A stretch of DNA of 64,000 nucleotides from Candidatus Omnitrophota bacterium (GCA_015233335.1 JADFXX010000010.1:4560-68559), one strand, 5' to 3'; positions 1-64,000 are shown, counted from the first letter of the stretch. Notes: generated by a model not told the origin, from the letters alone. Made by a program: numbers and translations.

Positions 1-3000
1 CACGTTCATACCCAATATTCCCTGCTGGACGGTGCTTGTCGTGTGGATGAGTTGGTCAACAAGGCCGCAGCGCTTGGCATGCCAGCTGTAAGCATGACCG
101 ACCATGGCAATATGTTCGGTGCCATCCATTTTTATAGAGCCTGTCTTAAAGCCAAAATTAAGCCTATTATCGGATGTGAAGCATATATCACATCTGCCAG
201 CCGTTTTGATAAAGGCTCTGATCAAAAGAACACGCATCATTTGATCCTTTTGGCAGCCAGCAATGAGGGTTATTCTAACCTGATGAAATTGGTTTCTGCG
301 GCCTATTTGGAAGGGTTTTATTATAAGCCGCGCATTGATAAAGAAATTTTAGCCAGACATGCTAAAGGTCTGATCGGATTGTCTTCGTGTCTTAAAGGTG
401 AGGTGCCGAGCCTCCTGTTGCGCGGTCAATTTGATGCGGCGTTAAAGACAGCTGATGAGTATCGGCATATTTTTTCTCCCGGGGCGTATTATCTTGAGCT
501 CATGGACCATGAGATGATCGAGCAGAAAAAAGTTAACGAAGCTATCGGGGTAATCGCAGGGCAGTTGAATTTACCCATGGTTGCCACCAACGATGTGCAT
601 TATCTCGAGCAATCTCAGGCCTTGGCGCATGAGACACTTCTTTGTATCCAGACACAGACGACATTAAGCGACCCTAAACGCATGCGCTTTGCGACAGACC
701 AGTTTTATTTTAAAGAAGCTGAGGCCATGAACAAGGTGTTTGAGGGGGTTCCTCAAGCGATCAGCAATACCTTGGCTATCGCTGAGCAATGTAATGTAAA
801 ACTGGATTTTGACCAATATCATCTGCCGCGTTACGATGTGCCAGCGGGCAATAGTGCCAAGGAGTATTTACACCAGCTTTGCGAGAAGGGCTGTCAACGC
901 CGTTTTCCTTCAGGTGTGGATGGGGCTTTGCGTGGGCGTCTTGAACATGAACTTCATACGATTGAGAAGATGGGTTTTGTCAGTTACTTTTTGATTGTTT
1001 GGGACTTTATTAATTATGCCAAGTCCATAGGCGTCCCTGTGGGCCCGGGGCGCGGTTCTGCTGCCGGCAGTTTGGTCAGTTACCTGTTAGGGATTACGGA
1101 TTTAGACCCCATCAAGTATGGTTTGCTTTTCGAGCGTTTTATGAACCCGGGCCGTAAAAGCATGCCGGATATTGATATTGATTTTTGCTATGAGCGTCGG
1201 GGAGAGATCATTGACTATGTCACTAAAAAATATGGCAGTGCGAATGTGGCTCAGATCATCACCTTCGGTTCTATGCAGGCTAAAGCGGCGGTGCGTGATG
1301 TGGGCAGGGCCATGGGCATGAGTTATCCCGAGGTAGATCGTATTGCTAAACTTATTCCCAACGAGATCGGAATTACCATTGAGCAGGCTTTAAATGTTGA
1401 GCCGCAATTGCGAGAAGCTGTAGAATTTGACAAAACAGCCAAACAATTACTTGCGACAGCTCAGGTTTTGGAGGGCCTCAACCGTCATGCGTCGATCCAT
1501 GCGGCCGGGGTCGTGATCTCAGACAAGCCTTTGACAGATTACGTTCCCTTATTTAAGAGTGCAGACGGACAGGTGACCACCGCCTTTGACATGGACGGCA
1601 TTTCCCAAATGGGCTTGTTAAAAATGGATTTTTTAGGCTTAAGGACGCTCACCGTTATTACTCAAACGCTCAAGCTTATTAAACAGCATCAGGGTATTAC
1701 CCTCGATATTAATAATCTTGCGCTCGATGATCAAAAAACGTATGAGATGTTAGGACGTGCTAATGCCATGGGGATTTTTCAGCTGGAAAGCGGCGGGATG
1801 CGGGATCTTTTAAAGAAAATGAAACCGACCGAGTTCGAAGACCTTATTGCGATCTTGGCCTTATACCGTCCTGGTCCCATGGGCTCAGGCATGTTGGAAG
1901 ATTTTATCAAACGCAAGCGCGGGGAGCAGAAAATTTCATATCCCCATCCCAAATTAGAATCTCTGCTCAAACCTACCTGCGGCATTATTCTTTATCAGGA
2001 GCAGGTTATGCAAATCGCTTCGGTCATGGCCGGTTTTAGCATGGCTCAAGCCGATGACTTGCGTAAAGCCATGGGTAAGAAGATCGCATCAGAAATGCAA
2101 AAAATGCGCAGTTTTTTTATTGAAGGCTGTGCTAAAACCCACCAAATCCATGAAGCGCAGGCTAACCAATTGTTTGATCTGATCGATTATTTTGCAGGGT
2201 ACGGATTTAACCGCAGTCATTCAGCGGCCTATGCGCTCATTTCTTATCGGACTGCATATTTAAAGGCTAATTATCCGGTTGAGTTTATGACAGCACTTTT
2301 GACCTCTGAACGTGACAATACGGATAAGGTGGTTGAGTATGTCAAAGAGTCAGCAGCGATGGGCATCCGCATCCTGCCGCCGGATGTTAATTACAGTCAG
2401 GCTCATTTCACCGTTGAGAGTAAAACTTCCATCCGTTATGGTTTGCTGGCAGTCAAGAACATCGGAGCAGGGGCCATTGAATCCCTGGTGTATGCCCGTG
2501 AAGAGTCAGGACCTTTTAGCTCGGTATTTGATTTCTGTCGTCGTGTTGATTTACGTTTAAATAACCGCAAAGTTTTAGAAAGCCTTATTAAGTCCGGGGC
2601 TTTTGATGTTTTTAAAAGCCGCCGTTCTCAAATGATGGCCATTTTAGAAAAGGCCATGGAAGCGGGTGCCCGAGGGCAAAAAGAAAACCAAGTCGGCCAA
2701 TTTTCTTTTTTTAATATGGGGCAGGAAGAAAGTGGTTTCGGCAAGAATGACGAAATGCTTCCTGAAATTCCGGAATGGCCGCAGGCAACCATTTTGAGTG
2801 ATGAAAGGGCTTTGCTGGGTTTTTATTTGAGCGGACATCCTTTGGACAGATATAAGAATGAAATTGAGAAATTTGCTGACTTTACTCCGGCCAGTATTAT
2901 CAATGCCCGTGACGGGCAGGAAGTACGTATGGTGGGTTTGATCAAATCCGTGAAGCTGACGACCACTAAAAAGACCAATGAGCGAATGGCCATTGTGGGG

Positions 3001-3411
3001 CTGGAAGGCATTGGCGGGGAAATGGAGGTGGTGGTTTTCCCGTCCAGCTATACGCAGGTGGCCATATACTTAAAAGAAAATTCAGTGGTAGTTGTCAAGG
3101 GCAAGATCAGTTTCCGGGACGGGTTTCCCAAAATGATGGTCAATGAAATGGCGGGTATTGACGAGGTCTATGAGATGATCAAGTCCGTTCAGGTGGACCT
3201 TTCCCAAACGAGCCAGGAGGGTTTTGAGAAACTGAAGGAAAAGCTGTCGCGTTTCCCGGGTAAGGTCCCGGTTTATCTGCAGGTAGATACGAACAATTAT
3301 AAGCGGGTACAGATCTTAGTCGGCGAGAACTTATATGTCACTCCGAGTGAAGTGTTGATGGAGGAGATCAAAATCTTGGTCGGAGAAAATAATTTTTCTT
3401 TAACGCTATAA
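1..3411 (+). CDS. dnaE: DNA polymerase III alpha subunit, 5' end truncated by window edge
   Basis: Frame 1 is open from nt 1 (HVHTQYSLLDGACRVDELV = PHP-domain start typical of DnaE). The protein carries polymerase-core motifs (GSAAGSLVSYLLGITDLDP, PDIDIDF) and an OB-fold-like C-terminus. Stop codon at 3409-3411. Confidence 0.95.
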   Translation, partial: HVHTQYSLLDGACRVDELVNKAAALGMPAVSMTDHGNMFGAIHFYRACLKAKIKPIIGCEAYITSASRFDKGSDQKNTHHLILLAASNEGYSNLMKLVSAAYLEGFYYKPRIDKEILARHAKGLIGLSSCLKGEVPSLLLRGQFDAALKTADEYRHIFSPGAYYLELMDHEMIEQKKVNEAIGVIAGQLNLPMVATNDVHYLEQSQALAHETLLCIQTQTTLSDPKRMRFATDQFYFKEAEAMNKVFEGVPQAISNTLAIAEQCNVKLDFDQYHLPRYDVPAGNSAKEYLHQLCEKGCQRRFPSGVDGALRGRLEHELHTIEKMGFVSYFLIVWDFINYAKSIGVPVGPGRGSAAGSLVSYLLGITDLDPIKYGLLFERFMNPGRKSMPDIDIDFCYERRGEIIDYVTKKYGSANVAQIITFGSMQAKAAVRDVGRAMGMSYPEVDRIAKLIPNEIGITIEQALNVEPQLREAVEFDKTAKQLLATAQVLEGLNRHASIHAAGVVISDKPLTDYVPLFKSADGQVTTAFDMDGISQMGLLKMDFLGLRTLTVITQTLKLIKQHQGITLDINNLALDDQKTYEMLGRANAMGIFQLESGGMRDLLKKMKPTEFEDLIAILALYRPGPMGSGMLEDFIKRKRGEQKISYPHPKLESLLKPTCGIILYQEQVMQIASVMAGFSMAQADDLRKAMGKKIASEMQKMRSFFIEGCAKTHQIHEAQANQLFDLIDYFAGYGFNRSHSAAYALISYRTAYLKANYPVEFMTALLTSERDNTDKVVEYVKESAAMGIRILPPDVNYSQAHFTVESKTSIRYGLLAVKNIGAGAIESLVYAREESGPFSSVFDFCRRVDLRLNNRKVLESLIKSGAFDVFKSRRSQMMAILEKAMEAGARGQKENQVGQFSFFNMGQEESGFGKNDEMLPEIPEWPQATILSDERALLGFYLSGHPLDRYKNEIEKFADFTPASIINARDGQEVRMVGLIKSVKLTTTKKTNERMAIVGLEGIGGEMEVVVFPSSYTQVAIYLKENSVVVVKGKISFRDGFPKMMVNEMAGIDEVYEMIKSVQVDLSQTSQEGFEKLKEKLSRFPGKVPVYLQVDTNNYKRVQILVGENLYVTPSEVLMEEIKILVGENNFSLTL

Positions 3412-3412
3412 T

Positions 3413-4507
3413 ATGAACAATGATCTGATGTATATGAACCGTGCTTGGGAGCTGGCCCTTCAGGGGTGGGGGAAAACTTCTCCTAATCCCATGGTGGGAG
3501 CCCTGCTTGTTAAAGCAGGTCATATAATTGCGGAAGGGTATCATCATTTTTGCGGAGGGGATCATGCGGAAGTCGATGCCTTAAAGAAAGCAGGTTTCAG
3601 GGCCCGAGGAGGAACTTTGTATGTGACCCTTGAACCCTGTTCCCATGAAGGACGCACACCAGCCTGTACGCAAGCGATTGTAAAAGCAGGCATTAAGAAG
3701 GTTATCATAGGAGCCTTGGATCCTAATCCGATCAATCACGGTAAATCCCTTAAGTTCTTGAGACGCAAAGGTGTTGAGGTAGAACAAGGATTGTTGGCAG
3801 GGGAGTTAACCCGTATGAATGAGGCATTTAACTGCTGGATTACGACCGGCTTCCCTTTTGTAACCTCTAAGGTTGCCCAAACTCTGGATGGTAAGATTGC
3901 TCATTATTCAGGCAACTCAAAGTGGATTACTTCGAAGGTGACAAGGGGCTGGGCACGTCGGTTTAGATATAGTTTTGACGCCATCATGGTCGGCATTAAT
4001 ACCGTGCTCAAGGATGATCCTTGTTTAAAGACGCTTCCCGTTAAGCGCATTAAGAAGATCGTCCTAGACACGTATTGCAAGATATCTCCTAGGGCTAGAT
4101 TATTTGAAGGAAGCGATCCTGAAGATATTTTTATTTTTACAGCCCATCCGTCGGTAAAGAAAATCAAAGCCCGGGTAATAAAATCTCCTGTTTATAAAGG
4201 TAAAATTGATTTAAAATGGGTTTTAGAGTTTTTAGGAAAAAGAGAAGTGACTCACGTCCTTATCGAAGGCGGCGGGGCAGTGGTTGGTGGGGCCTTACAG
4301 CGCGGGTTGGTCGATAAAATGATGATTTATATGGCCCCCAAGATCATGGGAGAAGGAATATGCGGGATGGGTGGTTTACGTGTAAAATCATTGGCGGATA
4401 TGATCCAGCTTCAAGACATGAGCATCGATAAAATAGGTGATGATATTCTAATCCAAGGCTATCCTGCGGTGTCATTGCGAGGGGCGAAGCGACGAGGTAA
4501 TCTCTAA
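3413..4507 (+). CDS. ribD: Bifunctional riboflavin biosynthesis deaminase/reductase RibD
   Basis: N-terminal CMP/dCMP-type deaminase motifs (HAEVDAL, PCSHEGRTPAC) followed by a reductase domain (VTSKVAQTLDGKIA, EGGG). It has an unusual short C-terminal tail, SLRGAKRRGNL. Confidence 0.9.
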   Translation: MNNDLMYMNRAWELALQGWGKTSPNPMVGALLVKAGHIIAEGYHHFCGGDHAEVDALKKAGFRARGGTLYVTLEPCSHEGRTPACTQAIVKAGIKKVIIGALDPNPINHGKSLKFLRRKGVEVEQGLLAGELTRMNEAFNCWITTGFPFVTSKVAQTLDGKIAHYSGNSKWITSKVTRGWARRFRYSFDAIMVGINTVLKDDPCLKTLPVKRIKKIVLDTYCKISPRARLFEGSDPEDIFIFTAHPSVKKIKARVIKSPVYKGKIDLKWVLEFLGKREVTHVLIEGGGAVVGGALQRGLVDKMMIYMAPKIMGEGICGMGGLRVKSLADMIQLQDMSIDKIGDDILIQGYPAVSLRGAKRRGNL

Positions 4508-4511
4508 TTTT

Positions 4512-5090
4512 ATGTTCACCGGTATTATTGAACAGACAGGCATAATTAAAAATATTGACCCTAAAAAGAATCTGCTGGTTCTAGGCATTGACTTGGGTTC
4601 ATTGGCCCGAGAGGTGCGTCTGGGGGACAGTGTTTCTGTTAACGGGGTTTGTCTGACGATTACCTCAAAAAAATCTACTGTGGCCAAATTTGACCTGATG
4701 AAAGAGACTATTGAGAAAACCTCATTACGTTCCCTGAAACCGGGTCAACCGGTCAACCTTGAACTGGCCTTAAGAGCGGATAGCCGCTTGGGTGGCCATT
4801 TTGTAACCGGGCATGTCGATGAGGTGGCTGTCATTAAACATATCGCTCGTGAGGAGAACTGGGTATCGATGAGATTGGGTATTTCGAGGGGCAACAGAAA
4901 ATATATAGTGCCCAAAGGTTCTGTGACTATTGAAGGAATCAGTTTGACCATAGGCCGTGTCGGGAAAAATGATTTCGAAGTCTACTTGATTCCTTACACG
5001 CTTGAGGTGACAAACCTCAGGTTAAAAAAAACCGGGGACCTTGTTAATATTGAGACGGATATTTTAGCAAAGTATCTGTTGGGGGAATAA
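4512..5090 (+). CDS. ribE: Riboflavin synthase (alpha chain)
   Basis: Starts MFTGIIEQTG. Contains the duplicated lumazine-binding repeat (SVSVNGVCLT / SVTIEGISLT). Adjacent to ribD. Confidence 0.9.
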   Translation: MFTGIIEQTGIIKNIDPKKNLLVLGIDLGSLAREVRLGDSVSVNGVCLTITSKKSTVAKFDLMKETIEKTSLRSLKPGQPVNLELALRADSRLGGHFVTGHVDEVAVIKHIAREENWVSMRLGISRGNRKYIVPKGSVTIEGISLTIGRVGKNDFEVYLIPYTLEVTNLRLKKTGDLVNIETDILAKYLLGE

Positions 5091-5092
5091 AC

Positions 5093-5527
5093 ATGAAACT
5101 TGAAATTTTGGACATCCAGAGAATTATTCCGCACCGTATCCCCTTTTTGATGATCGACCGCGTCCTGGAATGCCTTCCTAATGAACGGCTTGTAGCTGTC
5201 AAGAACGTGTCCATCAACGAGCATTATTTTTTGGGACATTTTCCCGGTGAGCAGGTGATGCCAGGGGTTTTGATCATTGAGGCGATGGCCCAGGCCGGTT
5301 GTATTTATTTTTATTACAGTAAGAATCTACAGGGCAAGAATTTGATATATTATTTGGCTAAGACCGACGCGCGTTTTTATCATCCCGTCATGCCGGGAGA
5401 TCAACTGACCATTGAGGTATCCACGGTCAAATTATTACCTAAGGCGGGCGTGCTCAAGTGCACAGCCCATGTTGCCGGGAAATTGGTGGCAGAAGCACAA
5501 ATAGGCTTTGGAATAAAAGAAGTCTAG
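5093..5527 (+). CDS. fabZ: 3-hydroxyacyl-ACP dehydratase FabZ
   Basis: IPHRIPFLMIDRV and HFPGEQVMPGVLIIEAMAQ hot-dog fold motifs; 144 aa. Confidence 0.9.
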   Translation: MKLEILDIQRIIPHRIPFLMIDRVLECLPNERLVAVKNVSINEHYFLGHFPGEQVMPGVLIIEAMAQAGCIYFYYSKNLQGKNLIYYLAKTDARFYHPVMPGDQLTIEVSTVKLLPKAGVLKCTAHVAGKLVAEAQIGFGIKEV

Positions 5528-5557
5528 AAAACGTTTTCCGCAAACACCGCTCCAGCC

Positions 5558-5593
5558 CTTGTTTTTAAAGCATTTATATTGCATACTTAAAGC
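5558..5593 (+). promoter_or_regulatory. Conserved promoter-like block abutting the start codon of paralog 1
   Basis: The 36-nt block cttgtttttaaagcatttatattgcatacttaaagc is nearly identical to 8602-8637. It reads as -35 TTGTTT (5559-5564), a 17-nt spacer and -10 CATACT (5582-5587), followed by 6 nt and then the ATG. No Shine-Dalgarno sequence is present. Confidence 0.45.
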
Positions 5594-8569
5594 ATGAAGG
5601 CCCCATTGATCCACATAGCTATTCTGATAGCGTTTTTGGTTAATATTACAGGCCCCATGCCCTCGGCTCGGGCTCAGGAATACTCTTTGCCTGCTCCTGG
5701 AGTCATGGTCCATTTAAGCCCTCCGCTCGTTCCCCCGATACTTAAAGGGGTCAAGGTCCACCCGGATGATCCCTTCCATTTTGATTTTATTTTGGATCGG
5801 GGTGAGGGGGAGTTAAACAATGACCAACTGAGGGACGAGTCTAGCCAATTGATCAGATATTTCTTAGCATCTTTGACTATCCCTGAAAAAGATTTATGGG
5901 TTAACTTGTCTCCATATGAAAAGGATAGGATCATTCCCCAGTCATTTGGTTTAACCGAAATGGGACGGGACCTGCTTGCGGAAGATTATATGCTCAAGCA
6001 GATAACTGCCAGCTTGATCTATCCTGAAGATAACACAGGACAGCGGTTCTGGCGGCGTATTTACGAAGAAGCAGCCAAAAAATATGGGACAACGGATATA
6101 CCGGTCAACACATTTAATAAAGTATGGATTGTTCCTGAGAGGGCGGTTGTCTATGAGAATGCTAAAGCGGCAACGGCGTATGTGGTGGAATCGAAATTGA
6201 AAGTGATGTTAGAGCAGGATTATTTAGCCTTGGGAAAAAACCAAATGCCAACCAGGGGACATGTCCCCGAAGGGGACGTGTCCCCAAGCCCATTGCCAAA
6301 CGACGCAGGGTTGAATATGAAAGCACCCCAGGTCAACAACGGTGCGACAAGAGAAGATGTCAACGCCTTAGGCTCCCAAATCGTACGGGAAGTAATTATC
6401 CCCGAATTGACCAAAGAAGTTAATGAAAACAAGAATTTTGCCAAACTTCGTCAGGTTTATAATTCCCTGATCCTTGCAACTTGGTATAAAAAGAAAATCA
6501 AAGACAGCATCTTAAGTCAGGTTTATGCCGATCAGAACAAAGTTGCTGGTGTTAATATTGATGATCCTCAAGAGAAAGAGAAGATCTATCAGCAATACCT
6601 CCAAGCTTTTAAAAGGGGTGTTTATAACTACATTAAAGAAGAACAGGACCCTTTGACACAGGAGGTGATCCCCAGGAAATATTTTTCGGGAGGGGTTGAC
6701 TGTTCAATGTTCGGCGCTGCTAATGATAAAGCTCTGCTCATAGAAAATAACGAGTCCAGTCTGCCTAAGGGCTTTAATGATCGGGCCATGATCGTTAAGG
6801 CAGGTCTCAGATTTGCTAAATCTGCTGTTAAAAAGGCCCTGGACACTTTAGAGATCAAAGTTGTTCAAGTTAAACAGTTGCCGGAGTATCGGCGAATGAA
6901 AGATAACAGAAATTTTAAACTTTTAAGAACTAATGCTGACAGGGTTCAAGCGGTTGTTGATAATAATTTGGTTGATGTTCAGCCTACACTCGATGCAATC
7001 AATTCCAGGGGACTGCTAAGATTTGTTTTAGACCCAAATAATAATCCCTCTCCTTTTGCGGCCCCTTTGTTGATGGGACAGTTTATGGAATTATATGATC
7101 GGGTGATTGCGGCTTTAGATGCTAAGGGGCTGAAATCATTTCTTTCTTGGTTTCCCGCCGTAAGTCTCACAAGTTTTAACAGGACTTTAGAAGAACAGGA
7201 AATACTTATAGCGAAAGGATTCCCAGCGGCTCCTGGGGATAAAAGCGCCCATTTGCGCGGATTAGCAATGGATTTTAATTTCAGGGATTTGTTTGATGCA
7301 GATAAATATTTGGATTCTCTTAGTGATTCGGATACCCCCAATATGGAAAGGCTGCCTTTATCGTTTCGGGATTTATCAGTTGAACAAGTAAAGATGATAA
7401 AGCAAAAGGGGTTAATAAAAATAGTATTGCGTACTTTTTGGGAAGTTGCTCTTGAAATGGAAAAAGAAGGGACGGCCCACTATATTTCCGAAAATCGCAT
7501 TTCAGTGTTTGATACTTTACTGGGGATTCTTGGGTTGAAATGGCCCTCCCGGCCCCTTTTACACTTTGCTGCTCTTCCTCCGATCACTTTCAGCTGGCAG
7601 CATGTCATGCACTCCTTAGATGATGTCACATTGGTCAAATATTCATCCTCAGCGTCATTTAAAGAGGGAGAATGGCGTCTGGATTCATCACAACCGGACA
7701 TGATTGCCGATCTAAAGAATGTGAGGGATAAGTTGAAGGAAATGAATGGCCAAAAAGTTGAAATTGAAGTGGGGATTTCCGGATATTTGACCCGTTATGG
7801 GCAGTGGGCATGGTATGCGAACAGCGGACAAGAACACACTATTCGCAGGAGTGCCCCTGAAGAAATGCAAAATGCTAACACGCAGCTAGCAGTACATATT
7901 CATTCACATCCCATTCCGGATGCAGATCACCCGGGTTGGGATTTATTGCCTTCTTCCGCAGATTTGCAACTGATGTCTATGCATAATAAAACACAGCACT
8001 TAATATTAGTCCAGGACGGATTACTATGGTTAGAGAATCCAGATCCAGCATTACACTTAGAGGACGGAACCCTCGCTGCCGATTTCAAACAAAAAGATGA
8101 TGGTAAGAATTTTTACGATGTTTTATATGATCAGTGGCTGAGGCGTGAGGGGAATGAAAATTTGAGGGATAATATTGAGGCCAAAAAAGCTTTTCTGGAT
8201 GCCATTGGTTTAAGAAGGGAATTGGTCCGCTGGGATGATCCCAATCTGCCGACCAAATGGCAGGAGATGGTTGACCGGTCGATGCTGACCAGGGACAATT
8301 TAAATCCTGGACTAACAGAGAATCAAAGCACTGGGGAAAAGAAATCTGATAAGCTTGGCGGTATTGATTTAACCCCTGCCAATATGAATTTATTGATGCA
8401 AAACAATGGGGGTGTGATCAAATTCCATCTTGACCCCTCTCAGCTTACACAATTCCAAAACGCCCCTGGCTTTGTGCCGGTTATTATCAATATCCAGCCG
8501 ATGACTGACCTTAAGATATTCTTGGGGTTAGCTGAAAATAAAACCGCCACACAAACCGCCAATTTGTAA
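5594..8569 (+). CDS. Large secreted modular protein, paralog 1: conserved N module, M15/LAS-like and JAMM-like cargo, conserved GGIDL C module
   Basis: Signal peptide ending SARAQE. The N module aligns by eye to 8638-9705 and 22094-23125. The centre contains SAHLRGLAMDF (SxHxxGxAxD, LAS/M15 peptidase-like, 7244-7276) and HIHSHP...PSSADL (JAMM/MPN-like, 7895-7963). The C module at 8356-8569 is shared with the other two paralogs. Confidence 0.85.
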   Translation: MKAPLIHIAILIAFLVNITGPMPSARAQEYSLPAPGVMVHLSPPLVPPILKGVKVHPDDPFHFDFILDRGEGELNNDQLRDESSQLIRYFLASLTIPEKDLWVNLSPYEKDRIIPQSFGLTEMGRDLLAEDYMLKQITASLIYPEDNTGQRFWRRIYEEAAKKYGTTDIPVNTFNKVWIVPERAVVYENAKAATAYVVESKLKVMLEQDYLALGKNQMPTRGHVPEGDVSPSPLPNDAGLNMKAPQVNNGATREDVNALGSQIVREVIIPELTKEVNENKNFAKLRQVYNSLILATWYKKKIKDSILSQVYADQNKVAGVNIDDPQEKEKIYQQYLQAFKRGVYNYIKEEQDPLTQEVIPRKYFSGGVDCSMFGAANDKALLIENNESSLPKGFNDRAMIVKAGLRFAKSAVKKALDTLEIKVVQVKQLPEYRRMKDNRNFKLLRTNADRVQAVVDNNLVDVQPTLDAINSRGLLRFVLDPNNNPSPFAAPLLMGQFMELYDRVIAALDAKGLKSFLSWFPAVSLTSFNRTLEEQEILIAKGFPAAPGDKSAHLRGLAMDFNFRDLFDADKYLDSLSDSDTPNMERLPLSFRDLSVEQVKMIKQKGLIKIVLRTFWEVALEMEKEGTAHYISENRISVFDTLLGILGLKWPSRPLLHFAALPPITFSWQHVMHSLDDVTLVKYSSSASFKEGEWRLDSSQPDMIADLKNVRDKLKEMNGQKVEIEVGISGYLTRYGQWAWYANSGQEHTIRRSAPEEMQNANTQLAVHIHSHPIPDADHPGWDLLPSSADLQLMSMHNKTQHLILVQDGLLWLENPDPALHLEDGTLAADFKQKDDGKNFYDVLYDQWLRREGNENLRDNIEAKKAFLDAIGLRRELVRWDDPNLPTKWQEMVDRSMLTRDNLNPGLTENQSTGEKKSDKLGGIDLTPANMNLLMQNNGGVIKFHLDPSQLTQFQNAPGFVPVIINIQPMTDLKIFLGLAENKTATQTANL

Positions 8570-8601
8570 TACTTCCAATACTTTAAAAGTGCCTTCCATT
8601 T

Positions 8602-8637
8602 CTTGTTTTTAGAGTATTTATATTGCATACTTAAGAG
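8602..8637 (+). promoter_or_regulatory. Conserved promoter-like block abutting the start codon of paralog 2
   Basis: cttgtttttagagtatttatattgcatacttaagag has the same geometry as 5558-5593: TTGTTT, 17-nt spacer, CATACT (8626-8631), 6 nt, then ATG at 8638. Confidence 0.45.
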
Positions 8638-11600
8638 ATGAGGGCCCCATTTATCTATATAGCTGTTTTAATAGCTTTTTTGGTTAATACATTAAGCCCC
8701 TTGCCTACTGCCTGGGCTCAGGAATATCATTTGCCTGACCCAGGGATCATCGTTCATTTAAGTCCGCCGCTTGATCCTCCCATGCTTAAAGGAATCAAGG
8801 TCTATCCCGATAATCCATTTCGATTTGATTTTATTCTTGATCGAGGTGATAGCGAGTTAACCAATGATCAGCTGAAATACGAATCCGGCAAATTGGTTAA
8901 ATATTTTCTTGCCAGTTTGACGACTCCCGAAAAAGACCTGTGGGTCAACTTATCACCCTACGAAAAAGACAGGATTATCCCTCAAAGCTTTGGACTGACG
9001 GAAATGGGGCGTGACCTTTTAGCCGAAGATTATATGCTCAAGCAAATAACGGCCAGTTTGATTTATCCTGAGGATGTCGTTGGAAAGCAGTTTTGGGAGA
9101 AAATTTATGAAGAGGCTGCCAAGAAGTATGGAACAACGGATATCCCTATCAATACGTTTAACAAGGTTTGGATAATTCCGGAAAAAGCGGTTGTTTATGA
9201 GAATACAAAGGTTAAATCGGCGTATGTGGTGGAGGCAAAGCTAAAAGTGATGCTAGAGCAGGACTATTTAGCATTGTCAAAAAACCAGATGCCAAGCCCA
9301 TTGCCAAACGACGCAGGGTTGAATCTGAAAACACCCCAGGTCAACAACGGCAGACCAAGTGACATCAGCGCTCTCGGCTCCCAAATCGTCCGTGAAGTCG
9401 TCATCCCCGAATTGACCCGTGAAGTCAACGAGAACAAGAATTTTGCCAAACTTCGTCAGGTTTATAGTTCTCTGATCCTTGCGACTTGGTATAAGACAAA
9501 GATCAAGGACAGCATCTTAAGTCAAGTTTATGCCGATCAGAACAAAGTCGCCGGTATCAATATTGATGATCCCAATGAAAGACAAAAAATTTATGATCGT
9601 TATTTGCGGGCATTCAAAAAAGGAGTCTTTAATTATATCAAGGAAGAAACCGATACTTTATCTCAAGAAACCATTCCGAGAAAATATTTTTCTGGAGGGG
9701 AAGATTGTACAAAACTTGGTCTAACAATGACGTATTTGAGTGATCAGGCAATGGAATCAGCAGTGCTGGTTAAAAATCCGCTAGAGGTGAGCGTTAATAT
9801 AAGTCCTTATTCAAAATCATTTATGTTTCGTCAAGCTCAGGCCCGAGCTCAAGCCCGAGCAAATGAAAATACCGAGCCTGTTTTCAGCGATACTCAAGAA
9901 GATATTCAAGCCCAGAACAAGCCTGGAGAATGGTGGAGGGGGCTTAAGGAGGATATATCCAAAACAGGCTCGTCTTTGATAAAATTTGAAATTATGGAGA
10001 GAAAAAGAAGGATTGATGCTCTATGGAACAGGGCGAGATTTAATCATTTGGAAGCAGCTTTTCAAGAAAGTGTTATACGTCAGGTTAATGCGGATACTGA
10101 TTTTCCAAAGACAGAAGAAGAAAAAAAACATGTGATCGCTTATAGGTTGACAGAGCCTAATAGGGAGATCAACCGTGTTGCAGAAGCATTAATGAAAAAC
10201 GAACAAATCAAAGCCTCCGAATTAAAGGAGTATATTGATATGTTGGCTGAAATGTTCGATTTTCATAATGCGTTTAGTCTTGTCGAAATTATTTTAAGTG
10301 CCCCAAGCCTGCCTGCCTTGCGTAAAGTTTATGAGGCATATAATAATGGAGGTAAAAGCTTGACCGCCTTTTATTATACGCCAGTCGTCAGCGGGATACT
10401 TTTAAAGGCGAGAACAGAGCAAGAATTTGATGATGCGGTTGGTCTTTTTATTAAAACTTTTTCCGGTAAAGGTATTATTAGCAGTGAAATAACCAATCAA
10501 TTACGGTTATTATTGGGTAGAAGTACTTATCCGCAATATGCTGTCCCTGATCTTGGATATTTTCGAGTTATTTTGCAGGTTATATCTGAAATTTGGGCAA
10601 GGGATCAAAAATTTCCTAAAGCTCTATTGCATAATGTATCACGGTTAGTTCAAGATAAAGCATCTCTTGAAAGTTTTGAAAACACTTTAAGGCAACTTAG
10701 TCAGTACCGACATGTTCCGGAAGATCCATCAGGCGCAGTGGTTGGGCATGTAGGGAATATGTGGCCTATGAAATGGGAACAGTTAAACCAAGGGATAGGT
10801 ATTGGGCTTGGGGGATTTGTTTATAAAGCTTTGACTACACCTGCAACGCCCGCAGGGATACATGAAATAATGGCAGATGCCCGGGACGTCACTAATACAA
10901 CTATGCAGAGGATGGAACAGAATCGTAAGGACGCTTTTGTATTTAATAAGCTGGGTTTTGGCGGCCGGGACTTTATACATGATCAGTCACCGGGAGTCCA
11001 TCAAATATTGGAAGCCTGGATCGGGTACTATCAAAGCGGAGGGAAGCTGCTGGTCCCGCGTCCGACTGATATAGCTAGTTACGCTGTATGGCCTCCTACA
11101 GAGGAAAATCTTAAGGATCCTCAATCCGTCTATTTTGGAAAAGATGTTATTGCCTTATTAAATTCAGAGATGACTGTTAGCGGGTCGACAATGAAGGCCA
11201 TCCAATTCATTGAACGTCTTGAAAAGAATACATCCCCCGTTTTAGATAAGCCCCCAGGGGTTTATGATACCTCATCAGGTGTGGGTTATGAGAATTTGGA
11301 TAGAGAACTACAAGAGCTTCACAAGAGATCGTCTTTAGAAAAGACGGATACGTTTTCTCTTGGTTTAGCATTAAATGAGGCCAATCAAATATTGCGTCAG
11401 ATGCAAAAAGATCACCAGGTCGGAGTTATGCCTAATTTTGTCTTAAGCTTGGGGTGGCTGGAAGCTAAGGCTGTTGCGGCATTACAGGAAGCGCGCCAGA
11501 GGAGTGATGCCGATTATTATCTGGATCAATTATATCGGGAGACGTGGTTTAAAGAGGTGGTTGAATTCATGAGGCGCATTCACAGCCCCACAGAAGCCGT

Positions 11601-14286
11601 TAATGATTTTGATGCCTCGGAATTACAATCAGAAAAAAGCGATGATGTTTATAGAAAGCTGGGATGGGAAGCATTGACGTTTGTCAGAGAATGGGTGAGG
11701 ATCCATGAGAAAAACGGGCGAAAACATTTTAACGACCAGCTTTGGACTTTCAATCTTGTAGATGCTTTTATTATGCTGGGGGCAAGAGAAGGAGTTTTGC
11801 CTGCATCTAATACTGTAGAACGCCTTAGGAGACGAATTATAGAAGGATATCAAGGTCGGGCGGTCGATGCGGATTTTGCCATGACAGGGATCAACAAATT
11901 AATGCCCATGGTCCTTTACGTTTCTTCAGGGAGTAAATCGGCTGAGGGCCAAAATGCGGCAGTAGGAAAAGCAGTATCTGATTTTATCACGGCGGACAAC
12001 AAGGAAGCTTTACGAAAAGCTGTATCTCTGAGATTAAATAGAGAGGTGGCGTTAAGTGATATTAAGCAAATTGGTGTTGGGCTAAATCCTCTGATCAATG
12101 AAAAGCACTACATGCGGTTGGTTCAGTTTGCCGAGGCTGAAATTGTTATCAGGGTAAAGCTTATGACTGGTGAGACTGTTGATTTCTTATTAAAAACTGT
12201 TTTAAAATCCATACGTGATGAGCAGGCGGCTATCTCAACAGAAGACCGGTCTGATCCAAATCTGACGGCACCACGGGCTTATATTAACGGAAAAAACTAT
12301 GTTTTTGTTTCAAATGCTTTTCGACTGGGAGATGGTGCGATTGTGAGATACGGCCTTGTAGAAGGAAGGGATGAACTCGATAGAGTTATTGTAAAAGGGT
12401 ATCATGCAGGGTTGTATATGCAGGCCCAAGAATTTGGAGGAAAAGTTCAAAGAGCCAGGGCCAAGTTAATGACAAGGGTACTATGGCAACCCTTAATGGA
12501 GTCTTTAGGGGATGATGATCGCGTTTTAAATGTGGCGGTGGGAGAGGGGCGAGATCTTTTTACATATGATGAAACAAGAAATGAAGCCGTGCCCTTGCCT
12601 GATGCGTTCTTTGGGCATATGGTTGCGACAGATTTTATGGCAGAACCATTGAGAGCTTTGAAGCAACGTTATCCGGCTTTAGAAACGATACCGGCAGATT
12701 GGAGGAATATTCCCCTGCCGTCCGGAAGTGTTCGAACCGTTGTCGGTTTGAATGCAATTAGTTATGTTCCGTTAGTTCAATTGGATGCTGTGATAAAAGA
12801 ATGGGATCGATTGCTTAAGGTCGATGAGAATGGTCAAAAAAGCATGATATTTATGACGGATATAATACCTAATAGGAATAGATTTTATGAAAATAGTGAA
12901 CAATCTAAGAATCCTGAATCCGCAAAGCTTTCAGCGTTAGAAAGGAATTTATCATTTGCGAAAGAATGGCAGGGGATTATTCGTCAATTTTTTGAAAGAA
13001 ACGGGTATGAGGTTAGTTTTGAGACCGTTAGCGAAGAAGTGGTAGCTAAAGCGACAGGATTGCATGGTAATGTGCACAATTATTTTGAATTTGGGTTAGG
13101 GGTAGGGATCTCTGATCAGGATAATAATATAAACCCAAATTTCAATATGCCTTTAGGTTCGGTGCGAGAAAAAACTAATATGATTCTGGTCAGGGCGACA
13201 AAAAATACGGAGGGTACGGCTAAGCCAGTTGGTCAGAATCAATCTGCTTATACTGGAATGATTGAGAGGGGACATGATGCGCTGATTGAAAACAGGGAAC
13301 AGGTAGAAAAGATGTCGGTGCTTGAGTATGCGACATGGCTTTCAGTAAGAAAAAATGCAATAAAAGTATTTGGTCGTCCTATCAATGAAATCTCTGCAAC
13401 GGATATATATATTGAACTCGTCAAACGGCCTGAATTCAGAGGCTTTGACGGTCAACCAACACCAGAAGGAATAAAGAAATTCATTAAACATCGCCAATCT
13501 TTACTCAAACTTTTAGGGTATAATGCTGGCGATTTTGAGGATAAATATAAAGACGAGAATTGGATGGGTCGATCATTTGGTTATGAGGGGCAAAAACAAT
13601 CAGATGGCGCAAGGCTTAAGGGGTATATCAGTTTTAAGAATTTGGGAGATTTTACTCCCGAAAAATTATTAAAATTTATAGACAGGCTTACAGATCTCTA
13701 TAATGGTAAGCAATTAATCGGGGATTTCAAGATTGCAGCCCCGCATAGGGAATTAGCGTATGCTTCCATAGTGCGTCGAGAGGATATTACTTTTTATGGA
13801 GCTACCCAGAATGATATTGATGTCGCTCTTGGTATAGCCCAAGAGGTATTCGGAAAAGAAAAGGTGGTTACATCAACGGGCGTGGACCTTAAGAATTCTT
13901 ATAGTGATATTATCGCCATTGCGGTAAAAAGATCTTTAGAAGAAGAAAAGACATTTGGTGTTGAGGATTTACCTCCTGAGTTGTTAACTCATGAGCGGAA
14001 AGAATTTTTACGGTTTGGGAGTGCCCGCCCTGTTGAAAGACAGCTAGCAGATAGAAATACAAAGGCGGATACTGGCGGTATCGACCTCACACCTGCCAAT
14101 ATGGCTTTGCAGATACAAAATAACAGAGGCGAAATAAAATTCCACCTTGATCCTGTAATGCTCCTGCAGTTGCAAAACGCTCCCGGCTTTGTGCCGGTCA
14201 TTATCAATATCCAGCCGGTGAGTGATCTTAAGGTGTTTTTAGGGTTGGCGGAGAACAAGTCCGGTTCCCAGACCGCCAATTTGTAA
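8638..14286 (+). CDS. Giant secreted modular protein, paralog 2 (1882 aa): conserved N module, roughly 1450-aa unique cargo, conserved GGIDL C module
   Basis: The signal peptide and N module are identical to paralog 1 at most positions. The centre is unalignable to paralogs 1 and 3 and contains a class-I methyltransferase-like patch (RVLNVAVGEGRD ... ATDF ... GSVRTVVGLNAISYVP, about 12520-12850). The C module at 14074-14286 ends QTANL, as in paralog 1. Confidence 0.85.
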   Translation: MRAPFIYIAVLIAFLVNTLSPLPTAWAQEYHLPDPGIIVHLSPPLDPPMLKGIKVYPDNPFRFDFILDRGDSELTNDQLKYESGKLVKYFLASLTTPEKDLWVNLSPYEKDRIIPQSFGLTEMGRDLLAEDYMLKQITASLIYPEDVVGKQFWEKIYEEAAKKYGTTDIPINTFNKVWIIPEKAVVYENTKVKSAYVVEAKLKVMLEQDYLALSKNQMPSPLPNDAGLNLKTPQVNNGRPSDISALGSQIVREVVIPELTREVNENKNFAKLRQVYSSLILATWYKTKIKDSILSQVYADQNKVAGINIDDPNERQKIYDRYLRAFKKGVFNYIKEETDTLSQETIPRKYFSGGEDCTKLGLTMTYLSDQAMESAVLVKNPLEVSVNISPYSKSFMFRQAQARAQARANENTEPVFSDTQEDIQAQNKPGEWWRGLKEDISKTGSSLIKFEIMERKRRIDALWNRARFNHLEAAFQESVIRQVNADTDFPKTEEEKKHVIAYRLTEPNREINRVAEALMKNEQIKASELKEYIDMLAEMFDFHNAFSLVEIILSAPSLPALRKVYEAYNNGGKSLTAFYYTPVVSGILLKARTEQEFDDAVGLFIKTFSGKGIISSEITNQLRLLLGRSTYPQYAVPDLGYFRVILQVISEIWARDQKFPKALLHNVSRLVQDKASLESFENTLRQLSQYRHVPEDPSGAVVGHVGNMWPMKWEQLNQGIGIGLGGFVYKALTTPATPAGIHEIMADARDVTNTTMQRMEQNRKDAFVFNKLGFGGRDFIHDQSPGVHQILEAWIGYYQSGGKLLVPRPTDIASYAVWPPTEENLKDPQSVYFGKDVIALLNSEMTVSGSTMKAIQFIERLEKNTSPVLDKPPGVYDTSSGVGYENLDRELQELHKRSSLEKTDTFSLGLALNEANQILRQMQKDHQVGVMPNFVLSLGWLEAKAVAALQEARQRSDADYYLDQLYRETWFKEVVEFMRRIHSPTEAVNDFDASELQSEKSDDVYRKLGWEALTFVREWVRIHEKNGRKHFNDQLWTFNLVDAFIMLGAREGVLPASNTVERLRRRIIEGYQGRAVDADFAMTGINKLMPMVLYVSSGSKSAEGQNAAVGKAVSDFITADNKEALRKAVSLRLNREVALSDIKQIGVGLNPLINEKHYMRLVQFAEAEIVIRVKLMTGETVDFLLKTVLKSIRDEQAAISTEDRSDPNLTAPRAYINGKNYVFVSNAFRLGDGAIVRYGLVEGRDELDRVIVKGYHAGLYMQAQEFGGKVQRARAKLMTRVLWQPLMESLGDDDRVLNVAVGEGRDLFTYDETRNEAVPLPDAFFGHMVATDFMAEPLRALKQRYPALETIPADWRNIPLPSGSVRTVVGLNAISYVPLVQLDAVIKEWDRLLKVDENGQKSMIFMTDIIPNRNRFYENSEQSKNPESAKLSALERNLSFAKEWQGIIRQFFERNGYEVSFETVSEEVVAKATGLHGNVHNYFEFGLGVGISDQDNNINPNFNMPLGSVREKTNMILVRATKNTEGTAKPVGQNQSAYTGMIERGHDALIENREQVEKMSVLEYATWLSVRKNAIKVFGRPINEISATDIYIELVKRPEFRGFDGQPTPEGIKKFIKHRQSLLKLLGYNAGDFEDKYKDENWMGRSFGYEGQKQSDGARLKGYISFKNLGDFTPEKLLKFIDRLTDLYNGKQLIGDFKIAAPHRELAYASIVRREDITFYGATQNDIDVALGIAQEVFGKEKVVTSTGVDLKNSYSDIIAIAVKRSLEEEKTFGVEDLPPELLTHERKEFLRFGSARPVERQLADRNTKADTGGIDLTPANMALQIQNNRGEIKFHLDPVMLLQLQNAPGFVPVIINIQPVSDLKVFLGLAENKSGSQTANL

Positions 14287-14311
14287 ATTATCTTTATACT
14301 TTTTATGGTTG

Positions 14312-14340
14312 TTGACGTCGAGTTCTCAGGCTGATAAAAT
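14312..14340 (+). promoter_or_regulatory. Sigma70-like promoter candidate upstream of tRNA-Pro
   Basis: TTGACG (14312-14317), 17-nt spacer, TAAAAT (14335-14340). It lies about 130 nt upstream of the tRNA. Confidence 0.35.
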
Positions 14341-14474
14341 ACCGCCCTTATTAAGTTTTCGACAGGGCTATTAGATAGCAGACGGAAGGCAAACTTTCTG
14401 CAGTAAATTTAAGGAAGTTTGCACATCTCCCGAAGCTTTTCTAAGAGTTGTTCTGATAATGTTTTGGAGGTTTT

Positions 14475-14548
<74 letters not shown>

Positions 14549-14648
14549 CTTTTAATGAGCCCCAGACTTACAGATCAAAGCGATGTGAGTCTGAAGGGCG
14601 AACTAACCCCGCCGCTTGTTTTCGAAGCAAACTGGTGGGGTTTTGCCT

Positions 14649-14915
14649 ATGGTTCGAGCCCATATTTTCTTTTCCGGTTCCGTGCAAGGGGTCGGTTTCC
14701 GCTACACAACTTTATCTTTTGCCCGTCAATTCCAATTGACCGGGTGGGTCAAGAATTTGTCTGATGGACGGGTCGAGGCTATGTTTGAAGGACCCCGTGA
14801 GACAATTGAAGGACTATTGTTAAAATTAAAAGAACAGTTCGGCAGCTTTATTCGAGGCCAGCACATTGAGTGGCTGGAAGTCAGAAAGGAATTTGACAAG
14901 TTTTCAATTATTTAA
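14649..14915 (+). CDS. acyP: Acylphosphatase
   Basis: VQGVGFRYTTLSFARQFQLTGWVKNLSDGRVEAMFEG is the acylphosphatase signature. The ATG at 14649 (MVRAHIFFSG) is preferred over the TTG at 14616 given in the ORF track. Confidence 0.8.
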   Translation: MVRAHIFFSGSVQGVGFRYTTLSFARQFQLTGWVKNLSDGRVEAMFEGPRETIEGLLLKLKEQFGSFIRGQHIEWLEVRKEFDKFSII

Positions 14916-17432
<2,517 letters not shown>

Positions 17433-17436
<4 letters not shown>

Positions 17437-18323
17437 TGAAAGAATTTATCGATGAATTCATGAATTATCTTTCCGTCGAACGTGGGCTTGCCAAGAATTC
17501 GCTTTTAGCCTACCGCCGTGATCTTAATAAGTACACGGATTATCTTTTCCGAAAAGGCATCAAAGATTCCAACAAGGTCGCCCGTGAGCATGTTTCTAGT
17601 TTTATGTTTGATCTAAAGAAACAGAACATGTCTCCAAGCAGTATTTGTCGTAATCTGGCAGCGGTCAAAATGTTCCATCGTTTTTTGGTGCGGGAAAATT
17701 TGAGTACGGAAGACCCGACAACCTTGGTCGATACCCCGAAACTCTGGCAGCGGATCCCTTCTGTGTTAACTCAGGCAGAGATTGAGGCCATGATCAAGGC
17801 AGCTTCGGGGAGAAAGAGCCAGCAGGTCAGGGACCAGGCGATATTGGAAATATTTTATGCCAGCGGTCTTAGGGTATCCGAATTATCAGACCTTAAGATT
17901 ACCAGTGTTAATTTTGATGCCGGGTTTGTGCGGGCTGTAGGCAAGGGTAGTAAAGAGAGGATCATTCCTTTGGGGAAAAAAGCAAGGGAAGCTTTGCAAA
18001 AGTATTTGGACCATGTCCGGCCTAAATTGTTAAAGAAACATACCAGTGATTTTTTGTTCTTAAGCCGTTTGGGTCAGAGGATCAGTCGCCAGAGCTTATG
18101 GACGCTTATCAAATCCTACGCGCGTCAGGCGAATATCAAGAAATCGATCAAACCGCACACCTTGCGTCATACTTTTGCGACTCATTTATTGGAGCATGGG
18201 GCCGATCTGCGTTCTGTTCAGGAGATGCTGGGGCATGCGGATATTTCCACGACCCAGATTTACACGCATGTGGATAATGAACGCTTAAAGAGCGTGCATA
18301 AACAGTTTCATCCAAGGGGCTAG
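17433..18323 (+). CDS. xerD: Site-specific tyrosine recombinase, XerD/XerC family
   Basis: N-terminal SAM-like domain (YLSVERGLAKNSLLAYRRDL). Catalytic region HTLRHTFATHLLEHGADLRSVQEMLGHADISTTQIYTH. No flanking mobile-element features. Confidence 0.8.
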
Positions 18324-18356
18324 AAATAATAGGGATGTCTTCCTGGTTTATTTCGT

Positions 18357-19091
18357 ATGAAAAATTTATTGTCCTTTTTAGATCCTGAATCCAGAAAATT
18401 AGTTTCTTCCATTGGCTTACTGGCGCAAGAACAAGGAGTTGCGGCTTATTTAGTCGGAGGGCCTGTCAGAGATTTGATGCTTAAATGCCCTAATACTGAT
18501 CTGGATATTGCTGTTGAAGGCAATGCCATTCGTATAGCTGATCTTTTTGCCGCAGCCCGTCGCCGATCTCATGTAGCGCGCTATCCAGCTTTTAAAACGG
18601 CAGCGGTTCGCCTGCCCGATCGTCGGTTGGTCGATTTTGCCACGGCCCGCAGGGAAACTTACATCCGTAGCGGCGCATTTCCAGCTGTCAGGCCAGCGGA
18701 CATTAAGCAGGATCTTTTCCGTCGGGATTTTACAATCAACGCCATGGCGATTGCTATTAACCCTGAAAATGAGGGGAAAATTATAGATCCTTATGAAGGG
18801 GTGCTTGATTTGCGCGCCAAAAGGATTCGCATTCTGCATGCTAAAAGTTTTTTGGACGATCCGACGCGTATTTTAAGGGCGGCCCGTTTTAAGGCACGTT
18901 TTGGTTTTAGGATGGAAGCCGACACGCTTAAAATTTTAAAATCAGCTATAAAAATGAAAGTGCTTGAAACGATCAAGCCTCAGAGGTATCTTAAAGAATT
19001 TAATAAGATCCTTAAAGAGCCAAAATCTCTGGAAATCATTAAATGCTTGAAATTATGGGGTGCTTATAAAGACCCCCATGTGGGAGGGTAG
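18357..19091 (+). CDS. Class-II nucleotidyltransferase (CCA-adding / poly(A) polymerase head domain), short 244-aa form
   Basis: YLVGGPVRDLML...DLDIAVEG and RRDFTINAMA motifs. The protein ends shortly after the neck region, just before rbfA. Confidence 0.7.
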   Translation: MKNLLSFLDPESRKLVSSIGLLAQEQGVAAYLVGGPVRDLMLKCPNTDLDIAVEGNAIRIADLFAAARRRSHVARYPAFKTAAVRLPDRRLVDFATARRETYIRSGAFPAVRPADIKQDLFRRDFTINAMAIAINPENEGKIIDPYEGVLDLRAKRIRILHAKSFLDDPTRILRAARFKARFGFRMEADTLKILKSAIKMKVLETIKPQRYLKEFNKILKEPKSLEIIKCLKLWGAYKDPHVGG

Positions 19092-19096
19092 GCTAG

Positions 19097-19474
19097 ATGC
19101 GTATTGAAAAAGTCAATTCATCAATTAAGCGAGAGCTTGGGATTATGCTTGAGCTGGGGGAAGTCGGGGATCCAAGAATTGCTTTTGTAACTATTATGAA
19201 TGTTGATGTCAGCAAAGATTTACAGCATGCTCGGGTTAAGTTCAGCACTCTTTCCGACAACCTTAAGGATATTAAGGCCGCAATCAAAGGCTTTGAGAGT
19301 TGTCGCGGGTATATCCGGAAACTCTTAAGTCAGCGCTTGGCGCTGCGCTATACCCCTGAATTTCAATTTATCTATGATAAGAGTGTCAAGTACGCAGCGG
19401 ATATTGATAAGACTTTGGAAGAAATAAAGAAATTAAAACCGGCCCAGGAGGATCCCAAGGATGAATCTCTTTAA
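19097..19474 (+). CDS. rbfA: Ribosome-binding factor A
   Basis: RVNSSIKRELG...DPRIAFVTIMNVDVSKDLQHARVKFS is a typical RbfA sequence; the size also fits. Confidence 0.9.
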   Translation: MRIEKVNSSIKRELGIMLELGEVGDPRIAFVTIMNVDVSKDLQHARVKFSTLSDNLKDIKAAIKGFESCRGYIRKLLSQRLALRYTPEFQFIYDKSVKYAADIDKTLEEIKKLKPAQEDPKDESL

Positions 19475-20423
19475 CGAGGTCTTGAATGTTATCCGTCGCC
19501 ACAAGAAATTCTTGGTGGCCACACATCATAACCCCGATGCCGACGCTTTGTCTTCGGCGCTGGCGGTAGGGCTGTTTTTAAAAAGCAAGGCTAAGCTGGT
19601 GCATGTGCTCAATGAAGACGCATGTCCGGACTGGCTTAAATTTCTGCCCGCAACTTCTATGCTCAAAAAAGCAAGCGACTTAAAAACCCTTGATTATGAT
19701 GCGGCCATTGTGGTGGATTGCGGTGATTTAAAGCGGATTGGCGGTGTTAACCGATGGGTCGATCAAGACAAACCTTTGGTTAATATTGATCACCACGTAA
19801 CCAACGATCGATTCGGCAGTATCAATCTGGTTTTAACGAAAGCTTCTTCTACCAGTGAGATCATATTTGATTTGTTTAAAAAAGCAGGACATCCTCTCAA
19901 TCGGAATTTGGCGACGCTCCTTTATGCAGGCATCATGACGGACACAGGGTCATTCCGTTACGATAACACCTCTGCCCTTTGCCATCAAATGGTAAGCGAA
20001 CTGATGTCCTATAAGATCTCAGCGGGTAAGATGTATGACCGTCTTTATACCGGCATACCTGTGGCCGATATGAAACTTTTTACACAAGTGATTCATGATG
20101 CCCGTCTCCTTTTCGGTAATAAAGTGTACTGTGTGACCTTGCCCAAACAAATAGAATCTCGTTTTTCTAAAAGTTTTGATTTGAAGGAAAAATTGTTTAC
20201 TTTTTTGCGTTCGGTGGAGGGGATTGAGGTGATTGTCATTTTAACCCAGCTGAAACCTAAAGAAGTAAGGGTCAATTTGCGTAGTCAAGGAGACTTCAAC
20301 GTGGCTTCTTTGTCCCAGCAATTCGACGGTGGCGGACATCGCAAAGCTTCCGGTTGTAAAATTTATCAGACGTTAGCCTCTGCCGAGAAAACAATTTGTC
20401 AGGCGATCGGAAAAAGATTATGA
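19461..20423 (+). CDS. nrnA: DHH/DHHA1 phosphoesterase (NrnA-like oligoribonuclease/pAp phosphatase)
   Basis: Contains HHNPDADALSS, NIDHH and GGGHRKASG motifs. Sits in the conserved rbfA-truB neighbourhood. Confidence 0.8.
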   Translation: MNLFNEVLNVIRRHKKFLVATHHNPDADALSSALAVGLFLKSKAKLVHVLNEDACPDWLKFLPATSMLKKASDLKTLDYDAAIVVDCGDLKRIGGVNRWVDQDKPLVNIDHHVTNDRFGSINLVLTKASSTSEIIFDLFKKAGHPLNRNLATLLYAGIMTDTGSFRYDNTSALCHQMVSELMSYKISAGKMYDRLYTGIPVADMKLFTQVIHDARLLFGNKVYCVTLPKQIESRFSKSFDLKEKLFTFLRSVEGIEVIVILTQLKPKEVRVNLRSQGDFNVASLSQQFDGGGHRKASGCKIYQTLASAEKTICQAIGKRL

Positions 20424-21109
20424 ACCCTGCGATCATGGAAAATTCCCTGCAAGGGATTATGGTGGTCAATAAACCTGAGGGGATCACGTCTCATGACGTG
20501 GTAGCTTTTGTCCGTCGTAAATTTAAGATGCGCCGCGTGGGGCATGCAGGCACGCTCGACCCCATGGCCACGGGTGTGCTGGTACTATTACTTGGGAAAT
20601 CAACCCGGCTTTTTGATAAATTCGTCGCTTTTGATAAAACTTACAGAGCGACCTTACGATTAGGCGTCAAAACAACAACAGCAGATATTATGGGGCAGGT
20701 GCTGCTTGAAAGGCCTTATACCGAAGTTGATGAGGCAAAGATCAAGGATGTTTTTGTGCGTTTTACCGGTGAGATTGAGCAGATGCCTCCGATGGTATCC
20801 GCGGTCAAGCATAAGGGGGAGCGTTTGTATAAGATCGCACGCCAGGGCAGGGAGGTGGAGCGTCAGGCGCGTCGTGTACGTATCGATGAATTAAGGATTT
20901 TGCGCTGCCGCCTGCCGGATGTGGAATTTTTAATGAGCTGCTCTAAAGGCACCTATGTGCGCCAATTAGCCGAAGATGTGGGTGAAGTATTAGGCTGTGG
21001 CGCGTGTATCTCTCAGATCGAACGCACTAAGGTTGGGCCCTTTGAAATTAAAGATGCCGTGATTCTGGAAAATCTTAATGAAAGTCATATCCTTAAATGG
21101 CCGCTCTAA
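20420..21109 (+). CDS. truB: tRNA pseudouridine(55) synthase
   Basis: GHAGTLDPMATGVLVLLLG catalytic motif. The ATG at 20420 forms an ATGA overlap with the nrnA stop; the ORF-track start at 20396 is a TTG. Confidence 0.9.
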   Translation: MNPAIMENSLQGIMVVNKPEGITSHDVVAFVRRKFKMRRVGHAGTLDPMATGVLVLLLGKSTRLFDKFVAFDKTYRATLRLGVKTTTADIMGQVLLERPYTEVDEAKIKDVFVRFTGEIEQMPPMVSAVKHKGERLYKIARQGREVERQARRVRIDELRILRCRLPDVEFLMSCSKGTYVRQLAEDVGEVLGCGACISQIERTKVGPFEIKDAVILENLNESHILKWPL

Positions 21110-22031
21110 ACTGCACTTAAGAAATACCTGTGCGGCTATCGGTATTTTTGACGGAGTCCATCGCGGGCATCAATATTTGATTAAACAGATGCTCTTGGCA
21201 GCGCACCGTTTGAAGGCCCAGCCGATGGTGCTTACTTTTTTCCCTCATCCCGTCCATGTGCTGGTTCCCAACGTGAAATTAGGGTATTTATCCTCGTTGG
21301 CAGACAGGTTTCGTCTACTGGGTGAATTGGGGGTCAGGGTTTGTGTCGTTGTACGTTTTAATCCCAGCTTTGCCCGTATCCAACCGCAGAAATTCATCAA
21401 GGATATTTTGGTTAAGAAACTAGGCGTCAAAGCCGTGTTTGTCGGTTCTGATTTCCGTTTCGGTCGGGATAGAACCGGGGATATTTCCTTGTTGCAGGCG
21501 ATGGGGAGTCAATACGGCTATGAAACACATGCGGTCGATGAGCTTAAAGGGGCAGGGGAGACTATTAGCTCAACGCGTATCCGCAAGTTATTGGGTGAGG
21601 CTCGATTAAATGAAGCCGCAAGGCTCTTGGGACGGGAAGTAACTGTTTCAGGGACTGTCATTCAGGGGGCTATGCGCGGCAGGACCTTGGGTTATCCGAC
21701 GGCGAATATCGCTTATGAAGCCCAGATCCTTCCACCTAAAGGAGTTTATGTAGTCAGAGTCTTGTTAGGTAAGAAAAAATATCCAGCCATAGCCAACATA
21801 GGCACGCGGCCTTCGTTTGATAGAAAAAATACCAAAGTGTATCTGGAAGTTCATATTCTTGATTTTTCAAGAAATATTTATGGTTGTTGTTTAGAAGTGG
21901 AGTTTTTTAAGAAAATCCGCGATGAAAAATCATTTACCAGTCCTCAGGATCTCGTCCGTCAAATTCAAAAGGATGAGGCAAAAACCCGCAGGTACAAGCG
22001 ATCAAGTAGTTTTCTAAACACGCCCTCCTGA
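21078..22031 (+). CDS. ribF: Bifunctional riboflavin kinase / FAD synthetase
   Basis: GIFDGVHRGHQYLI (FAD synthetase domain) and GYPTANI (riboflavin kinase domain). Confidence 0.9.
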   Translation: MKVISLNGRSKLHLRNTCAAIGIFDGVHRGHQYLIKQMLLAAHRLKAQPMVLTFFPHPVHVLVPNVKLGYLSSLADRFRLLGELGVRVCVVVRFNPSFARIQPQKFIKDILVKKLGVKAVFVGSDFRFGRDRTGDISLLQAMGSQYGYETHAVDELKGAGETISSTRIRKLLGEARLNEAARLLGREVTVSGTVIQGAMRGRTLGYPTANIAYEAQILPPKGVYVVRVLLGKKKYPAIANIGTRPSFDRKNTKVYLEVHILDFSRNIYGCCLEVEFFKKIRDEKSFTSPQDLVRQIQKDEAKTRRYKRSSSFLNTPS

Positions 22032-22032
22032 G

Positions 22033-22060
22033 CTTGAAATCGGCTATTTATATGGCATAC
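22033..22060 (+). promoter_or_regulatory. Promoter-like block of paralog 3, sharing the TATTTATAT(T/G)GCATACTT core
   Basis: TTGAAA (22033-22038), 16-nt spacer, CATACT (22055-22060). The core ctatttatatggcatacttga matches the blocks at 5571-5590 and 8616-8635. Confidence 0.4.
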
Positions 22061-22093
22061 TTGAGGAGGGGAGAATAAATCTCTTTAATATTT

Positions 22094-25000
22094 ATGTATA
22101 ATAAATTTCGTAAAACTGTTGCTTTAATTACGGCTACGGCGTTTTTGCTAACAACGTTAGTGCCTGTGCTTGCCTATGCGCAAATGACTGTGCCATCAAA
22201 CATGCCCTGGATGCCCACACCCGGAGAGCGGGTATTATTGAGCTTTAAATTTACCCCATCGCATTTAGTGGGCATTACCATACATCCTGACAATGCTTTA
22301 CAGTTTGATTTTTTGATCCACAAAGGAGACGGGGAAGCCGCTGAAGATCAAAAACAGGATGACTATAAGAAGTTAATTAAATATTTTTTGGCCTCGTTGA
22401 CTGTGCCAGATAGTGAGCAATGGGTGAATCTCTCTCCTTATGAAAATGATCGGATCATTTCAGGAGATTTTGGCAAGACCGAGATGGGGCGTGATCTTTT
22501 AGCCCAGGACTATATTTTAAAACAGATCACCTCTTCTTTGATGTATCCCGAGGAAGATTTGGGTAAGAAATTCTGGGATAGAATCTACCAACGGGCTCAG
22601 AAAGCCTATGGGAGGACCGACATACCGGTCAATACTTTTAACAAGGTCTGGATCGTTCCGGATGAGGCCGTTGTGTACGAAAGCGGCAACACAGCCTACA
22701 TTCTTAAAAGTCATATGAAGGTAATGATGGAAGAAGACTATCTATCGTTGGAGAAGCATTCTGCCGTTTCGATTTCTTTAGATGCAAACAGGGTCCACAC
22801 TTTAGCCTCACAAATAGTCAAGGAAATCATACTTCCGGAATTAGAGAAAGAAATCAACGAAGGCAAGAATTTTGCTCCTCTGCGGCAGATTTATAGCGGT
22901 ATGATCCTCGCCGCGTGGTATAAGAAAGCACTGAAAGAGTCCCTACTGGGACAAGTCTACGCAGATAAATCCAGGGTCAAGGGGGTTGATCAGGACCCTC
23001 AAGCCAATGAGGAGATATATCAGCGGTATTTACGGGCATTTAAAAAGGGCGTATTTAATTATATCAAGGAAGACATGGACACCTATACCCAGCAGCCTAT
23101 CCCCAGAAAATATTTTTCCGGAGGATTTGTAGATAATGCCGCGCTGGTTATGAAAGACATTCATGGTTCGTCTGATCTTGCACAACTAACTTTAGCAGAA
23201 CAGAAAAGTCTTGTGGATGCAGCGATCAGAGTTGATCCCACCAGTATAGTTACAGTTAAGGCGGACATAGCCAGCACAACAGACATAGGAGCTTTGGTTC
23301 GTCCAGAGGGAGTGGGTGTGGATCCGCGTTTTGGTCAGATGTTCGATAAGATCAATGCTCTTGTTGATTCAGATTTTCCTCAAAAAAGACGGGCATTGAA
23401 ATTTGTTAGCGAGTTAGGGGTATCCCCAAATACAAGGCATTTAATAGATCTGGTCCCAAAATTATTGGAGAGATTTGACCCTACGGAGAGACTATCTGTG
23501 ATCAAGGGAGTCCTTAAGGCCTATGGAGTTGATGGCTATAGAGAAGTTCCGATTAAAGCGGAAATGCCTTCAACGCCTGTGGTTAGTCTTCTTGAAGGCA
23601 AAAATCTAAGTACAGATTCAGTGCAGCGAGACCCTTCCCGGAGGCTTGTTATATTGGAGTTTAAAACTCCGGTTGATGTCAAAGATGGCAGGCAGTCCGA
23701 CAGAGAATTAATCGGTACGGTATTTAATAAATTTTTGATCGAGATTCCTAAGCCCAAGTTGACGGAACCCATAGAAATAGCGTTAGAGAGAAATGGCATC
23801 AATAAGTTCCTTCCTAACGGTGAGCTTTCAGATGATTTTTATAAGTGGTGGAGGACAATTAAGACGGTGCTCAGCCCCATGTTTAAAGAAGGGAACTCTA
23901 CAAATGAAGGGCTCACGCCCGAACAATGGGCTGAAAGGATATATGCTTATTTGATAGAAATCAAGAAGAATAATATCGAAAAGGGCATAGAAAAAATATT
24001 TGGCATCTATGAAGTCAAACGTATGGTTCCACAAGAGCGCGTTCGTTTACTCCAAAAAGTCTTAGGGATTTTTAATTTTCATATATCTTCACCTGACAGC
24101 CCGAAGATCTCGTTTGTTATTGATTGCAACACCGGCCAGACTATTTCAGCCAAGAAAGAGGGGGCTGGACTTTTCAGGATTAAAGAATGGCCGCATATTG
24201 GCATCGAAGGTAGTAAAAAAGATCTTGAAAAGGCGCAGGAGTATCTTGATATGGCTTCCGGAGATAACTCGATGCTGGCCTCTCAACTTGTCCAAAGTTT
24301 AGAAAGTCAGGCTATGGATCCCAAAGCGTTTAAAGATAGGTTAAGCCAGCTGCCTTCCATTGGGAATACGGAGCCTGATGATGAGAAAACTATTGAAATA
24401 GGTTTAGCCGGTATTGTGCTAAACGGTGTTCAAGAGGTTTCAGAGAGTGCCTTGCGTGTTATTGCCCAACGTTTGTCAGAATATAGCCCTCCGACCGAGG
24501 ATGATAATCTTGTTCCCGTTATTGCTCAAACAGTGATCCCCCATTCTGAAATATTTGTACAGAGGCTGATGTCTCTCCTTCAAAATGAATCACTTGATTG
24601 GGCTCACAGGAAAGCATTAGTTGATATTTTAGGAGATATGGGGGAATTTGCTGACGCTGCAGTTCCTTTGTTAAAGGAATTAGACTCCAGAAATTTGCCC
24701 TTGGATAGGAATCCCAATTACAGTAAATATATCAGAGATATTGTTCTAGCTAAAATCGGGACACTAAGAGCAATAAACCATCTTGTTGATGAATATAGAA
24801 CCTATTTGCCGGGGCTATCCTATAAGCAATTGATGCCGGGTGGAAATAGGACGCCTGAGGATATTAAAGAACTCTTGGCGCGTAAGGAAAATGTACTATT
24901 TGCATTAAAAAATGCAAGCCCGGAAGCGTTACGGTCAAGCGGTTTGATTTTTGAATTAGTAAAAGATGTGGACACAGTACTTGACCGTCTAAATCGTAGT

Positions 25001-25873
25001 CGAGGCTCTGATGAAATTGATCATCAAGTTCAAAATCAATCTCCTTTTGCACACGAGGCTATAGGTGTGATTGGTAGGAGTTTAGGAAGAAAGCGCATTG
25101 TTAAAGAAAATGAAAAGTTGGGGCTTAAGGCCTTAGTGAGATGGGCTAATGATAAAAACACAAGTGGGGGGGGGAAAGAATTGGCTATCACTCAATTATT
25201 TCTTTACGGTTGCGCTTCATTTGACCTAAGTCCGCTGGCACAAATTTCTTCTCTGACGAGAGTTGAGGTTCAGGAAAGATTGTTCTTGGGTTTAGGAAGT
25301 TTTAAAAAGAATAGATCATTGTCAGACGGTCAAATAATCCCGTTTGCCGTATATAATGCCGGTGATTTTAAAAATGATTTGGTGGCTATTGGACAAGGGT
25401 TGAAAGAGGTGACGTCCGAAGAGCCTGCTGTATGGGCGATGAGAAGTTTGGCAAAATTTGGAAAGCCAGAAGACTGGGCTAAGTTTAAGGATAAACTCCA
25501 GCCGAATGAGAAAAAAGGTCTAGATGAGATCGAGAGAGCCGCTGCGGCCCATGAACTTTCAGAGGAGTGGAGACAAGATTTTTCCAGAATAAAAAGAGTT
25601 ATACCGCCAACGCCTGCTTTAAGGGACAAGTCTATGATGAGTGTGGCACAAAACGGCGGTATCGACCTAAATGCTGCCAATTTGGATTTACAAATCAAGC
25701 GCGACGGCCGGGGAGTGCCCCTTCCTTTGGATAAGCAGGATATCAATCAGATAGGCCATATCGAGGGTTTTGTCCCCGTGATCATAGAAATTAAGCCCCT
25801 CACTAATCTGCCTTTTTTAAGTGAACTGCAGCATCAACTCCAGTCTTCCTCTGCATCCTCCGGCGGAGCCTAA
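22094..25873 (+). CDS. Large secreted modular protein, paralog 3 (1259 aa): conserved N module, roughly 840-aa cargo with HEAT-like repeat, conserved GGIDL C module
   Basis: Signal peptide ending LAYAQ. The N module shares long blocks with paralogs 1 and 2 (WVNLSPYE.DRII, TEMGRDLLAQDY.LKQIT, VNTFNKVWIVP, IPRKYFSGG). The centre contains ALVDILGDMGEFADAAVPLLKELD (HEAT-like, about 24612-24690). C module at 25655-25873 (GGIDLNAANLDLQI...GFVPVIIEIKP). Confidence 0.85.
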   Translation: MYNKFRKTVALITATAFLLTTLVPVLAYAQMTVPSNMPWMPTPGERVLLSFKFTPSHLVGITIHPDNALQFDFLIHKGDGEAAEDQKQDDYKKLIKYFLASLTVPDSEQWVNLSPYENDRIISGDFGKTEMGRDLLAQDYILKQITSSLMYPEEDLGKKFWDRIYQRAQKAYGRTDIPVNTFNKVWIVPDEAVVYESGNTAYILKSHMKVMMEEDYLSLEKHSAVSISLDANRVHTLASQIVKEIILPELEKEINEGKNFAPLRQIYSGMILAAWYKKALKESLLGQVYADKSRVKGVDQDPQANEEIYQRYLRAFKKGVFNYIKEDMDTYTQQPIPRKYFSGGFVDNAALVMKDIHGSSDLAQLTLAEQKSLVDAAIRVDPTSIVTVKADIASTTDIGALVRPEGVGVDPRFGQMFDKINALVDSDFPQKRRALKFVSELGVSPNTRHLIDLVPKLLERFDPTERLSVIKGVLKAYGVDGYREVPIKAEMPSTPVVSLLEGKNLSTDSVQRDPSRRLVILEFKTPVDVKDGRQSDRELIGTVFNKFLIEIPKPKLTEPIEIALERNGINKFLPNGELSDDFYKWWRTIKTVLSPMFKEGNSTNEGLTPEQWAERIYAYLIEIKKNNIEKGIEKIFGIYEVKRMVPQERVRLLQKVLGIFNFHISSPDSPKISFVIDCNTGQTISAKKEGAGLFRIKEWPHIGIEGSKKDLEKAQEYLDMASGDNSMLASQLVQSLESQAMDPKAFKDRLSQLPSIGNTEPDDEKTIEIGLAGIVLNGVQEVSESALRVIAQRLSEYSPPTEDDNLVPVIAQTVIPHSEIFVQRLMSLLQNESLDWAHRKALVDILGDMGEFADAAVPLLKELDSRNLPLDRNPNYSKYIRDIVLAKIGTLRAINHLVDEYRTYLPGLSYKQLMPGGNRTPEDIKELLARKENVLFALKNASPEALRSSGLIFELVKDVDTVLDRLNRSRGSDEIDHQVQNQSPFAHEAIGVIGRSLGRKRIVKENEKLGLKALVRWANDKNTSGGGKELAITQLFLYGCASFDLSPLAQISSLTRVEVQERLFLGLGSFKKNRSLSDGQIIPFAVYNAGDFKNDLVAIGQGLKEVTSEEPAVWAMRSLAKFGKPEDWAKFKDKLQPNEKKGLDEIERAAAAHELSEEWRQDFSRIKRVIPPTPALRDKSMMSVAQNGGIDLNAANLDLQIKRDGRGVPLPLDKQDINQIGHIEGFVPVIIEIKPLTNLPFLSELQHQLQSSSASSGGA

Positions 25874-25962
25874 TAAGACTGATAATAAAAAAGGCTTCTT
25901 CGTCGCTGAAAAATGTTCCTGGCAACAAGATCATTTGTATATATTTCTTTATATTTTGTGTA

Positions 25963-25991
25963 TTGACAACTTTAAAAGGCAGGTCTATACT
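25963..25991 (+). promoter_or_regulatory. Sigma70-type promoter of the dcw cluster (Pmra)
   Basis: TTGACA (25963-25968), 17-nt spacer, TATACT (25986-25991), about 40 nt upstream of mraZ. Confidence 0.7.
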
Positions 25992-26000
25992 TTCCATTAA

Positions 26001-26026
26001 GTGGAGCAAAGTGGAGGGAAGTGGAG
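26001..26026 (+). promoter_or_regulatory. Putative MraZ operator: three direct GTGGAG repeats at 10-bp phasing
   Basis: GTGGAG occurs at 26001, 26011 and 26021, between the promoter and the mraZ ATG. This is the same organisation as described MraZ operators, which are direct repeats with a GTGG/TGGG core at 10-bp periodicity. Confidence 0.65.
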
Positions 26027-26029
26027 CTT

Positions 26030-26470
26030 ATGTTTTACGGTGAATACAGCCATGGTATTGACAATAAAGGCCGGTTGATCCTGCCTGCCCGTTTTCGTGA
26101 AGTAGCCCGAGAAAATGGTATTGAAAAATTCTTTGTTACTCGCGGTTTGGATAAATGTATTTTTATGTTCGCGGAAGGTGAATGGCGCATGCAGGAGCAG
26201 CGTTTCAAGAACCTTTCCTTTACTAAAAGTGAGGCGCGTTCATTTAATCGTATGTTCTTTTCCGGAGCTGTTGAAGTGCTTCCGGACAAACAGGGACGTT
26301 TTATTATCCCGCAGTATCTTAAAGATTTTGCCGGTATCAAGAAAGATGCCGTGGTCATAGGAATTTCAAATCGTATAGAAATCTGGGAGACGGCTTCTTG
26401 GCGGGAATTTTTCAGCAAATCTAGCGGAGATTTTGAGAAAACCGCGGAGCACATGCTGGACGTGGATTAA
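26030..26470 (+). CDS. mraZ: Transcriptional regulator MraZ
   Basis: MFYGEYSHGIDNKGRLILPARFR plus a second SpoVT/AbrB-like repeat (DKQGRFIIPQYL). The ATG at 26030 is preferred over the GTG at 26021, which lies inside the third operator repeat. Confidence 0.9.
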   Translation: MFYGEYSHGIDNKGRLILPARFREVARENGIEKFFVTRGLDKCIFMFAEGEWRMQEQRFKNLSFTKSEARSFNRMFFSGAVEVLPDKQGRFIIPQYLKDFAGIKKDAVVIGISNRIEIWETASWREFFSKSSGDFEKTAEHMLDVD

Positions 26471-26472
26471 TC

Positions 26473-27384
26473 ATGCGCAACAGCGATCTGTTCCATATCC
26501 CCGTCATGCCCCAACAAGCCCTTGATTTGCTGCGTTTGCCTCTTGGCGGAGTTGCGGTGGATGGAACATTGGGGCTGGCCGGTCATGCCGTGTTGATGGC
26601 CAAGGCACTTGGGGATAGCGGACATTTGATTGGTATCGACCGCGACAGCGCCTCTTTGGTGATGGCTCAAGAACGATTGGCTTCTCTGAGCTTAAGGGTT
26701 GATTTGTTACAGGGGAGTTTCAGTACGCTCGATCGGATCTTGACTTCACTCAAAGTCGGCGCTGTTGATGGAATTTTATTGGATCTTGGGATCTCAAGTT
26801 TTCAACTGGATGATGAGGGGCGCGGTTTTGCGTTTAGGCTTGACGGTCCTCTAGACATGAGGATGGATGTAAGTTTCCAAGGCGTTTCAGCAGCGGATCT
26901 AGTTAACACATTAAAAGAAGCCCAGCTGGAAAAAATTATTAGTGACTACGGGGAAGAGCGTTTCGCCAGGCGGATTGCCGCGGCGATCGTGATGCACAGA
27001 GCCCGTACGAAGATTACTACAACTCAAAAGTTGGCGGATATTATTTTACGCGCCTTGCCTCATGGCTACACACGTGGGCGTATTCATCCGGCGACCCGTA
27101 CATTTCAAGCTTTGCGAATTGCGGTTAACGAAGAACTGGAAACTTTGGAGCGGGGCTTGGAGGTGTGTTTCAAATCGCTTCATAGCAAAGGACGATTGTG
27201 TGTGATTTCATTCCATTCGCTGGAAGATCGTATCGTAAAGAATAAATTTCGGTTTTGGGGTGGGGAAAAGACAGGTACTATTTTGACAAAAAAACCATGG
27301 GTTGCGGATGATGAGGAGTGTAAGGGTAATCCTCGTAGCCGCAGCGCTAAAATGCGCGCCATTGAAAAGAGCCTTCCAAAATGA
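26473..27384 (+). CDS. rsmH: 16S rRNA (cytosine1402-N4)-methyltransferase
   Basis: HIPVM, DGTLGLAGH, LLDLGISSFQLD and FHSLEDRIVK motifs. Holds the second position of the dcw cluster. Confidence 0.95.
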   Translation: MRNSDLFHIPVMPQQALDLLRLPLGGVAVDGTLGLAGHAVLMAKALGDSGHLIGIDRDSASLVMAQERLASLSLRVDLLQGSFSTLDRILTSLKVGAVDGILLDLGISSFQLDDEGRGFAFRLDGPLDMRMDVSFQGVSAADLVNTLKEAQLEKIISDYGEERFARRIAAAIVMHRARTKITTTQKLADIILRALPHGYTRGRIHPATRTFQALRIAVNEELETLERGLEVCFKSLHSKGRLCVISFHSLEDRIVKNKFRFWGGEKTGTILTKKPWVADDEECKGNPRSRSAKMRAIEKSLPK

Positions 27385-27764
27385 GTTTAAAAGTATATTT
27401 TAAAGTTGCAAGTTTTGTCACTATAACGGCATTGTTGTATATTCATATGCAGATGAAGATCTTTGAATTATCCTATAACGGTAAGGATAAAGAAAAGATC
27501 ATCCATGAGTTAGCGGACACCAACGGAAGCCTAACCCATCAGATTCTGACACTTAAATCCGCCAATAATCTGGGCAATCAACTTTTGGAAAAAGAAAACA
27601 GCTTGCAGTTTATGAGCCGTGAGAGTGTGATGACAGTGGTCACAACTGCGGCGGGTGGTATGCATAAGCCCCTGCCGCCTAAGGCCCGTGTTGAAAATCC
27701 GGTATGGAATTTATTTTCTTTCCTAGGGATTCAGGAAGCCAAGGCCTGGGACCAAAATAACTAA
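27381..27764 (+). CDS. ftsL: Cell division protein FtsL-like (small bitopic membrane protein)
   Basis: 127 aa with one N-terminal TM helix followed by a coiled-coil-like region. Lies between rsmH and ftsI. The call rests on position and topology only. Confidence 0.55.
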   Translation: MSLKVYFKVASFVTITALLYIHMQMKIFELSYNGKDKEKIIHELADTNGSLTHQILTLKSANNLGNQLLEKENSLQFMSRESVMTVVTTAAGGMHKPLPPKARVENPVWNLFSFLGIQEAKAWDQNN

Positions 27765-27785
27765 ATAGTATAGACAGAGGCTAAA

Positions 27786-29495
27786 TTGTACCTGCGCAAG
27801 TATCCCCTTCGGTTTGCAGTGGTGTCCATATTTTTGTTCGTAGGGTTTGTATATTCTATTGGTTTTTTGATCTTTATTCAGATCTTTCGTTCTGCATTCT
27901 TAAGTCATCTTGCCCAGCGGCAGCACGAACATTCCATTATTCTTGAACCGAAACGCGGGACTATTTATGACCGCAATTGGAGAGCATTGGCGATCAACTT
28001 ACCGGTTTATTCCGTTTATGCCAATGCGCGTGCTATGCGTCAGCAGCATGATATAGATGTTGCGATAGAGAAATTATCCGGTATCCTTAAGATCGAAGCA
28101 AAGCAGATCCGGGAGAAACTGGATAAAGACAAATATTTTGTTTGGATTGCCCGTAAGATGCCGGAAGAGATCTATCGTCAGATCAGGGATTTAAAATTGC
28201 AGGGCATCAGCTTTATCAAAGAAAGCAAACGTTTTTATCCTAACCAGAGTTTGGCCGCGCATTTGGTCGGTTTTGCCGGGATGGATAATAATGGTTTGGA
28301 TGGACTTGAGCGTGATTACGATAAGTATCTCAAAGGACAGCCGGGGCGTGCGATTATTTTACGTGATGCGCGTCAGAGGGAATTGATGTTTGACAAGGGT
28401 TATGCTGCGCCCGTAGATGGCATGAGTGTCGTCCTGACTATTGACGAAACAATCCAATTTATTGCAGAGCGGGCTCTCGATCGCATGTATAAGAAATACA
28501 ATGCCAAGGGTGCAAGCATTATCGTGATGAATCCTAAAACCGGAGAAATATTGGCTTTTGCAAACCGTCCTACCTATAATTTGGAAGAAGCCTCTAAAAG
28601 CACGCCGGAGTCACGTACTAATCGCGCGATCGTTTTTACGTATGAACCTGGTTCAGTCTTTAAAATTGTGACCGCCTCGGCCGCTTTACAGGAAGGCGTT
28701 ATTAAAGAGAGCGATATGATCAATTGTGAGCATGGCGCCTATCGTGTGGCGAACCATATTTTGCATGACCATGAACCTTTAGGTACGATTTCTTTTAAGC
28801 AGGTCATTGAACAGTCCAGTAATATCGGGACAACCAAGGTGGCCCAGCGTCTAGGGCCGCAGAGGGTCTACAACTACGCCCATCATTTTCGTTTTGGCAT
28901 GAGGACCGGCATTGATTTGCCGGGGGAAGCCCGCGGAATGTTAAAACTTCCAAGCCAATGGTCTAAAACTTCGATTGGAGCTGTTCCCATAGGGCAGGAG
29001 GTGACTGTGACCCCGATACAATTGCTTGGGGCTATTTCTGCGATTGCCAACGATGGGGTTTATATGCGTCCTTATGTGGTTAAGTATGTTAAGGATAGTC
29101 AAGGTCAGATTATTAGTCAGAACACTCCGCATATTTTAGACAAGGTCATTTCTAAAGTGACGTCTAAGCGTATGAAGGCTATTTTACGCGGCGTGGTTGA
29201 AGAGGGGACCGGCACTAAAGCGGCCATCCCTGGAATTAGCGTTGCGGGAAAGACTGGAACAGCGCAAAAGGTCGTTAGTGGCACCTATTCACATGCGCAT
29301 TTTTATGCAACTTTTGTCGGGTTTGCTCCTGTAGAAAACCCTCAGCTGGCGGCAGTCGTTGTTTTCGATGAGCCTCATCCTGCATATTACGGGGGAACGG
29401 TAGCGGCACCAGTTTTTTCTGAGGTTGTTGGCGATTCCTTAAAATACCTTAATGCCGGGCAGATACCTTCAAGTGACGATGATGGATCAGGATAA
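27786..29495 (+). CDS. ftsI: Class B penicillin-binding protein (peptidoglycan D,D-transpeptidase FtsI)
   Basis: TM anchor, PBP dimerisation domain, and transpeptidase motifs SVFK (SxxK), SSN and KTGT. TTG start at 27786. Confidence 0.9.
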   Translation: MYLRKYPLRFAVVSIFLFVGFVYSIGFLIFIQIFRSAFLSHLAQRQHEHSIILEPKRGTIYDRNWRALAINLPVYSVYANARAMRQQHDIDVAIEKLSGILKIEAKQIREKLDKDKYFVWIARKMPEEIYRQIRDLKLQGISFIKESKRFYPNQSLAAHLVGFAGMDNNGLDGLERDYDKYLKGQPGRAIILRDARQRELMFDKGYAAPVDGMSVVLTIDETIQFIAERALDRMYKKYNAKGASIIVMNPKTGEILAFANRPTYNLEEASKSTPESRTNRAIVFTYEPGSVFKIVTASAALQEGVIKESDMINCEHGAYRVANHILHDHEPLGTISFKQVIEQSSNIGTTKVAQRLGPQRVYNYAHHFRFGMRTGIDLPGEARGMLKLPSQWSKTSIGAVPIGQEVTVTPIQLLGAISAIANDGVYMRPYVVKYVKDSQGQIISQNTPHILDKVISKVTSKRMKAILRGVVEEGTGTKAAIPGISVAGKTGTAQKVVSGTYSHAHFYATFVGFAPVENPQLAAVVVFDEPHPAYYGGTVAAPVFSEVVGDSLKYLNAGQIPSSDDDGSG

Positions 29496-29507
29496 AGAGA
29501 AAGATTT

Positions 29508-30974
29508 ATGCGTTTGTCTAATTTGATTGATGGTGTATATACGAAACCTTTATCTGCTTCCTGGGGTGACTTTGATGTTTTGAATGTTTCCTGTGATTCA
29601 CGCCAGACACAGCAGCATGGGTTGTTTGTGGCATTGCCGGGGACAAATTTTGACGGACAGGATTTTATTAAGGATGCGATCGCTCAAGGGGCTCGAATCA
29701 TAGCCAAACAAGGGGCGGGAAGGATTTTGAGGAATACGATCATTGCCGAGGATGTGTGTGTATTGGATGTCGATGATCCTAAATATTTTTTACGCTCTAT
29801 CGGGAGCCGTTTCTATAATTATCCGTCAAATCAGATCAAAAGCATAGGTGTCACTGGCACGAACGGCAAAACGACCGTTACCTATCTGATCGAATCGATT
29901 ATTCAAGCGGCCGGCAGGAGTTGCGGGGTGATAGGGACGATTAACTACCGCATTAATGATCAAATTCTTCCGTCAAAAAATACCACCCCCGGATTCTTGG
30001 ATAATCAGTCTTATCTGGCGCAATTGGTCCGATTAGGTGTTGATTATTGTGTGATGGAGGTCTCTTCCCATGCCTTGGATCAGGGACGTCTTGACGGCAT
30101 TGATTTTTCAGCAGGGATTTTTACGAATTTGACCCAGGACCATTTAGATTACCATAAAACCATGGAATGTTATTTTGAAGCGAAGTCCTTACTGTTTAAA
30201 AGTCTTGACCCCAAGTCCGTTGCGGTCATTAATGGGGATGATGTTTATGGCGCTCGATTAGTGCCGATCAGCCGGTGTTCAAAGATCACCTATGCCATTG
30301 ATCACCCGGCGCAAGTACATGCGCAAAACATAAGCTATCAAACCGACGGCAGCGATTGTGATATTGTTTTTTCTTCGGGTAAAATAAGGATCCATACCCG
30401 TTTTATTGGTAAACATAATATTTATAATATTTTAGCAGCATTTTCATGGGGAATATCTCAATCGATTAGTCCCGAAATTATACGTCAGGGTATAGAGCAA
30501 TTGCATCATGTGCCGGGACGGCTTGAGCCTGTTGATAACAAGAAAGGTTTTTTTATTTTTATCGATTATGCTCACACGGATGACGGACTGCTTAATGTGT
30601 TGAAATCTTTGAGGGCTATCAGTTTCCAGAGAATCATTTTAGTTTTCGGATGTGGGGGAGACCGTGACCGCAGCAAACGTCCTAAAATGGCGCATGCGGC
30701 CTGCAGTTGGGCGGATTATTCGATTGTCACCAGTGATAACCCTCGTAGCGAAGACCCGCAGGCTATTATAGACGAAATTGTTGCTGGTTTTACAAAAGAT
30801 AATTATGAAGTCTGCGTTGACCGCAGGGAAGCGATCGGCCGGGCACTTGCGCTAGCCCAAAAGAATCAAATCGTCCTGATCGCCGGTAAAGGTCATGAAG
30901 ATTATCAGATTTTTAAGGACCATACGATTGCATTTAACGAGCGTAGAATTATAGAAGAGTTTTTACAGGATTAA
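29508..30974 (+). CDS. murE: UDP-MurNAc-L-Ala-D-Glu:meso-diaminopimelate ligase
   Basis: Mur ligase P-loop GVTGTNGKTT. The DNPR motif (TSDNPRSEDP) indicates meso-DAP specificity. Confidence 0.95.
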   Translation: MRLSNLIDGVYTKPLSASWGDFDVLNVSCDSRQTQQHGLFVALPGTNFDGQDFIKDAIAQGARIIAKQGAGRILRNTIIAEDVCVLDVDDPKYFLRSIGSRFYNYPSNQIKSIGVTGTNGKTTVTYLIESIIQAAGRSCGVIGTINYRINDQILPSKNTTPGFLDNQSYLAQLVRLGVDYCVMEVSSHALDQGRLDGIDFSAGIFTNLTQDHLDYHKTMECYFEAKSLLFKSLDPKSVAVINGDDVYGARLVPISRCSKITYAIDHPAQVHAQNISYQTDGSDCDIVFSSGKIRIHTRFIGKHNIYNILAAFSWGISQSISPEIIRQGIEQLHHVPGRLEPVDNKKGFFIFIDYAHTDDGLLNVLKSLRAISFQRIILVFGCGGDRDRSKRPKMAHAACSWADYSIVTSDNPRSEDPQAIIDEIVAGFTKDNYEVCVDRREAIGRALALAQKNQIVLIAGKGHEDYQIFKDHTIAFNERRIIEEFLQD

Positions 30975-30975
30975 C

Positions 30976-32352
30976 ATGTTGACTATTAGCGAAATCATTG
31001 AAGCCACAAAGGGAACGCTCTTGCAGGGGCCAAAGAAGGGACAGGTGTGTTCTGTTGGCATTGATTCACGTAAGATCAACAAAGGAGAATTGTTTATCGC
31101 AGTACGGGGCGATGTTTTTGACGGGCATGATTTTATTAATGATGTTATTGCGCGGGGCGTTCGCGTCGTCGTTCTTCATAAACCTTTTATTATCAATAAC
31201 CCCAAGATCAGCGTTATCTTGGTTAAGGATACGATACTCGCCTTGGGGGATATTGCCCGTTTTCATCGTTTGCGTTTTAAAATTCCGGTGATTGCTTTGA
31301 CCGGTTCTGCGGGCAAAACCACCACCAAAGAAATGATCGCGGCCGTGTTAAGTCAAAAATATAATGTTTTAAAGAATGAAGGCACCCAAAACAATCATAT
31401 CGGCGTCCCATTGACTTTGCTCAAATTAAAACCCATTCACGAAATAGTTGTTTTGGAATGCGGTACTAATCAGCCGGGTGATATGATTTGGTTAGCTGAT
31501 GTGGCGCGTCCTAATGTTGCGGTTTTGACCAATATTGGTGAATCGCATTTGGAAAAATTAAAGACCATCAGGGGAGTGTTAAAAGAAAAATGGACATTAA
31601 CTTCTTTTATGGGGCGCCAAGATAGCGTGTTGGTCAATAATGATGATCCTCTTTTATCAGGGCAAATCCAGCAAAAGAACCGTTTCAAAGTCATCACTTG
31701 CGGGACTAAGGCGCCGGTAACCTGGCAAGCATCCGCATCTGGGGTCCATGCAGGCCGTTATCTGCGCTTTAGGGTGGGAAGAAAAACTGTTGAATTGAAT
31801 TCCTGTGGGGTCAATAATGTTTATAATGCTTTGAGTGCCTTTGTCTGCGGTAAATTTTTTAAAGTGCCAGTCAAAAATATTGTCCGAGCGCTTAAGAACT
31901 TCGAATTTCCTAAGGGGAGAGGTAAGATTGTCCCTTTAGGCAAAGGGTGGCTTGTTGATGACACTTATAATGCTAACCCTGTATCCATGAGATCAGCTTT
32001 ACAGACTCTGCGGGCCATTCAAACCCAGGGCCAAAGGATTTTCATTGCGGCCAATATGCTGGAATTGGGAAGCAGAGCTCAAGCGTTGCACCGTCAGGTG
32101 GGTGTGGAACTATCCCGTGGGGGCATTGATGTTTTGATTACGGTAGGCCATTTAGCCAGATTGATGGCACAAGAAGTTAAGGCCCGCAATAAAAAGATTA
32201 AGGTATGCGCTTGCCCGGATGTTGAATCTGCGCAAAAATATTTAACAAGGATTTTTCATAATGGGGATGCGGTTTTGATTAAAGGTTCCCGACGTATGAA
32301 AATGGAACAAATGGTTGAATTTTTATTGTCAACGCCTAGAGGAGGGATTTAG
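30976..32352 (+). CDS. murF: UDP-MurNAc-tripeptide:D-Ala-D-Ala ligase
   Basis: ALTGSAGKTTTKEM P-loop and DDTYNANP motif; position follows murE. Confidence 0.95.
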   Translation: MLTISEIIEATKGTLLQGPKKGQVCSVGIDSRKINKGELFIAVRGDVFDGHDFINDVIARGVRVVVLHKPFIINNPKISVILVKDTILALGDIARFHRLRFKIPVIALTGSAGKTTTKEMIAAVLSQKYNVLKNEGTQNNHIGVPLTLLKLKPIHEIVVLECGTNQPGDMIWLADVARPNVAVLTNIGESHLEKLKTIRGVLKEKWTLTSFMGRQDSVLVNNDDPLLSGQIQQKNRFKVITCGTKAPVTWQASASGVHAGRYLRFRVGRKTVELNSCGVNNVYNALSAFVCGKFFKVPVKNIVRALKNFEFPKGRGKIVPLGKGWLVDDTYNANPVSMRSALQTLRAIQTQGQRIFIAANMLELGSRAQALHRQVGVELSRGGIDVLITVGHLARLMAQEVKARNKKIKVCACPDVESAQKYLTRIFHNGDAVLIKGSRRMKMEQMVEFLLSTPRGGI

Positions 32353-32358
32353 GTCTTT

Positions 32359-33447
32359 ATGTTTTATTTTTTATCGCAATGGGCTCCCCATTTTTCCTAT
32401 TTTAATATTTTTCGCTATATTACCTTTCGCGCCGGCATGGCCACGGTTACGGCTTTCTTTTTGTGCATGATATTCGGCCCTTTATTTATCAATTTGTCCA
32501 AAGCGCGTCATATTCGTGAGTCCGCCTTACGTCCCGATGCTCCGAAACTAGACCAGTTCCAGGTGAAAAAAGAAGGGACTCCCACGATGGGCGGAGTTTT
32601 TATTGTCGGGAGTATCTTGGTTTCCGTGGTCTTATGGGGGAATTGGAGCAATATGTTTATTATTATGACCTTCTGGGTCTGTCTGGCTTTGGCGTTGGTG
32701 GGGGGCTGGGATGATTATGTGAAATTAAAAGGCATCGGCCCGCATCGTGGTATTTCTGCCCGAGTTAAATCCTTTTGGCAGGTTCTGATAGCTTTTGTTG
32801 TAGGAGTTTTTGTTTATTTATATCCGGATATCACAACCAACTTGGATGTTCCATTTTTTAAGAATTTGATCATTAATTTGGGCCCATTTTTTGTGTTCTG
32901 GGTGGTATTAGTGGTGGTTGGTTCCTGTAACGCGGTTAATCTGACCGATGGTCTTGACGGCTTGGCCATTGGTACAACCTTGATGGTGGCTTTTACTCTG
33001 GGGGCTTTAAGTTATGTAACAGGCAACGTGCATATGAGTGAGTATTTATTTATTCCGTATGTGCCGCAATCAGGGGAGCTGACCGTGTTTTGTTCCGCCA
33101 TCGTCGGGGCAAGTCTGGGGTTTTTATGGTTTAACTGTTATCCAGCCACTGTTTTTATGGGAGATGTGGGATCCTTGGCCTTGGGGGGAAGTTTGGGAAT
33201 GATCGCTGTTCTTATCAAAAAAGAATTATGGCTAGTTGTTTTAGGTGGGGTGTTTGTCATTGAAGCAGGGTCAGTGATCCTGCAGGTTTTTTCTTATAAA
33301 ATTACCGGCAAGCGTATTTTTAAAATGTCGCCTTTCCATCATCATTTACAATTATCAGGCTGGAATGAGAATAAGATCATCGTCCGTTTTTGGATTTTGG
33401 CCATCATATTGGCGATGCTGACATTAACCACTTTGAAAATCCGCTAA
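32359..33447 (+). CDS. mraY: Phospho-MurNAc-pentapeptide translocase
   Basis: Polytopic membrane protein with NAVNLTDGLDGLA and PFHHHL motifs. Confidence 0.95.
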   Translation: MFYFLSQWAPHFSYFNIFRYITFRAGMATVTAFFLCMIFGPLFINLSKARHIRESALRPDAPKLDQFQVKKEGTPTMGGVFIVGSILVSVVLWGNWSNMFIIMTFWVCLALALVGGWDDYVKLKGIGPHRGISARVKSFWQVLIAFVVGVFVYLYPDITTNLDVPFFKNLIINLGPFFVFWVVLVVVGSCNAVNLTDGLDGLAIGTTLMVAFTLGALSYVTGNVHMSEYLFIPYVPQSGELTVFCSAIVGASLGFLWFNCYPATVFMGDVGSLALGGSLGMIAVLIKKELWLVVLGGVFVIEAGSVILQVFSYKITGKRIFKMSPFHHHLQLSGWNENKIIVRFWILAIILAMLTLTTLKIR

Positions 33448-33454
33448 GTTTATT

Positions 33455-34720
33455 ATGTCATTTGATATATCAGCTAAGAAAGTTACTATCATTGGTGCGG
33501 CCCGTAGCGGGATTGCGGTGGCTAACGCCGTTTTGCGCCTTGGTGGTTTCCCAAGAATTTCAGAGACAAAACCGTTTGACCAGCTTAATGCCCAACTCAT
33601 AGAACTGTCTGATCCCAAGCGTGTGACGATCGAAGCTGGGGGGCATTCGCAAGCGTTTATTCAAGACAGTGATTATGTGGTCTTAAGTCCGGGTGTGCGT
33701 TTGGATGTTCCACCGGTGCAGTGGGCCCGAGACAGGGGCATTGAAGTTATGGGAGAGGTTGAGTTCGCTTTTCGTTTATGTCCCTGCCCTGTGGTTGCCA
33801 TAACCGGCAGCAACGGAAAAACTACGACTTCAACCGTCATCGCCCAAATACTCAAGGCTGCCGGTCATCCGGTATGTTTATGCGGAAATATCGGGAGCCC
33901 TTTCTCAAAACATGTGCTGGAATTGACGGCGTCTGATACGGTAGTTTTGGAAATCAGTTCATTTCAGCTGGAGAGCACCGTTCATTTCAAGCCGCATGTT
34001 GCGGTTTGGACGAATTTTAGTCAGAACCACTTGGATCAGCATAAGGATTTGGAAGAGTATTTTCAGGCAAAATGTAAGATTTTTGCAAATCAGGACAACC
34101 ATGACTTCGCTGTGCTTAATTATACGCAGTCCGAACATCGTCGGTTAGCCCAACATCTGAAAGCTCAGGTGCGATTGTTTAACGCCCCGGAAAATTTTGC
34201 GGGTATCGATAATCCGAATTATTTGGCAGCGATCGAAACAGCGCATACATTGGGCATTAGTGATGAAATTTGTTTAAAGGTTTTTTCAGAATTTAAGGGA
34301 GTGGAGCATCGTCTGGAATTCGTACGTAATTTAGGGGGAGTCGATTTTATTAATGATTCTAAATCAACAACGGTGGAAGCCAGCCGGTGGGCCTTGGAAC
34401 GTGCCGATCGGCCGGTCATTATGATCTGCGGAGGAAGAGACAAGATTTTAGATTATCCGCCTTTAAAACCATTAGTGGCAAAAAAAGTTAAACATATGAT
34501 CGCGATCGGCGAGATGCGTGAGATCATGAAGGCAACCTTCTGTGATGTTGTAACAGTGGACACCTTCACCTCTTTTGAAGAGGCAATCAAGGCCGCGCGC
34601 AGGATAGCCCAGCCGGGTGAATGCGTCCTGCTTTCCCCGATGGGTGCGAGTTTTGATATGTTTGATGATTACGAACATCGGGGACGTTGTTTCAAAGAAA
34701 TCGTCAACAGGTTGACATAA
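33455..34720 (+). CDS. murD: UDP-MurNAc-L-Ala:D-Glu ligase
   Basis: ITGSNGKTTT P-loop and NDSKSTT motif; position follows mraY. Confidence 0.95.
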   Translation: MSFDISAKKVTIIGAARSGIAVANAVLRLGGFPRISETKPFDQLNAQLIELSDPKRVTIEAGGHSQAFIQDSDYVVLSPGVRLDVPPVQWARDRGIEVMGEVEFAFRLCPCPVVAITGSNGKTTTSTVIAQILKAAGHPVCLCGNIGSPFSKHVLELTASDTVVLEISSFQLESTVHFKPHVAVWTNFSQNHLDQHKDLEEYFQAKCKIFANQDNHDFAVLNYTQSEHRRLAQHLKAQVRLFNAPENFAGIDNPNYLAAIETAHTLGISDEICLKVFSEFKGVEHRLEFVRNLGGVDFINDSKSTTVEASRWALERADRPVIMICGGRDKILDYPPLKPLVAKKVKHMIAIGEMREIMKATFCDVVTVDTFTSFEEAIKAARRIAQPGECVLLSPMGASFDMFDDYEHRGRCFKEIVNRLT

Positions 34721-34721
34721 T

Positions 34722-35810
34722 ATGCGCGAAGGACGGGTTTCCTTAACGATGACTGTTTTGACCTTGATCTGTGTGGGCATTGTTATGATTTACTCTGCCA
34801 GCTGTGTCAATGCCATGCAGACTTATGGGGATAGCTTGTATTATTTAAAACGTCATGTGCTATTTCTGGTATTAGGTCTGGTGGCCTCTTTTTTTGTTTT
34901 ACGTATTGACTACCGCCATATCCAGCCGCATGCACGTCTGCTTTTGTTGATCAGTGTTGTACTGTTGGCTCTGGTTCTTATCCCTCATATTGGTCGTGAA
35001 AGCTACGGGGCCCGAAGGTGGTTTAAGATAGGGGTTTTTCATTTTCAGCCCTCTGAGCTGGCCAAGCTTGCGATGATTATTTACACCGCAGATTTTTTAG
35101 ATCGAAAACAACAGATCATTAAGGGTTTTAAGAACGGCTTTCTGCCGCCGCTTCTAGTGATGGGCTTGGTCTGTGTTCTGACCGTTAAACAGCCGGATTT
35201 GGGGACGACTGTTGAAATCGCAGCCGTGACATTGACCATGTTGTTTTTGGCAGGTGCAAGGATTTGGCATCTGGCCCTTATATTTTGTTCGGCGGTACCC
35301 TTAGTGGCCTATCTGATCATTAAGGAGCCCTATCGTGTTGCACGTATCATTGCTTTTTTAGACCCCTGGCAGGACAGTCAGGGGATTGGCTTTCAATTGA
35401 CCCAGTCACAGATCGCTTTAGGTTCAGGCGGTATCTTTGGCGTCGGTCTGGGGCATAGCCAGCAAAAACTTTTTTATTTACCGGCGGCGCATACGGATTT
35501 TATTCTATCGATCATTGGTGAAGAGTTGGGTTTGGTCGGCACTCTTTCCGTTATTTTGCTTTTTGTGCTTTTTATCTGGCAGGGGACTAGGATTGTCCGT
35601 CAGACTAACCATGCCTTTGGTTATTTTTTAGGTATGGGTATTGTAATGATGCTGGGGCTTCAGGCAGTGGTCAATGTGGGAGTGAGCATAGGGGCTTTCC
35701 CTACCAAAGGCCTTCCTCTTCCGTTTATCAGTTACGGCGGTTCAGCTTTAATTTTTCATTTAATTGCTATTGCTTTGATATTGAACATATCTAAAACTCA
35801 GGATTATTGA
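34722..35810 (+). CDS. ftsW: SEDS-family peptidoglycan glycosyltransferase FtsW
   Basis: Membrane protein of about 10 TM helices with QPSELAKL, PAAHTDFI and LPLPFISYGGSA motifs; dcw context. Confidence 0.9.
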   Translation: MREGRVSLTMTVLTLICVGIVMIYSASCVNAMQTYGDSLYYLKRHVLFLVLGLVASFFVLRIDYRHIQPHARLLLLISVVLLALVLIPHIGRESYGARRWFKIGVFHFQPSELAKLAMIIYTADFLDRKQQIIKGFKNGFLPPLLVMGLVCVLTVKQPDLGTTVEIAAVTLTMLFLAGARIWHLALIFCSAVPLVAYLIIKEPYRVARIIAFLDPWQDSQGIGFQLTQSQIALGSGGIFGVGLGHSQQKLFYLPAAHTDFILSIIGEELGLVGTLSVILLFVLFIWQGTRIVRQTNHAFGYFLGMGIVMMLGLQAVVNVGVSIGAFPTKGLPLPFISYGGSALIFHLIAIALILNISKTQDY

Positions 35811-36874
35811 TGAATGTACTAATCGCCACAGGAGGGTCGGGCGGACACATTTTTCCTGCCATTGAAACCGCCAAAGCATTGAAGACCAGGGGGCATACGG
35901 TCACTTTTGCGGGAGTTTTGGGACTGGGTGAGGAAAAGATTAAAGCTTTGGGGTACCCTTTGTATTCCCTCGTAGCCCGCGGTCTTAATGACCGGTCGTT
36001 TAAAGGCTGGCTCAGTTTTGGAATAATAATGTTTAAGGCAGTATTCCATGCATTTGATGTTATCAAAAAGAGTTCACCGGATATCATCATCGGTTTCGGC
36101 GGGTATGGGGCATTCCCTGTTGTTATGGCCGGGGTTTTAATGCGACTTCCGACGATGATTCATGAACAGAATGTTGTTCCGGGCCGGGCCAATGTTTTGC
36201 TTTCGAAGATAGTCAAAAAAGTGGCGATCAGTTTTGAAGGCAGCCGTAAATATTTTAATCGGGCTAAAACGGTATGGACCGGGTGTCCTTGTCAGCACAA
36301 CGTAGGGACAAGCCAAAGTGAGGCGCTGGCGGTATTTGGTTTAGCTGAGGGTAAAAAGACTCTGTTGCTTTTAGGTGGCAGCCAAGGCGCTGTAAAGTTA
36401 AATGAAATATTCTTTAAACTAATGCAGGGGCTTTCCCTTATCAATTTTCAAGCCATTCATATGACGGGTAAAAAAGATTATTCCTTTTATGAAAAGAGTT
36501 ATTCCGAAACTAATTTACCGGTTAAGGTGTATGCATTTATTAATGATATGAGCCAGGCCTATGCCGCGGCAGACATTGTTATTACCCGTGCGGGTGCGGC
36601 GACTATCAGCGAATTGGGGATTTTAGGGCTACCTGCCATTTTAATCCCCTATCCCTTTGCCGGTAACCACCAAAAACACAACGCGGATGTTTTAGGGGCC
36701 TGCGGTGCGGGGATCGTTATTGAACAGAAAGATTTGACCGATCGTTCACTTAAAAAAGCCGTGGATCGTATTTTGAATGGCGACTTTTTGAGAGAGAATT
36801 TACGGATGAGAGCAAACGGGTTATTCCAAAAGGACGCGGCACTTCAATTGGCTTTAGTCGCGGAAGGTTTATGA
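35807..36874 (+). CDS. murG: UDP-GlcNAc:lipid I GlcNAc transferase
   Basis: TGGSGGHIFPA N-terminus and a GT28 C-terminal domain (ITRAGAATISEL). Confidence 0.95.
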   Translation: MMNVLIATGGSGGHIFPAIETAKALKTRGHTVTFAGVLGLGEEKIKALGYPLYSLVARGLNDRSFKGWLSFGIIMFKAVFHAFDVIKKSSPDIIIGFGGYGAFPVVMAGVLMRLPTMIHEQNVVPGRANVLLSKIVKKVAISFEGSRKYFNRAKTVWTGCPCQHNVGTSQSEALAVFGLAEGKKTLLLLGGSQGAVKLNEIFFKLMQGLSLINFQAIHMTGKKDYSFYEKSYSETNLPVKVYAFINDMSQAYAAADIVITRAGAATISELGILGLPAILIPYPFAGNHQKHNADVLGACGAGIVIEQKDLTDRSLKKAVDRILNGDFLRENLRMRANGLFQKDAALQLALVAEGL

Positions 36875-37668
36875 AAAAGATCGTTATGGCTGTCCCATCT
36901 TTGCTATGTGGGGGATTGTTATTGGCCCACCCTTCTTTTGCGGCAGTCGTTGATAAGTCCTGGCAGCAACTGAAGGGAGAGGATTTTATTGTTTATTATC
37001 GGGCTGATGTTCCGGATGATTTTGTAAGAACCACTATGGATTGCGCAGAGAATGAACTTAGGAGGGTTGTGGATAATTTGGGGATTGTTCATTATGAAAA
37101 TTGGTCTTTAGATCACAGGGCTTCTATTTATATTTACAGCGACCAGGGAGATTTTGTAAAAAATGGCCGGCAGGCCCTCTGGTCGCACGGGACGGCTTTT
37201 GCCCGTTCTAAAATGATCAAAACCTTTCCAGAAGCCGAAGGATTCTTTGATGCTATTCTGCCCCATGAGTTGGGGCATATCATTTTTAGAGAGTTTGTAG
37301 GTTTTTCAACAGAAATCCCTTTATGGTTTGAAGAAGGGATGGCCATGAACCAGGAAAAAGCTAAACGATGGGGGGCTAATAGGACCGTTAAAGAAGCGAT
37401 TAAAAATGGCTCATTTATTCCTTTATCTAAACTGTCACATATGCGATTATATATGAATTCTAAACAGGAGCTGGTGGGGTTGTTTTATGCTGAATCTGCC
37501 AGCATTGTGTATTTCATGATCACAGAGTTGGGTGAGCAGCAATTTTTTATGTTTTGCCGTGAACTTAAGAATAATATGCCTTTTGATGTGGCGTTGAAGA
37601 AAGTTTATTCAAGGTTTAAGAATTTAGATGAATTAAATCAATTTTGGGTAGACTACTTGGAAGGATAA
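36871..37668 (+). CDS. Secreted HExxH metallopeptidase-like protein embedded in the dcw cluster
   Basis: Signal peptide ending SFAAV. LPHELGHIIFREF zinc-binding motif with a downstream glutamate (WFEEGMA). ATGA overlap with murG, and its stop codon abuts the murC ATG. Confidence 0.6.
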   Translation: MKKIVMAVPSLLCGGLLLAHPSFAAVVDKSWQQLKGEDFIVYYRADVPDDFVRTTMDCAENELRRVVDNLGIVHYENWSLDHRASIYIYSDQGDFVKNGRQALWSHGTAFARSKMIKTFPEAEGFFDAILPHELGHIIFREFVGFSTEIPLWFEEGMAMNQEKAKRWGANRTVKEAIKNGSFIPLSKLSHMRLYMNSKQELVGLFYAESASIVYFMITELGEQQFFMFCRELKNNMPFDVALKKVYSRFKNLDELNQFWVDYLEG

Positions 37669-39060
37669 ATGATGGGCAAACATTATCATTTAATTGGTAT
37701 CGGTGGGATCGGTATGGGGACTTTGGCGTCATTACTTGTGGCTAAAGGTCATACGGTCAGCGGTTCTGATTTGAAAGAGAATGAATTAACTATGGGGCTT
37801 CGCAAAAAAGGGGCTAAGATCACCATAGGCCACCATACAAGCAATGTTAACGGTGCGGATTATGTGGTTTATTCATCAGCTATCCGTGTTAATAATTCTG
37901 AACTCATCGAAGCCGTCAGCCAGAACATTGCCTTGTTGCGCCGAGCCCAGGTACTGGCTCAGCTGGTTAACGAGGAAATCGGGATTACCATCGCCGGAGC
38001 ACACGGGAAGACGACGACAACTTCGATGGTTTCAAGCCTTTTGATTAATGCGGATTTAAGTCCCACAACCGCGATTGGAGGGATTATCAATGGCGGGACT
38101 TATAACGCTAATTTGGGAGAGGGAAAATATTTCGTAGCAGAAGTTGATGAGAGCGACGGGACGTTTCTGTATTTTAATCCGCACTATTCGATCATTACCA
38201 ATATGGACTTTGAACACGTGGATTTTTATAAGAATTGGGAAGGAATTAGGAATGCTTATTCTAAATTCATCCAATGTACGGCCAAGGAGGGACGGGTGTT
38301 GGTCTGCGGGGAAGACCGGCAATTGCTCCAACTAGTCGAGCAGCAAAATGTATCTTTTATCAGTTACGGCCTAAGTGACCAGCAGGATGTGTATGCCACC
38401 GGCATTGTGACTGAAGGGTTTCATTCTTCTTTTACCTGTCACACTCAGCGGGGCAAATTGGGAGATTTTGAACTACGAGTCCCCGGGAGGCATAACATTT
38501 TAAATGCCCTGGCATGTATTACCTTGGGGCTCGAGTTGGGTATTTCTTATGAAGTGATGCATAAGACGCTTATCAATTTTACCGGGGTCAAACGCCGTTT
38601 TCAATTGAAGGGCCGTGTGGATGATGTGACGGTGGTAGATGATTACGGCCATCATCCTGCTGAAATTGAGGCAACACTCAAGGCCGCCCGCTTATTTACA
38701 CCTAAGCGCCTGATCACCGTATTTCAACCTCACAGGTATTCTAGGACTAAATTTTTGTTGAACGAATTGGCCGAAAGTCTGAAAATCAGCGATCAACTGG
38801 TATTGACGGATATTTATTCGGCAGGTGAGAAGATGTCTGAAGGGGTGGGCATCAGAGTGTTATTTGAAAAAGTGCAGAAAATTCTTGGGAGCTCCAAAGT
38901 TGTTTTTATGAAAAAGGAAGATATTCTAAAATATGTACAGGCCTTGGTGGCCCCAGGAGATATGGTGATTTTTTTGGGGGCAGGGGACATTTATCATCTT
39001 TCAGATGAACTGGTCAAGATTTTAGAAGAAAAATCAATTACAATGGTCAAGAGCGTATGA
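37669..39060 (+). CDS. murC: UDP-MurNAc:L-alanine ligase
   Basis: HLIGIGGIGM Rossmann N-terminus, GAHGKTTTTSM P-loop and DDYGHHP motif. Confidence 0.95.
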   Translation: MMGKHYHLIGIGGIGMGTLASLLVAKGHTVSGSDLKENELTMGLRKKGAKITIGHHTSNVNGADYVVYSSAIRVNNSELIEAVSQNIALLRRAQVLAQLVNEEIGITIAGAHGKTTTTSMVSSLLINADLSPTTAIGGIINGGTYNANLGEGKYFVAEVDESDGTFLYFNPHYSIITNMDFEHVDFYKNWEGIRNAYSKFIQCTAKEGRVLVCGEDRQLLQLVEQQNVSFISYGLSDQQDVYATGIVTEGFHSSFTCHTQRGKLGDFELRVPGRHNILNALACITLGLELGISYEVMHKTLINFTGVKRRFQLKGRVDDVTVVDDYGHHPAEIEATLKAARLFTPKRLITVFQPHRYSRTKFLLNELAESLKISDQLVLTDIYSAGEKMSEGVGIRVLFEKVQKILGSSKVVFMKKEDILKYVQALVAPGDMVIFLGAGDIYHLSDELVKILEEKSITMVKSV

Positions 39061-40007
39061 GCCAGCAAAATTTTGGAACCATAGGTGTCCTCATGGGAGG
39101 GTATTCTTCCGAGAGGGAGATTTCCCTGCGATCCGGTCAGGCAGTGGCGGAGGCCTTATCTCAAGAGGGACATCGGGTCAAACTTTTGGACATTACGACT
39201 GATGATGCATCTAAAATAATCCGACAAATCCAAGAGACACCGTTGGACGTTGCTTTTATAGCTTTGCATGGCCGTCTGGGGGAAGATGGTGTTATCCAGG
39301 GCATATTAGAAAACCTTGATATCCCTTATATCGGTTCGGGAATCAAGGCTAGCCAAATGGCATTTAATAAAATCTTGACTCAAAAAGCTATTAAAGCCGC
39401 AGGGTTGCCGCTGGCAGAGCATTATTTGATTACTAACGGTAAAAACGTGGATTTTAAGACAGTGTGGGGTTGTTTAAAATCAACACCGGTCGTGGTTAAG
39501 CCCGCATGCGAAGGTTCGAGCATCGGAGTGCATATTGTGCGTCACCCCTCCGAGTGGGAAGGAGCCCTAAAAAATGCTTTAAGTTATGGGCCGCAGGTGA
39601 TCATTGAACAATTTATCCGCGGTCGGGAGTTCGCTGCCGGAATTTTTGACCGGGAGGCTTTGCCGTTGGTCGAAATTTGTACTCAGGCAAATTTCTTTAC
39701 CTTTTGGGCGAAGTATCAAAAAGGGTTGACCCAATACATTTGTCCCCCAGAAATTCCCGAGAACCTAACGAAAAGAATACAGGATATTTCGTTGCGTGCG
39801 TATGAAGTTCTTGGTTGCGAAGGATTTGCCCGCTTGGATATTCGCGTCGATGAAGAAATGAATCCTTTTATTTTGGAAGTCAATACTATCCCCGGCTTTA
39901 CCGAAACAAGCCTTTTCCCTAAAGCCGCCCGTGCGGCAGGGTATACCTTTGTTGGGGTTTGTGAAAAACTTTTAAGCTTGGCTTATGGCAAAAAAATCCG
40001 GCGTTAA
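39057..40007 (+). CDS. ddl: D-alanine--D-alanine ligase
   Basis: GGYSSEREISLRSG N-terminus and an ATP-grasp domain (VVVKPACEGSSIGV, LEVNTIPGFT). Confidence 0.95.
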   Translation: MSQQNFGTIGVLMGGYSSEREISLRSGQAVAEALSQEGHRVKLLDITTDDASKIIRQIQETPLDVAFIALHGRLGEDGVIQGILENLDIPYIGSGIKASQMAFNKILTQKAIKAAGLPLAEHYLITNGKNVDFKTVWGCLKSTPVVVKPACEGSSIGVHIVRHPSEWEGALKNALSYGPQVIIEQFIRGREFAAGIFDREALPLVEICTQANFFTFWAKYQKGLTQYICPPEIPENLTKRIQDISLRAYEVLGCEGFARLDIRVDEEMNPFILEVNTIPGFTETSLFPKAARAAGYTFVGVCEKLLSLAYGKKIRR

Positions 40008-40758
40008 TATATCAATGATCTCAGTGCTCCGTGTGATCGTTTTTCTAATCATCGGTTATGTTGTTTTTTCAGGGTATGTTCTTGCGCTGGATTTTTTGAC
40101 TAATTCTCCGTTGTTTGAGGTCAAAGATGTTATGATTGACAGGTCTATTCAGTTTATTGATCTGCGGGTGTTAAAACAACTCAAAGGGAGTAATATTTTT
40201 AAGGTTGATATTAAAAAAATCGACCGTCAAATTTCCCAGGAGTATCCGTATATTTCCCAGTTGAGGGTGGTCCGTCAATTACCTGATCGCATTATGATTT
40301 TAGCGAAGAAAAGAGAGCCCCTTTTACAAATTTATTTCAAGGGTAGATTCCTCTTGGTGGACCGGGAAGGAGTGGCTTTATATTATTCCGCTGGGAGTGC
40401 TGTCTTACCGCAGGTTCAGGGGATTCCCCTGGAACGGACTCGGGTGGTTTTGGGGACGCATATCCGCAGCAAGGAGCTTAAGGCGGCCGTTGATATCCTG
40501 AACATGTTTGGGCTTTCTGTTAATTTAAAGCGCTGGAAAATCATGTCCATGGAAGTGGGCAACCTTTCGAAAATCGATCTGGCCTTTGGTGATAATAAAC
40601 ATGTCATCCTTGATCAGGACGATACAAAAGATAAGATAGATTTGTTGCAGATGTTGATTGCCGGTAATAAAATTGATCTAAATAAAGTCAAATACATTGA
40701 TCTACGTTTTAAAGAACCCGTGATTGCAGATAACTTTACAGATGTGCCTAAGGGATAA
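39985..40758 (+). CDS. ftsQ: Cell division protein FtsQ (POTRA domain)
   Basis: N-terminal TM helix followed by a POTRA-like region. Lies between ddl and ftsA. Confidence 0.75.
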   Translation: MAKKSGVNISMISVLRVIVFLIIGYVVFSGYVLALDFLTNSPLFEVKDVMIDRSIQFIDLRVLKQLKGSNIFKVDIKKIDRQISQEYPYISQLRVVRQLPDRIMILAKKREPLLQIYFKGRFLLVDREGVALYYSAGSAVLPQVQGIPLERTRVVLGTHIRSKELKAAVDILNMFGLSVNLKRWKIMSMEVGNLSKIDLAFGDNKHVILDQDDTKDKIDLLQMLIAGNKIDLNKVKYIDLRFKEPVIADNFTDVPKG

Positions 40759-40761
40759 TGT

Positions 40762-41994
40762 ATGTTTAAAAAAATAAAACCAATGCAATATTTTTGCGGC
40801 CTGGATCTAGGGACACATACCATGAAGGCCAGCATTGTTCGTGCCAAAGACGAAGAGAATTTGGATCTTTTGGGTATTTTTGAAACCCGGACAGCTGGTT
40901 TTAAAGATGCATCGATCAGCGATATAGCGGAATTAGCCGAGTGCATTAATCGAACGGTCCATGGAGTTATGCAAAAGACCGGAGTTAAAGTGCACGCGGT
41001 TCAATTAGGCTTAAGCGGTAATATGTTGACAGCACGTCGGACATCCGCGGTTATTCCTCTCATTGACAGTGGGACTAAGGTGATCTCCAAATTTGATCTG
41101 CGTAAGGTCGACCATCAGGCAAGGCTCCTAGGAGTTAACTTGGAAGAAGAAGTTATTCATGATTTTCCCCAATGGTACAAAGTCGATGACGTTAACTCTT
41201 CGATCAATCCCATGGGTTTGATTGGTCGCAAATTAGAATCCAGTCTTTTGTTATTGACAGCCAATACCCTGCGCTTACGCAATTTAACTAAAGCTGTTCA
41301 TCAGGCCGGTTTTGAGGTCAGCCATGTTGCTTTTGGTGGCTTTGCGGCCAGTGATGTGGCGATCGAGCCCCAAGATAAGCAGCAGGGCTGCGCTTTAATG
41401 GACATTGGTGCCAATATTACCAGTGTATTGTTCTTTAAGAACGGCATCGTAGGGGATGTTCAGTTTATTCCCTGGGGAGGCAACTATGTAACCCAGAGCA
41501 TTGCTCAACGATTAAGTTTGACCGTTGATTTGGCTGAAGAGATTAAAAAGACGCATGCCGTTGCCCTTCAAACGAATCCCCGTGATATTCCCGGAGAGAT
41601 TTTGATCAAGCGGCCTAAAGGGTACATCCCGATCCGTAGGGAGTCTGTGTTTGATGTGGTAAACTGGGAAATTGAGAATTTTTTGCCTCATTTGGAAGCT
41701 GTTGTTAAAGGCTCCTATTTGTATCATCAATTAAATAAAGGCATTGTTATGGTAGGTGGAGGCGCTTTATTGCCGGGTTTGATTGAACGCATCGAAGAGC
41801 GGGTCAATGCGCCGGTGCGTATGGGGGTGGCGACCCAGGGCCTGAACAATGCCGCTCTGTATGCCGCGAGTATAGGGTTAGGCCGGATGCATTATTTGAA
41901 GAAAACACAGGAAAGCATTGGTGTGAAAACACCACAGAATATAAAAGACAAAATTCTGATCAGTATTAAGGAATTATGTCAGGAGTATTTTTAG
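40762..41994 (+). CDS. ftsA: Cell division protein FtsA (actin-like ATPase)
   Basis: GLDLGTHTMKASIV phosphate-1 motif, ALMDIGANITS and VMVGGGALLPG motifs. Confidence 0.9.
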   Translation: MFKKIKPMQYFCGLDLGTHTMKASIVRAKDEENLDLLGIFETRTAGFKDASISDIAELAECINRTVHGVMQKTGVKVHAVQLGLSGNMLTARRTSAVIPLIDSGTKVISKFDLRKVDHQARLLGVNLEEEVIHDFPQWYKVDDVNSSINPMGLIGRKLESSLLLLTANTLRLRNLTKAVHQAGFEVSHVAFGGFAASDVAIEPQDKQQGCALMDIGANITSVLFFKNGIVGDVQFIPWGGNYVTQSIAQRLSLTVDLAEEIKKTHAVALQTNPRDIPGEILIKRPKGYIPIRRESVFDVVNWEIENFLPHLEAVVKGSYLYHQLNKGIVMVGGGALLPGLIERIEERVNAPVRMGVATQGLNNAALYAASIGLGRMHYLKKTQESIGVKTPQNIKDKILISIKELCQEYF

Positions 41995-42002
41995 AAGCAA
42001 CT

Positions 42003-42362
42003 TCAATCATCCTGAGGTTTGTGGTCTGAGCGGCGTCTGCTTAAATTAAATTCTATATTCTTGAGTGTTCCCCGAAGCCTTGAGTTAGTATTAATGATGT
42101 TAAGAACTCCAAGGGAAATCAATAATAGCAGCATGACGATGAGGGTCGTGTTGATCGACTGAGACAATAATAACCGGTCGATGACCGCATCCTTGTGAAT
42201 ATCAAAACTGGAATCAAGGATTCTTAAGGCGTTAATAAAGGCCATTATGAAGATAACGGCTAAGATTGCTTCAAATAAAATGATATAAAAATGACGTGAC
42301 ATCCATTGCGCGGCGCGATTGTCCCACTGCTTGACCCTGCTCATGAAATTACCATTTGCCAT
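42003..42362 (-). CDS. Hypothetical small membrane protein (2 predicted TM helices)
   Basis: 119-aa ORF convergent with ftsA. It has two hydrophobic stretches and no recognisable motif. Confidence 0.45.
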   Translation of the reverse strand: MANGNFMSRVKQWDNRAAQWMSRHFYIILFEAILAVIFIMAFINALRILDSSFDIHKDAVIDRLLLSQSINTTLIVMLLLLISLGVLNIINTNSRLRGTLKNIEFNLSRRRSDHKPQDD

Positions 42363-42505
42363 AATTGTTTCTCTTTGATCCGCGTTTTTTAGAATACAAA
42401 AAGACTATATGCTCAGGTGGCTCGTAGTATAAACACAGAAATTCTCGTAACATACGAATTCAAGAACAATTCAACCTTTATTCCCTTCCGCCTTTGCCGA
42501 GCAAA

Positions 42506-42868
42506 TTAAGGCGTTGGGGGAGTGCTTGGCGTAATAGGCGTATTAGGAGTGGGGCGAGCTTTTGGCGGATGTGCAGCTCTCCATGCCTTAGCGCGCTCTT
42601 GAGCCGATGCCCTCATCTTATCAAGGTAAGCTTGCGCGTCCGGATTAGCTTTTAAGAAAGAGGTTCTATCATCGTTCATCTGCTTGAAGAAAGCAGAACG
42701 TTTGGCATTTTCTTGCTGTTGAAAGGTGACCCATGAGGCTGGTGGTGTCGGATTTGTCTGTGTTGACGGTGTCGTTGATGGTTCTGTAGCTGGTGTCGTC
42801 GTTTGCGCAGAGGAAACCCCTGGCAGCAACATCAATGAAATAACTAACCCCAAAGTCATTTGTTTCAT
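42506..42868 (-). CDS. Hypothetical secreted Pro/Thr-rich protein
   Basis: Signal peptide MKQMTLGLVISLMLLPGVSSAQ, Thr/Pro-rich termini and a helical middle. A GGAGG sequence lies upstream of the ATG on the minus strand (aagggaggatcgt ATG). Confidence 0.55.
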   Translation of the reverse strand: MKQMTLGLVISLMLLPGVSSAQTTTPATEPSTTPSTQTNPTPPASWVTFQQQENAKRSAFFKQMNDDRTSFLKANPDAQAYLDKMRASAQERAKAWRAAHPPKARPTPNTPITPSTPPTP

Positions 42869-43074
42869 ACGATCCTCCCTTGATTTAAGTTATCCTATAT
42901 AGAAATATTACGATAACAGATTATTTTTAGCTATAAAATTATTAAAATCAGCATATCACATTTTACCGGAATGGTTAAGAAAAAATGAAAAAAATAAAAT
43001 GCAAAAACCTAAGATTTACAAAAGTAAAAAGAGTGGTTAGAATAACACGCTTAGATTTTGACTAAAATCATACT

Positions 43075-43093
43075 GCGGCCTGTAGCTCAACTG
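43075..43093 (+). other. Sequence resembling the 5' fragment of tRNA-Arg (partial duplication)
   Basis: gcggcctgtagctcaactg matches the first 18 nt of the tRNA at 43171 (gcgcctgtagctcaactg) with one extra G. No remainder of a cloverleaf follows. Confidence 0.5.
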
Positions 43094-43170
43094 AAAAAGC
43101 GATTCTTCATCTATTACTGTCAAACGAAGCCATAGGGAATATTTGCTTCGTTGTCGTAAGGTTGTTATAT

Positions 43171-43244
43171 GCGCCTGTAGCTCAACTGGATAGAGCACTA
43201 GTCTTCGGAACTAGGTGTTGGGGGTTCGAGTCCCTCCAGGCGCG
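43171..43244 (+). tRNA. tRNA-Arg (anticodon TCG)
   Basis: Manual cloverleaf of 74 nt: acceptor GCGCCTG/CAGGCGC, D arm GCTC-AACTGGATA-GAGC, anticodon arm CTAGT-CTTCGGA-ACTAG, T arm GGGGG-TTCGAGT-CCCTC, discriminator G. Confidence 0.9.
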
Positions 43245-43251
43245 TTTTAAT

Positions 43252-45372
43252 ATGCATACTGCCAAACGCGCCATAGGCAATAGCGGAGTCCATCCTTTCT
43301 TTAATACATCTTTCCGATGGTATTATCAGCTGCGGTGTCTGATTCTTATCCTATTAGGTTTGGCCATCTATGCCCAGACGTTCGGGTTTGGTTTTGTATT
43401 TGATGATTTTAATTTCATTGTCAACAATCCCTACATTAAGAGATTTGACCACATTCATTATATTTGGAAAACTTTCCCTAAAACCCGTACCGTGGGTTTT
43501 TATTCCTTCGCATTAAATTATCAAATTAACCGGTTGCATCCGCAAGGGTATCATATTGTCAATTTTGCAATCCATCTTGTAGCGGTTGGTTTGGTTTGGG
43601 CCTTTGCTCACATGCTTCTTAAAATCGCAAGACAAGCACCCCTTCTTGAGACTACGCACAAATCTTCACGATCAGCTGAACGGGTTTATCAAGACCTTCC
43701 CTTTATTATTGCTGTGCTGTTTCTTGTTCACCCTTGTCAGACACAAGCGATCAGCTATATCTCCCAGCGTTTTGAATCTATGGCTACGGTATTATATATC
43801 AGCAGCGTTTATTTTTATTTGTGCGGACGAATAGCACCTTCAAAGGCTAAGAAAATCATACTATTCATCTGCTCCATCGGGTTTGCCATCATTGGAATCT
43901 TTACAAAAGAGGTGGCGGTGACCATTCCGTTGATGATTCTGGCGGTCGAATGGATTTTCTTTAGTAAAAACTCTTTAAATTCAAAAAGATTTCCGTCTTG
44001 GAAGACGAGCCTAATTATAATTATTTTAGGACTTGCTTTGTTTTTCTTATTTATGAAAATCGTACGCAATGATTTTATTAATATATATTTCTATTTTTCT
44101 ACGCCTTCAGCTTCTCACGATGGAGATATTATCACCGGTAGTAAATATGTCCTGACCCAGATGCGGGTTTTCTTGACTTTTTTAAGGTTGTTAATATTCC
44201 CTTTCAATCAGAATGTAGACTACGATTACCCCTTATCACAGGGGTTTCTTAATCCGCCGCTAACATTATTAGGTTTTTGTTCGATCGGGTTTATTGTATT
44301 TCTAATCTTCAGGTTGCGCAGCAAATGGCCGTTAATTGCCTTTGGCTTGGCATGGATTTTAATCACATTTTTGATCAACACCGCACCTCGGGCGCATGTC
44401 ATTTTTGAACACAAGCTGTATTTGATCTCATTCGGATTTTTCTTGGCAACAGTTTGTGCTCTAGCAGCTATTATTAATTACCCTAGAGCTTTATTTGGGC
44501 TTTTGATTACGTTGATTGCGGCATTGTCGTTAGTCAGCTATAAGCGCAATCAGGTATGGGAAAACCAACTCACTCTTTGGGATGATGTGGCCCAAAAATC
44601 TCCATATAAGGCAAGAGCTTTTAATGGATTGGGCACAGCCTGGGACCAACAAGGCAACTTCATTCAGGCCCTTTTCAATTATAATAAAGCTATTGAATTA
44701 AATCCTTACTATGCACATGCTTATAATGGTCGAGGGAATGTATATACTAAACAAGGCAATTTTACTCAAGCCCTTTCGGACTATACCAAAGCCGTTGAAA
44801 TAGACCCTAACTATGCGGATGCTTATTATAACCTTGGTATTTTTTATGAAAATCAAGGTGCTCTTGATCAAGCTTTGATTAATTACAACAAGGCCATTAA
44901 AATAAATCCTGATTATCCTGAGGCTTATTATAATCGTGGAAACATCTTCAGGAACCAAACCAATTTTATTCAAGCTTTGTCCGATTATAGTAAAGCAATA
45001 GATGAAAATCCTGATTATGAAAAGGCCTATATGAATCGCGGGAATACTTATAGCCGATTAAATCATTTTACTCAGGCGATATCTGATTATAATAAAGCTT
45101 TAGCGATCAATCCCCATGATGCAGAGGTTTATATTAACCGGGGCACTTGTTATGCCCAGCAGGGAGACTTCTTTCAGGCCCTATCGGATTACAGCAGGTC
45201 AATTCGCATCAATCCTGAATCTATCCAGGGATATTACAATCGTGCGGCTAGCTACTTTGAGTTAAAAGATTTTGATAGAGCTTGGGAAGATATATATAAA
45301 GTGAAATCATTAGGAGGAAAAATTAATCCTAAATTTTTGGAAGATTTAAAGAAATATCACAGGGCATATTAA
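43252..45372 (+). CDS. Polytopic membrane protein (GT-C / PMT-TMTC-like N-terminal domain) with C-terminal TPR repeats
   Basis: The ATG at 43252 lies just after the tRNA; the ORF-track start at 43162 reads through the tRNA. About 10 TM segments with an FVFDDFNFIVNNPYI motif near the first loop, followed by about 8 canonical TPR units (A.YN.G..Y...G.F.QAL.DY.KAI..NP). Confidence 0.7.
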   Translation: MHTAKRAIGNSGVHPFFNTSFRWYYQLRCLILILLGLAIYAQTFGFGFVFDDFNFIVNNPYIKRFDHIHYIWKTFPKTRTVGFYSFALNYQINRLHPQGYHIVNFAIHLVAVGLVWAFAHMLLKIARQAPLLETTHKSSRSAERVYQDLPFIIAVLFLVHPCQTQAISYISQRFESMATVLYISSVYFYLCGRIAPSKAKKIILFICSIGFAIIGIFTKEVAVTIPLMILAVEWIFFSKNSLNSKRFPSWKTSLIIIILGLALFFLFMKIVRNDFINIYFYFSTPSASHDGDIITGSKYVLTQMRVFLTFLRLLIFPFNQNVDYDYPLSQGFLNPPLTLLGFCSIGFIVFLIFRLRSKWPLIAFGLAWILITFLINTAPRAHVIFEHKLYLISFGFFLATVCALAAIINYPRALFGLLITLIAALSLVSYKRNQVWENQLTLWDDVAQKSPYKARAFNGLGTAWDQQGNFIQALFNYNKAIELNPYYAHAYNGRGNVYTKQGNFTQALSDYTKAVEIDPNYADAYYNLGIFYENQGALDQALINYNKAIKINPDYPEAYYNRGNIFRNQTNFIQALSDYSKAIDENPDYEKAYMNRGNTYSRLNHFTQAISDYNKALAINPHDAEVYINRGTCYAQQGDFFQALSDYSRSIRINPESIQGYYNRAASYFELKDFDRAWEDIYKVKSLGGKINPKFLEDLKKYHRAY

Positions 45373-45400
45373 AATTCTCTATTATTTAATCATTTTTGTC

Positions 45401-45429
45401 TTTACTTTAAAATTACTTTTGGGTATAGT
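45401..45429 (+). promoter_or_regulatory. Sigma70-like promoter candidate for the gcv operon
   Basis: TTTACT (45401-45406), 17-nt spacer, TATAGT (45424-45429). AAGGA lies 8 nt upstream of the TTG start at 45465. Confidence 0.4.
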
Positions 45430-45464
45430 TTTCGCAGTAATAGAACCTAACAAGGACGAAGCAA

Positions 45465-46565
45465 TTGAGTCTTTTGCCTACAGAAATATCCTTTCACCAT
45501 ACTCCCTTAGAGGATGAACATATTGCCCTGGGCGCCAAAATGGTCGGCTTTGGGGGATGGTTTATGCCCCTGCAGTATGAAAATATTATTTCTGAGTGGG
45601 AGTATAATCGTAAAAAGGTGTCCATTTTTGACTGTTCCCACATGGGGGAATTTATCATCAAGGGTGAGGCCGTAATCGGCGGTTTGGATCGTATTGTGAC
45701 TCAGACCATTGCCGATATGCCGCTTAAAACTTGCCGTTATGGAGCCATGCTTAATGATTCAGGAGGGGTGATTGACGATCTGATTGTTTATCGGAAAGCT
45801 CCGCAGGAATGGATGATTGTAGTCAATGCCGCTAATATAGAGAAGGCTGCCCGGCATTTTCGTGCTCATTTGAATCACAATGCCCACTTTGAAGATATTT
45901 CATTTAAAACGGCCAAGCTGGATCTGCAGGGGCCGCAATCCCGGGATGTCTTAAAGATTTTTGCTCCGGGGGTAGAAAAATTAAACTATTATACTTTTGA
46001 TCAATTTCAAATTTTGGGCATCCCCTGTTTGATCAGCCGGACCGGGTACACCGGTGAGCTGGGCTATGAAATTTATTGTCCTTGGGAAAAGTGTAAAGAA
46101 ATCTGGAAATCGATTTTGAACAATGATACAGTAAAACCTACTGGTTTAGGTGTGCGGGATGTTTTGCGCGTGGAGATGTGTTACAGCCTTTACGGCCATG
46201 AACTGGAAGAAAATATATCTCCGCTGGAAGCCGGTTTAGAAAAATTTATTGATGAACAAAAAGAATTTATTGGGCGTCGAGCGATACTATCCAGGCAGCC
46301 TTTGCGTAGGATCGTTTATTTTGTCAGCGCTTCGCGAAAAAGTCCCAGGGCAGGGCATAAAATTTTAGATGATCAAGGGCAAGACATAGGAGAAGTGACG
46401 AGTGGCACCTTTTCACCGGCGTTAGAGAAAGGCATCGGTATTGGGTTTATGAACATTATGGCTAAGACCGTTGAGAATAAAATATTTTTTGGTGATCAAA
46501 AGAACAAAGCGGCGGCGAGTGTGGTCCAAAGGCCTTTTTATAAAGGCGGGTCCTTAAAAGCGTAA
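45465..46565 (+). CDS. gcvT: Glycine cleavage system T protein (aminomethyltransferase)
   Basis: TPLEDEHIALGAKMVGFGGWFMPLQY N-terminus and the ISRTGYTGELGYEI motif. Confidence 0.9.
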   Translation: MSLLPTEISFHHTPLEDEHIALGAKMVGFGGWFMPLQYENIISEWEYNRKKVSIFDCSHMGEFIIKGEAVIGGLDRIVTQTIADMPLKTCRYGAMLNDSGGVIDDLIVYRKAPQEWMIVVNAANIEKAARHFRAHLNHNAHFEDISFKTAKLDLQGPQSRDVLKIFAPGVEKLNYYTFDQFQILGIPCLISRTGYTGELGYEIYCPWEKCKEIWKSILNNDTVKPTGLGVRDVLRVEMCYSLYGHELEENISPLEAGLEKFIDEQKEFIGRRAILSRQPLRRIVYFVSASRKSPRAGHKILDDQGQDIGEVTSGTFSPALEKGIGIGFMNIMAKTVENKIFFGDQKNKAAASVVQRPFYKGGSLKA

Positions 46566-46587
46566 CAATTTTAACCAGGAGCAGAGT

Positions 46588-46977
46588 ATGGAGATCGAAG
46601 AGAATTATCTTTATACCAAGGAACATGAATGGGTTTCCATTGAGGACAATATTGCGACCATGGGCATATCTGATTATGCTCAGGAAGCTTTGGGGGATGT
46701 GACCTATGTCGAACTGCCTCAAGAAGAAGTTGAGGTCGAACAGTTTGAGCAGTTTGTCAGCGTTGAATCTGTTAAAGCCGCCAGTGATATTTACGCCCCT
46801 ATGGGGGGGAAGGTGACGGAGGTTAATCGTAAATTGGAGGACACCCCTGCTTTGATTAACAAGGATTGTTATGGCAAAGGTTGGATCGCCAAAATTGAAG
46901 TCCGTGATATGGATGAAAGCACCAATCTCATGAGCGCGGAAGAATACCGCAATTATTTGGAGTCCCTCGGGGCTTGA
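46588..46977 (+). CDS. gcvH: Glycine cleavage system H protein
   Basis: Lipoyl-lysine motif VESVKAASD; 129 aa; GGAG sequence upstream. Confidence 0.95.
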   Translation: MEIEENYLYTKEHEWVSIEDNIATMGISDYAQEALGDVTYVELPQEEVEVEQFEQFVSVESVKAASDIYAPMGGKVTEVNRKLEDTPALINKDCYGKGWIAKIEVRDMDESTNLMSAEEYRNYLESLGA

Positions 46978-46999
46978 TTGTGTCTGACAGGATTTTGAA

Positions 47000-48337
47000 T
47001 TGAACCCGTATATCACCAATACCCCTCAAGAAGTCAAAGAAATGCTCAAGACCATAGGCGTCGAAAATATCGATGCGCTTTTTGGTGATATCAGTTCTGC
47101 ATATGCCCCTCAATCATTTGACTTACCCAAAGGTCTTTCGGAATATGAAGTCATGCGTCACTTAACCGAACTGTCGTTAAAAAATAATGTTCATGTCGTC
47201 CCGTTTATAGGAGGAGGGTATTACGATCATTATATCCCAACGGCGGTGTCCTCCTTGAGCACCCGAGGAGAATTTTATACGGCGTATACTCCTTACCAGC
47301 CCGAATGCTCCCAAGGGACTTTGCAGGCTCTTTTTGAATATCAAAGCGCCATGTGTGCTTTGACCGGAATGGAGGTATCCAATGCTTCATTATACGACGG
47401 GGGGACAGCTCTTTATGAAGCCATGATGATGGCTATTCGCACAACCGGACGTCATCGGGTGATCATGGATGGCGGTGTCAGTCCCATTTATCGGAAAATT
47501 ATAAAAACCTACACCCATCATCTGTCCTATCAATTTGAAGAAACGCCCGTAGTGCATGGTCAAAGCAGTCGTGAAGAAATATATAGGCTATTAGATAAGC
47601 AGACGGCAGTGATCATCCTGCAGAACCCCAATTTTTTCGGAGCCATTGATGATTTGACCGATATCATTGAGAAAGCCCATAGTGTGGGGGCTTTAGCTAT
47701 TGTCAGCGTTTATCCGATTTCTTTAGGACTTCTAAAAACACCGGCAGACATGGGGGCGGATATTGTGACCGGGGAGGGACAATCTTTAGGATTACCGCTT
47801 AATTTTGGCGGCCCTTATTTGGGTTTTATGTGTACCCGGAAAAAATATATCCGAAAAATGCCCGGGCGCATTGTCGGAGAAACGGTGGATTCTAAAGGTC
47901 AGCGTTGTTTCGTGAACACCTTGCAGGCGCGCGAACAGCATATACGACGGGACAAGGCCACATCTAATATTTGCACCAATGTGTCCTTATGTGCACTTCA
48001 GGCGGCAATCTTTATGTCGATTGTCGGTAAGAATGGTCTTAAAGAAATGGCGCAGTTGAATTTAGACAAAGCCGAATTTGCCAAACAGCTATTGTCAAAG
48101 ATCAAAGGGCTTGAGGTAAAACGTTCGGCACCGACGTTCAATGAATTTACCATCCATCTGCCCCAAGATGCCTCTGGGGTGGTTGCGGCCATGATGCAAA
48201 GAGGTTTTGCCGCCGGGTTTCCTCTGGGTCGTTATTATCCGGGCATGGAGCGGTATTTGCTGGTTGCTGTTACCGAGAAGAGAACTAAAGAAGAAATCGA
48301 ACGTTACGCGAAAGCCTTGCAGGAAGTCTTAAACTAA
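47000..48337 (+). CDS. gcvPA: Glycine dehydrogenase (decarboxylating) subunit 1
   Basis: Typical split P-protein N-terminal half (FIGGGYYDHYIP, YTPYQPE.SQGTLQA). TTG start. Confidence 0.9.
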   Translation: MNPYITNTPQEVKEMLKTIGVENIDALFGDISSAYAPQSFDLPKGLSEYEVMRHLTELSLKNNVHVVPFIGGGYYDHYIPTAVSSLSTRGEFYTAYTPYQPECSQGTLQALFEYQSAMCALTGMEVSNASLYDGGTALYEAMMMAIRTTGRHRVIMDGGVSPIYRKIIKTYTHHLSYQFEETPVVHGQSSREEIYRLLDKQTAVIILQNPNFFGAIDDLTDIIEKAHSVGALAIVSVYPISLGLLKTPADMGADIVTGEGQSLGLPLNFGGPYLGFMCTRKKYIRKMPGRIVGETVDSKGQRCFVNTLQAREQHIRRDKATSNICTNVSLCALQAAIFMSIVGKNGLKEMAQLNLDKAEFAKQLLSKIKGLEVKRSAPTFNEFTIHLPQDASGVVAAMMQRGFAAGFPLGRYYPGMERYLLVAVTEKRTKEEIERYAKALQEVLN

Positions 48338-48380
48338 GCAGGGATTTAAACTCATCTTTCATTAGGCATTTGGAGTGTTG

Positions 48381-49853
48381 ATGGAATTAATTTTTGAAAA
48401 GTCAGTTGAATCTCGCCGCGGGTTTTGTTTTGGGGCCTCGGATGTTCCAACCCAAGCGAGCATACCTTCTAAGTATGCTCGGAAGGAAGATGCTTTACTG
48501 CCTCAGGTTTCCGAGCTTGATGTGGTGCGTCATTATACCCTTCTTTCACAGAAGAATTTTTCTGTGGATACCCATTTTTATCCGCTGGGCTCATGCACCA
48601 TGAAATATAATCCTAAATTTACCGAGGCTTTGGCAAGCTTACCGGGTTTCAGAGACCTGCATCCGTTATTAGCTCAGTTGGCCGGCGGAGAGCGATGGAC
48701 CCAGGGGGCTTTGCAGGTCCTGTATGAGTTGGAACAGTGGATGTGTGAGATGACGGGTTTCAAAAATTTTACCATGCAGCCTTTGGCCGGTGCCCACGGA
48801 GAATTGACCGGTATTATGCTTATGGCGGCGTATCATAAGTCTAAAGGGAACACTCAAAAGAAATATGTGATTATCCCTGATTCTGCGCATGGGACAAATC
48901 CGGCCTCCGCGGCGCTAGCAGGCTATGAAACAGTTTCGATCCCCTCTAACAAGGAGGGAGGAATGGATTTAGAGGCTCTGAAAGCTGCTGTTAATGAAAA
49001 GACCGCCGGATTGATGATGACGGTTCCCAGCACCTATGGTGTGTTTGAGCCGAATATCAGTGAAATCGCCAAGATTATCCATTCGGTTGACGGAATCATG
49101 TATTATGACGGTGCAAATTTGAATGCTCTCTTGGGCCGTGCTCGTCCGGGGGATCTCGGTTTTGATGTAATGCATGTGAATATGCATAAAACATTTGCAA
49201 CGCCTCACGGAGGTGGGGGGCCTGGAGCCGGACCGGTCGGTGTCAATGAGAAACTTTCCCGGTTCCTGGCGATCTCCCGGGTGGTCAAGCGAGATGACGG
49301 CCTTTATGCGCTAGATTATGATTATCCTGAGTCTATCGGGTACATCGCCTCCTTTTACGGTAATTTTGCCATTCTGGTCAGGGCGTATGGTTATGTGTTG
49401 ATGCTGGGTCGAGAAGGCCTGATGGATACCACCAACCACGCGGTACTTAATGCTAATTACATCATGAAAAAATTGGCGCCTTATTATAAAGTTTGCTTTG
49501 ATCGTATTTGTATGCATGAAAGCGTCTTTTCTGCCAAAGTTCAAGCCGCACGCGGCGTCCATGCTATTGATATTGCAAAATTTTTGATTGATCAAAAGAT
49601 CCACCCTCCGACGGTATATTTTCCTATTAGCGTCCCTGAGGCGATCATGATCGAACCAACCGAAACAGAGTCTAAGCAAATGATGGATCGATTCATTGAA
49701 AAAATGATCGAAGCGGACATTCTTTCCCAACGTGATCCCGCAGCATTTAGTAAATTTCCTATGACCATGCCGGTGGAGCGACCGGATGAGGTCAAGGCCG
49801 CGCGGGATGTGAAAACCAGTTTCTTTTTGCCAGCCGTCACGGATGCAGCGTAG
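48381..49853 (+). CDS. gcvPB: Glycine dehydrogenase (decarboxylating) subunit 2
   Basis: PLP-lysine region NMHKTF. The ATG at 48381, with GGAG 5 nt upstream, is preferred over the GTG at 48375. Confidence 0.9.
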   Translation: MELIFEKSVESRRGFCFGASDVPTQASIPSKYARKEDALLPQVSELDVVRHYTLLSQKNFSVDTHFYPLGSCTMKYNPKFTEALASLPGFRDLHPLLAQLAGGERWTQGALQVLYELEQWMCEMTGFKNFTMQPLAGAHGELTGIMLMAAYHKSKGNTQKKYVIIPDSAHGTNPASAALAGYETVSIPSNKEGGMDLEALKAAVNEKTAGLMMTVPSTYGVFEPNISEIAKIIHSVDGIMYYDGANLNALLGRARPGDLGFDVMHVNMHKTFATPHGGGGPGAGPVGVNEKLSRFLAISRVVKRDDGLYALDYDYPESIGYIASFYGNFAILVRAYGYVLMLGREGLMDTTNHAVLNANYIMKKLAPYYKVCFDRICMHESVFSAKVQAARGVHAIDIAKFLIDQKIHPPTVYFPISVPEAIMIEPTETESKQMMDRFIEKMIEADILSQRDPAAFSKFPMTMPVERPDEVKAARDVKTSFFLPAVTDAA

Positions 49854-50535
49854 AGACATTTCTTTCCCCACACCTGCGGAAAATATTGCTTTCGATGAAG
49901 TTCTCTTGCATTTAGCGGAAAAAAATGAAGGGTGTGAATTTTTGCGCTTTTGGGAATCTTCTAAGATTTTTATTGTTCTAGGCCGTATCGGTCAACAGGA
50001 ATCAGAGGTTAATGCAATCATGGCCCAAAGGGACAACATCCCGGTGCTTAGACGCTCCTCTGGAGGAGGTACGGTCGTTCAGGGTCCAGGGTGTTTGAAC
50101 TACACCTTAGTTCTTTCTAAACAAAAGCATCCTGTTCTCAATGATTTAAGGAAATCTTATCAGTGGATCAGTGCAAAAATTATTGAAGCCCTTCGAGGAG
50201 CTGGGGTGGAATCCTATTTTAGGCCAACTTCGGATTTGGCAACAGGCCCTGGCGAAAAAAAATTTTCCGGCAATGCTCAGCGCCGCGGTAGGCAATATAT
50301 TTTGCATCATGGGACAATTCTCTATAATTTTGATCTAACACTCATTAGCCGTTATTTGAATATGCCTACAGATATCCCTGAATACCGTAAGTATCGAGCC
50401 CACACTGATTTTGTGACCAATATCCCGCTTGATCCGGGTCGATTTAAAACGCATCTGGCGCAAATCTTTGATGCGTCTGAATCACAACTTCCAAGCGCAC
50501 AAGAGCTTTCATTTCTTAAAGAATTTCTAAAATAA
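49843..50535 (+). CDS. Lipoate/octanoate-protein ligase family protein (BPL/LplA/LipB domain)
   Basis: RRSSGGGTVVQGPG and KFSGNAQRR motifs. Located directly downstream of gcvPB. Confidence 0.75.
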   Translation: MQRRDISFPTPAENIAFDEVLLHLAEKNEGCEFLRFWESSKIFIVLGRIGQQESEVNAIMAQRDNIPVLRRSSGGGTVVQGPGCLNYTLVLSKQKHPVLNDLRKSYQWISAKIIEALRGAGVESYFRPTSDLATGPGEKKFSGNAQRRGRQYILHHGTILYNFDLTLISRYLNMPTDIPEYRKYRAHTDFVTNIPLDPGRFKTHLAQIFDASESQLPSAQELSFLKEFLK

Positions 50536-50572
50536 TAATGTTATTTTAAATAAATATTGGTAATATAAAAGA

Positions 50573-51814
50573 ATGTTAAAATGGATTTCATTTTTATATT
50601 TGATGATTTTTTGTTTTGGTTTTGTCCCCTGGTCGGTTGAGGCCGCAACCATGAATACCATTCACGATAAAAATTATAAGGAATATACAGATTTCTTTGA
50701 AAAAGTTTATCAGACCTTTGAAACAAACTATTATCTTCCTCCCAGTCGTTCAATATATAATCATTTTCTGGAAAAATTTAATGCCAAGATTTATGCGCAG
50801 CTTAAAAGTGAAGGTAAAAGTGATGATTATGTGCGCTGGCGCAGTGCCTGGTATTTGGTGGATGCTTTAAAATCCAAAGAGGACCGATTTACTCAATTTT
50901 ATCCGCCAAAACCAGCTGTTAAGTTCCAGCACGAAGCATTGGGTCAGAAGATCGATCTGGGTATTGAAGGCCAAAAAAAGGATATCGGTTTTTTGGTGAC
51001 GCGTATGGAGCCCCGTTCCGATGCGTATGAAAAAGGTTTGCGTGAAAATGATCTGATTGTACAAATTGATGGCATGAGTGTAAAAGAGTTAACCCAACAG
51101 GTCATTGAGAATAAATTAACTCCCTTGATAAATACACAGGTCAAATTGGCCTTTCTGAGTAGTGAGACCAAAAAACAAAACATTATCACAGCAGTCAGCA
51201 AAGAATATTTCAAGCAGACTGTGTTTTTACACCCCGTGCCGGTTGAGGGCGTATTTTGTCTGGATGTCCCCAAATTCAACCGTTCGACCGGTGATGATAT
51301 GTTCCGTTTTTTGCAGATGATTCAGGCCCAGCGCCCTAAAGGTCTGGTGTTGGACTTACGGGGCAATCCCGGCGGCCCTCCTTTGGCGGCCCGTGAAATT
51401 TCAGCTTTTTTTCTTAAGGGGGGGGAGGAATTTGCGTATTTTCAAAAGCGTAATGCTCCCAAAGCTGATCTGGATGTGCCTGTCATTGATTCCCGGTATC
51501 AATTTACCGCTCCCATTGTTATTCTTGTAGATGCCGATACCGGCAGCGCTGCAGAATTGTTTTCCGGTATTATGCAGTTTAGAGGCAGGGCAGTTATTTT
51601 AGGGGTCAATACAGCGGGTCAAATTTTGCTTAAATCTATGTTCCCGATGGATGATGGCTCCATGGTGGCGCTCGTCACTGCACGTGGTCATTATCCGGAT
51701 GGTTCGGTGTTTAGTTTTGATGGGATAACTCCTGATAAAATCATCAGCGATGCTCCTAAAGACGGGTTGATTAATTTGGCCGCAGCCTGGATTGCGATGA
51801 AAGCAAAGCAGTAA
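50573..51814 (+). CDS. S41 family C-terminal processing peptidase with PDZ domain
   Basis: Signal peptide, PDZ-like region (GLRENDLIVQIDG), and DLRGNPGGP and SAAELF motifs. Confidence 0.8.
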   Translation: MLKWISFLYLMIFCFGFVPWSVEAATMNTIHDKNYKEYTDFFEKVYQTFETNYYLPPSRSIYNHFLEKFNAKIYAQLKSEGKSDDYVRWRSAWYLVDALKSKEDRFTQFYPPKPAVKFQHEALGQKIDLGIEGQKKDIGFLVTRMEPRSDAYEKGLRENDLIVQIDGMSVKELTQQVIENKLTPLINTQVKLAFLSSETKKQNIITAVSKEYFKQTVFLHPVPVEGVFCLDVPKFNRSTGDDMFRFLQMIQAQRPKGLVLDLRGNPGGPPLAAREISAFFLKGGEEFAYFQKRNAPKADLDVPVIDSRYQFTAPIVILVDADTGSAAELFSGIMQFRGRAVILGVNTAGQILLKSMFPMDDGSMVALVTARGHYPDGSVFSFDGITPDKIISDAPKDGLINLAAAWIAMKAKQ

Positions 51815-51837
51815 GAGTACTTGCCAAGGCAAAAATT

Positions 51838-52179
51838 ATGGGGCCTTTTTTAATTTTGTTTATTGTTCAATGTTTTTTTGCGCTAGGCGTGATTATTGTG
51901 TTAAAAAAAACATTGGATCGTGAGCTGATTGAGGCGGCCTTTGAGAAACTGGAAGCTTGTAAAAGTTCTCCGGAAGTTAAAGAAATTGTCGTGTGCCTGC
52001 CTTCCGCCGTTAGTGATGAGATGAAAACTCATTTAGAATCAATAAGACAGCGTAAATTCGTCCAAGCGAATTTAAAAATCCAGGAGGATCCTGCCCTTAA
52101 GGGAGGCATGGTTATTGCCGTGGGTGATCTTTTATTGGATTTCAGCCTTTCTGGCCGTTTGCAGCATTTTTGGTCATGA
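51838..52179 (+). CDS. Hypothetical membrane-anchored protein
   Basis: 113 aa with an N-terminal TM helix. The C-terminus (GGMVIAVGDLLLDFSLSGRLQHF) faintly resembles the C-terminus of ATP synthase delta/OSCP. This is not enough for a functional call. Confidence 0.4.
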   Translation: MGPFLILFIVQCFFALGVIIVLKKTLDRELIEAAFEKLEACKSSPEVKEIVVCLPSAVSDEMKTHLESIRQRKFVQANLKIQEDPALKGGMVIAVGDLLLDFSLSGRLQHFWS

Positions 52180-52898
52180 ACACCCCAGTTAAAAAAATTC
52201 TTATTATCGTCCCTGCTTTTAATGAATGCGGTAATATCGGCCGTACAGTCGAAGAAATCCGTCATGTGGGGATGGCTGCAGATATTTTGGTCATTGATGA
52301 TGGCTCATGGGATGACAGCGCCCAAGAAGCTCGTCGGGCTGGAGGGATGGTCGTTACTTTACCGTTTAACTTAGGTATCGGGGCCGCTGTGCAAACAGGG
52401 TTTCAATATGCCCAACAGCATCACTATGATATTGCCGTACAGATAGATGGCGACGGACAGCATGATGCCAGTTATCTGAATAAAATCATTGAACCTCTTG
52501 TTTGCGATTGTGCCGATATGGTTGTCGGCAGCCGTTTTTTAGAAAATACCGGGGGATTTCGATCGTCATTTAGCCGCAGGCTGGGGATTAATTTTTTTGT
52601 GCACTTGATCAATATTCTGACGGGAGTCAAGGTTTTGGACCCTACTTCGGGCTTTCGCGGGTATAACAAAAAAACGATCGCGTTATTTTCAAGTTATTAT
52701 CCTCATGATTTTCCCGAACCTGAGGCTATTGTCGTGGCTCAACAGGAGCGCTTGCGTATCGTTGAGGTTGCTGTAGCCATGCGCCCAAGGGAGGCGGGCA
52801 GCAGTTCCATCCGTTATCTTAAGACCCTTTACTATATGTCTAAAGTCACGCTGGCGATTCTTCTGCACATGATCCGACAAAGAAAGAGGGTAAGATGA
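52176..52898 (+). CDS. Glycosyltransferase family 2 (polyprenyl-phosphate sugar synthase-like)
   Basis: IIVPAFNECGNI, VIDDGSWDDS and QIDGDGQHD motifs. The ATG at 52176 forms an ATGA overlap with the upstream stop; the ORF-track start at 52170 is a TTG. Confidence 0.85.
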   Translation: MNTPVKKILIIVPAFNECGNIGRTVEEIRHVGMAADILVIDDGSWDDSAQEARRAGGMVVTLPFNLGIGAAVQTGFQYAQQHHYDIAVQIDGDGQHDASYLNKIIEPLVCDCADMVVGSRFLENTGGFRSSFSRRLGINFFVHLINILTGVKVLDPTSGFRGYNKKTIALFSSYYPHDFPEPEAIVVAQQERLRIVEVAVAMRPREAGSSSIRYLKTLYYMSKVTLAILLHMIRQRKRVR

Positions 52899-53251
52899 AC
52901 ATTCATGTGGTTGCGTTCTTAGTATCAGTCACAATTTTTTTGTTTGTGATTGATTTGGTGCGGCGGCGGCGATTGACGTTTAAGTATGCGGTGGCTTGGC
53001 TTTTGGTATCAGCCGGGGCGATTTTTTTCGCCATATTTTATCGCCCGATTTTCTTATGCGCGGCTTTTCTTGGTTTTGAACTGCCCAGCAATTTCATTTT
53101 TTTTGTTTTATTTTGTGTATTTGTGTTCTTAAGCCTTTTGCTGACTGTATTCCTGTGTCAGCAAAATAACCGCAATGATGTGATGGCTCAAAAGATCGCT
53201 TTACTGGAGTTTGAACTTAAGGGTTTGAAAAAGAAGATGAATGTCGAATAA
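52895..53251 (+). CDS. Small membrane protein, DUF2304-like (common partner of GT2 genes)
   Basis: 118 aa with 3-4 TM helices and an early RRRRLTFKYAVAWLL motif. ATGA overlap with the preceding GT2. The family assignment comes from memory of this pairing. Confidence 0.55.
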   Translation: MNIHVVAFLVSVTIFLFVIDLVRRRRLTFKYAVAWLLVSAGAIFFAIFYRPIFLCAAFLGFELPSNFIFFVLFCVFVFLSLLLTVFLCQQNNRNDVMAQKIALLEFELKGLKKKMNVE

Positions 53252-54228
53252 TGGATCCTATTGCCATCAGTGTCATCATCCCTGCCTATAACGCCTCGGC
53301 GACCATTGGCCGGACTCTTTTTGCTTTAACAAGCCAGGATTATGCCGGAGGGTTCGAAGTTATTGTGGTGGACGATGGTTCCCTTGACAACACAGCGAAT
53401 ATTGTAGCCTCATTTCCTGCAGTGCGTTATGTGCGACAGGAAAATGCAGGGCCGGCCTCTGCGCGCAATCATGGCGCCCGGTTAGCCAAGGGTGAATATT
53501 TTGCTTTTACGGACTCTGATTGTGTCCCAAACAAGGATTGGATCTCACAGCTAATCAAGGGTTTCGAGCAAAATCAAGTGGGAGTGGTTGCAGGGAGTTA
53601 TGGAATCGCCAACCCGAAAAGCATACTCGCCGGGTGCGTTTGGGCCGAAATTGTCTGGCGCCACAGCCATTTAATGCCAGACTTTCCTAAGGCCTTTGGC
53701 AGCTACAATTTTTGCGTTAAGAAAAATGTTTTTGAGGCAGTGAAAGGTTTTAATACTGGCTATCGCATGGCCAGTGGAGAAGATAACGATCTTAGCTATA
53801 AAATCATAAAAGCAGGCTGGCTGATTTACTTTCAACGTAAAGCCGTTGTTGATCATTATCACCCGACTGAGGTGAATCGGTATTTAAAAGAGCAGTTTCG
53901 TCACGGTTTCTGGAGAGTGAAGATGTACAGGGACCATCCCCGTATGATGCGCGGGGATGGCTATACTTACTGGAAAGATATTATTGAGATGCCCTGGGCC
54001 GGGGGCATAGGGGTGGGAATTGTCCTAAGTGTATTAAACTTTGGCGGTTTTAAGCATCTTACCTGTTTTTTGTTATTGTCATTCTTGGTGTTTGAAATTT
54101 TATCTGCATTTCTGATCACTCGCCGTTTTTTTCGGGGAATTTTCTTTGGTTTTATTCTTTTTTTGCGGGCCTTTGCGCGTATGTTTGGTTTCTCGTCGGG
54201 ATTTTTTTCAATTTCACTAAAAAAATAA
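53251..54228 (+). CDS. Glycosyltransferase family 2 with C-terminal TM helices
   Basis: SVIIPAYNASATI, VVDDGSLDNT and FTDSDCV (DxD) motifs. TAATG overlap with the upstream gene. Confidence 0.85.
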   Translation: MDPIAISVIIPAYNASATIGRTLFALTSQDYAGGFEVIVVDDGSLDNTANIVASFPAVRYVRQENAGPASARNHGARLAKGEYFAFTDSDCVPNKDWISQLIKGFEQNQVGVVAGSYGIANPKSILAGCVWAEIVWRHSHLMPDFPKAFGSYNFCVKKNVFEAVKGFNTGYRMASGEDNDLSYKIIKAGWLIYFQRKAVVDHYHPTEVNRYLKEQFRHGFWRVKMYRDHPRMMRGDGYTYWKDIIEMPWAGGIGVGIVLSVLNFGGFKHLTCFLLLSFLVFEILSAFLITRRFFRGIFFGFILFLRAFARMFGFSSGFFSISLKK

Positions 54229-54250
54229 AAGAAAATTTTCCAATATTCTC

Positions 54251-54278
54251 TTGAAAGGGGTATCGAGTATGTTAAGAT
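54251..54278 (+). promoter_or_regulatory. Sigma70-like promoter candidate for the secretin operon
   Basis: TTGAAA (54251-54256), 16-nt spacer, TAAGAT (54273-54278). It sits in the only sizeable gap (about 100 nt) between the GT2 genes and the secretin module. Confidence 0.4.
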
Positions 54279-54369
54279 GGTATTAATTACATAAAAATAT
54301 TTTTTAAATTTATTTGTCCTTATACTAAAAAAATTGCCCGAACGACGGGAAAACGAAATCAGGTTTTTT

Positions 54370-54945
54370 ATGGCTCAAGAGTCTGCTGAACAAAAATTAC
54401 TAAAGATGATGAATAAATCAAGCTCACCCGTTGCCGCTAAGCCTCATTCTGTTTCCCAAAAAATAAATTTTTCATTCAGTATAAATATTCTAAATAAATT
54501 TTTGTTCCTTGGTGTTTTTGTTTGTCTGCTCATTTTAATGTGGGAAATGCGCTGTGGGTTTATACTGCTTGGCCGGCAGTTCGATTTTTCCGCAGATTCC
54601 AGAAGCAATGCTTCATTGTCTGAAATTGCCATGCCGTCTGCTCAGAGCGTCGATTATTATCTCAAGAGCATTAATGAGCGTAATATTTTTAAACCTTACG
54701 TGCCTAAATCTGCCAGCAGACCTGCGGCTCAAGGTCTGGTGCAGAAGATGTCTAGGTATAAATTAGTCGGTATTGCTTGGCTGGATCTGCCGGAAACAGC
54801 TTCTGTCATGGTTGAAGATACGCAGAAAAAACAAACTTTCTTTCTTAAAGTAGGTGAACAATTAGAGGGCGTCACTGTCAAGACCATCTATACGGATAGA
54901 GCGGTCTTCAGTCACGAAAATGAGGAGACGACAATCAAGCTATGA
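54370..54945 (+). CDS. GspC/PilP-like secretin-associated inner-membrane protein
   Basis: One TM helix plus a C-terminal beta-rich domain (YKLVGIAWLDLPETASVMVEDTQKKQTFFLKVGEQLEGVTVKTIYTDRAVF), the pattern seen in PilP and the GspC HR domain. ATGA overlap with the secretin gene. The ATG at 54370 is preferred over the TTG at 54334. Confidence 0.55.
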   Translation: MAQESAEQKLLKMMNKSSSPVAAKPHSVSQKINFSFSINILNKFLFLGVFVCLLILMWEMRCGFILLGRQFDFSADSRSNASLSEIAMPSAQSVDYYLKSINERNIFKPYVPKSASRPAAQGLVQKMSRYKLVGIAWLDLPETASVMVEDTQKKQTFFLKVGEQLEGVTVKTIYTDRAVFSHENEETTIKL

Positions 54946-56570
54946 GCAAACACATCCCTAAACTCAAGTTCCCGATTTTATTGCTGGCTGGCCTTTTGGG
55001 CTCGATCGCTTTCTTGACGTTGGCCCCCGCGCAAACGGATGAAGAAGCGGCGCTGCCCAAGCCTATTATTCTGACAGAGCCTAAAGAGCCTTTGGAAGAA
55101 AGGATGGAGCGTAAGATCACTCTCGATGTGCGAGATATGAACATCGTTGATGTGATCAAATTCCTCGCCCAAAAAGGGGAATTTAACATTATTATAGCTC
55201 CTTCGGTCGAAGGCCGCAGCACTGTGCTTTTACACGACGTATCGATCAAAGACGCGTTGGACATTGTCATCATTTCCAACAAGCTGGCCTATCACATTGA
55301 GGATGATATTATCCAGGTGATGTCCGCAGGGGAATATGAGGCAATGTACGGCAAGCGTTTTAACGACAAGACCCAGGTGAGCATTATCCATCTGCAGTAT
55401 GCCAAACCCAGTTATGTGCTGGCGGCTTTGGATAACATGCGTAGCAATATCGGCAAAATCATTATCGATGAAGATACGGGATCAGTTGTTTTGGTAGAAA
55501 CTCCTCAGACGATTGCTTTGATGAAAAAAGCGATCGATCAAATCGAGCGTCCGCTCGATACTTTAGTTTTCAATTTGAAATATGCCAAAGCGGATATGGT
55601 TGTTGAAAAGTTGCGTTCCCGGATTGATGCTAAAGCCGTGGGTTCCATCACGGCTGATGAGCGTTCCAACCAGGTTTTGGTGAGGGTTTTTCCGGGACGA
55701 CGCGATGAAGTGGAAAAAACCATCCGCACTCTGGATGAGCCCACACGGGAAGTTTTGATCGAGGCCCGCGTTTTGCAGGTTGTTTTAAATCCCACCTATG
55801 ATGTGGGAATGGACATTACGGCTCCTATTGTCAAGAATGGAAAAACAATGCTCAATTTATCGAGTTCGGCATTAGATGAGACTGCTTTAGGTGCCGGGGA
55901 TAGTCTGGGGACTAATTTCGGCAGAATTGCGGTGGGAAGTTTTAACGCCAATCAATTTACGGCGGCGATACGTGCCATGCAGCAGGTTAGTGATACTAAA
56001 ATCCTTTCCAGTCCCCAAATTTTGGTGACCAATAACGAGGAAGCCAAGATTCATATCGGGGACACGGTCCCTTACATTGTGTCTACGACCAACGGTACCG
56101 GGCAAAACGCCATTACCAGCGACGATGTGCGTTTTGTTGATGTAGGTCTCAAGTTAAGTGTTGTCCCGACTATCAATGATGATGGTATGGTGACCATGCG
56201 ATTGACGCCGGAAATTTCCGAGGTGGTGGCTACTGTCAAATCAGCGGCAGGCAGCGGCATTCCCCAGGTGAACAAAACTGAAGTAGAAACATCGGTCATG
56301 GTCAAAGATGGTCAAACGATTGTGATGGCGGGGTTGCGTAACCAGAATAAAGTTCATACGAAAAAAGGAATTCCCGGTCTTATGGATATTCCGTTCGTAG
56401 GAGGGGCCTTCAGTCGTACTGCCGATACATTTACTTCGTCGGAAATTGTGATCTTGATCACTCCTCACATTGTTAAGGGCTCTGATAATTATTCGAAAGC
56501 AGACAGCTCCATCAAAGGGGCCAAAACGTATAACGAAAATATTCAACCGAAACAGCCAGTCAAACCTTAA
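54942..56570 (+). CDS. Secretin (GspD/PilQ family outer-membrane channel)
   Basis: Signal peptide; N0/STN-like domain (ITLDVRDMNIVDVIKFLAQKGEFNIII); secretin core (ILSSPQILVTNNEEAKIHIGDTVPY ... GIPGLMDIPFVGGAFS ... SEIVILITPHIV). Confidence 0.9.
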   Translation: MSKHIPKLKFPILLLAGLLGSIAFLTLAPAQTDEEAALPKPIILTEPKEPLEERMERKITLDVRDMNIVDVIKFLAQKGEFNIIIAPSVEGRSTVLLHDVSIKDALDIVIISNKLAYHIEDDIIQVMSAGEYEAMYGKRFNDKTQVSIIHLQYAKPSYVLAALDNMRSNIGKIIIDEDTGSVVLVETPQTIALMKKAIDQIERPLDTLVFNLKYAKADMVVEKLRSRIDAKAVGSITADERSNQVLVRVFPGRRDEVEKTIRTLDEPTREVLIEARVLQVVLNPTYDVGMDITAPIVKNGKTMLNLSSSALDETALGAGDSLGTNFGRIAVGSFNANQFTAAIRAMQQVSDTKILSSPQILVTNNEEAKIHIGDTVPYIVSTTNGTGQNAITSDDVRFVDVGLKLSVVPTINDDGMVTMRLTPEISEVVATVKSAAGSGIPQVNKTEVETSVMVKDGQTIVMAGLRNQNKVHTKKGIPGLMDIPFVGGAFSRTADTFTSSEIVILITPHIVKGSDNYSKADSSIKGAKTYNENIQPKQPVKP

Positions 56571-56612
56571 GGGCGGCTAATTCAAATAATTCTAAGGATG
56601 GAGATCAAACTT

Positions 56613-57407
56613 ATGGGCAAATCATGTAAAGAGTTTCTAAGAAGACTCAACCTTACGACGTTGAAGCGATTGGGTGTTTTTATGGTAGTATTTTTTATTT
56701 TTGCCCTTCTGGAAAACGTTTGCGTGCATGCCCAGGACGCTGCTGATGTCGCCTTGCCCCAGCAGACAGTAGGCAGCGATGCAAATCAAGCTCAGGCTCA
56801 ACGGGATCAATTTGTCAAAGAGATCCGCCGGGTGGAAAATCTTAATAAGAAATATACCAAGGAAATAGAAGATGTTCGTGCTTTGTTGGCAGATAAAGAT
56901 GCGGACTATCAAAAACGTATGCAGGATCTGGAAAATAAACTGGCAGCTCAACAGGATGAAAATTCTAAAAAAGCAGTAGCTCAAGAGCAGACCCAGCAAA
57001 CGGCACAAGAATTGGAAGCCAAGACCAATGAAATGCTTTCTAAAGGCGGGGATCTCGATCCGCAGGATCAGCAGTTCAGGGAAGAATTAGCCAAAGCTCA
57101 TTATAACATGGGCAATATTTATTTTGAGCGCGGTGAGTATCAGAGGGCTGTAGTGGAATATTACCAGGCTGTGGATTTGACTCCGAATGACGCGGATACT
57201 CATTATAATCTGGCCTTTGTCAGTGGTGAGTATTTGGGAGACCAGGAAACTGCTCTTAAACATTATCAATGGTATCTGTATCTTAAGCCCAATGCTCCAG
57301 ATATTTCTGCCGTTAAGGAAAAAATTATCCAGGCTAAGCTTAGTTTACGCAGTAAAGTCGATTCCCCGTTGGATAAAAATGACGGTAATTTTAATTTAAC
57401 CCGTTAG
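56613..57407 (+). CDS. Membrane-anchored coiled-coil / TPR protein
   Basis: Hydrophobic N-terminal anchor, Gln/Glu-rich coiled-coil segment and two TPR units (AHYNMGNIYFERGEYQRAVVEYYQAVDLTPND...). The ATG at 56613 has GGAG 10 nt upstream; an alternative ATG lies at 56598. Confidence 0.65.
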   Translation: MGKSCKEFLRRLNLTTLKRLGVFMVVFFIFALLENVCVHAQDAADVALPQQTVGSDANQAQAQRDQFVKEIRRVENLNKKYTKEIEDVRALLADKDADYQKRMQDLENKLAAQQDENSKKAVAQEQTQQTAQELEAKTNEMLSKGGDLDPQDQQFREELAKAHYNMGNIYFERGEYQRAVVEYYQAVDLTPNDADTHYNLAFVSGEYLGDQETALKHYQWYLYLKPNAPDISAVKEKIIQAKLSLRSKVDSPLDKNDGNFNLTR

Positions 57408-57409
57408 AA

Positions 57410-58996
57410 ATGTTTTTTATGACCGGAAATCTCGGAAAAATTTTGTTGTTATCAGTTTTGGGGCTCTATTTTGGCACGCTGGCGCTTGCGAATAATTTGT
57501 CGGTAGTGAATGTGACTTTAGGGACCCGCAATCCTAATGCCAAAACGGTAATGGTGACTTTTAACGTCAGCTGGCAAAACTCCTGGCGAAATAAGATCAA
57601 CCATGATGCCGCTTGGCTTACCGTGCGTCTGAACAGTACCCAAGCAACTCCGGTAGCTAAACAACTATGTCAAATTACGGCCACGGGTGTTAATCCTGCA
57701 GGCACTTCACCGGGCACAGGTTCTAATTTGGAGATTTATGTCCCCAAAGATTCTTATGGCGCTTTTCTTAGGCCTTCCAACACTGGCTTTCTAGGCAATA
57801 TTGATACTAAGAATGTGCAATTGACCATCAATTATCAAAGTTGCGGCTTTAGCGATAATGACCAGATTTATGCGAGTGTTTTTGGTTTAGAAATGGTTTT
57901 CATACCACAAGGATCTTTTTACGCAGGAGATTATAATACCAGTGTCGCTTCCTTAAATAGCGGGACAGGGGATGCTTCTCCATGGCGTATTGGAAGTGAG
58001 AATGCCATTCCTGTTTCTAATCCGCCTTCCGGTGGCTATCAATATATTTCTGCTGGAAATCCGGGAGAATTTGCAACAGGGTTTTTATTTACCATCCCGG
58101 CTGCCTTCCCTAAAGGATATAACGCGTTTTATGCCATGAAATATGAATTAAATGAAGGACAATGGGCAGAATTCCTGAATTCTTTGCCAACTAATGCTGC
58201 GCGTGCCAACCATGATTTATCTGATAATAATCACAAAAACTCTACCAGTGTGGTTAATCGCAATACTCTTAGCTGTTCCGGTACTCCTTTGGTGTGTGCG
58301 ACCCAGAGACCATCGCGGGCGGTCGGTTATTTAAGCTGGATGGATTTAGCGGCTTTCCTAGCCTGGGATGCTTTGCGGCCTATGACGGAATTGGAATTTG
58401 AAAAAATGTCCCGTGGTCCTCTTTTGTCGAGCGCAGGAGAATACATTTGGGGAAATCAAATTATTACGCCAGTGTCGGCGATCAGCGGTACGACCGAAGA
58501 CGGCACAGAAACAGTTACAACGCTCAATGCCAATGCCAACTATGGCAATTCAACTTTTTCAGGAGGGGATAGTGCCCAGGGTGTTTATTATCAAACCGGG
58601 CCTTTACGCGGGGGTATTTTTGCGCTTGCCAATTCAAACAGGACAAGCGCCGGAGCCTCGTATTATGGAGTTATGGATTTGGGGGGCAACTTAAAAGAAC
58701 GCGTGGTTACGATCGGTAACAACGCAGGGTTAGCTTTTACAGGAAATCATGGAACAGGAGTTCTTAATACAACTGCTGGTTATGAAGGGAATGCCAATGT
58801 AGCGGGATGGCCAGGCATGGACGCACAAGCTCAAAATGGCGTTGACGGGGCAGCTGGATCTGGATTTCGTGGAGGTTCCTGGGCGGATAGTTCAAATTAT
58901 TTAAGGACATCAGATCGTCTGGAGGCGGCGTTGACAAAAACAGACGCTCAAAGTATCTATGGAGGCCGTGGGGTTCGGACTTATGATGGCAATTAA
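57410..58996 (+). CDS. Secreted FGE-sulfatase/SUMF1-like domain protein, paralog A
   Basis: Signal peptide ending LALA-NN. FGE-like blocks: MVFIPQGSFYAGD, YAMKYELNEGQWAEFLN, VGYLSWMDLAAFLAWDALRPMTELEFEKMSRG and GFRGGSW. A novel N-terminal domain carries an SWQNSWRN motif. Confidence 0.7.
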   Translation: MFFMTGNLGKILLLSVLGLYFGTLALANNLSVVNVTLGTRNPNAKTVMVTFNVSWQNSWRNKINHDAAWLTVRLNSTQATPVAKQLCQITATGVNPAGTSPGTGSNLEIYVPKDSYGAFLRPSNTGFLGNIDTKNVQLTINYQSCGFSDNDQIYASVFGLEMVFIPQGSFYAGDYNTSVASLNSGTGDASPWRIGSENAIPVSNPPSGGYQYISAGNPGEFATGFLFTIPAAFPKGYNAFYAMKYELNEGQWAEFLNSLPTNAARANHDLSDNNHKNSTSVVNRNTLSCSGTPLVCATQRPSRAVGYLSWMDLAAFLAWDALRPMTELEFEKMSRGPLLSSAGEYIWGNQIITPVSAISGTTEDGTETVTTLNANANYGNSTFSGGDSAQGVYYQTGPLRGGIFALANSNRTSAGASYYGVMDLGGNLKERVVTIGNNAGLAFTGNHGTGVLNTTAGYEGNANVAGWPGMDAQAQNGVDGAAGSGFRGGSWADSSNYLRTSDRLEAALTKTDAQSIYGGRGVRTYDGN

Positions 58997-60638
58997 TTTG
59001 ATCAAGCAATCCCTGTTCTTTATCTTTCTATTTTTTGTAAGTATGTCTGCTTCAGTTGCATGGGCCAATAATTTAAAATTAAACGGTTTAGATGAGGTTA
59101 CAATCAATACAGCCTCAAATACCATGACGTTTTCTTTTAACTTGACTCAGGACAATAGCTGGCGAAATGCAACTAATTACGATGCCATATGGGTTTTTAT
59201 GAAATATTCGACTGACGGCGGAGCGACCTGGAACCATGCCACCATGGCCGGTTCTGGTATTAATCCTGTCGGCTATGTAATCCCTAATGGGTTTCAGATC
59301 GTGGTTCCCGCTGATGGAAAAGGTTTTTTTCTGCAAAGGTCAGGCTATGGCACAGGGAGCATTTCTTTAACGAATATTCAGTTTGTTTGGAATTATGCCC
59401 TAGACGGCGTATCAAGTACAGTGGCTCAGGCGGCTAATACTTTGCATACTATTTATGGGGTTGAAATGGTCTATATCCCTCAAGGCGCTTTTTATGCAGG
59501 GGATGGAAGTCAGTTCGGTTCATTAGAATATGCTTTCACTCAGGGCAGCAGTGTTAATACTCCCTGGTATATTCAAAGCGAGTCAGCCATTCAGACGACC
59601 AATACGCCAAACGGAGGTTATTATTATCAAAATACCGGGGCCAAGGGTGACGAATTTCCAAGTGGGGCTTCATTTTTAATCCCTGCTTCTTTTCCTAAAG
59701 GGTTTGGGGCCTTTTATCTGATGAAATATGAACTGACCGAGGGACAATGGGTAAGTTTCTTTAATACTCTTCCTATTGCCGCTAGACCCTATCGGGATAT
59801 TACCTCCGGGAACGCAAAAACAGGCGGGAAAAATTCTCAAGGAGTGGTTAATCGAAATACGATTTCCTGGAATTCTTCTATTCCTTCTTCAATGGCCACT
59901 ACATTGAGACCCTCCCGACCGGTGAGCTACGTTTCCTGGCCGGATGTGGCGGCTTGGGCTGAGTGGGCGGCATTGAGGCCTATTACTGAATTCGAATATG
60001 AAAAAGCGGCACGGGGGATAGATAATCCGCCAACAGCGGGTGAATTTGTTTGGGGAACAACATCTTTAACAGCCCCCAATCCCGGTGATATTGTCCCGAA
60101 TAACGATGAAAATGGTACGGAAACTTTGGGTGATACTGCAAATATCAATAGCAATGCGCTAGCCTGGAGCTCAGGTGACGGTCGCAGCGGTGGCATTGCG
60201 GCGGGACAAGCAGGACCTTTACGCATCGGTATTTTTGCTGCCAGCACTTCTAACTCTACTAATCCCCGGGCCAGTAGCGGTGCCGGATTTTACGGAAATA
60301 TGGAGCTTTCCGGTAATTTAGCAGAGCCCACCGTGACTGTTGGCCGGCAAGAAGGGTTGAATTTTCATGGCACCAATGGCACAGGAAATTTAACGGCACA
60401 GGGATTTGCCACTAATGGTGACTGGCCGGGCATGGATTCCAACAACGCTAATGGAATAAACAGTACCGTTGGTATCGGTTATCGTGGCGGGGATTTTCAG
60501 TCACTGAATTCAACGGCATTTGAAACATCCGCGCGCACTTATGCGGTTAAAGACCCTGATTCACAGGGCTGTCTGCAGCGTTATGATTCGAATTGTGGAG
60601 TTTTTCAAGGAGGCCGTTTAGGCAGAGGCGCATCTTAA
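58983..60638 (+). CDS. Secreted FGE-sulfatase/SUMF1-like domain protein, paralog B
   Basis: Same architecture as 57410-58996 (MVYIPQGAFYAGD, YLMKYELTEGQWVSFFN, VSYVSWPDVAAWAEWAALRPITEFEYEKAARG, GYRGGDF; N-domain motif QDNSWRN). The ATG at 58983 gives a proper signal peptide ending VAWA-NN. Confidence 0.7.
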   Translation: MMAINLIKQSLFFIFLFFVSMSASVAWANNLKLNGLDEVTINTASNTMTFSFNLTQDNSWRNATNYDAIWVFMKYSTDGGATWNHATMAGSGINPVGYVIPNGFQIVVPADGKGFFLQRSGYGTGSISLTNIQFVWNYALDGVSSTVAQAANTLHTIYGVEMVYIPQGAFYAGDGSQFGSLEYAFTQGSSVNTPWYIQSESAIQTTNTPNGGYYYQNTGAKGDEFPSGASFLIPASFPKGFGAFYLMKYELTEGQWVSFFNTLPIAARPYRDITSGNAKTGGKNSQGVVNRNTISWNSSIPSSMATTLRPSRPVSYVSWPDVAAWAEWAALRPITEFEYEKAARGIDNPPTAGEFVWGTTSLTAPNPGDIVPNNDENGTETLGDTANINSNALAWSSGDGRSGGIAAGQAGPLRIGIFAASTSNSTNPRASSGAGFYGNMELSGNLAEPTVTVGRQEGLNFHGTNGTGNLTAQGFATNGDWPGMDSNNANGINSTVGIGYRGGDFQSLNSTAFETSARTYAVKDPDSQGCLQRYDSNCGVFQGGRLGRGAS

Positions 60639-60673
60639 GGTGAAAGAATTTTGGTATTATAAGTTAATATTGC

Positions 60674-63600
60674 ATGTCTAATAAAAACACGGGTTTAAAA
60701 TTGAAATCAAGACATTGTCCATGGAAAATTTTTGCCTTTTTGGCATTTTTCATGGTGGGTACTTTTCTCTCTTTTGCCTATGCGCAATACAGCGGTGGGG
60801 ATGAATCCACAGGTTCTGCGCAGTCTTCCATCGGTAACGACATCTATGATGGCGGTGCGCAGAATAATTCTCCCTATGCCACTTCAGGCACCAACGGAAC
60901 CCTGTCTTATGGTTCACCAACCCAGCTAGTTTTTACTGTAAGTCCGTCTGATACCAATCACTCCTTTCCATTTTCACGTCAACCGGTTGTAGCGGTTGTA
61001 GATGCCAATGGCAATGTGGTCACCGGCGACAATACCGATACAGTGACCCTTTCGATTCTGAGCAACCCCGGTAATGGTGTTTTGATGGGGACTACCACGG
61101 TTACGGTGGTCAATGGTTTGGCCCAATTTTCTAACTTAGCGATTAACGCAGCCGGCCAACTATACACTCTTAAAGCAACATCCCCCGGTCTAACCTCCGG
61201 GATATCCGCCACTTTTAATATCAATCCCGGTACCGGTCCCCAAGTTTCGGCTGTATGGGATCCAAATGGTGTTAGCGCTGGTGTTGGTGGTTATTGGATC
61301 TATGTATGGGCGGCATCAGATAATCAGAAAGAGCCTTTTAATAACACGGATACTAACGGGGTTTGTAGTAATGGGGCGGGAGCTTGTACTGGTACTTGTA
61401 CAGGTAATTGTAGCGGTGTAGGCAGCTGTCTTGGCGGTAATGGCGGTACTTGCGCGTCAGATACTTGCGCAGGTGGCGGATATTGCGTCCCAACTGGTGA
61501 TTCATGCTTTATAACAATTTATAAGGCCACAAGTGCTGCTTCACCAGTTCAGGCTAGCAATCAGGTTGCTTATTTTGATACTGATTATACGAATAATTGG
61601 TGCAAATCCCACACCGCTTGGCAACCAGACACAAACACTTCTTCATCAAGTTATTTAGCGACTGTAGTCATCAATGGAGCAACGCCCTGCGGAACCGGTG
61701 TTACAAATCCTCCAAGTTCCCCTGGCAGCGTTGGGACTGGAAGTCCGTGTACAGCTACCATTCCTCTATCATTAACCGGCGGCTCTATTATTAATGATTC
61801 GTACGGAAATGTGATTAACTGGCAGGACATAGGAGCGATTAAAGCAAAAACCGATAAAATGAATTGGTCGGAAATCGATGCTATTAGGGCGAATACTGAT
61901 TCCATCAACTGGTATGATGTAAACTATCTTGCTTCTATTTCCAGCACTGTTAATTCAATTTCTACCGCTGTCGGCACAACGGCGATCAACTGGCAGGACT
62001 TTGCCGTTGAGTCTAATCATGGTGTTAACTGGACTGATCTGGCGCGATTGTCCCTTAATGGTATCAATTGGGCAGACATGAGCGTTCTTACCAATGTAGG
62101 CGTTAACTGGTATGACTTTAATGTCCTGACCAAGAAGGGGATTAATTGGGCTGATGTAGCGACGCTTCATAATATAGGGATCAACTGGAACGATTTAGTC
62201 GTTCTGGGCCGTGCGGGCATCAATTGGAGTGATTTTGGGGTGTCCAGTAAGGTGGGTATTAATTGGCATGATATGGCGATCATGACTGGCGTCAATATTG
62301 ATTGGAACAAACCGATCAATTGGTATGATTTATCTGTTTTGACCAATACACACATTAACTGGTCTGATTTGGATGTCTTATCGGTGAATCATATCAATTG
62401 GTCTGACATTAATGTTTTAAGTTCGGTAGGAGTTAACTGGTATGACATAAATGTTTTGAGTCATGCGGGTATTAACTGGGATGATTTAGGCGTCCTGGGC
62501 CGTGTCGGTCTTAATTGGAACGATTTTGGAGTCATGAGCAAGATCGGTATTAACTGGGACGATTTTGGGGTACTCAGCAAGACAGGGGTTAACTGGAGCG
62601 ATCTGAATGTGTTAAGCCGGACAGGTATCAATTGGAATGATTTTGGCGTCTTAAGCCGTGCCGGCATTAATTGGAATGATTTGGGAGTGTTAAGCAAGAC
62701 CGGCATTAACTGGAACGATTTAAGTGTATTAGCTCGAACAGGTATAAATTGGAATGATTTAGGAGTGTTAAGCAAAACGGGTATTAATTGGAGCGATCTG
62801 AATATATTGACTCGTTCAGGGATTAATTGGAGTGATTTTGGTGTCTTGAGCCGTACTGGTCTTAATTGGAATGATTTTGAGGTCTTGAGCCGTGCAGGTA
62901 TTAATTGGAATGATTTGGGTGCCTTGAGCAAAACCGGTATTAACTGGACCGATTTAAATGTCTTGAGCCGTACAGGAATAAATTGGAACGACTTTAATAC
63001 GATAAGCCGTACAGGGATTAATTGGAATGATTTTGGGGTGTTAAGTAAGACGGGGATTAACTGGAATGATATTGACCTGTTGAGCAGGATGGGGATTAAT
63101 TGGAATGATTTTGGCGTATTAAGCAAAACAGGGATCAATTGGAATGATTTGAATGTGATAAGTCGTACAGGGATTAATTGGAATGATTTTGGGGTGTTAA
63201 GTAAAACAGGGGTCAATTGGTACGATTTGGATGTATTGAGCCGCACAGGGATTAACTGGAATGATTTAAATGTGCTGGGTCGTACGGGTCTTAATTGGGG
63301 AGATTTTGCAGTATTAGGAAAAGCAGGGATTAACTGGAATGATCTTGGTGTACTAGGCAAGACAGGGGTCAATTGGAATGATTTTGGTGTGTTAAGCAAG
63401 ACAGGAGTCAACTGGAATGATTTTGGTGTGTTAAGCAAGACAGGGGTTAATTGGAATGATCTCAATGTTCTAAGCCGCACTGGAATTAACTGGAGTGATT
63501 TAGGTGTGTTAGGTAAGGCTGGGGTGAATTGGAATGATTTAAATGTTTTAAGCCATACAGGAGTAAATTGGAATGATTTTGGAGTGTTGAGCAAAGTAGG

Positions 63601-64000
63601 TGTCAATTGGAATGCGTTGGATGTTTTGAGTAGTAATGGGATCAACTGGAATGACTTAAACGTGTTAAGCCGTATTGGACTCAATTGGAGTGATTTAGGT
63701 GTGTTGAGTAAGGCAGGAGTAAATTGGAATGATTTTGGAGTTTTGAGTAAGGTGGGTTTAAATTGGTATGATTTTGGCATTTTAGGTAAGACCGGAATTA
63801 ATTGGAATGATTTTGGCGTGTTAAGCAAAACAGGGATTAATTGGAATGATTTAGGGGGCTTGAGCAAGACAGGGATCAATTGGAATGATTTGGGAGTCTT
63901 GAGCAAGATGGGGGTCAATTGGACTGATTTGGGAGTCTTGAGCAAGATAGGAGTTAACTGGAATGATCTGAATGTGTTAAGTCGAATTGGGATTAATTGG
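60674..64000 (+). CDS. Giant secreted repeat protein (3' end beyond window): signal peptide, Ig-like domain, Cys-rich module, at least 55 tandem 13-aa GINWND repeats
   Basis: Not in the ORF track. I translated this frame by hand through 62520 and found it open from the ATG at 60674. Downstream of that point, an exact codon count of the 13-aa repeat units fits a continuous frame to nt 64000 (1109 codons in total). The protein starts MSNKNTGLKLKSRHCPWKIFAFLAFFMVGTFLSFAYAQ. Wobble-position variation among repeats keeps G-I/V-N-W constant (ggtattaactgg / gggatcaattgg / ggaataaattgg). Confidence 0.85.
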   Translation, partial: MSNKNTGLKLKSRHCPWKIFAFLAFFMVGTFLSFAYAQYSGGDESTGSAQSSIGNDIYDGGAQNNSPYATSGTNGTLSYGSPTQLVFTVSPSDTNHSFPFSRQPVVAVVDANGNVVTGDNTDTVTLSILSNPGNGVLMGTTTVTVVNGLAQFSNLAINAAGQLYTLKATSPGLTSGISATFNINPGTGPQVSAVWDPNGVSAGVGGYWIYVWAASDNQKEPFNNTDTNGVCSNGAGACTGTCTGNCSGVGSCLGGNGGTCASDTCAGGGYCVPTGDSCFITIYKATSAASPVQASNQVAYFDTDYTNNWCKSHTAWQPDTNTSSSSYLATVVINGATPCGTGVTNPPSSPGSVGTGSPCTATIPLSLTGGSIINDSYGNVINWQDIGAIKAKTDKMNWSEIDAIRANTDSINWYDVNYLASISSTVNSISTAVGTTAINWQDFAVESNHGVNWTDLARLSLNGINWADMSVLTNVGVNWYDFNVLTKKGINWADVATLHNIGINWNDLVVLGRAGINWSDFGVSSKVGINWHDMAIMTGVNIDWNKPINWYDLSVLTNTHINWSDLDVLSVNHINWSDINVLSSVGVNWYDINVLSHAGINWDDLGVLGRVGLNWNDFGVMSKIGINWDDFGVLSKTGVNWSDLNVLSRTGINWNDFGVLSRAGINWNDLGVLSKTGINWNDLSVLARTGINWNDLGVLSKTGINWSDLNILTRSGINWSDFGVLSRTGLNWNDFEVLSRAGINWNDLGALSKTGINWTDLNVLSRTGINWNDFNTISRTGINWNDFGVLSKTGINWNDIDLLSRMGINWNDFGVLSKTGINWNDLNVISRTGINWNDFGVLSKTGVNWYDLDVLSRTGINWNDLNVLGRTGLNWGDFAVLGKAGINWNDLGVLGKTGVNWNDFGVLSKTGVNWNDFGVLSKTGVNWNDLNVLSRTGINWSDLGVLGKAGVNWNDLNVLSHTGVNWNDFGVLSKVGVNWNALDVLSSNGINWNDLNVLSRIGLNWSDLGVLSKAGVNWNDFGVLSKVGLNWYDFGILGKTGINWNDFGVLSKTGINWNDLGGLSKTGINWNDLGVLSKMGVNWTDLGVLSKIGVNWNDLNVLSRIGINW
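61811..64000 (+). repeat. Tandem 39-bp (13-codon) coding repeat array, at least 55 units, continuing past the window end
   Basis: The first three units (61811-61984) are degenerate. Strict 13-codon phasing runs from 61985, where 672 codons equal 51 full units, one 6-aa unit and a final INW. Consensus G-[IV]-N-W-[NS]-D-[FL]-[GN]-V-L-S-[KR]-T. Confidence 0.95.

Follow-up and report, generated by a model that had tools for sequence, protein, structure and literature searches.

Gene order around the repeat gene

The window analyzed here, a 64,000-nt stretch of a Candidatus Omnitrophota genome, ends within a + strand gene that encodes a long array of 13-residue repeats, referred to below as INW units. 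A glycosyltransferase trio (GT2, DUF2304 and GT2; 52170-54228, + strand), also found in the relative L001, lies directly upstream of genes for a GspC-like protein (54334-54945) and a secretin (54942-56570), both on the + strand. The secretin (Pfam Secretin, E = 4e-47, and Secretin_N) is closest to PilQ and then to GspD, scoring 232 and 213 bits against the respective NCBIfam models, both under the cut-offs. It is followed, again on the + strand, by a syntenic TPR protein (56598-57407) with weak similarity to pilotins of the PilW/Tgl type, and by two paralogous FGE-sulfatase-fold proteins with signal peptides (57410-58996 and 58959-60638; PF03781, E = 2e-8 and 3e-13). The catalytic Cys pair of FGE sits in the RGGS...C....C motif. 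Both paralogs are without this pair, their motifs RGGSWADSSNY and YRGGDFQSLNS having no Cys, and their PDB matches to FGE span just ~55 aa.

Upstream synteny is kept in about 34 loci of other genomes, with one or two copies of the FGE-fold genes in about 25 of these about 34, and the secretin is syntenic with the INW gene in about 25 loci. Downstream synteny, comprising the C-terminal domain of the INW protein, a 435-aa protein and usually atpA, is observed in about 29 loci. In relatives, further genes with the orientation of the INW gene come after it, namely those for the 435-aa membrane protein, for an F-type ATPase (as an operon) and for PilB/PilC/pilin; the complete order reads GspC-like, PilQ-like secretin, TPR, FGE-fold, INW, 435-aa bitopic membrane protein, F-type ATPase and PilB/PilC/pilin. 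As the window stops short of the 3′ end of the gene, we deduce its C-terminal domain and the genes beyond it from these relatives. A preliminary description of the window regarded the repeat gene as the last gene of the secretin operon. Its linkage to the secretin cluster holds in about 34 other genomes, but its terminal position does not, as further genes follow in relatives. The INW gene is a fixed member of a pilus-secretin/ATPase locus across Omnitrophota. A published study (PMC10066038) reports a ‘symbiotic’ F-type ATPase/type-4a-pilus locus in every Omnitrophota class and ties it to host attachment; the INW locus shares with it the F-type ATPase and a proposed role in cell attachment.

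The INW protein, its reading frame and its family

Translation from ATG 60674 begins with a Sec-type signal peptide (aa 1-37; 60674-60784, + strand), in which inspection reveals a basic n-region, the hydrophobic core IFAFLAFFMVGTFLSF and an A-x-A then Q cleavage motif. P0001, P0002 and P0003 share this start and the A-x-A-Q motif. Residues ~77-190 (60902-61243) constitute a putative bacterial Ig-like adhesin-type module, suggested by a BLASTP match (E = 4e-19) to a unit of P0006 that is repeated there in tandem at least 9 times; 46 of the 49 word-index matches are confined to this region. P0006 also has Big_1/Invasin_D3 elsewhere in its sequence, and no Pfam model reached threshold for the module of the window protein. 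The middle domain (aa 191-379; 61244-61810) was delineated by alignment with orthologs and has no family match. At aa 231-278 (nt 61364-61507) it carries a G/T/S insertion rich in Cys, which differs between orthologs.

The array opens with a lead-in of three degenerate units (15, 15 and 27 aa; aa 380-436; 61811-61981) of the type INWxDIxAIKAKTD, which are kept one by one in orthologs and in the distant relatives P0050 and P0051. The regular array (61982-64000) consists of 7 units, an irregular, conserved 19-aa unit (aa 528-546; 62255-62311), 43 units and a partial unit. The count of 55 units given in the preliminary description is thereby accounted for (3 lead-in + 7 + 1 + 43 + 1 partial). NW occurs 56 times in the window protein, the first occurrence (aa 307) belonging to the middle domain and not to a unit. 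The unit consensus is G-[IV]-N-W-x-D-[LIF]-x-x-[LM]-[ST]-x-[ATS]. Among 5590 distinct units from >100 genomes, the G, D, two hydrophobic and S/T positions are 78-95% conserved; N and W reach 100% in the logo by construction, as unit extraction was anchored on them. The NW-NW spacing of 13 aa is near-perfect across arrays. Gly, Asn and Ser abound in the array sequence, and Pro accounts for 0.09% of residues. At the nucleotide level, TRF detected a 39-nt period with 37.3 copies and a 78-nt period with 18.8 copies at 62513-63981. Two [IV]NW codon triplets separated by 30 nt were found 40 times, on the + strand only and all within 61985-64000, compared with 0 occurrences in 100 dinucleotide-preserving shuffles. 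Proximal units are orthologously conserved, and distal units are homogenised.

The + frame has no stop over 1109 codons, up to the window end at 64000; because the window end cuts the gene at this point, the label ‘giant’ is not demonstrable for it. As the preliminary description noted, the only ORF listed here is a 494-aa one on the minus strand (62461-63945), and the + frame is missing from that listing because ORFs running past the window end go unlisted. Being long and the sole listed ORF speaks for the minus-strand ORF as the true gene, and the repeat might alternatively be non-coding. However, the column entropy of the 43 distal units at + frame codon positions 1, 2 and 3 is 0.69, 0.46 and 1.28 bits, and the synonymous share of inter-unit differences is highest in the + frame among all six (3388/7511). 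Relative to the ortholog in L002, dN/dS is well under 1, both for the N-terminal domains (0.17) and for the proximal array (0.14). Moreover, the + frame runs on from the conserved N-terminal region with its signal peptide, three orthologs share the architecture of the window protein, and every homolog found, hundreds in all, reads in the + frame and none in that of the minus-strand ORF. The latter is an antisense shadow of the array that translates to a degenerate ‘LLKTPKSFQLIPV’ repeat, and the entropy together with the synonymous and non-synonymous counts led us to reject it as a gene. The minus-strand and non-coding readings are thus effectively refuted already. ATG 60674 begins a genuine + strand gene, conserved across Candidatus Omnitrophota and under purifying selection. 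In these respects the preliminary description proved accurate: it had proposed a stop-free frame from this ATG, encoding a signal peptide and non-repeat domains ahead of a long array of 13-residue units in which N-W is invariant, and selection on that frame, now corroborated by the variability of codon position 3, the synonymous share and dN/dS of 0.14-0.17.

The INW repeat is not rare, though it is missed by the curated libraries searched. Searches matched 391 protein-cluster representatives with E <= 1e-3, of which 31 reached E <= 1e-30; proteins of 2809 and 2304 aa are among them. At least 120 genome stretches contain INW arrays, almost all being from Candidatus Omnitrophota. The NCBI members all come from this group, and their names do not go beyond ‘hypothetical’, ‘LamG domain-containing’ or ‘carboxypeptidase-like regulatory domain-containing’. 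Relatives range from 868 to 2809 aa, with arrays of up to >2666 aa. The number of units varies >10-fold between species, from about 22 to >205; arrays of at least 205 units, one of them from a complete chromosome, fill 8-kb loci and are open at both ends. Since short-read assemblies break at the array, database copies of the gene are routinely cut short. INW arrays are also present in other extracellular-type architectures (P0079, P0101). As to known families, no matching entry was found in Pfam, NCBIfam, PHROGs or PDB sequences, in agreement with the initial view that the repeat belongs to no named family; in particular, there was no clear match to an existing Pfam repeat family.

A 13-residue tandem period is also characteristic of Lysostaphin N-terminal repeats (PF25533). 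Owing to this common period, the HMM scores add up to weak totals of 18.7 bits (window protein) and 31.9 bits (P0050), far under the 60-bit cut-off, and no stretch passes. The INW consensus is different, and PF25533 is without the N-W motif. Judging by the sequences, the score is a periodicity artefact, not homology.

Predicted structure of the unit

The array had been thought to form an extended beta-solenoid. Asn and Trp ladders would run along such a structure, with one unit or unit pair per rung, and both the invariant Asn and the alternating I-N-W do resemble Asn-ladder solenoids. Moreover, AF2 with a shallow 31-row MSA drew ~10-residue beta-strands joined by 3-residue turns. However, the pLDDT of that model is just 41.7, and the covariation within units does not have the expected periodicity. 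In an mfDCA of multi-unit windows (6058 windows, Neff 4193), the strongest couplings were (6,9) and (8,12), at separations 3 and 4. For positions 5-13, the mean coupling at separations 1-4 was 0.63, 0.45, 1.43 and 1.36, and at separations 5-8 it was 0.27, 0.06, 0.78 and 0.61, that is, an i+3/i+4/i+7 periodicity rather than i+2. The conserved positions 4, 7, 10 and 11 alternate with the variable positions 5, 8, 9 and 12 in an amphipathic pattern. The hydrophobic moment reaches its maximum at 115-120 degrees (0.39 at 120), and at 160-180 degrees (0.16-0.17) it is less than half of that. A second AF2 run, with a diverse 57-row MSA, was all-helical, giving 12 helices of 8-9 residues each for 12 units. 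In addition, a 13-residue coil would probably be too small to house four large hydrophobic residues per 13 aa, and no Pfam beta-solenoid family was matched: RTX, pentapeptide, LRR, PbH1 and insect AFP-type models gave no Pfam/NCBIfam match at E <= 0.1 for the window protein, P0003, P0050, P0052 and P0057. The beta-solenoid is therefore not borne out, and we consider it improbable. Covariation, hydrophobic moment and AF2 all point to each unit being, most likely, one short alpha-helix.

In the two AF2 runs, pLDDT was 41.7 and 50.2 and pTM 0.35 and 0.19, values low enough that no tertiary model is reliable. AlphaFold modeling, as had been suggested, thus yielded one helix per unit with the diverse MSA, but the tertiary fold is of low confidence; a Foldseek search with the model returned no match. 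Together with the Gly-, Asn- and Ser-rich composition, the low confidence of both runs might suggest that the array is a spacer of no fixed structure, either elastic or intrinsically disordered. The near-perfect 13-aa spacing, the 78-95% conservation of G, D, hydrophobic and S/T positions, purifying selection on the array, the near absence of Pro and the strong intra-helix covariation all argue against such a spacer, to which we give poor odds. Gly is commonest at position 8, in the middle of the proposed helix (17% in the family and higher in the window), which is unusual for a helix.

The helical reading can be detailed further, albeit conditionally. The unit would be an amphipathic alpha-helix of ~9 residues (positions ~4/5-13), N-capped by the invariant Asn. 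[IV]2 would correspond to N', N3 to N-cap, W4 to N1 and D6 to N3 of a capping box, Φ7 might act as N4 of a hydrophobic staple, and the Gly of the following unit could serve as a Schellman-type C' residue ending the helix. Between neighbouring units, the couplings (13,5'), (5,13'), (9,5') and (12,10') exceed a control with unit order shuffled inside each array, as do (10,13'') and (7,11'') between units two apart. Adjacent helices are probably packed in antiparallel fashion, with a parallel stacking of i on i+2; the couplings are weak (<= 0.6), and therefore this reading of the packing is only suggestive. The array would then be a compact and elongated rod, built in two layers like an alpha-solenoid, whose structure repeats every 26 residues and whose length is set by the number of units.

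Known alpha-solenoids are likewise built of tandem short amphipathic helices connected by tight turns, with repeats of 34 aa in TPR, ~31-40 aa in HEAT/PBS-HEAT and 24 aa in the leucine-rich repeat variant LRV. INW covariation suggests a similar two-layer arrangement, antiparallel between i and i+1 and parallel between i and i+2. Unlike these, INW units have a period of 13 residues, one helix per unit, all helices sequence-equivalent, and an invariant N-W that TPR, HEAT and LRV do not have, and their tertiary fold is of low confidence. No Pfam match to TPR, HEAT, ARM, Sel1 or LRV was obtained for the window protein, P0003, P0050, P0052 and P0057. If the array is a helical solenoid, its period of 13 residues would be the shortest among those known to us; the INW unit may represent a new minimal helical-repeat fold, relevant to structural biology and repeat-protein design.

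Possible role in the secretin locus

Omnitrophota are widespread, uncultured and ultra-small bacteria, thought to be attached to, or to prey on, other cells. Their large proteins mostly go without annotation. The INW family is phylum-wide and has a fixed place in a pilus/secretin/ATPase locus already suspected of a role in attachment. Its repeat, missed by every curated library searched, accounts for the bulk of the protein, and protein length differs >10-fold between species. Defining this repeat provides a searchable marker for the locus and a concrete candidate for a surface fibre.

In full-length relatives the array is followed by a C-terminal domain of ~260 aa (142-382 aa among 14 complete tails), Ser/Thr-rich and coiled-coil-like, with the conserved tail ‘VVxKxW[FY]ExE’. 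Its profile matches coiled-coil stalks only, the best being the DC-SIGNR neck (E = 2e-10), and the domain probably oligomerises or anchors the protein. Full-length P0003, P0050, P0052 and P0057 have no Pfam domain for a YadA-type beta-barrel anchor, and neither an autotransporter barrel nor a T1SS signal was found in full-length relatives. The INW protein resembles adhesin stalks (Big/invasin-type Ig arrays, trimeric autotransporters and RTX extenders) in its signal peptide, putative N-terminal Ig-like module, long array of species-variable copy number and, in relatives, coiled-coil-like terminal domain. It differs from them in that the unit is a predicted 13-aa helix, not an ~100-aa Ig domain, coiled coil or beta-roll, and the associated machinery is a secretin, with no autotransporter barrel or T1SS signal in relatives.

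The conserved Sec signal peptide, recognized by inspection, is accompanied by a linked secretin, present also in about 25 relatives. We propose, with a probability of roughly one half, that the INW protein is a Sec-exported modular protein with a rod of helical units, acting as an envelope or surface fibre of the secretin locus. Such a fibre could be the stalk of an adhesin, or a tether. It would leave the cell via the neighbouring secretin system or be assembled together with it, and might serve the cell-cell attachment lifestyle proposed for Omnitrophota. A surface location, dependence on the secretin and an adhesive role are suggested by this genomic context; a signal peptide and an adjacent secretin do not prove that the protein is a secretin substrate.

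Rather than being secreted, the protein might be a periplasmic or envelope-spanning part of the secretin/type IV pilus/ATPase machine. It would then act as a scaffold, ruler or tether, fixed in place by the 435-aa membrane protein and by its own C-terminal domain. This would fit the position of the gene between the secretin and pilotin-like genes and those for the membrane protein and ATPase, strictly conserved together with PilB/C in dozens of genomes. The gene also looks single-copy, with many MAGs splitting its halves over two contigs. In addition, the non-catalytic FGE-fold paralogs recall PorK/GldK, a ring lipoprotein of T9SS (a weak NCBIfam match, E = 0.07). However, a >10-fold variation in unit number is hard to square with a periplasm of fixed width. 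The N-terminal binding modules (Ig-like, LamG and others) are of a kind usual in surface adhesins, and the architectures of P0079 and P0101 are of the extracellular type. A machine component therefore seems to us rather unlikely.

A tail-fibre domain of PHROGs (E = 3e-25) is found in the distant INW protein P0101, and GNVGIGT motifs reminiscent of tail fibres in P0104, raising the question of whether the array derives from a phage tail fibre or the locus from a prophage or mobile element. However, neither the window protein nor P0003 has a PHROG match, tblastn against 50,697 phage genomes gave no match, and 2.9 million viral contigs contain sporadic pattern matches of 1-3 units only, with no arrays. 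Moreover, housekeeping genes flank the locus and its synteny spans a phylum, making a phage origin very unlikely indeed.

A more specific version of the surface-fibre proposal can be offered only tentatively. The array would define a new structural class, a single-helix, 13-residue alpha-solenoid, forming rods of ~10 to >100 nm that can be programmed in length. These might constitute the hitherto overlooked surface fibre (‘leg’ or tether) of the phylum-wide Omnitrophota secretin/type-4a pilus/F-type ATPase attachment machine, exported by its own PilQ-like secretin with the non-catalytic FGE-fold proteins as ring components.

Other large Omnitrophota proteins offer a comparison. According to a preprint (bioRxiv 10.1101/2023.11.21.568195), giant proteins of the Archaeovorin and Dockerin types adjoin T2SS-like loci, exceed 20-30 kaa and contain SecA-like, dockerin, TSP3 and similar Pfam domains. 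They share with the INW protein the phylum and the nature of a large, poorly annotated exported protein near gspD/E/F-like and pilus genes. In contrast, INW relatives have 868-2809 aa, consist mostly of one unrecognised repeat and are without SecA-like, dockerin or TSP3 domains. The accessible parts of this preprint and of PMC10066038 make no mention of a 13-residue N-W repeat or of the INW gene.

A gliding-machinery analogy for the Omnitrophota locus is drawn by Seymour et al. In Mycoplasma mobile gliding, where surface leg proteins are powered by an F1-like ATPase, the gene for a large surface-type protein likewise adjoins an F-type ATPase. No sequence similarity was found between the INW protein and M. 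mobile gliding proteins; moreover, the INW organism is diderm and its locus includes a secretin and pilus genes. The likeness is one of analogy only. In the relative L001, ATPase alpha and beta pass the canonical atpA and atpD cut-offs, with a secondary similarity to the gliding subunits MMOB1660 and MMOB1670 (396 and 412 bits).

The reading frame and its repeat array

The plus-strand frame opening at ATG 60674 runs to the end of the window (60674–64000) as 1109 codons with zero stops in translation. This INW gene is absent from the ORF listing, in which a 494-aa minus-strand ORF (62461–63945) alone is shown, because ORFs running off the window are unlisted. Tandem Repeats Finder reported a single array at 62513–63981 with 70% matches, assigning it 37.3 copies of a 39-nt period or 18.8 copies of a 78-nt period. 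At the protein level, 'NW' occurs 56 times, the first time within the middle domain. The repeats then open with three degenerate lead-in units, which measure 15, 15 and 27 aa; seven regular units of 13 aa come next, then an irregular one of 19 aa, and finally 43 more regular units with a partial one at the edge of the window. The count from translation is therefore 55, which bears out the open frame and the unit number given in the preliminary description. Moreover, the DNA pattern [IV]NW-30 nt-[IV]NW has 40 matches between 61985 and 64000, every one on the plus strand, and 0 in 100 shuffles of the sequence.

Selection on this frame, also proposed at the outset, is evident from three measures. 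Over the 43 distal units, third codon positions vary most, with a column entropy of 1.28 bits against 0.69 at first and 0.46 at second positions. The synonymous share of differences between units is by far the highest in the plus frame among all six frames (3388 synonymous, 4123 non-synonymous). Finally, dN/dS relative to the ortholog in locus L002, a JGI contig, is 0.17 where the N-terminal domains are compared and 0.14 in the proximal array. The gene is real and under selection. The alternative, that the minus-strand ORF is the true gene, is refuted: its translation is a degenerate mirror repeat, and we rejected it as the antisense shadow of the plus-strand array.

Helical structure of the unit

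The consensus of 5590 distinct units is G(80%)-[IV](95%)-N-W-x-D(78%)-[LIFMV]-x-x-[LM](88%)-[ST](89%)-x-[ATS], with positions 5, 8, 9 and 12 variable; the 100% for N and W is built in, as 'NW' served to anchor the units. Pro accounts for 0.09% and Cys for 0.01% of residues. Mean-field direct-coupling analysis of 6058 four-unit windows (Neff 4193) showed that the dominant couplings within the unit link positions 6–9 (separation 3) and 8–12 (separation 4), followed in order by 9–12, 5–8, 5–9, 9–13, 7–11, 8–11, 7–10 and 6–13. Averaged over positions 5–13, coupling is 1.43 at separation 3, 1.36 at 4, 0.78 at 7 and 0.61 at 8, compared with 0.45 at 2, 0.27 at 5 and 0.06 at 6. This periodicity is alpha-helical, not beta. 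The hydrophobic moment of positions 4–13 likewise peaks at 115–120 degrees per residue, and its values at 160–180 degrees are less than half of the peak.

AlphaFold2 modeling, one of the checks suggested in the preliminary description, gave no reliable tertiary model. For 16 units and a 31-row in-register MSA, the result was strand-rich and unusable (pLDDT 41.7). A more diverse 57-row MSA built from protein matches yielded exactly 12 helices of 8–9 residues for 12 units, spanning unit positions ~5–13; since pLDDT was 50.2 and pTM 0.19, this model is usable for secondary structure only. A Foldseek search with it against PDB returned BurrH alone at a meaningless E = 9.2. Couplings, hydrophobic moment and the helices of the 57-row model all point the same way: the units are helical. 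The beta-solenoid initially envisaged for the array is contradicted by the periodicity evidence, and a disordered spacer by both conservation and covariation. The conserved residues fit what we take to be a hydrophobic-staple plus capping-box N-terminus, presumably with [IV]2 as N', N3 as N-cap, W4 as N1, D6 as N3 and the hydrophobic position 7 as N4, and with Gly as the C' terminus.

Couplings between units are weak, yet some clearly rise above those obtained after shuffling the order of units inside each array. For neighboring units these are (13,5'), (5,13'), (9,5'), (12,10') and (13,8'), with position sums centering on 18, as expected for antiparallel helices. Two units apart they are (10,13'') and (7,11''), with offsets of +3 and +4, as expected for a parallel stack. 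The pattern fits a compact two-layer alpha-solenoid with a structural period of 26 residues. Helices usually stack ~1 nm apart, and a rod of this kind would extend by ~0.5 nm per unit, that is, to ~25 nm for the 55 units here and ~100 nm for 205. A slight excess of similarity at even unit lags (26 aa, 2 units) was not counted on its own as evidence for a structural super-repeat; we attribute it to duplication history because the most diverged arrays (L020, L066 and L072) show none.

An apparently unnamed family concentrated in Omnitrophota

The preliminary description knew of no named family with this motif, and library searches agree. The sole Pfam match of the window protein, Lysostaphin_N, scored 18.7 bits against a cut-off of 60, and the sole NCBIfam match, 'CbiE', 43.8 bits against 92.9; neither has a stretch above its cut-off, and the latter is a summed repeat artefact. 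PHROGs returned no match to the protein, and repeat profiles run against all PDB sequences found artefacts alone (a myc-tag repeat in a flagellin construct and Thg1). Full-length relatives did not reveal a known repeat family either; all are from Candidatus Omnitrophota, and their NCBI names are 'hypothetical', 'LamG domain-containing' or 'carboxypeptidase-like regulatory domain-containing'. We found no description of the motif in the literature on 13-residue repeats or Omnitrophota repeat proteins, and it is not mentioned in the available portions of the papers on Omnitrophota biology and on long proteins, which are Pfam-based. The repeat is thus unnamed within the libraries searched and appears to be undescribed. 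To our knowledge, a one-helix period of 13 residues is shorter than that of any named helical solenoid family.

In a word-index search, the array was covered by three proteins only, the orthologs P0001–P0003. P0003, from an NCBI Omnitrophica MAG, is full length (868 aa). P0001 is truncated because of a fold-back assembly chimera: at ~8215–9148 of L002 (JGI 3300020786), the contig turns back on itself and continues as the array's reverse complement, which creates both the false C-terminus of P0001 and a false minus-strand gene. An 8-unit profile, run exhaustively with HMMER, matched 391 cluster representatives at E <= 1e-3, of which 115 reached E <= 1e-10 and 31 reached E <= 1e-30; proteins of 2809 and 2304 aa are among them. 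We also scanned the GTDB species set with a degenerate DNA pattern of three [IV]NW at 39-nt spacing and found at least 120 stretches. Among the matches listed, nearly all belong to Candidatus Omnitrophota MAGs or to MAGs auto-labelled Planctomycetales; lone matches in Streptococcus, Streptomyces and similar genomes, among the same matches, are at chance level. MAGs labelled Gastranaerophilales, Gallionellaceae or Treponemataceae (L022, L036 and L061) also carry long arrays on short contigs, and many 'uncultured Planctomycetales' loci have long arrays too. Such odd labels probably reflect binning contamination or coarse labelling of Omnitrophota DNA.

In many cases the whole 8-kb locus is array, with 205 units at perfect 13-aa spacing and both ends open; one example, L011 (OY759724.1), comes from a complete chromosome. 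The number of units accordingly spans ~22 to >205. In many MAGs one INW gene is split as two halves across two contigs, indicating that the array breaks assemblies, which partly explains the family's neglect. The closest genome among the matches listed is the Omnitrophota MAG L023 (CAVYLG010000003.1; 80% nucleotide identity over 6.7 kb). Its array is broken into short ORF fragments in differing frames, probably through indel errors of a long-read MAG rather than as a pseudogene. Metagenome contigs contained no exact match to a 61-mer taken from the end of the window.

Several proteins at the margins of the family deserve mention. P0079 carries a short INW array beside Ig-like and InlB B-repeat domains, P0101 combines INW-like motifs with a PHROG tail-fibre domain (E = 3e-25), and in P0104 an INW-like motif ('GINWxSLNKDIQRA') is spaced at 14 aa and accompanied by tail-fibre-like 'GNVGIGT' motifs. 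The unit appears to behave as a mobile extracellular module. The idea that the array is a phage fibre module draws on one distant example, a single chimeric protein; tblastn against 50,697 phage genomes gave no INW match, and viral contigs contain sporadic matches of 1–3 units and nothing longer. Two candidates were rejected as members: P0111, a eukaryotic LRR protein with low-complexity 13-aa repeats, and P0128, whose 'SENWTDGEITCHE' repeats form a near-perfect 13-aa tandem array with N-W that is otherwise unlike the INW unit.

Domain architecture, locus and proposed function

Inspection of the N-terminus identifies a Sec signal peptide (aa 1–37) with an n-region, a hydrophobic core and an A-x-A-Q motif, kept in the orthologs. 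It is followed by an Ig-like module of ~100 aa (aa ~77–190), the sole region matched by 46 of the 49 word-index matches, which resembles the tandemly repeated unit of the invasin/Big_1-type protein P0006 (E = 4e-19). The middle domain (aa 191–379) has a Cys-rich insertion that differs between orthologs. After aa 379 come the lead-in 'INWxDIxAIKAKTD' and the array. The orthologs, and even distant relatives, preserve the proximal units one by one, the odd 19-aa unit among them; distal units are homogenised per lineage, which indicates recent expansion within the array.

In the ~29 loci with a 3' end among the matches listed, the array is followed by a non-repeat C-terminal domain of ~260 aa with a conserved tail, 'VVxKxW[FY]ExE'. 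A profile of 13 sequences of this domain found nothing above threshold in Pfam, and in PDB it matched coiled-coil stalks only: the DC-SIGNR neck (E = 2e-10), designed coiled coils and stalk fragments of trimeric autotransporters. The alignment of these domains (A6) contains recurrent segments of ~23–30 aa, 'G-x-x-TD-[TS]-x(3-5)-[TS]-[LIV]-FG-x-[IL]', which are what aligns with the 23-residue neck repeats of human DC-SIGNR; the likeness is probably convergent coiled-coil periodicity. These profile matches suggest that the domain may be an oligomerising helical stalk, and obligate oligomerisation could account for the low confidence of monomer AlphaFold2 models.

The window is chromosomal, with dnaE, ribD, ligA, an xerC-like gene, a dcw cluster, lipB and genes for glycine cleavage. 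The genes immediately upstream of the INW gene share its plus strand; they encode GT2, DUF2304, GT2, a GspC-like protein, a secretin, a TPR protein and two FGE-sulfatase-fold paralogs. The order is identical in three orthologs, and among the matches listed tblastn recovered it in ~34 independent loci, ~9 of them without the FGE-fold genes. In NCBIfam, the secretin is closest to PilQ and next to GspD, both below cut-offs, and the TPR protein is closest to PilW/Tgl. Downstream, the C-terminal domain is followed in the ~29 loci by a 435-aa protein and usually by the F-type ATPase alpha subunit; in L001, the ATPase operon is succeeded by GspE/PilB, GspF/PilC and a pilin. The L001 ATPase subunits score above the cut-offs for atpA and atpD, with secondary similarity to Mycoplasma gliding ATPase subunits. 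Calling the INW gene the last of the secretin operon is thus correct only in part: linkage to the upstream secretin genes holds, but relatives continue with the 435-aa protein and usually atpA. The gene sits inside a locus with the F-type ATPase/type-4a-pilus architecture of Seymour et al. (PMC10066038), who describe it from every class of Omnitrophota and connect it with host attachment.

The evidence best supports a modular, exported fibre protein, in which a binding-type Ig-like module would be borne on a length-variable rod of stacked 13-residue helix-turn units, with oligomerisation or anchoring through the coiled-coil-like C-terminal domain. The protein is encoded within a PilQ-type secretin system, which probably handles it. 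Tertiary packing, surface location, secretin dependence and adhesion are all inferred, and tertiary fold and function are the main uncertainties. A periplasmic or envelope scaffold of the same machine is also plausible, although INW length varies >10-fold, which speaks against it. Tandem-repeat stalks in exported bacterial fibres and adhesins are familiar objects; besides the seemingly undescribed repeat itself, the fixed position of the INW gene in a phylum-wide pilus/secretin/ATPase locus is new.

The FGE-fold paralogs (57410–58996 and 58959–60638) have signal peptides and are kept beside the secretin in ~25 of the ~34 related loci among the matches listed. Both lack the catalytic cysteine pair and so are not formylglycine-generating enzymes; they may be PorK/GldK-like scaffolds instead. 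Exact-protein look-ups of the two found no record. The conserved 435-aa protein (L001 12610–13917 and ~28 other loci) combines a signal/TM segment at the N-terminus, a body rich in coiled coil and a TM segment at the C-terminus. Among the matches listed its place is always immediately behind the INW gene and ahead of atpA, and neither Pfam nor NCBIfam has a family that matches it. A promoter/terminator scan of 52–64 kb did no better than shuffles. Elsewhere on the plus strand, ORFs of 991 aa (5594–8569), 1882 aa (8638–14286) and 1259 aa (22094–25873), with no Pfam family at E <= 1e-5 and no tandem DNA repeats, are further unannotated large-protein content of the same genome. Finally, a 113-aa ORF at 51838–52179 matches the C-terminal half only of ATP synthase delta/OSCP (E = 4e-9) and stands isolated on the upstream side of the glycosyltransferase genes, with no ATPase operon of the window anywhere near.
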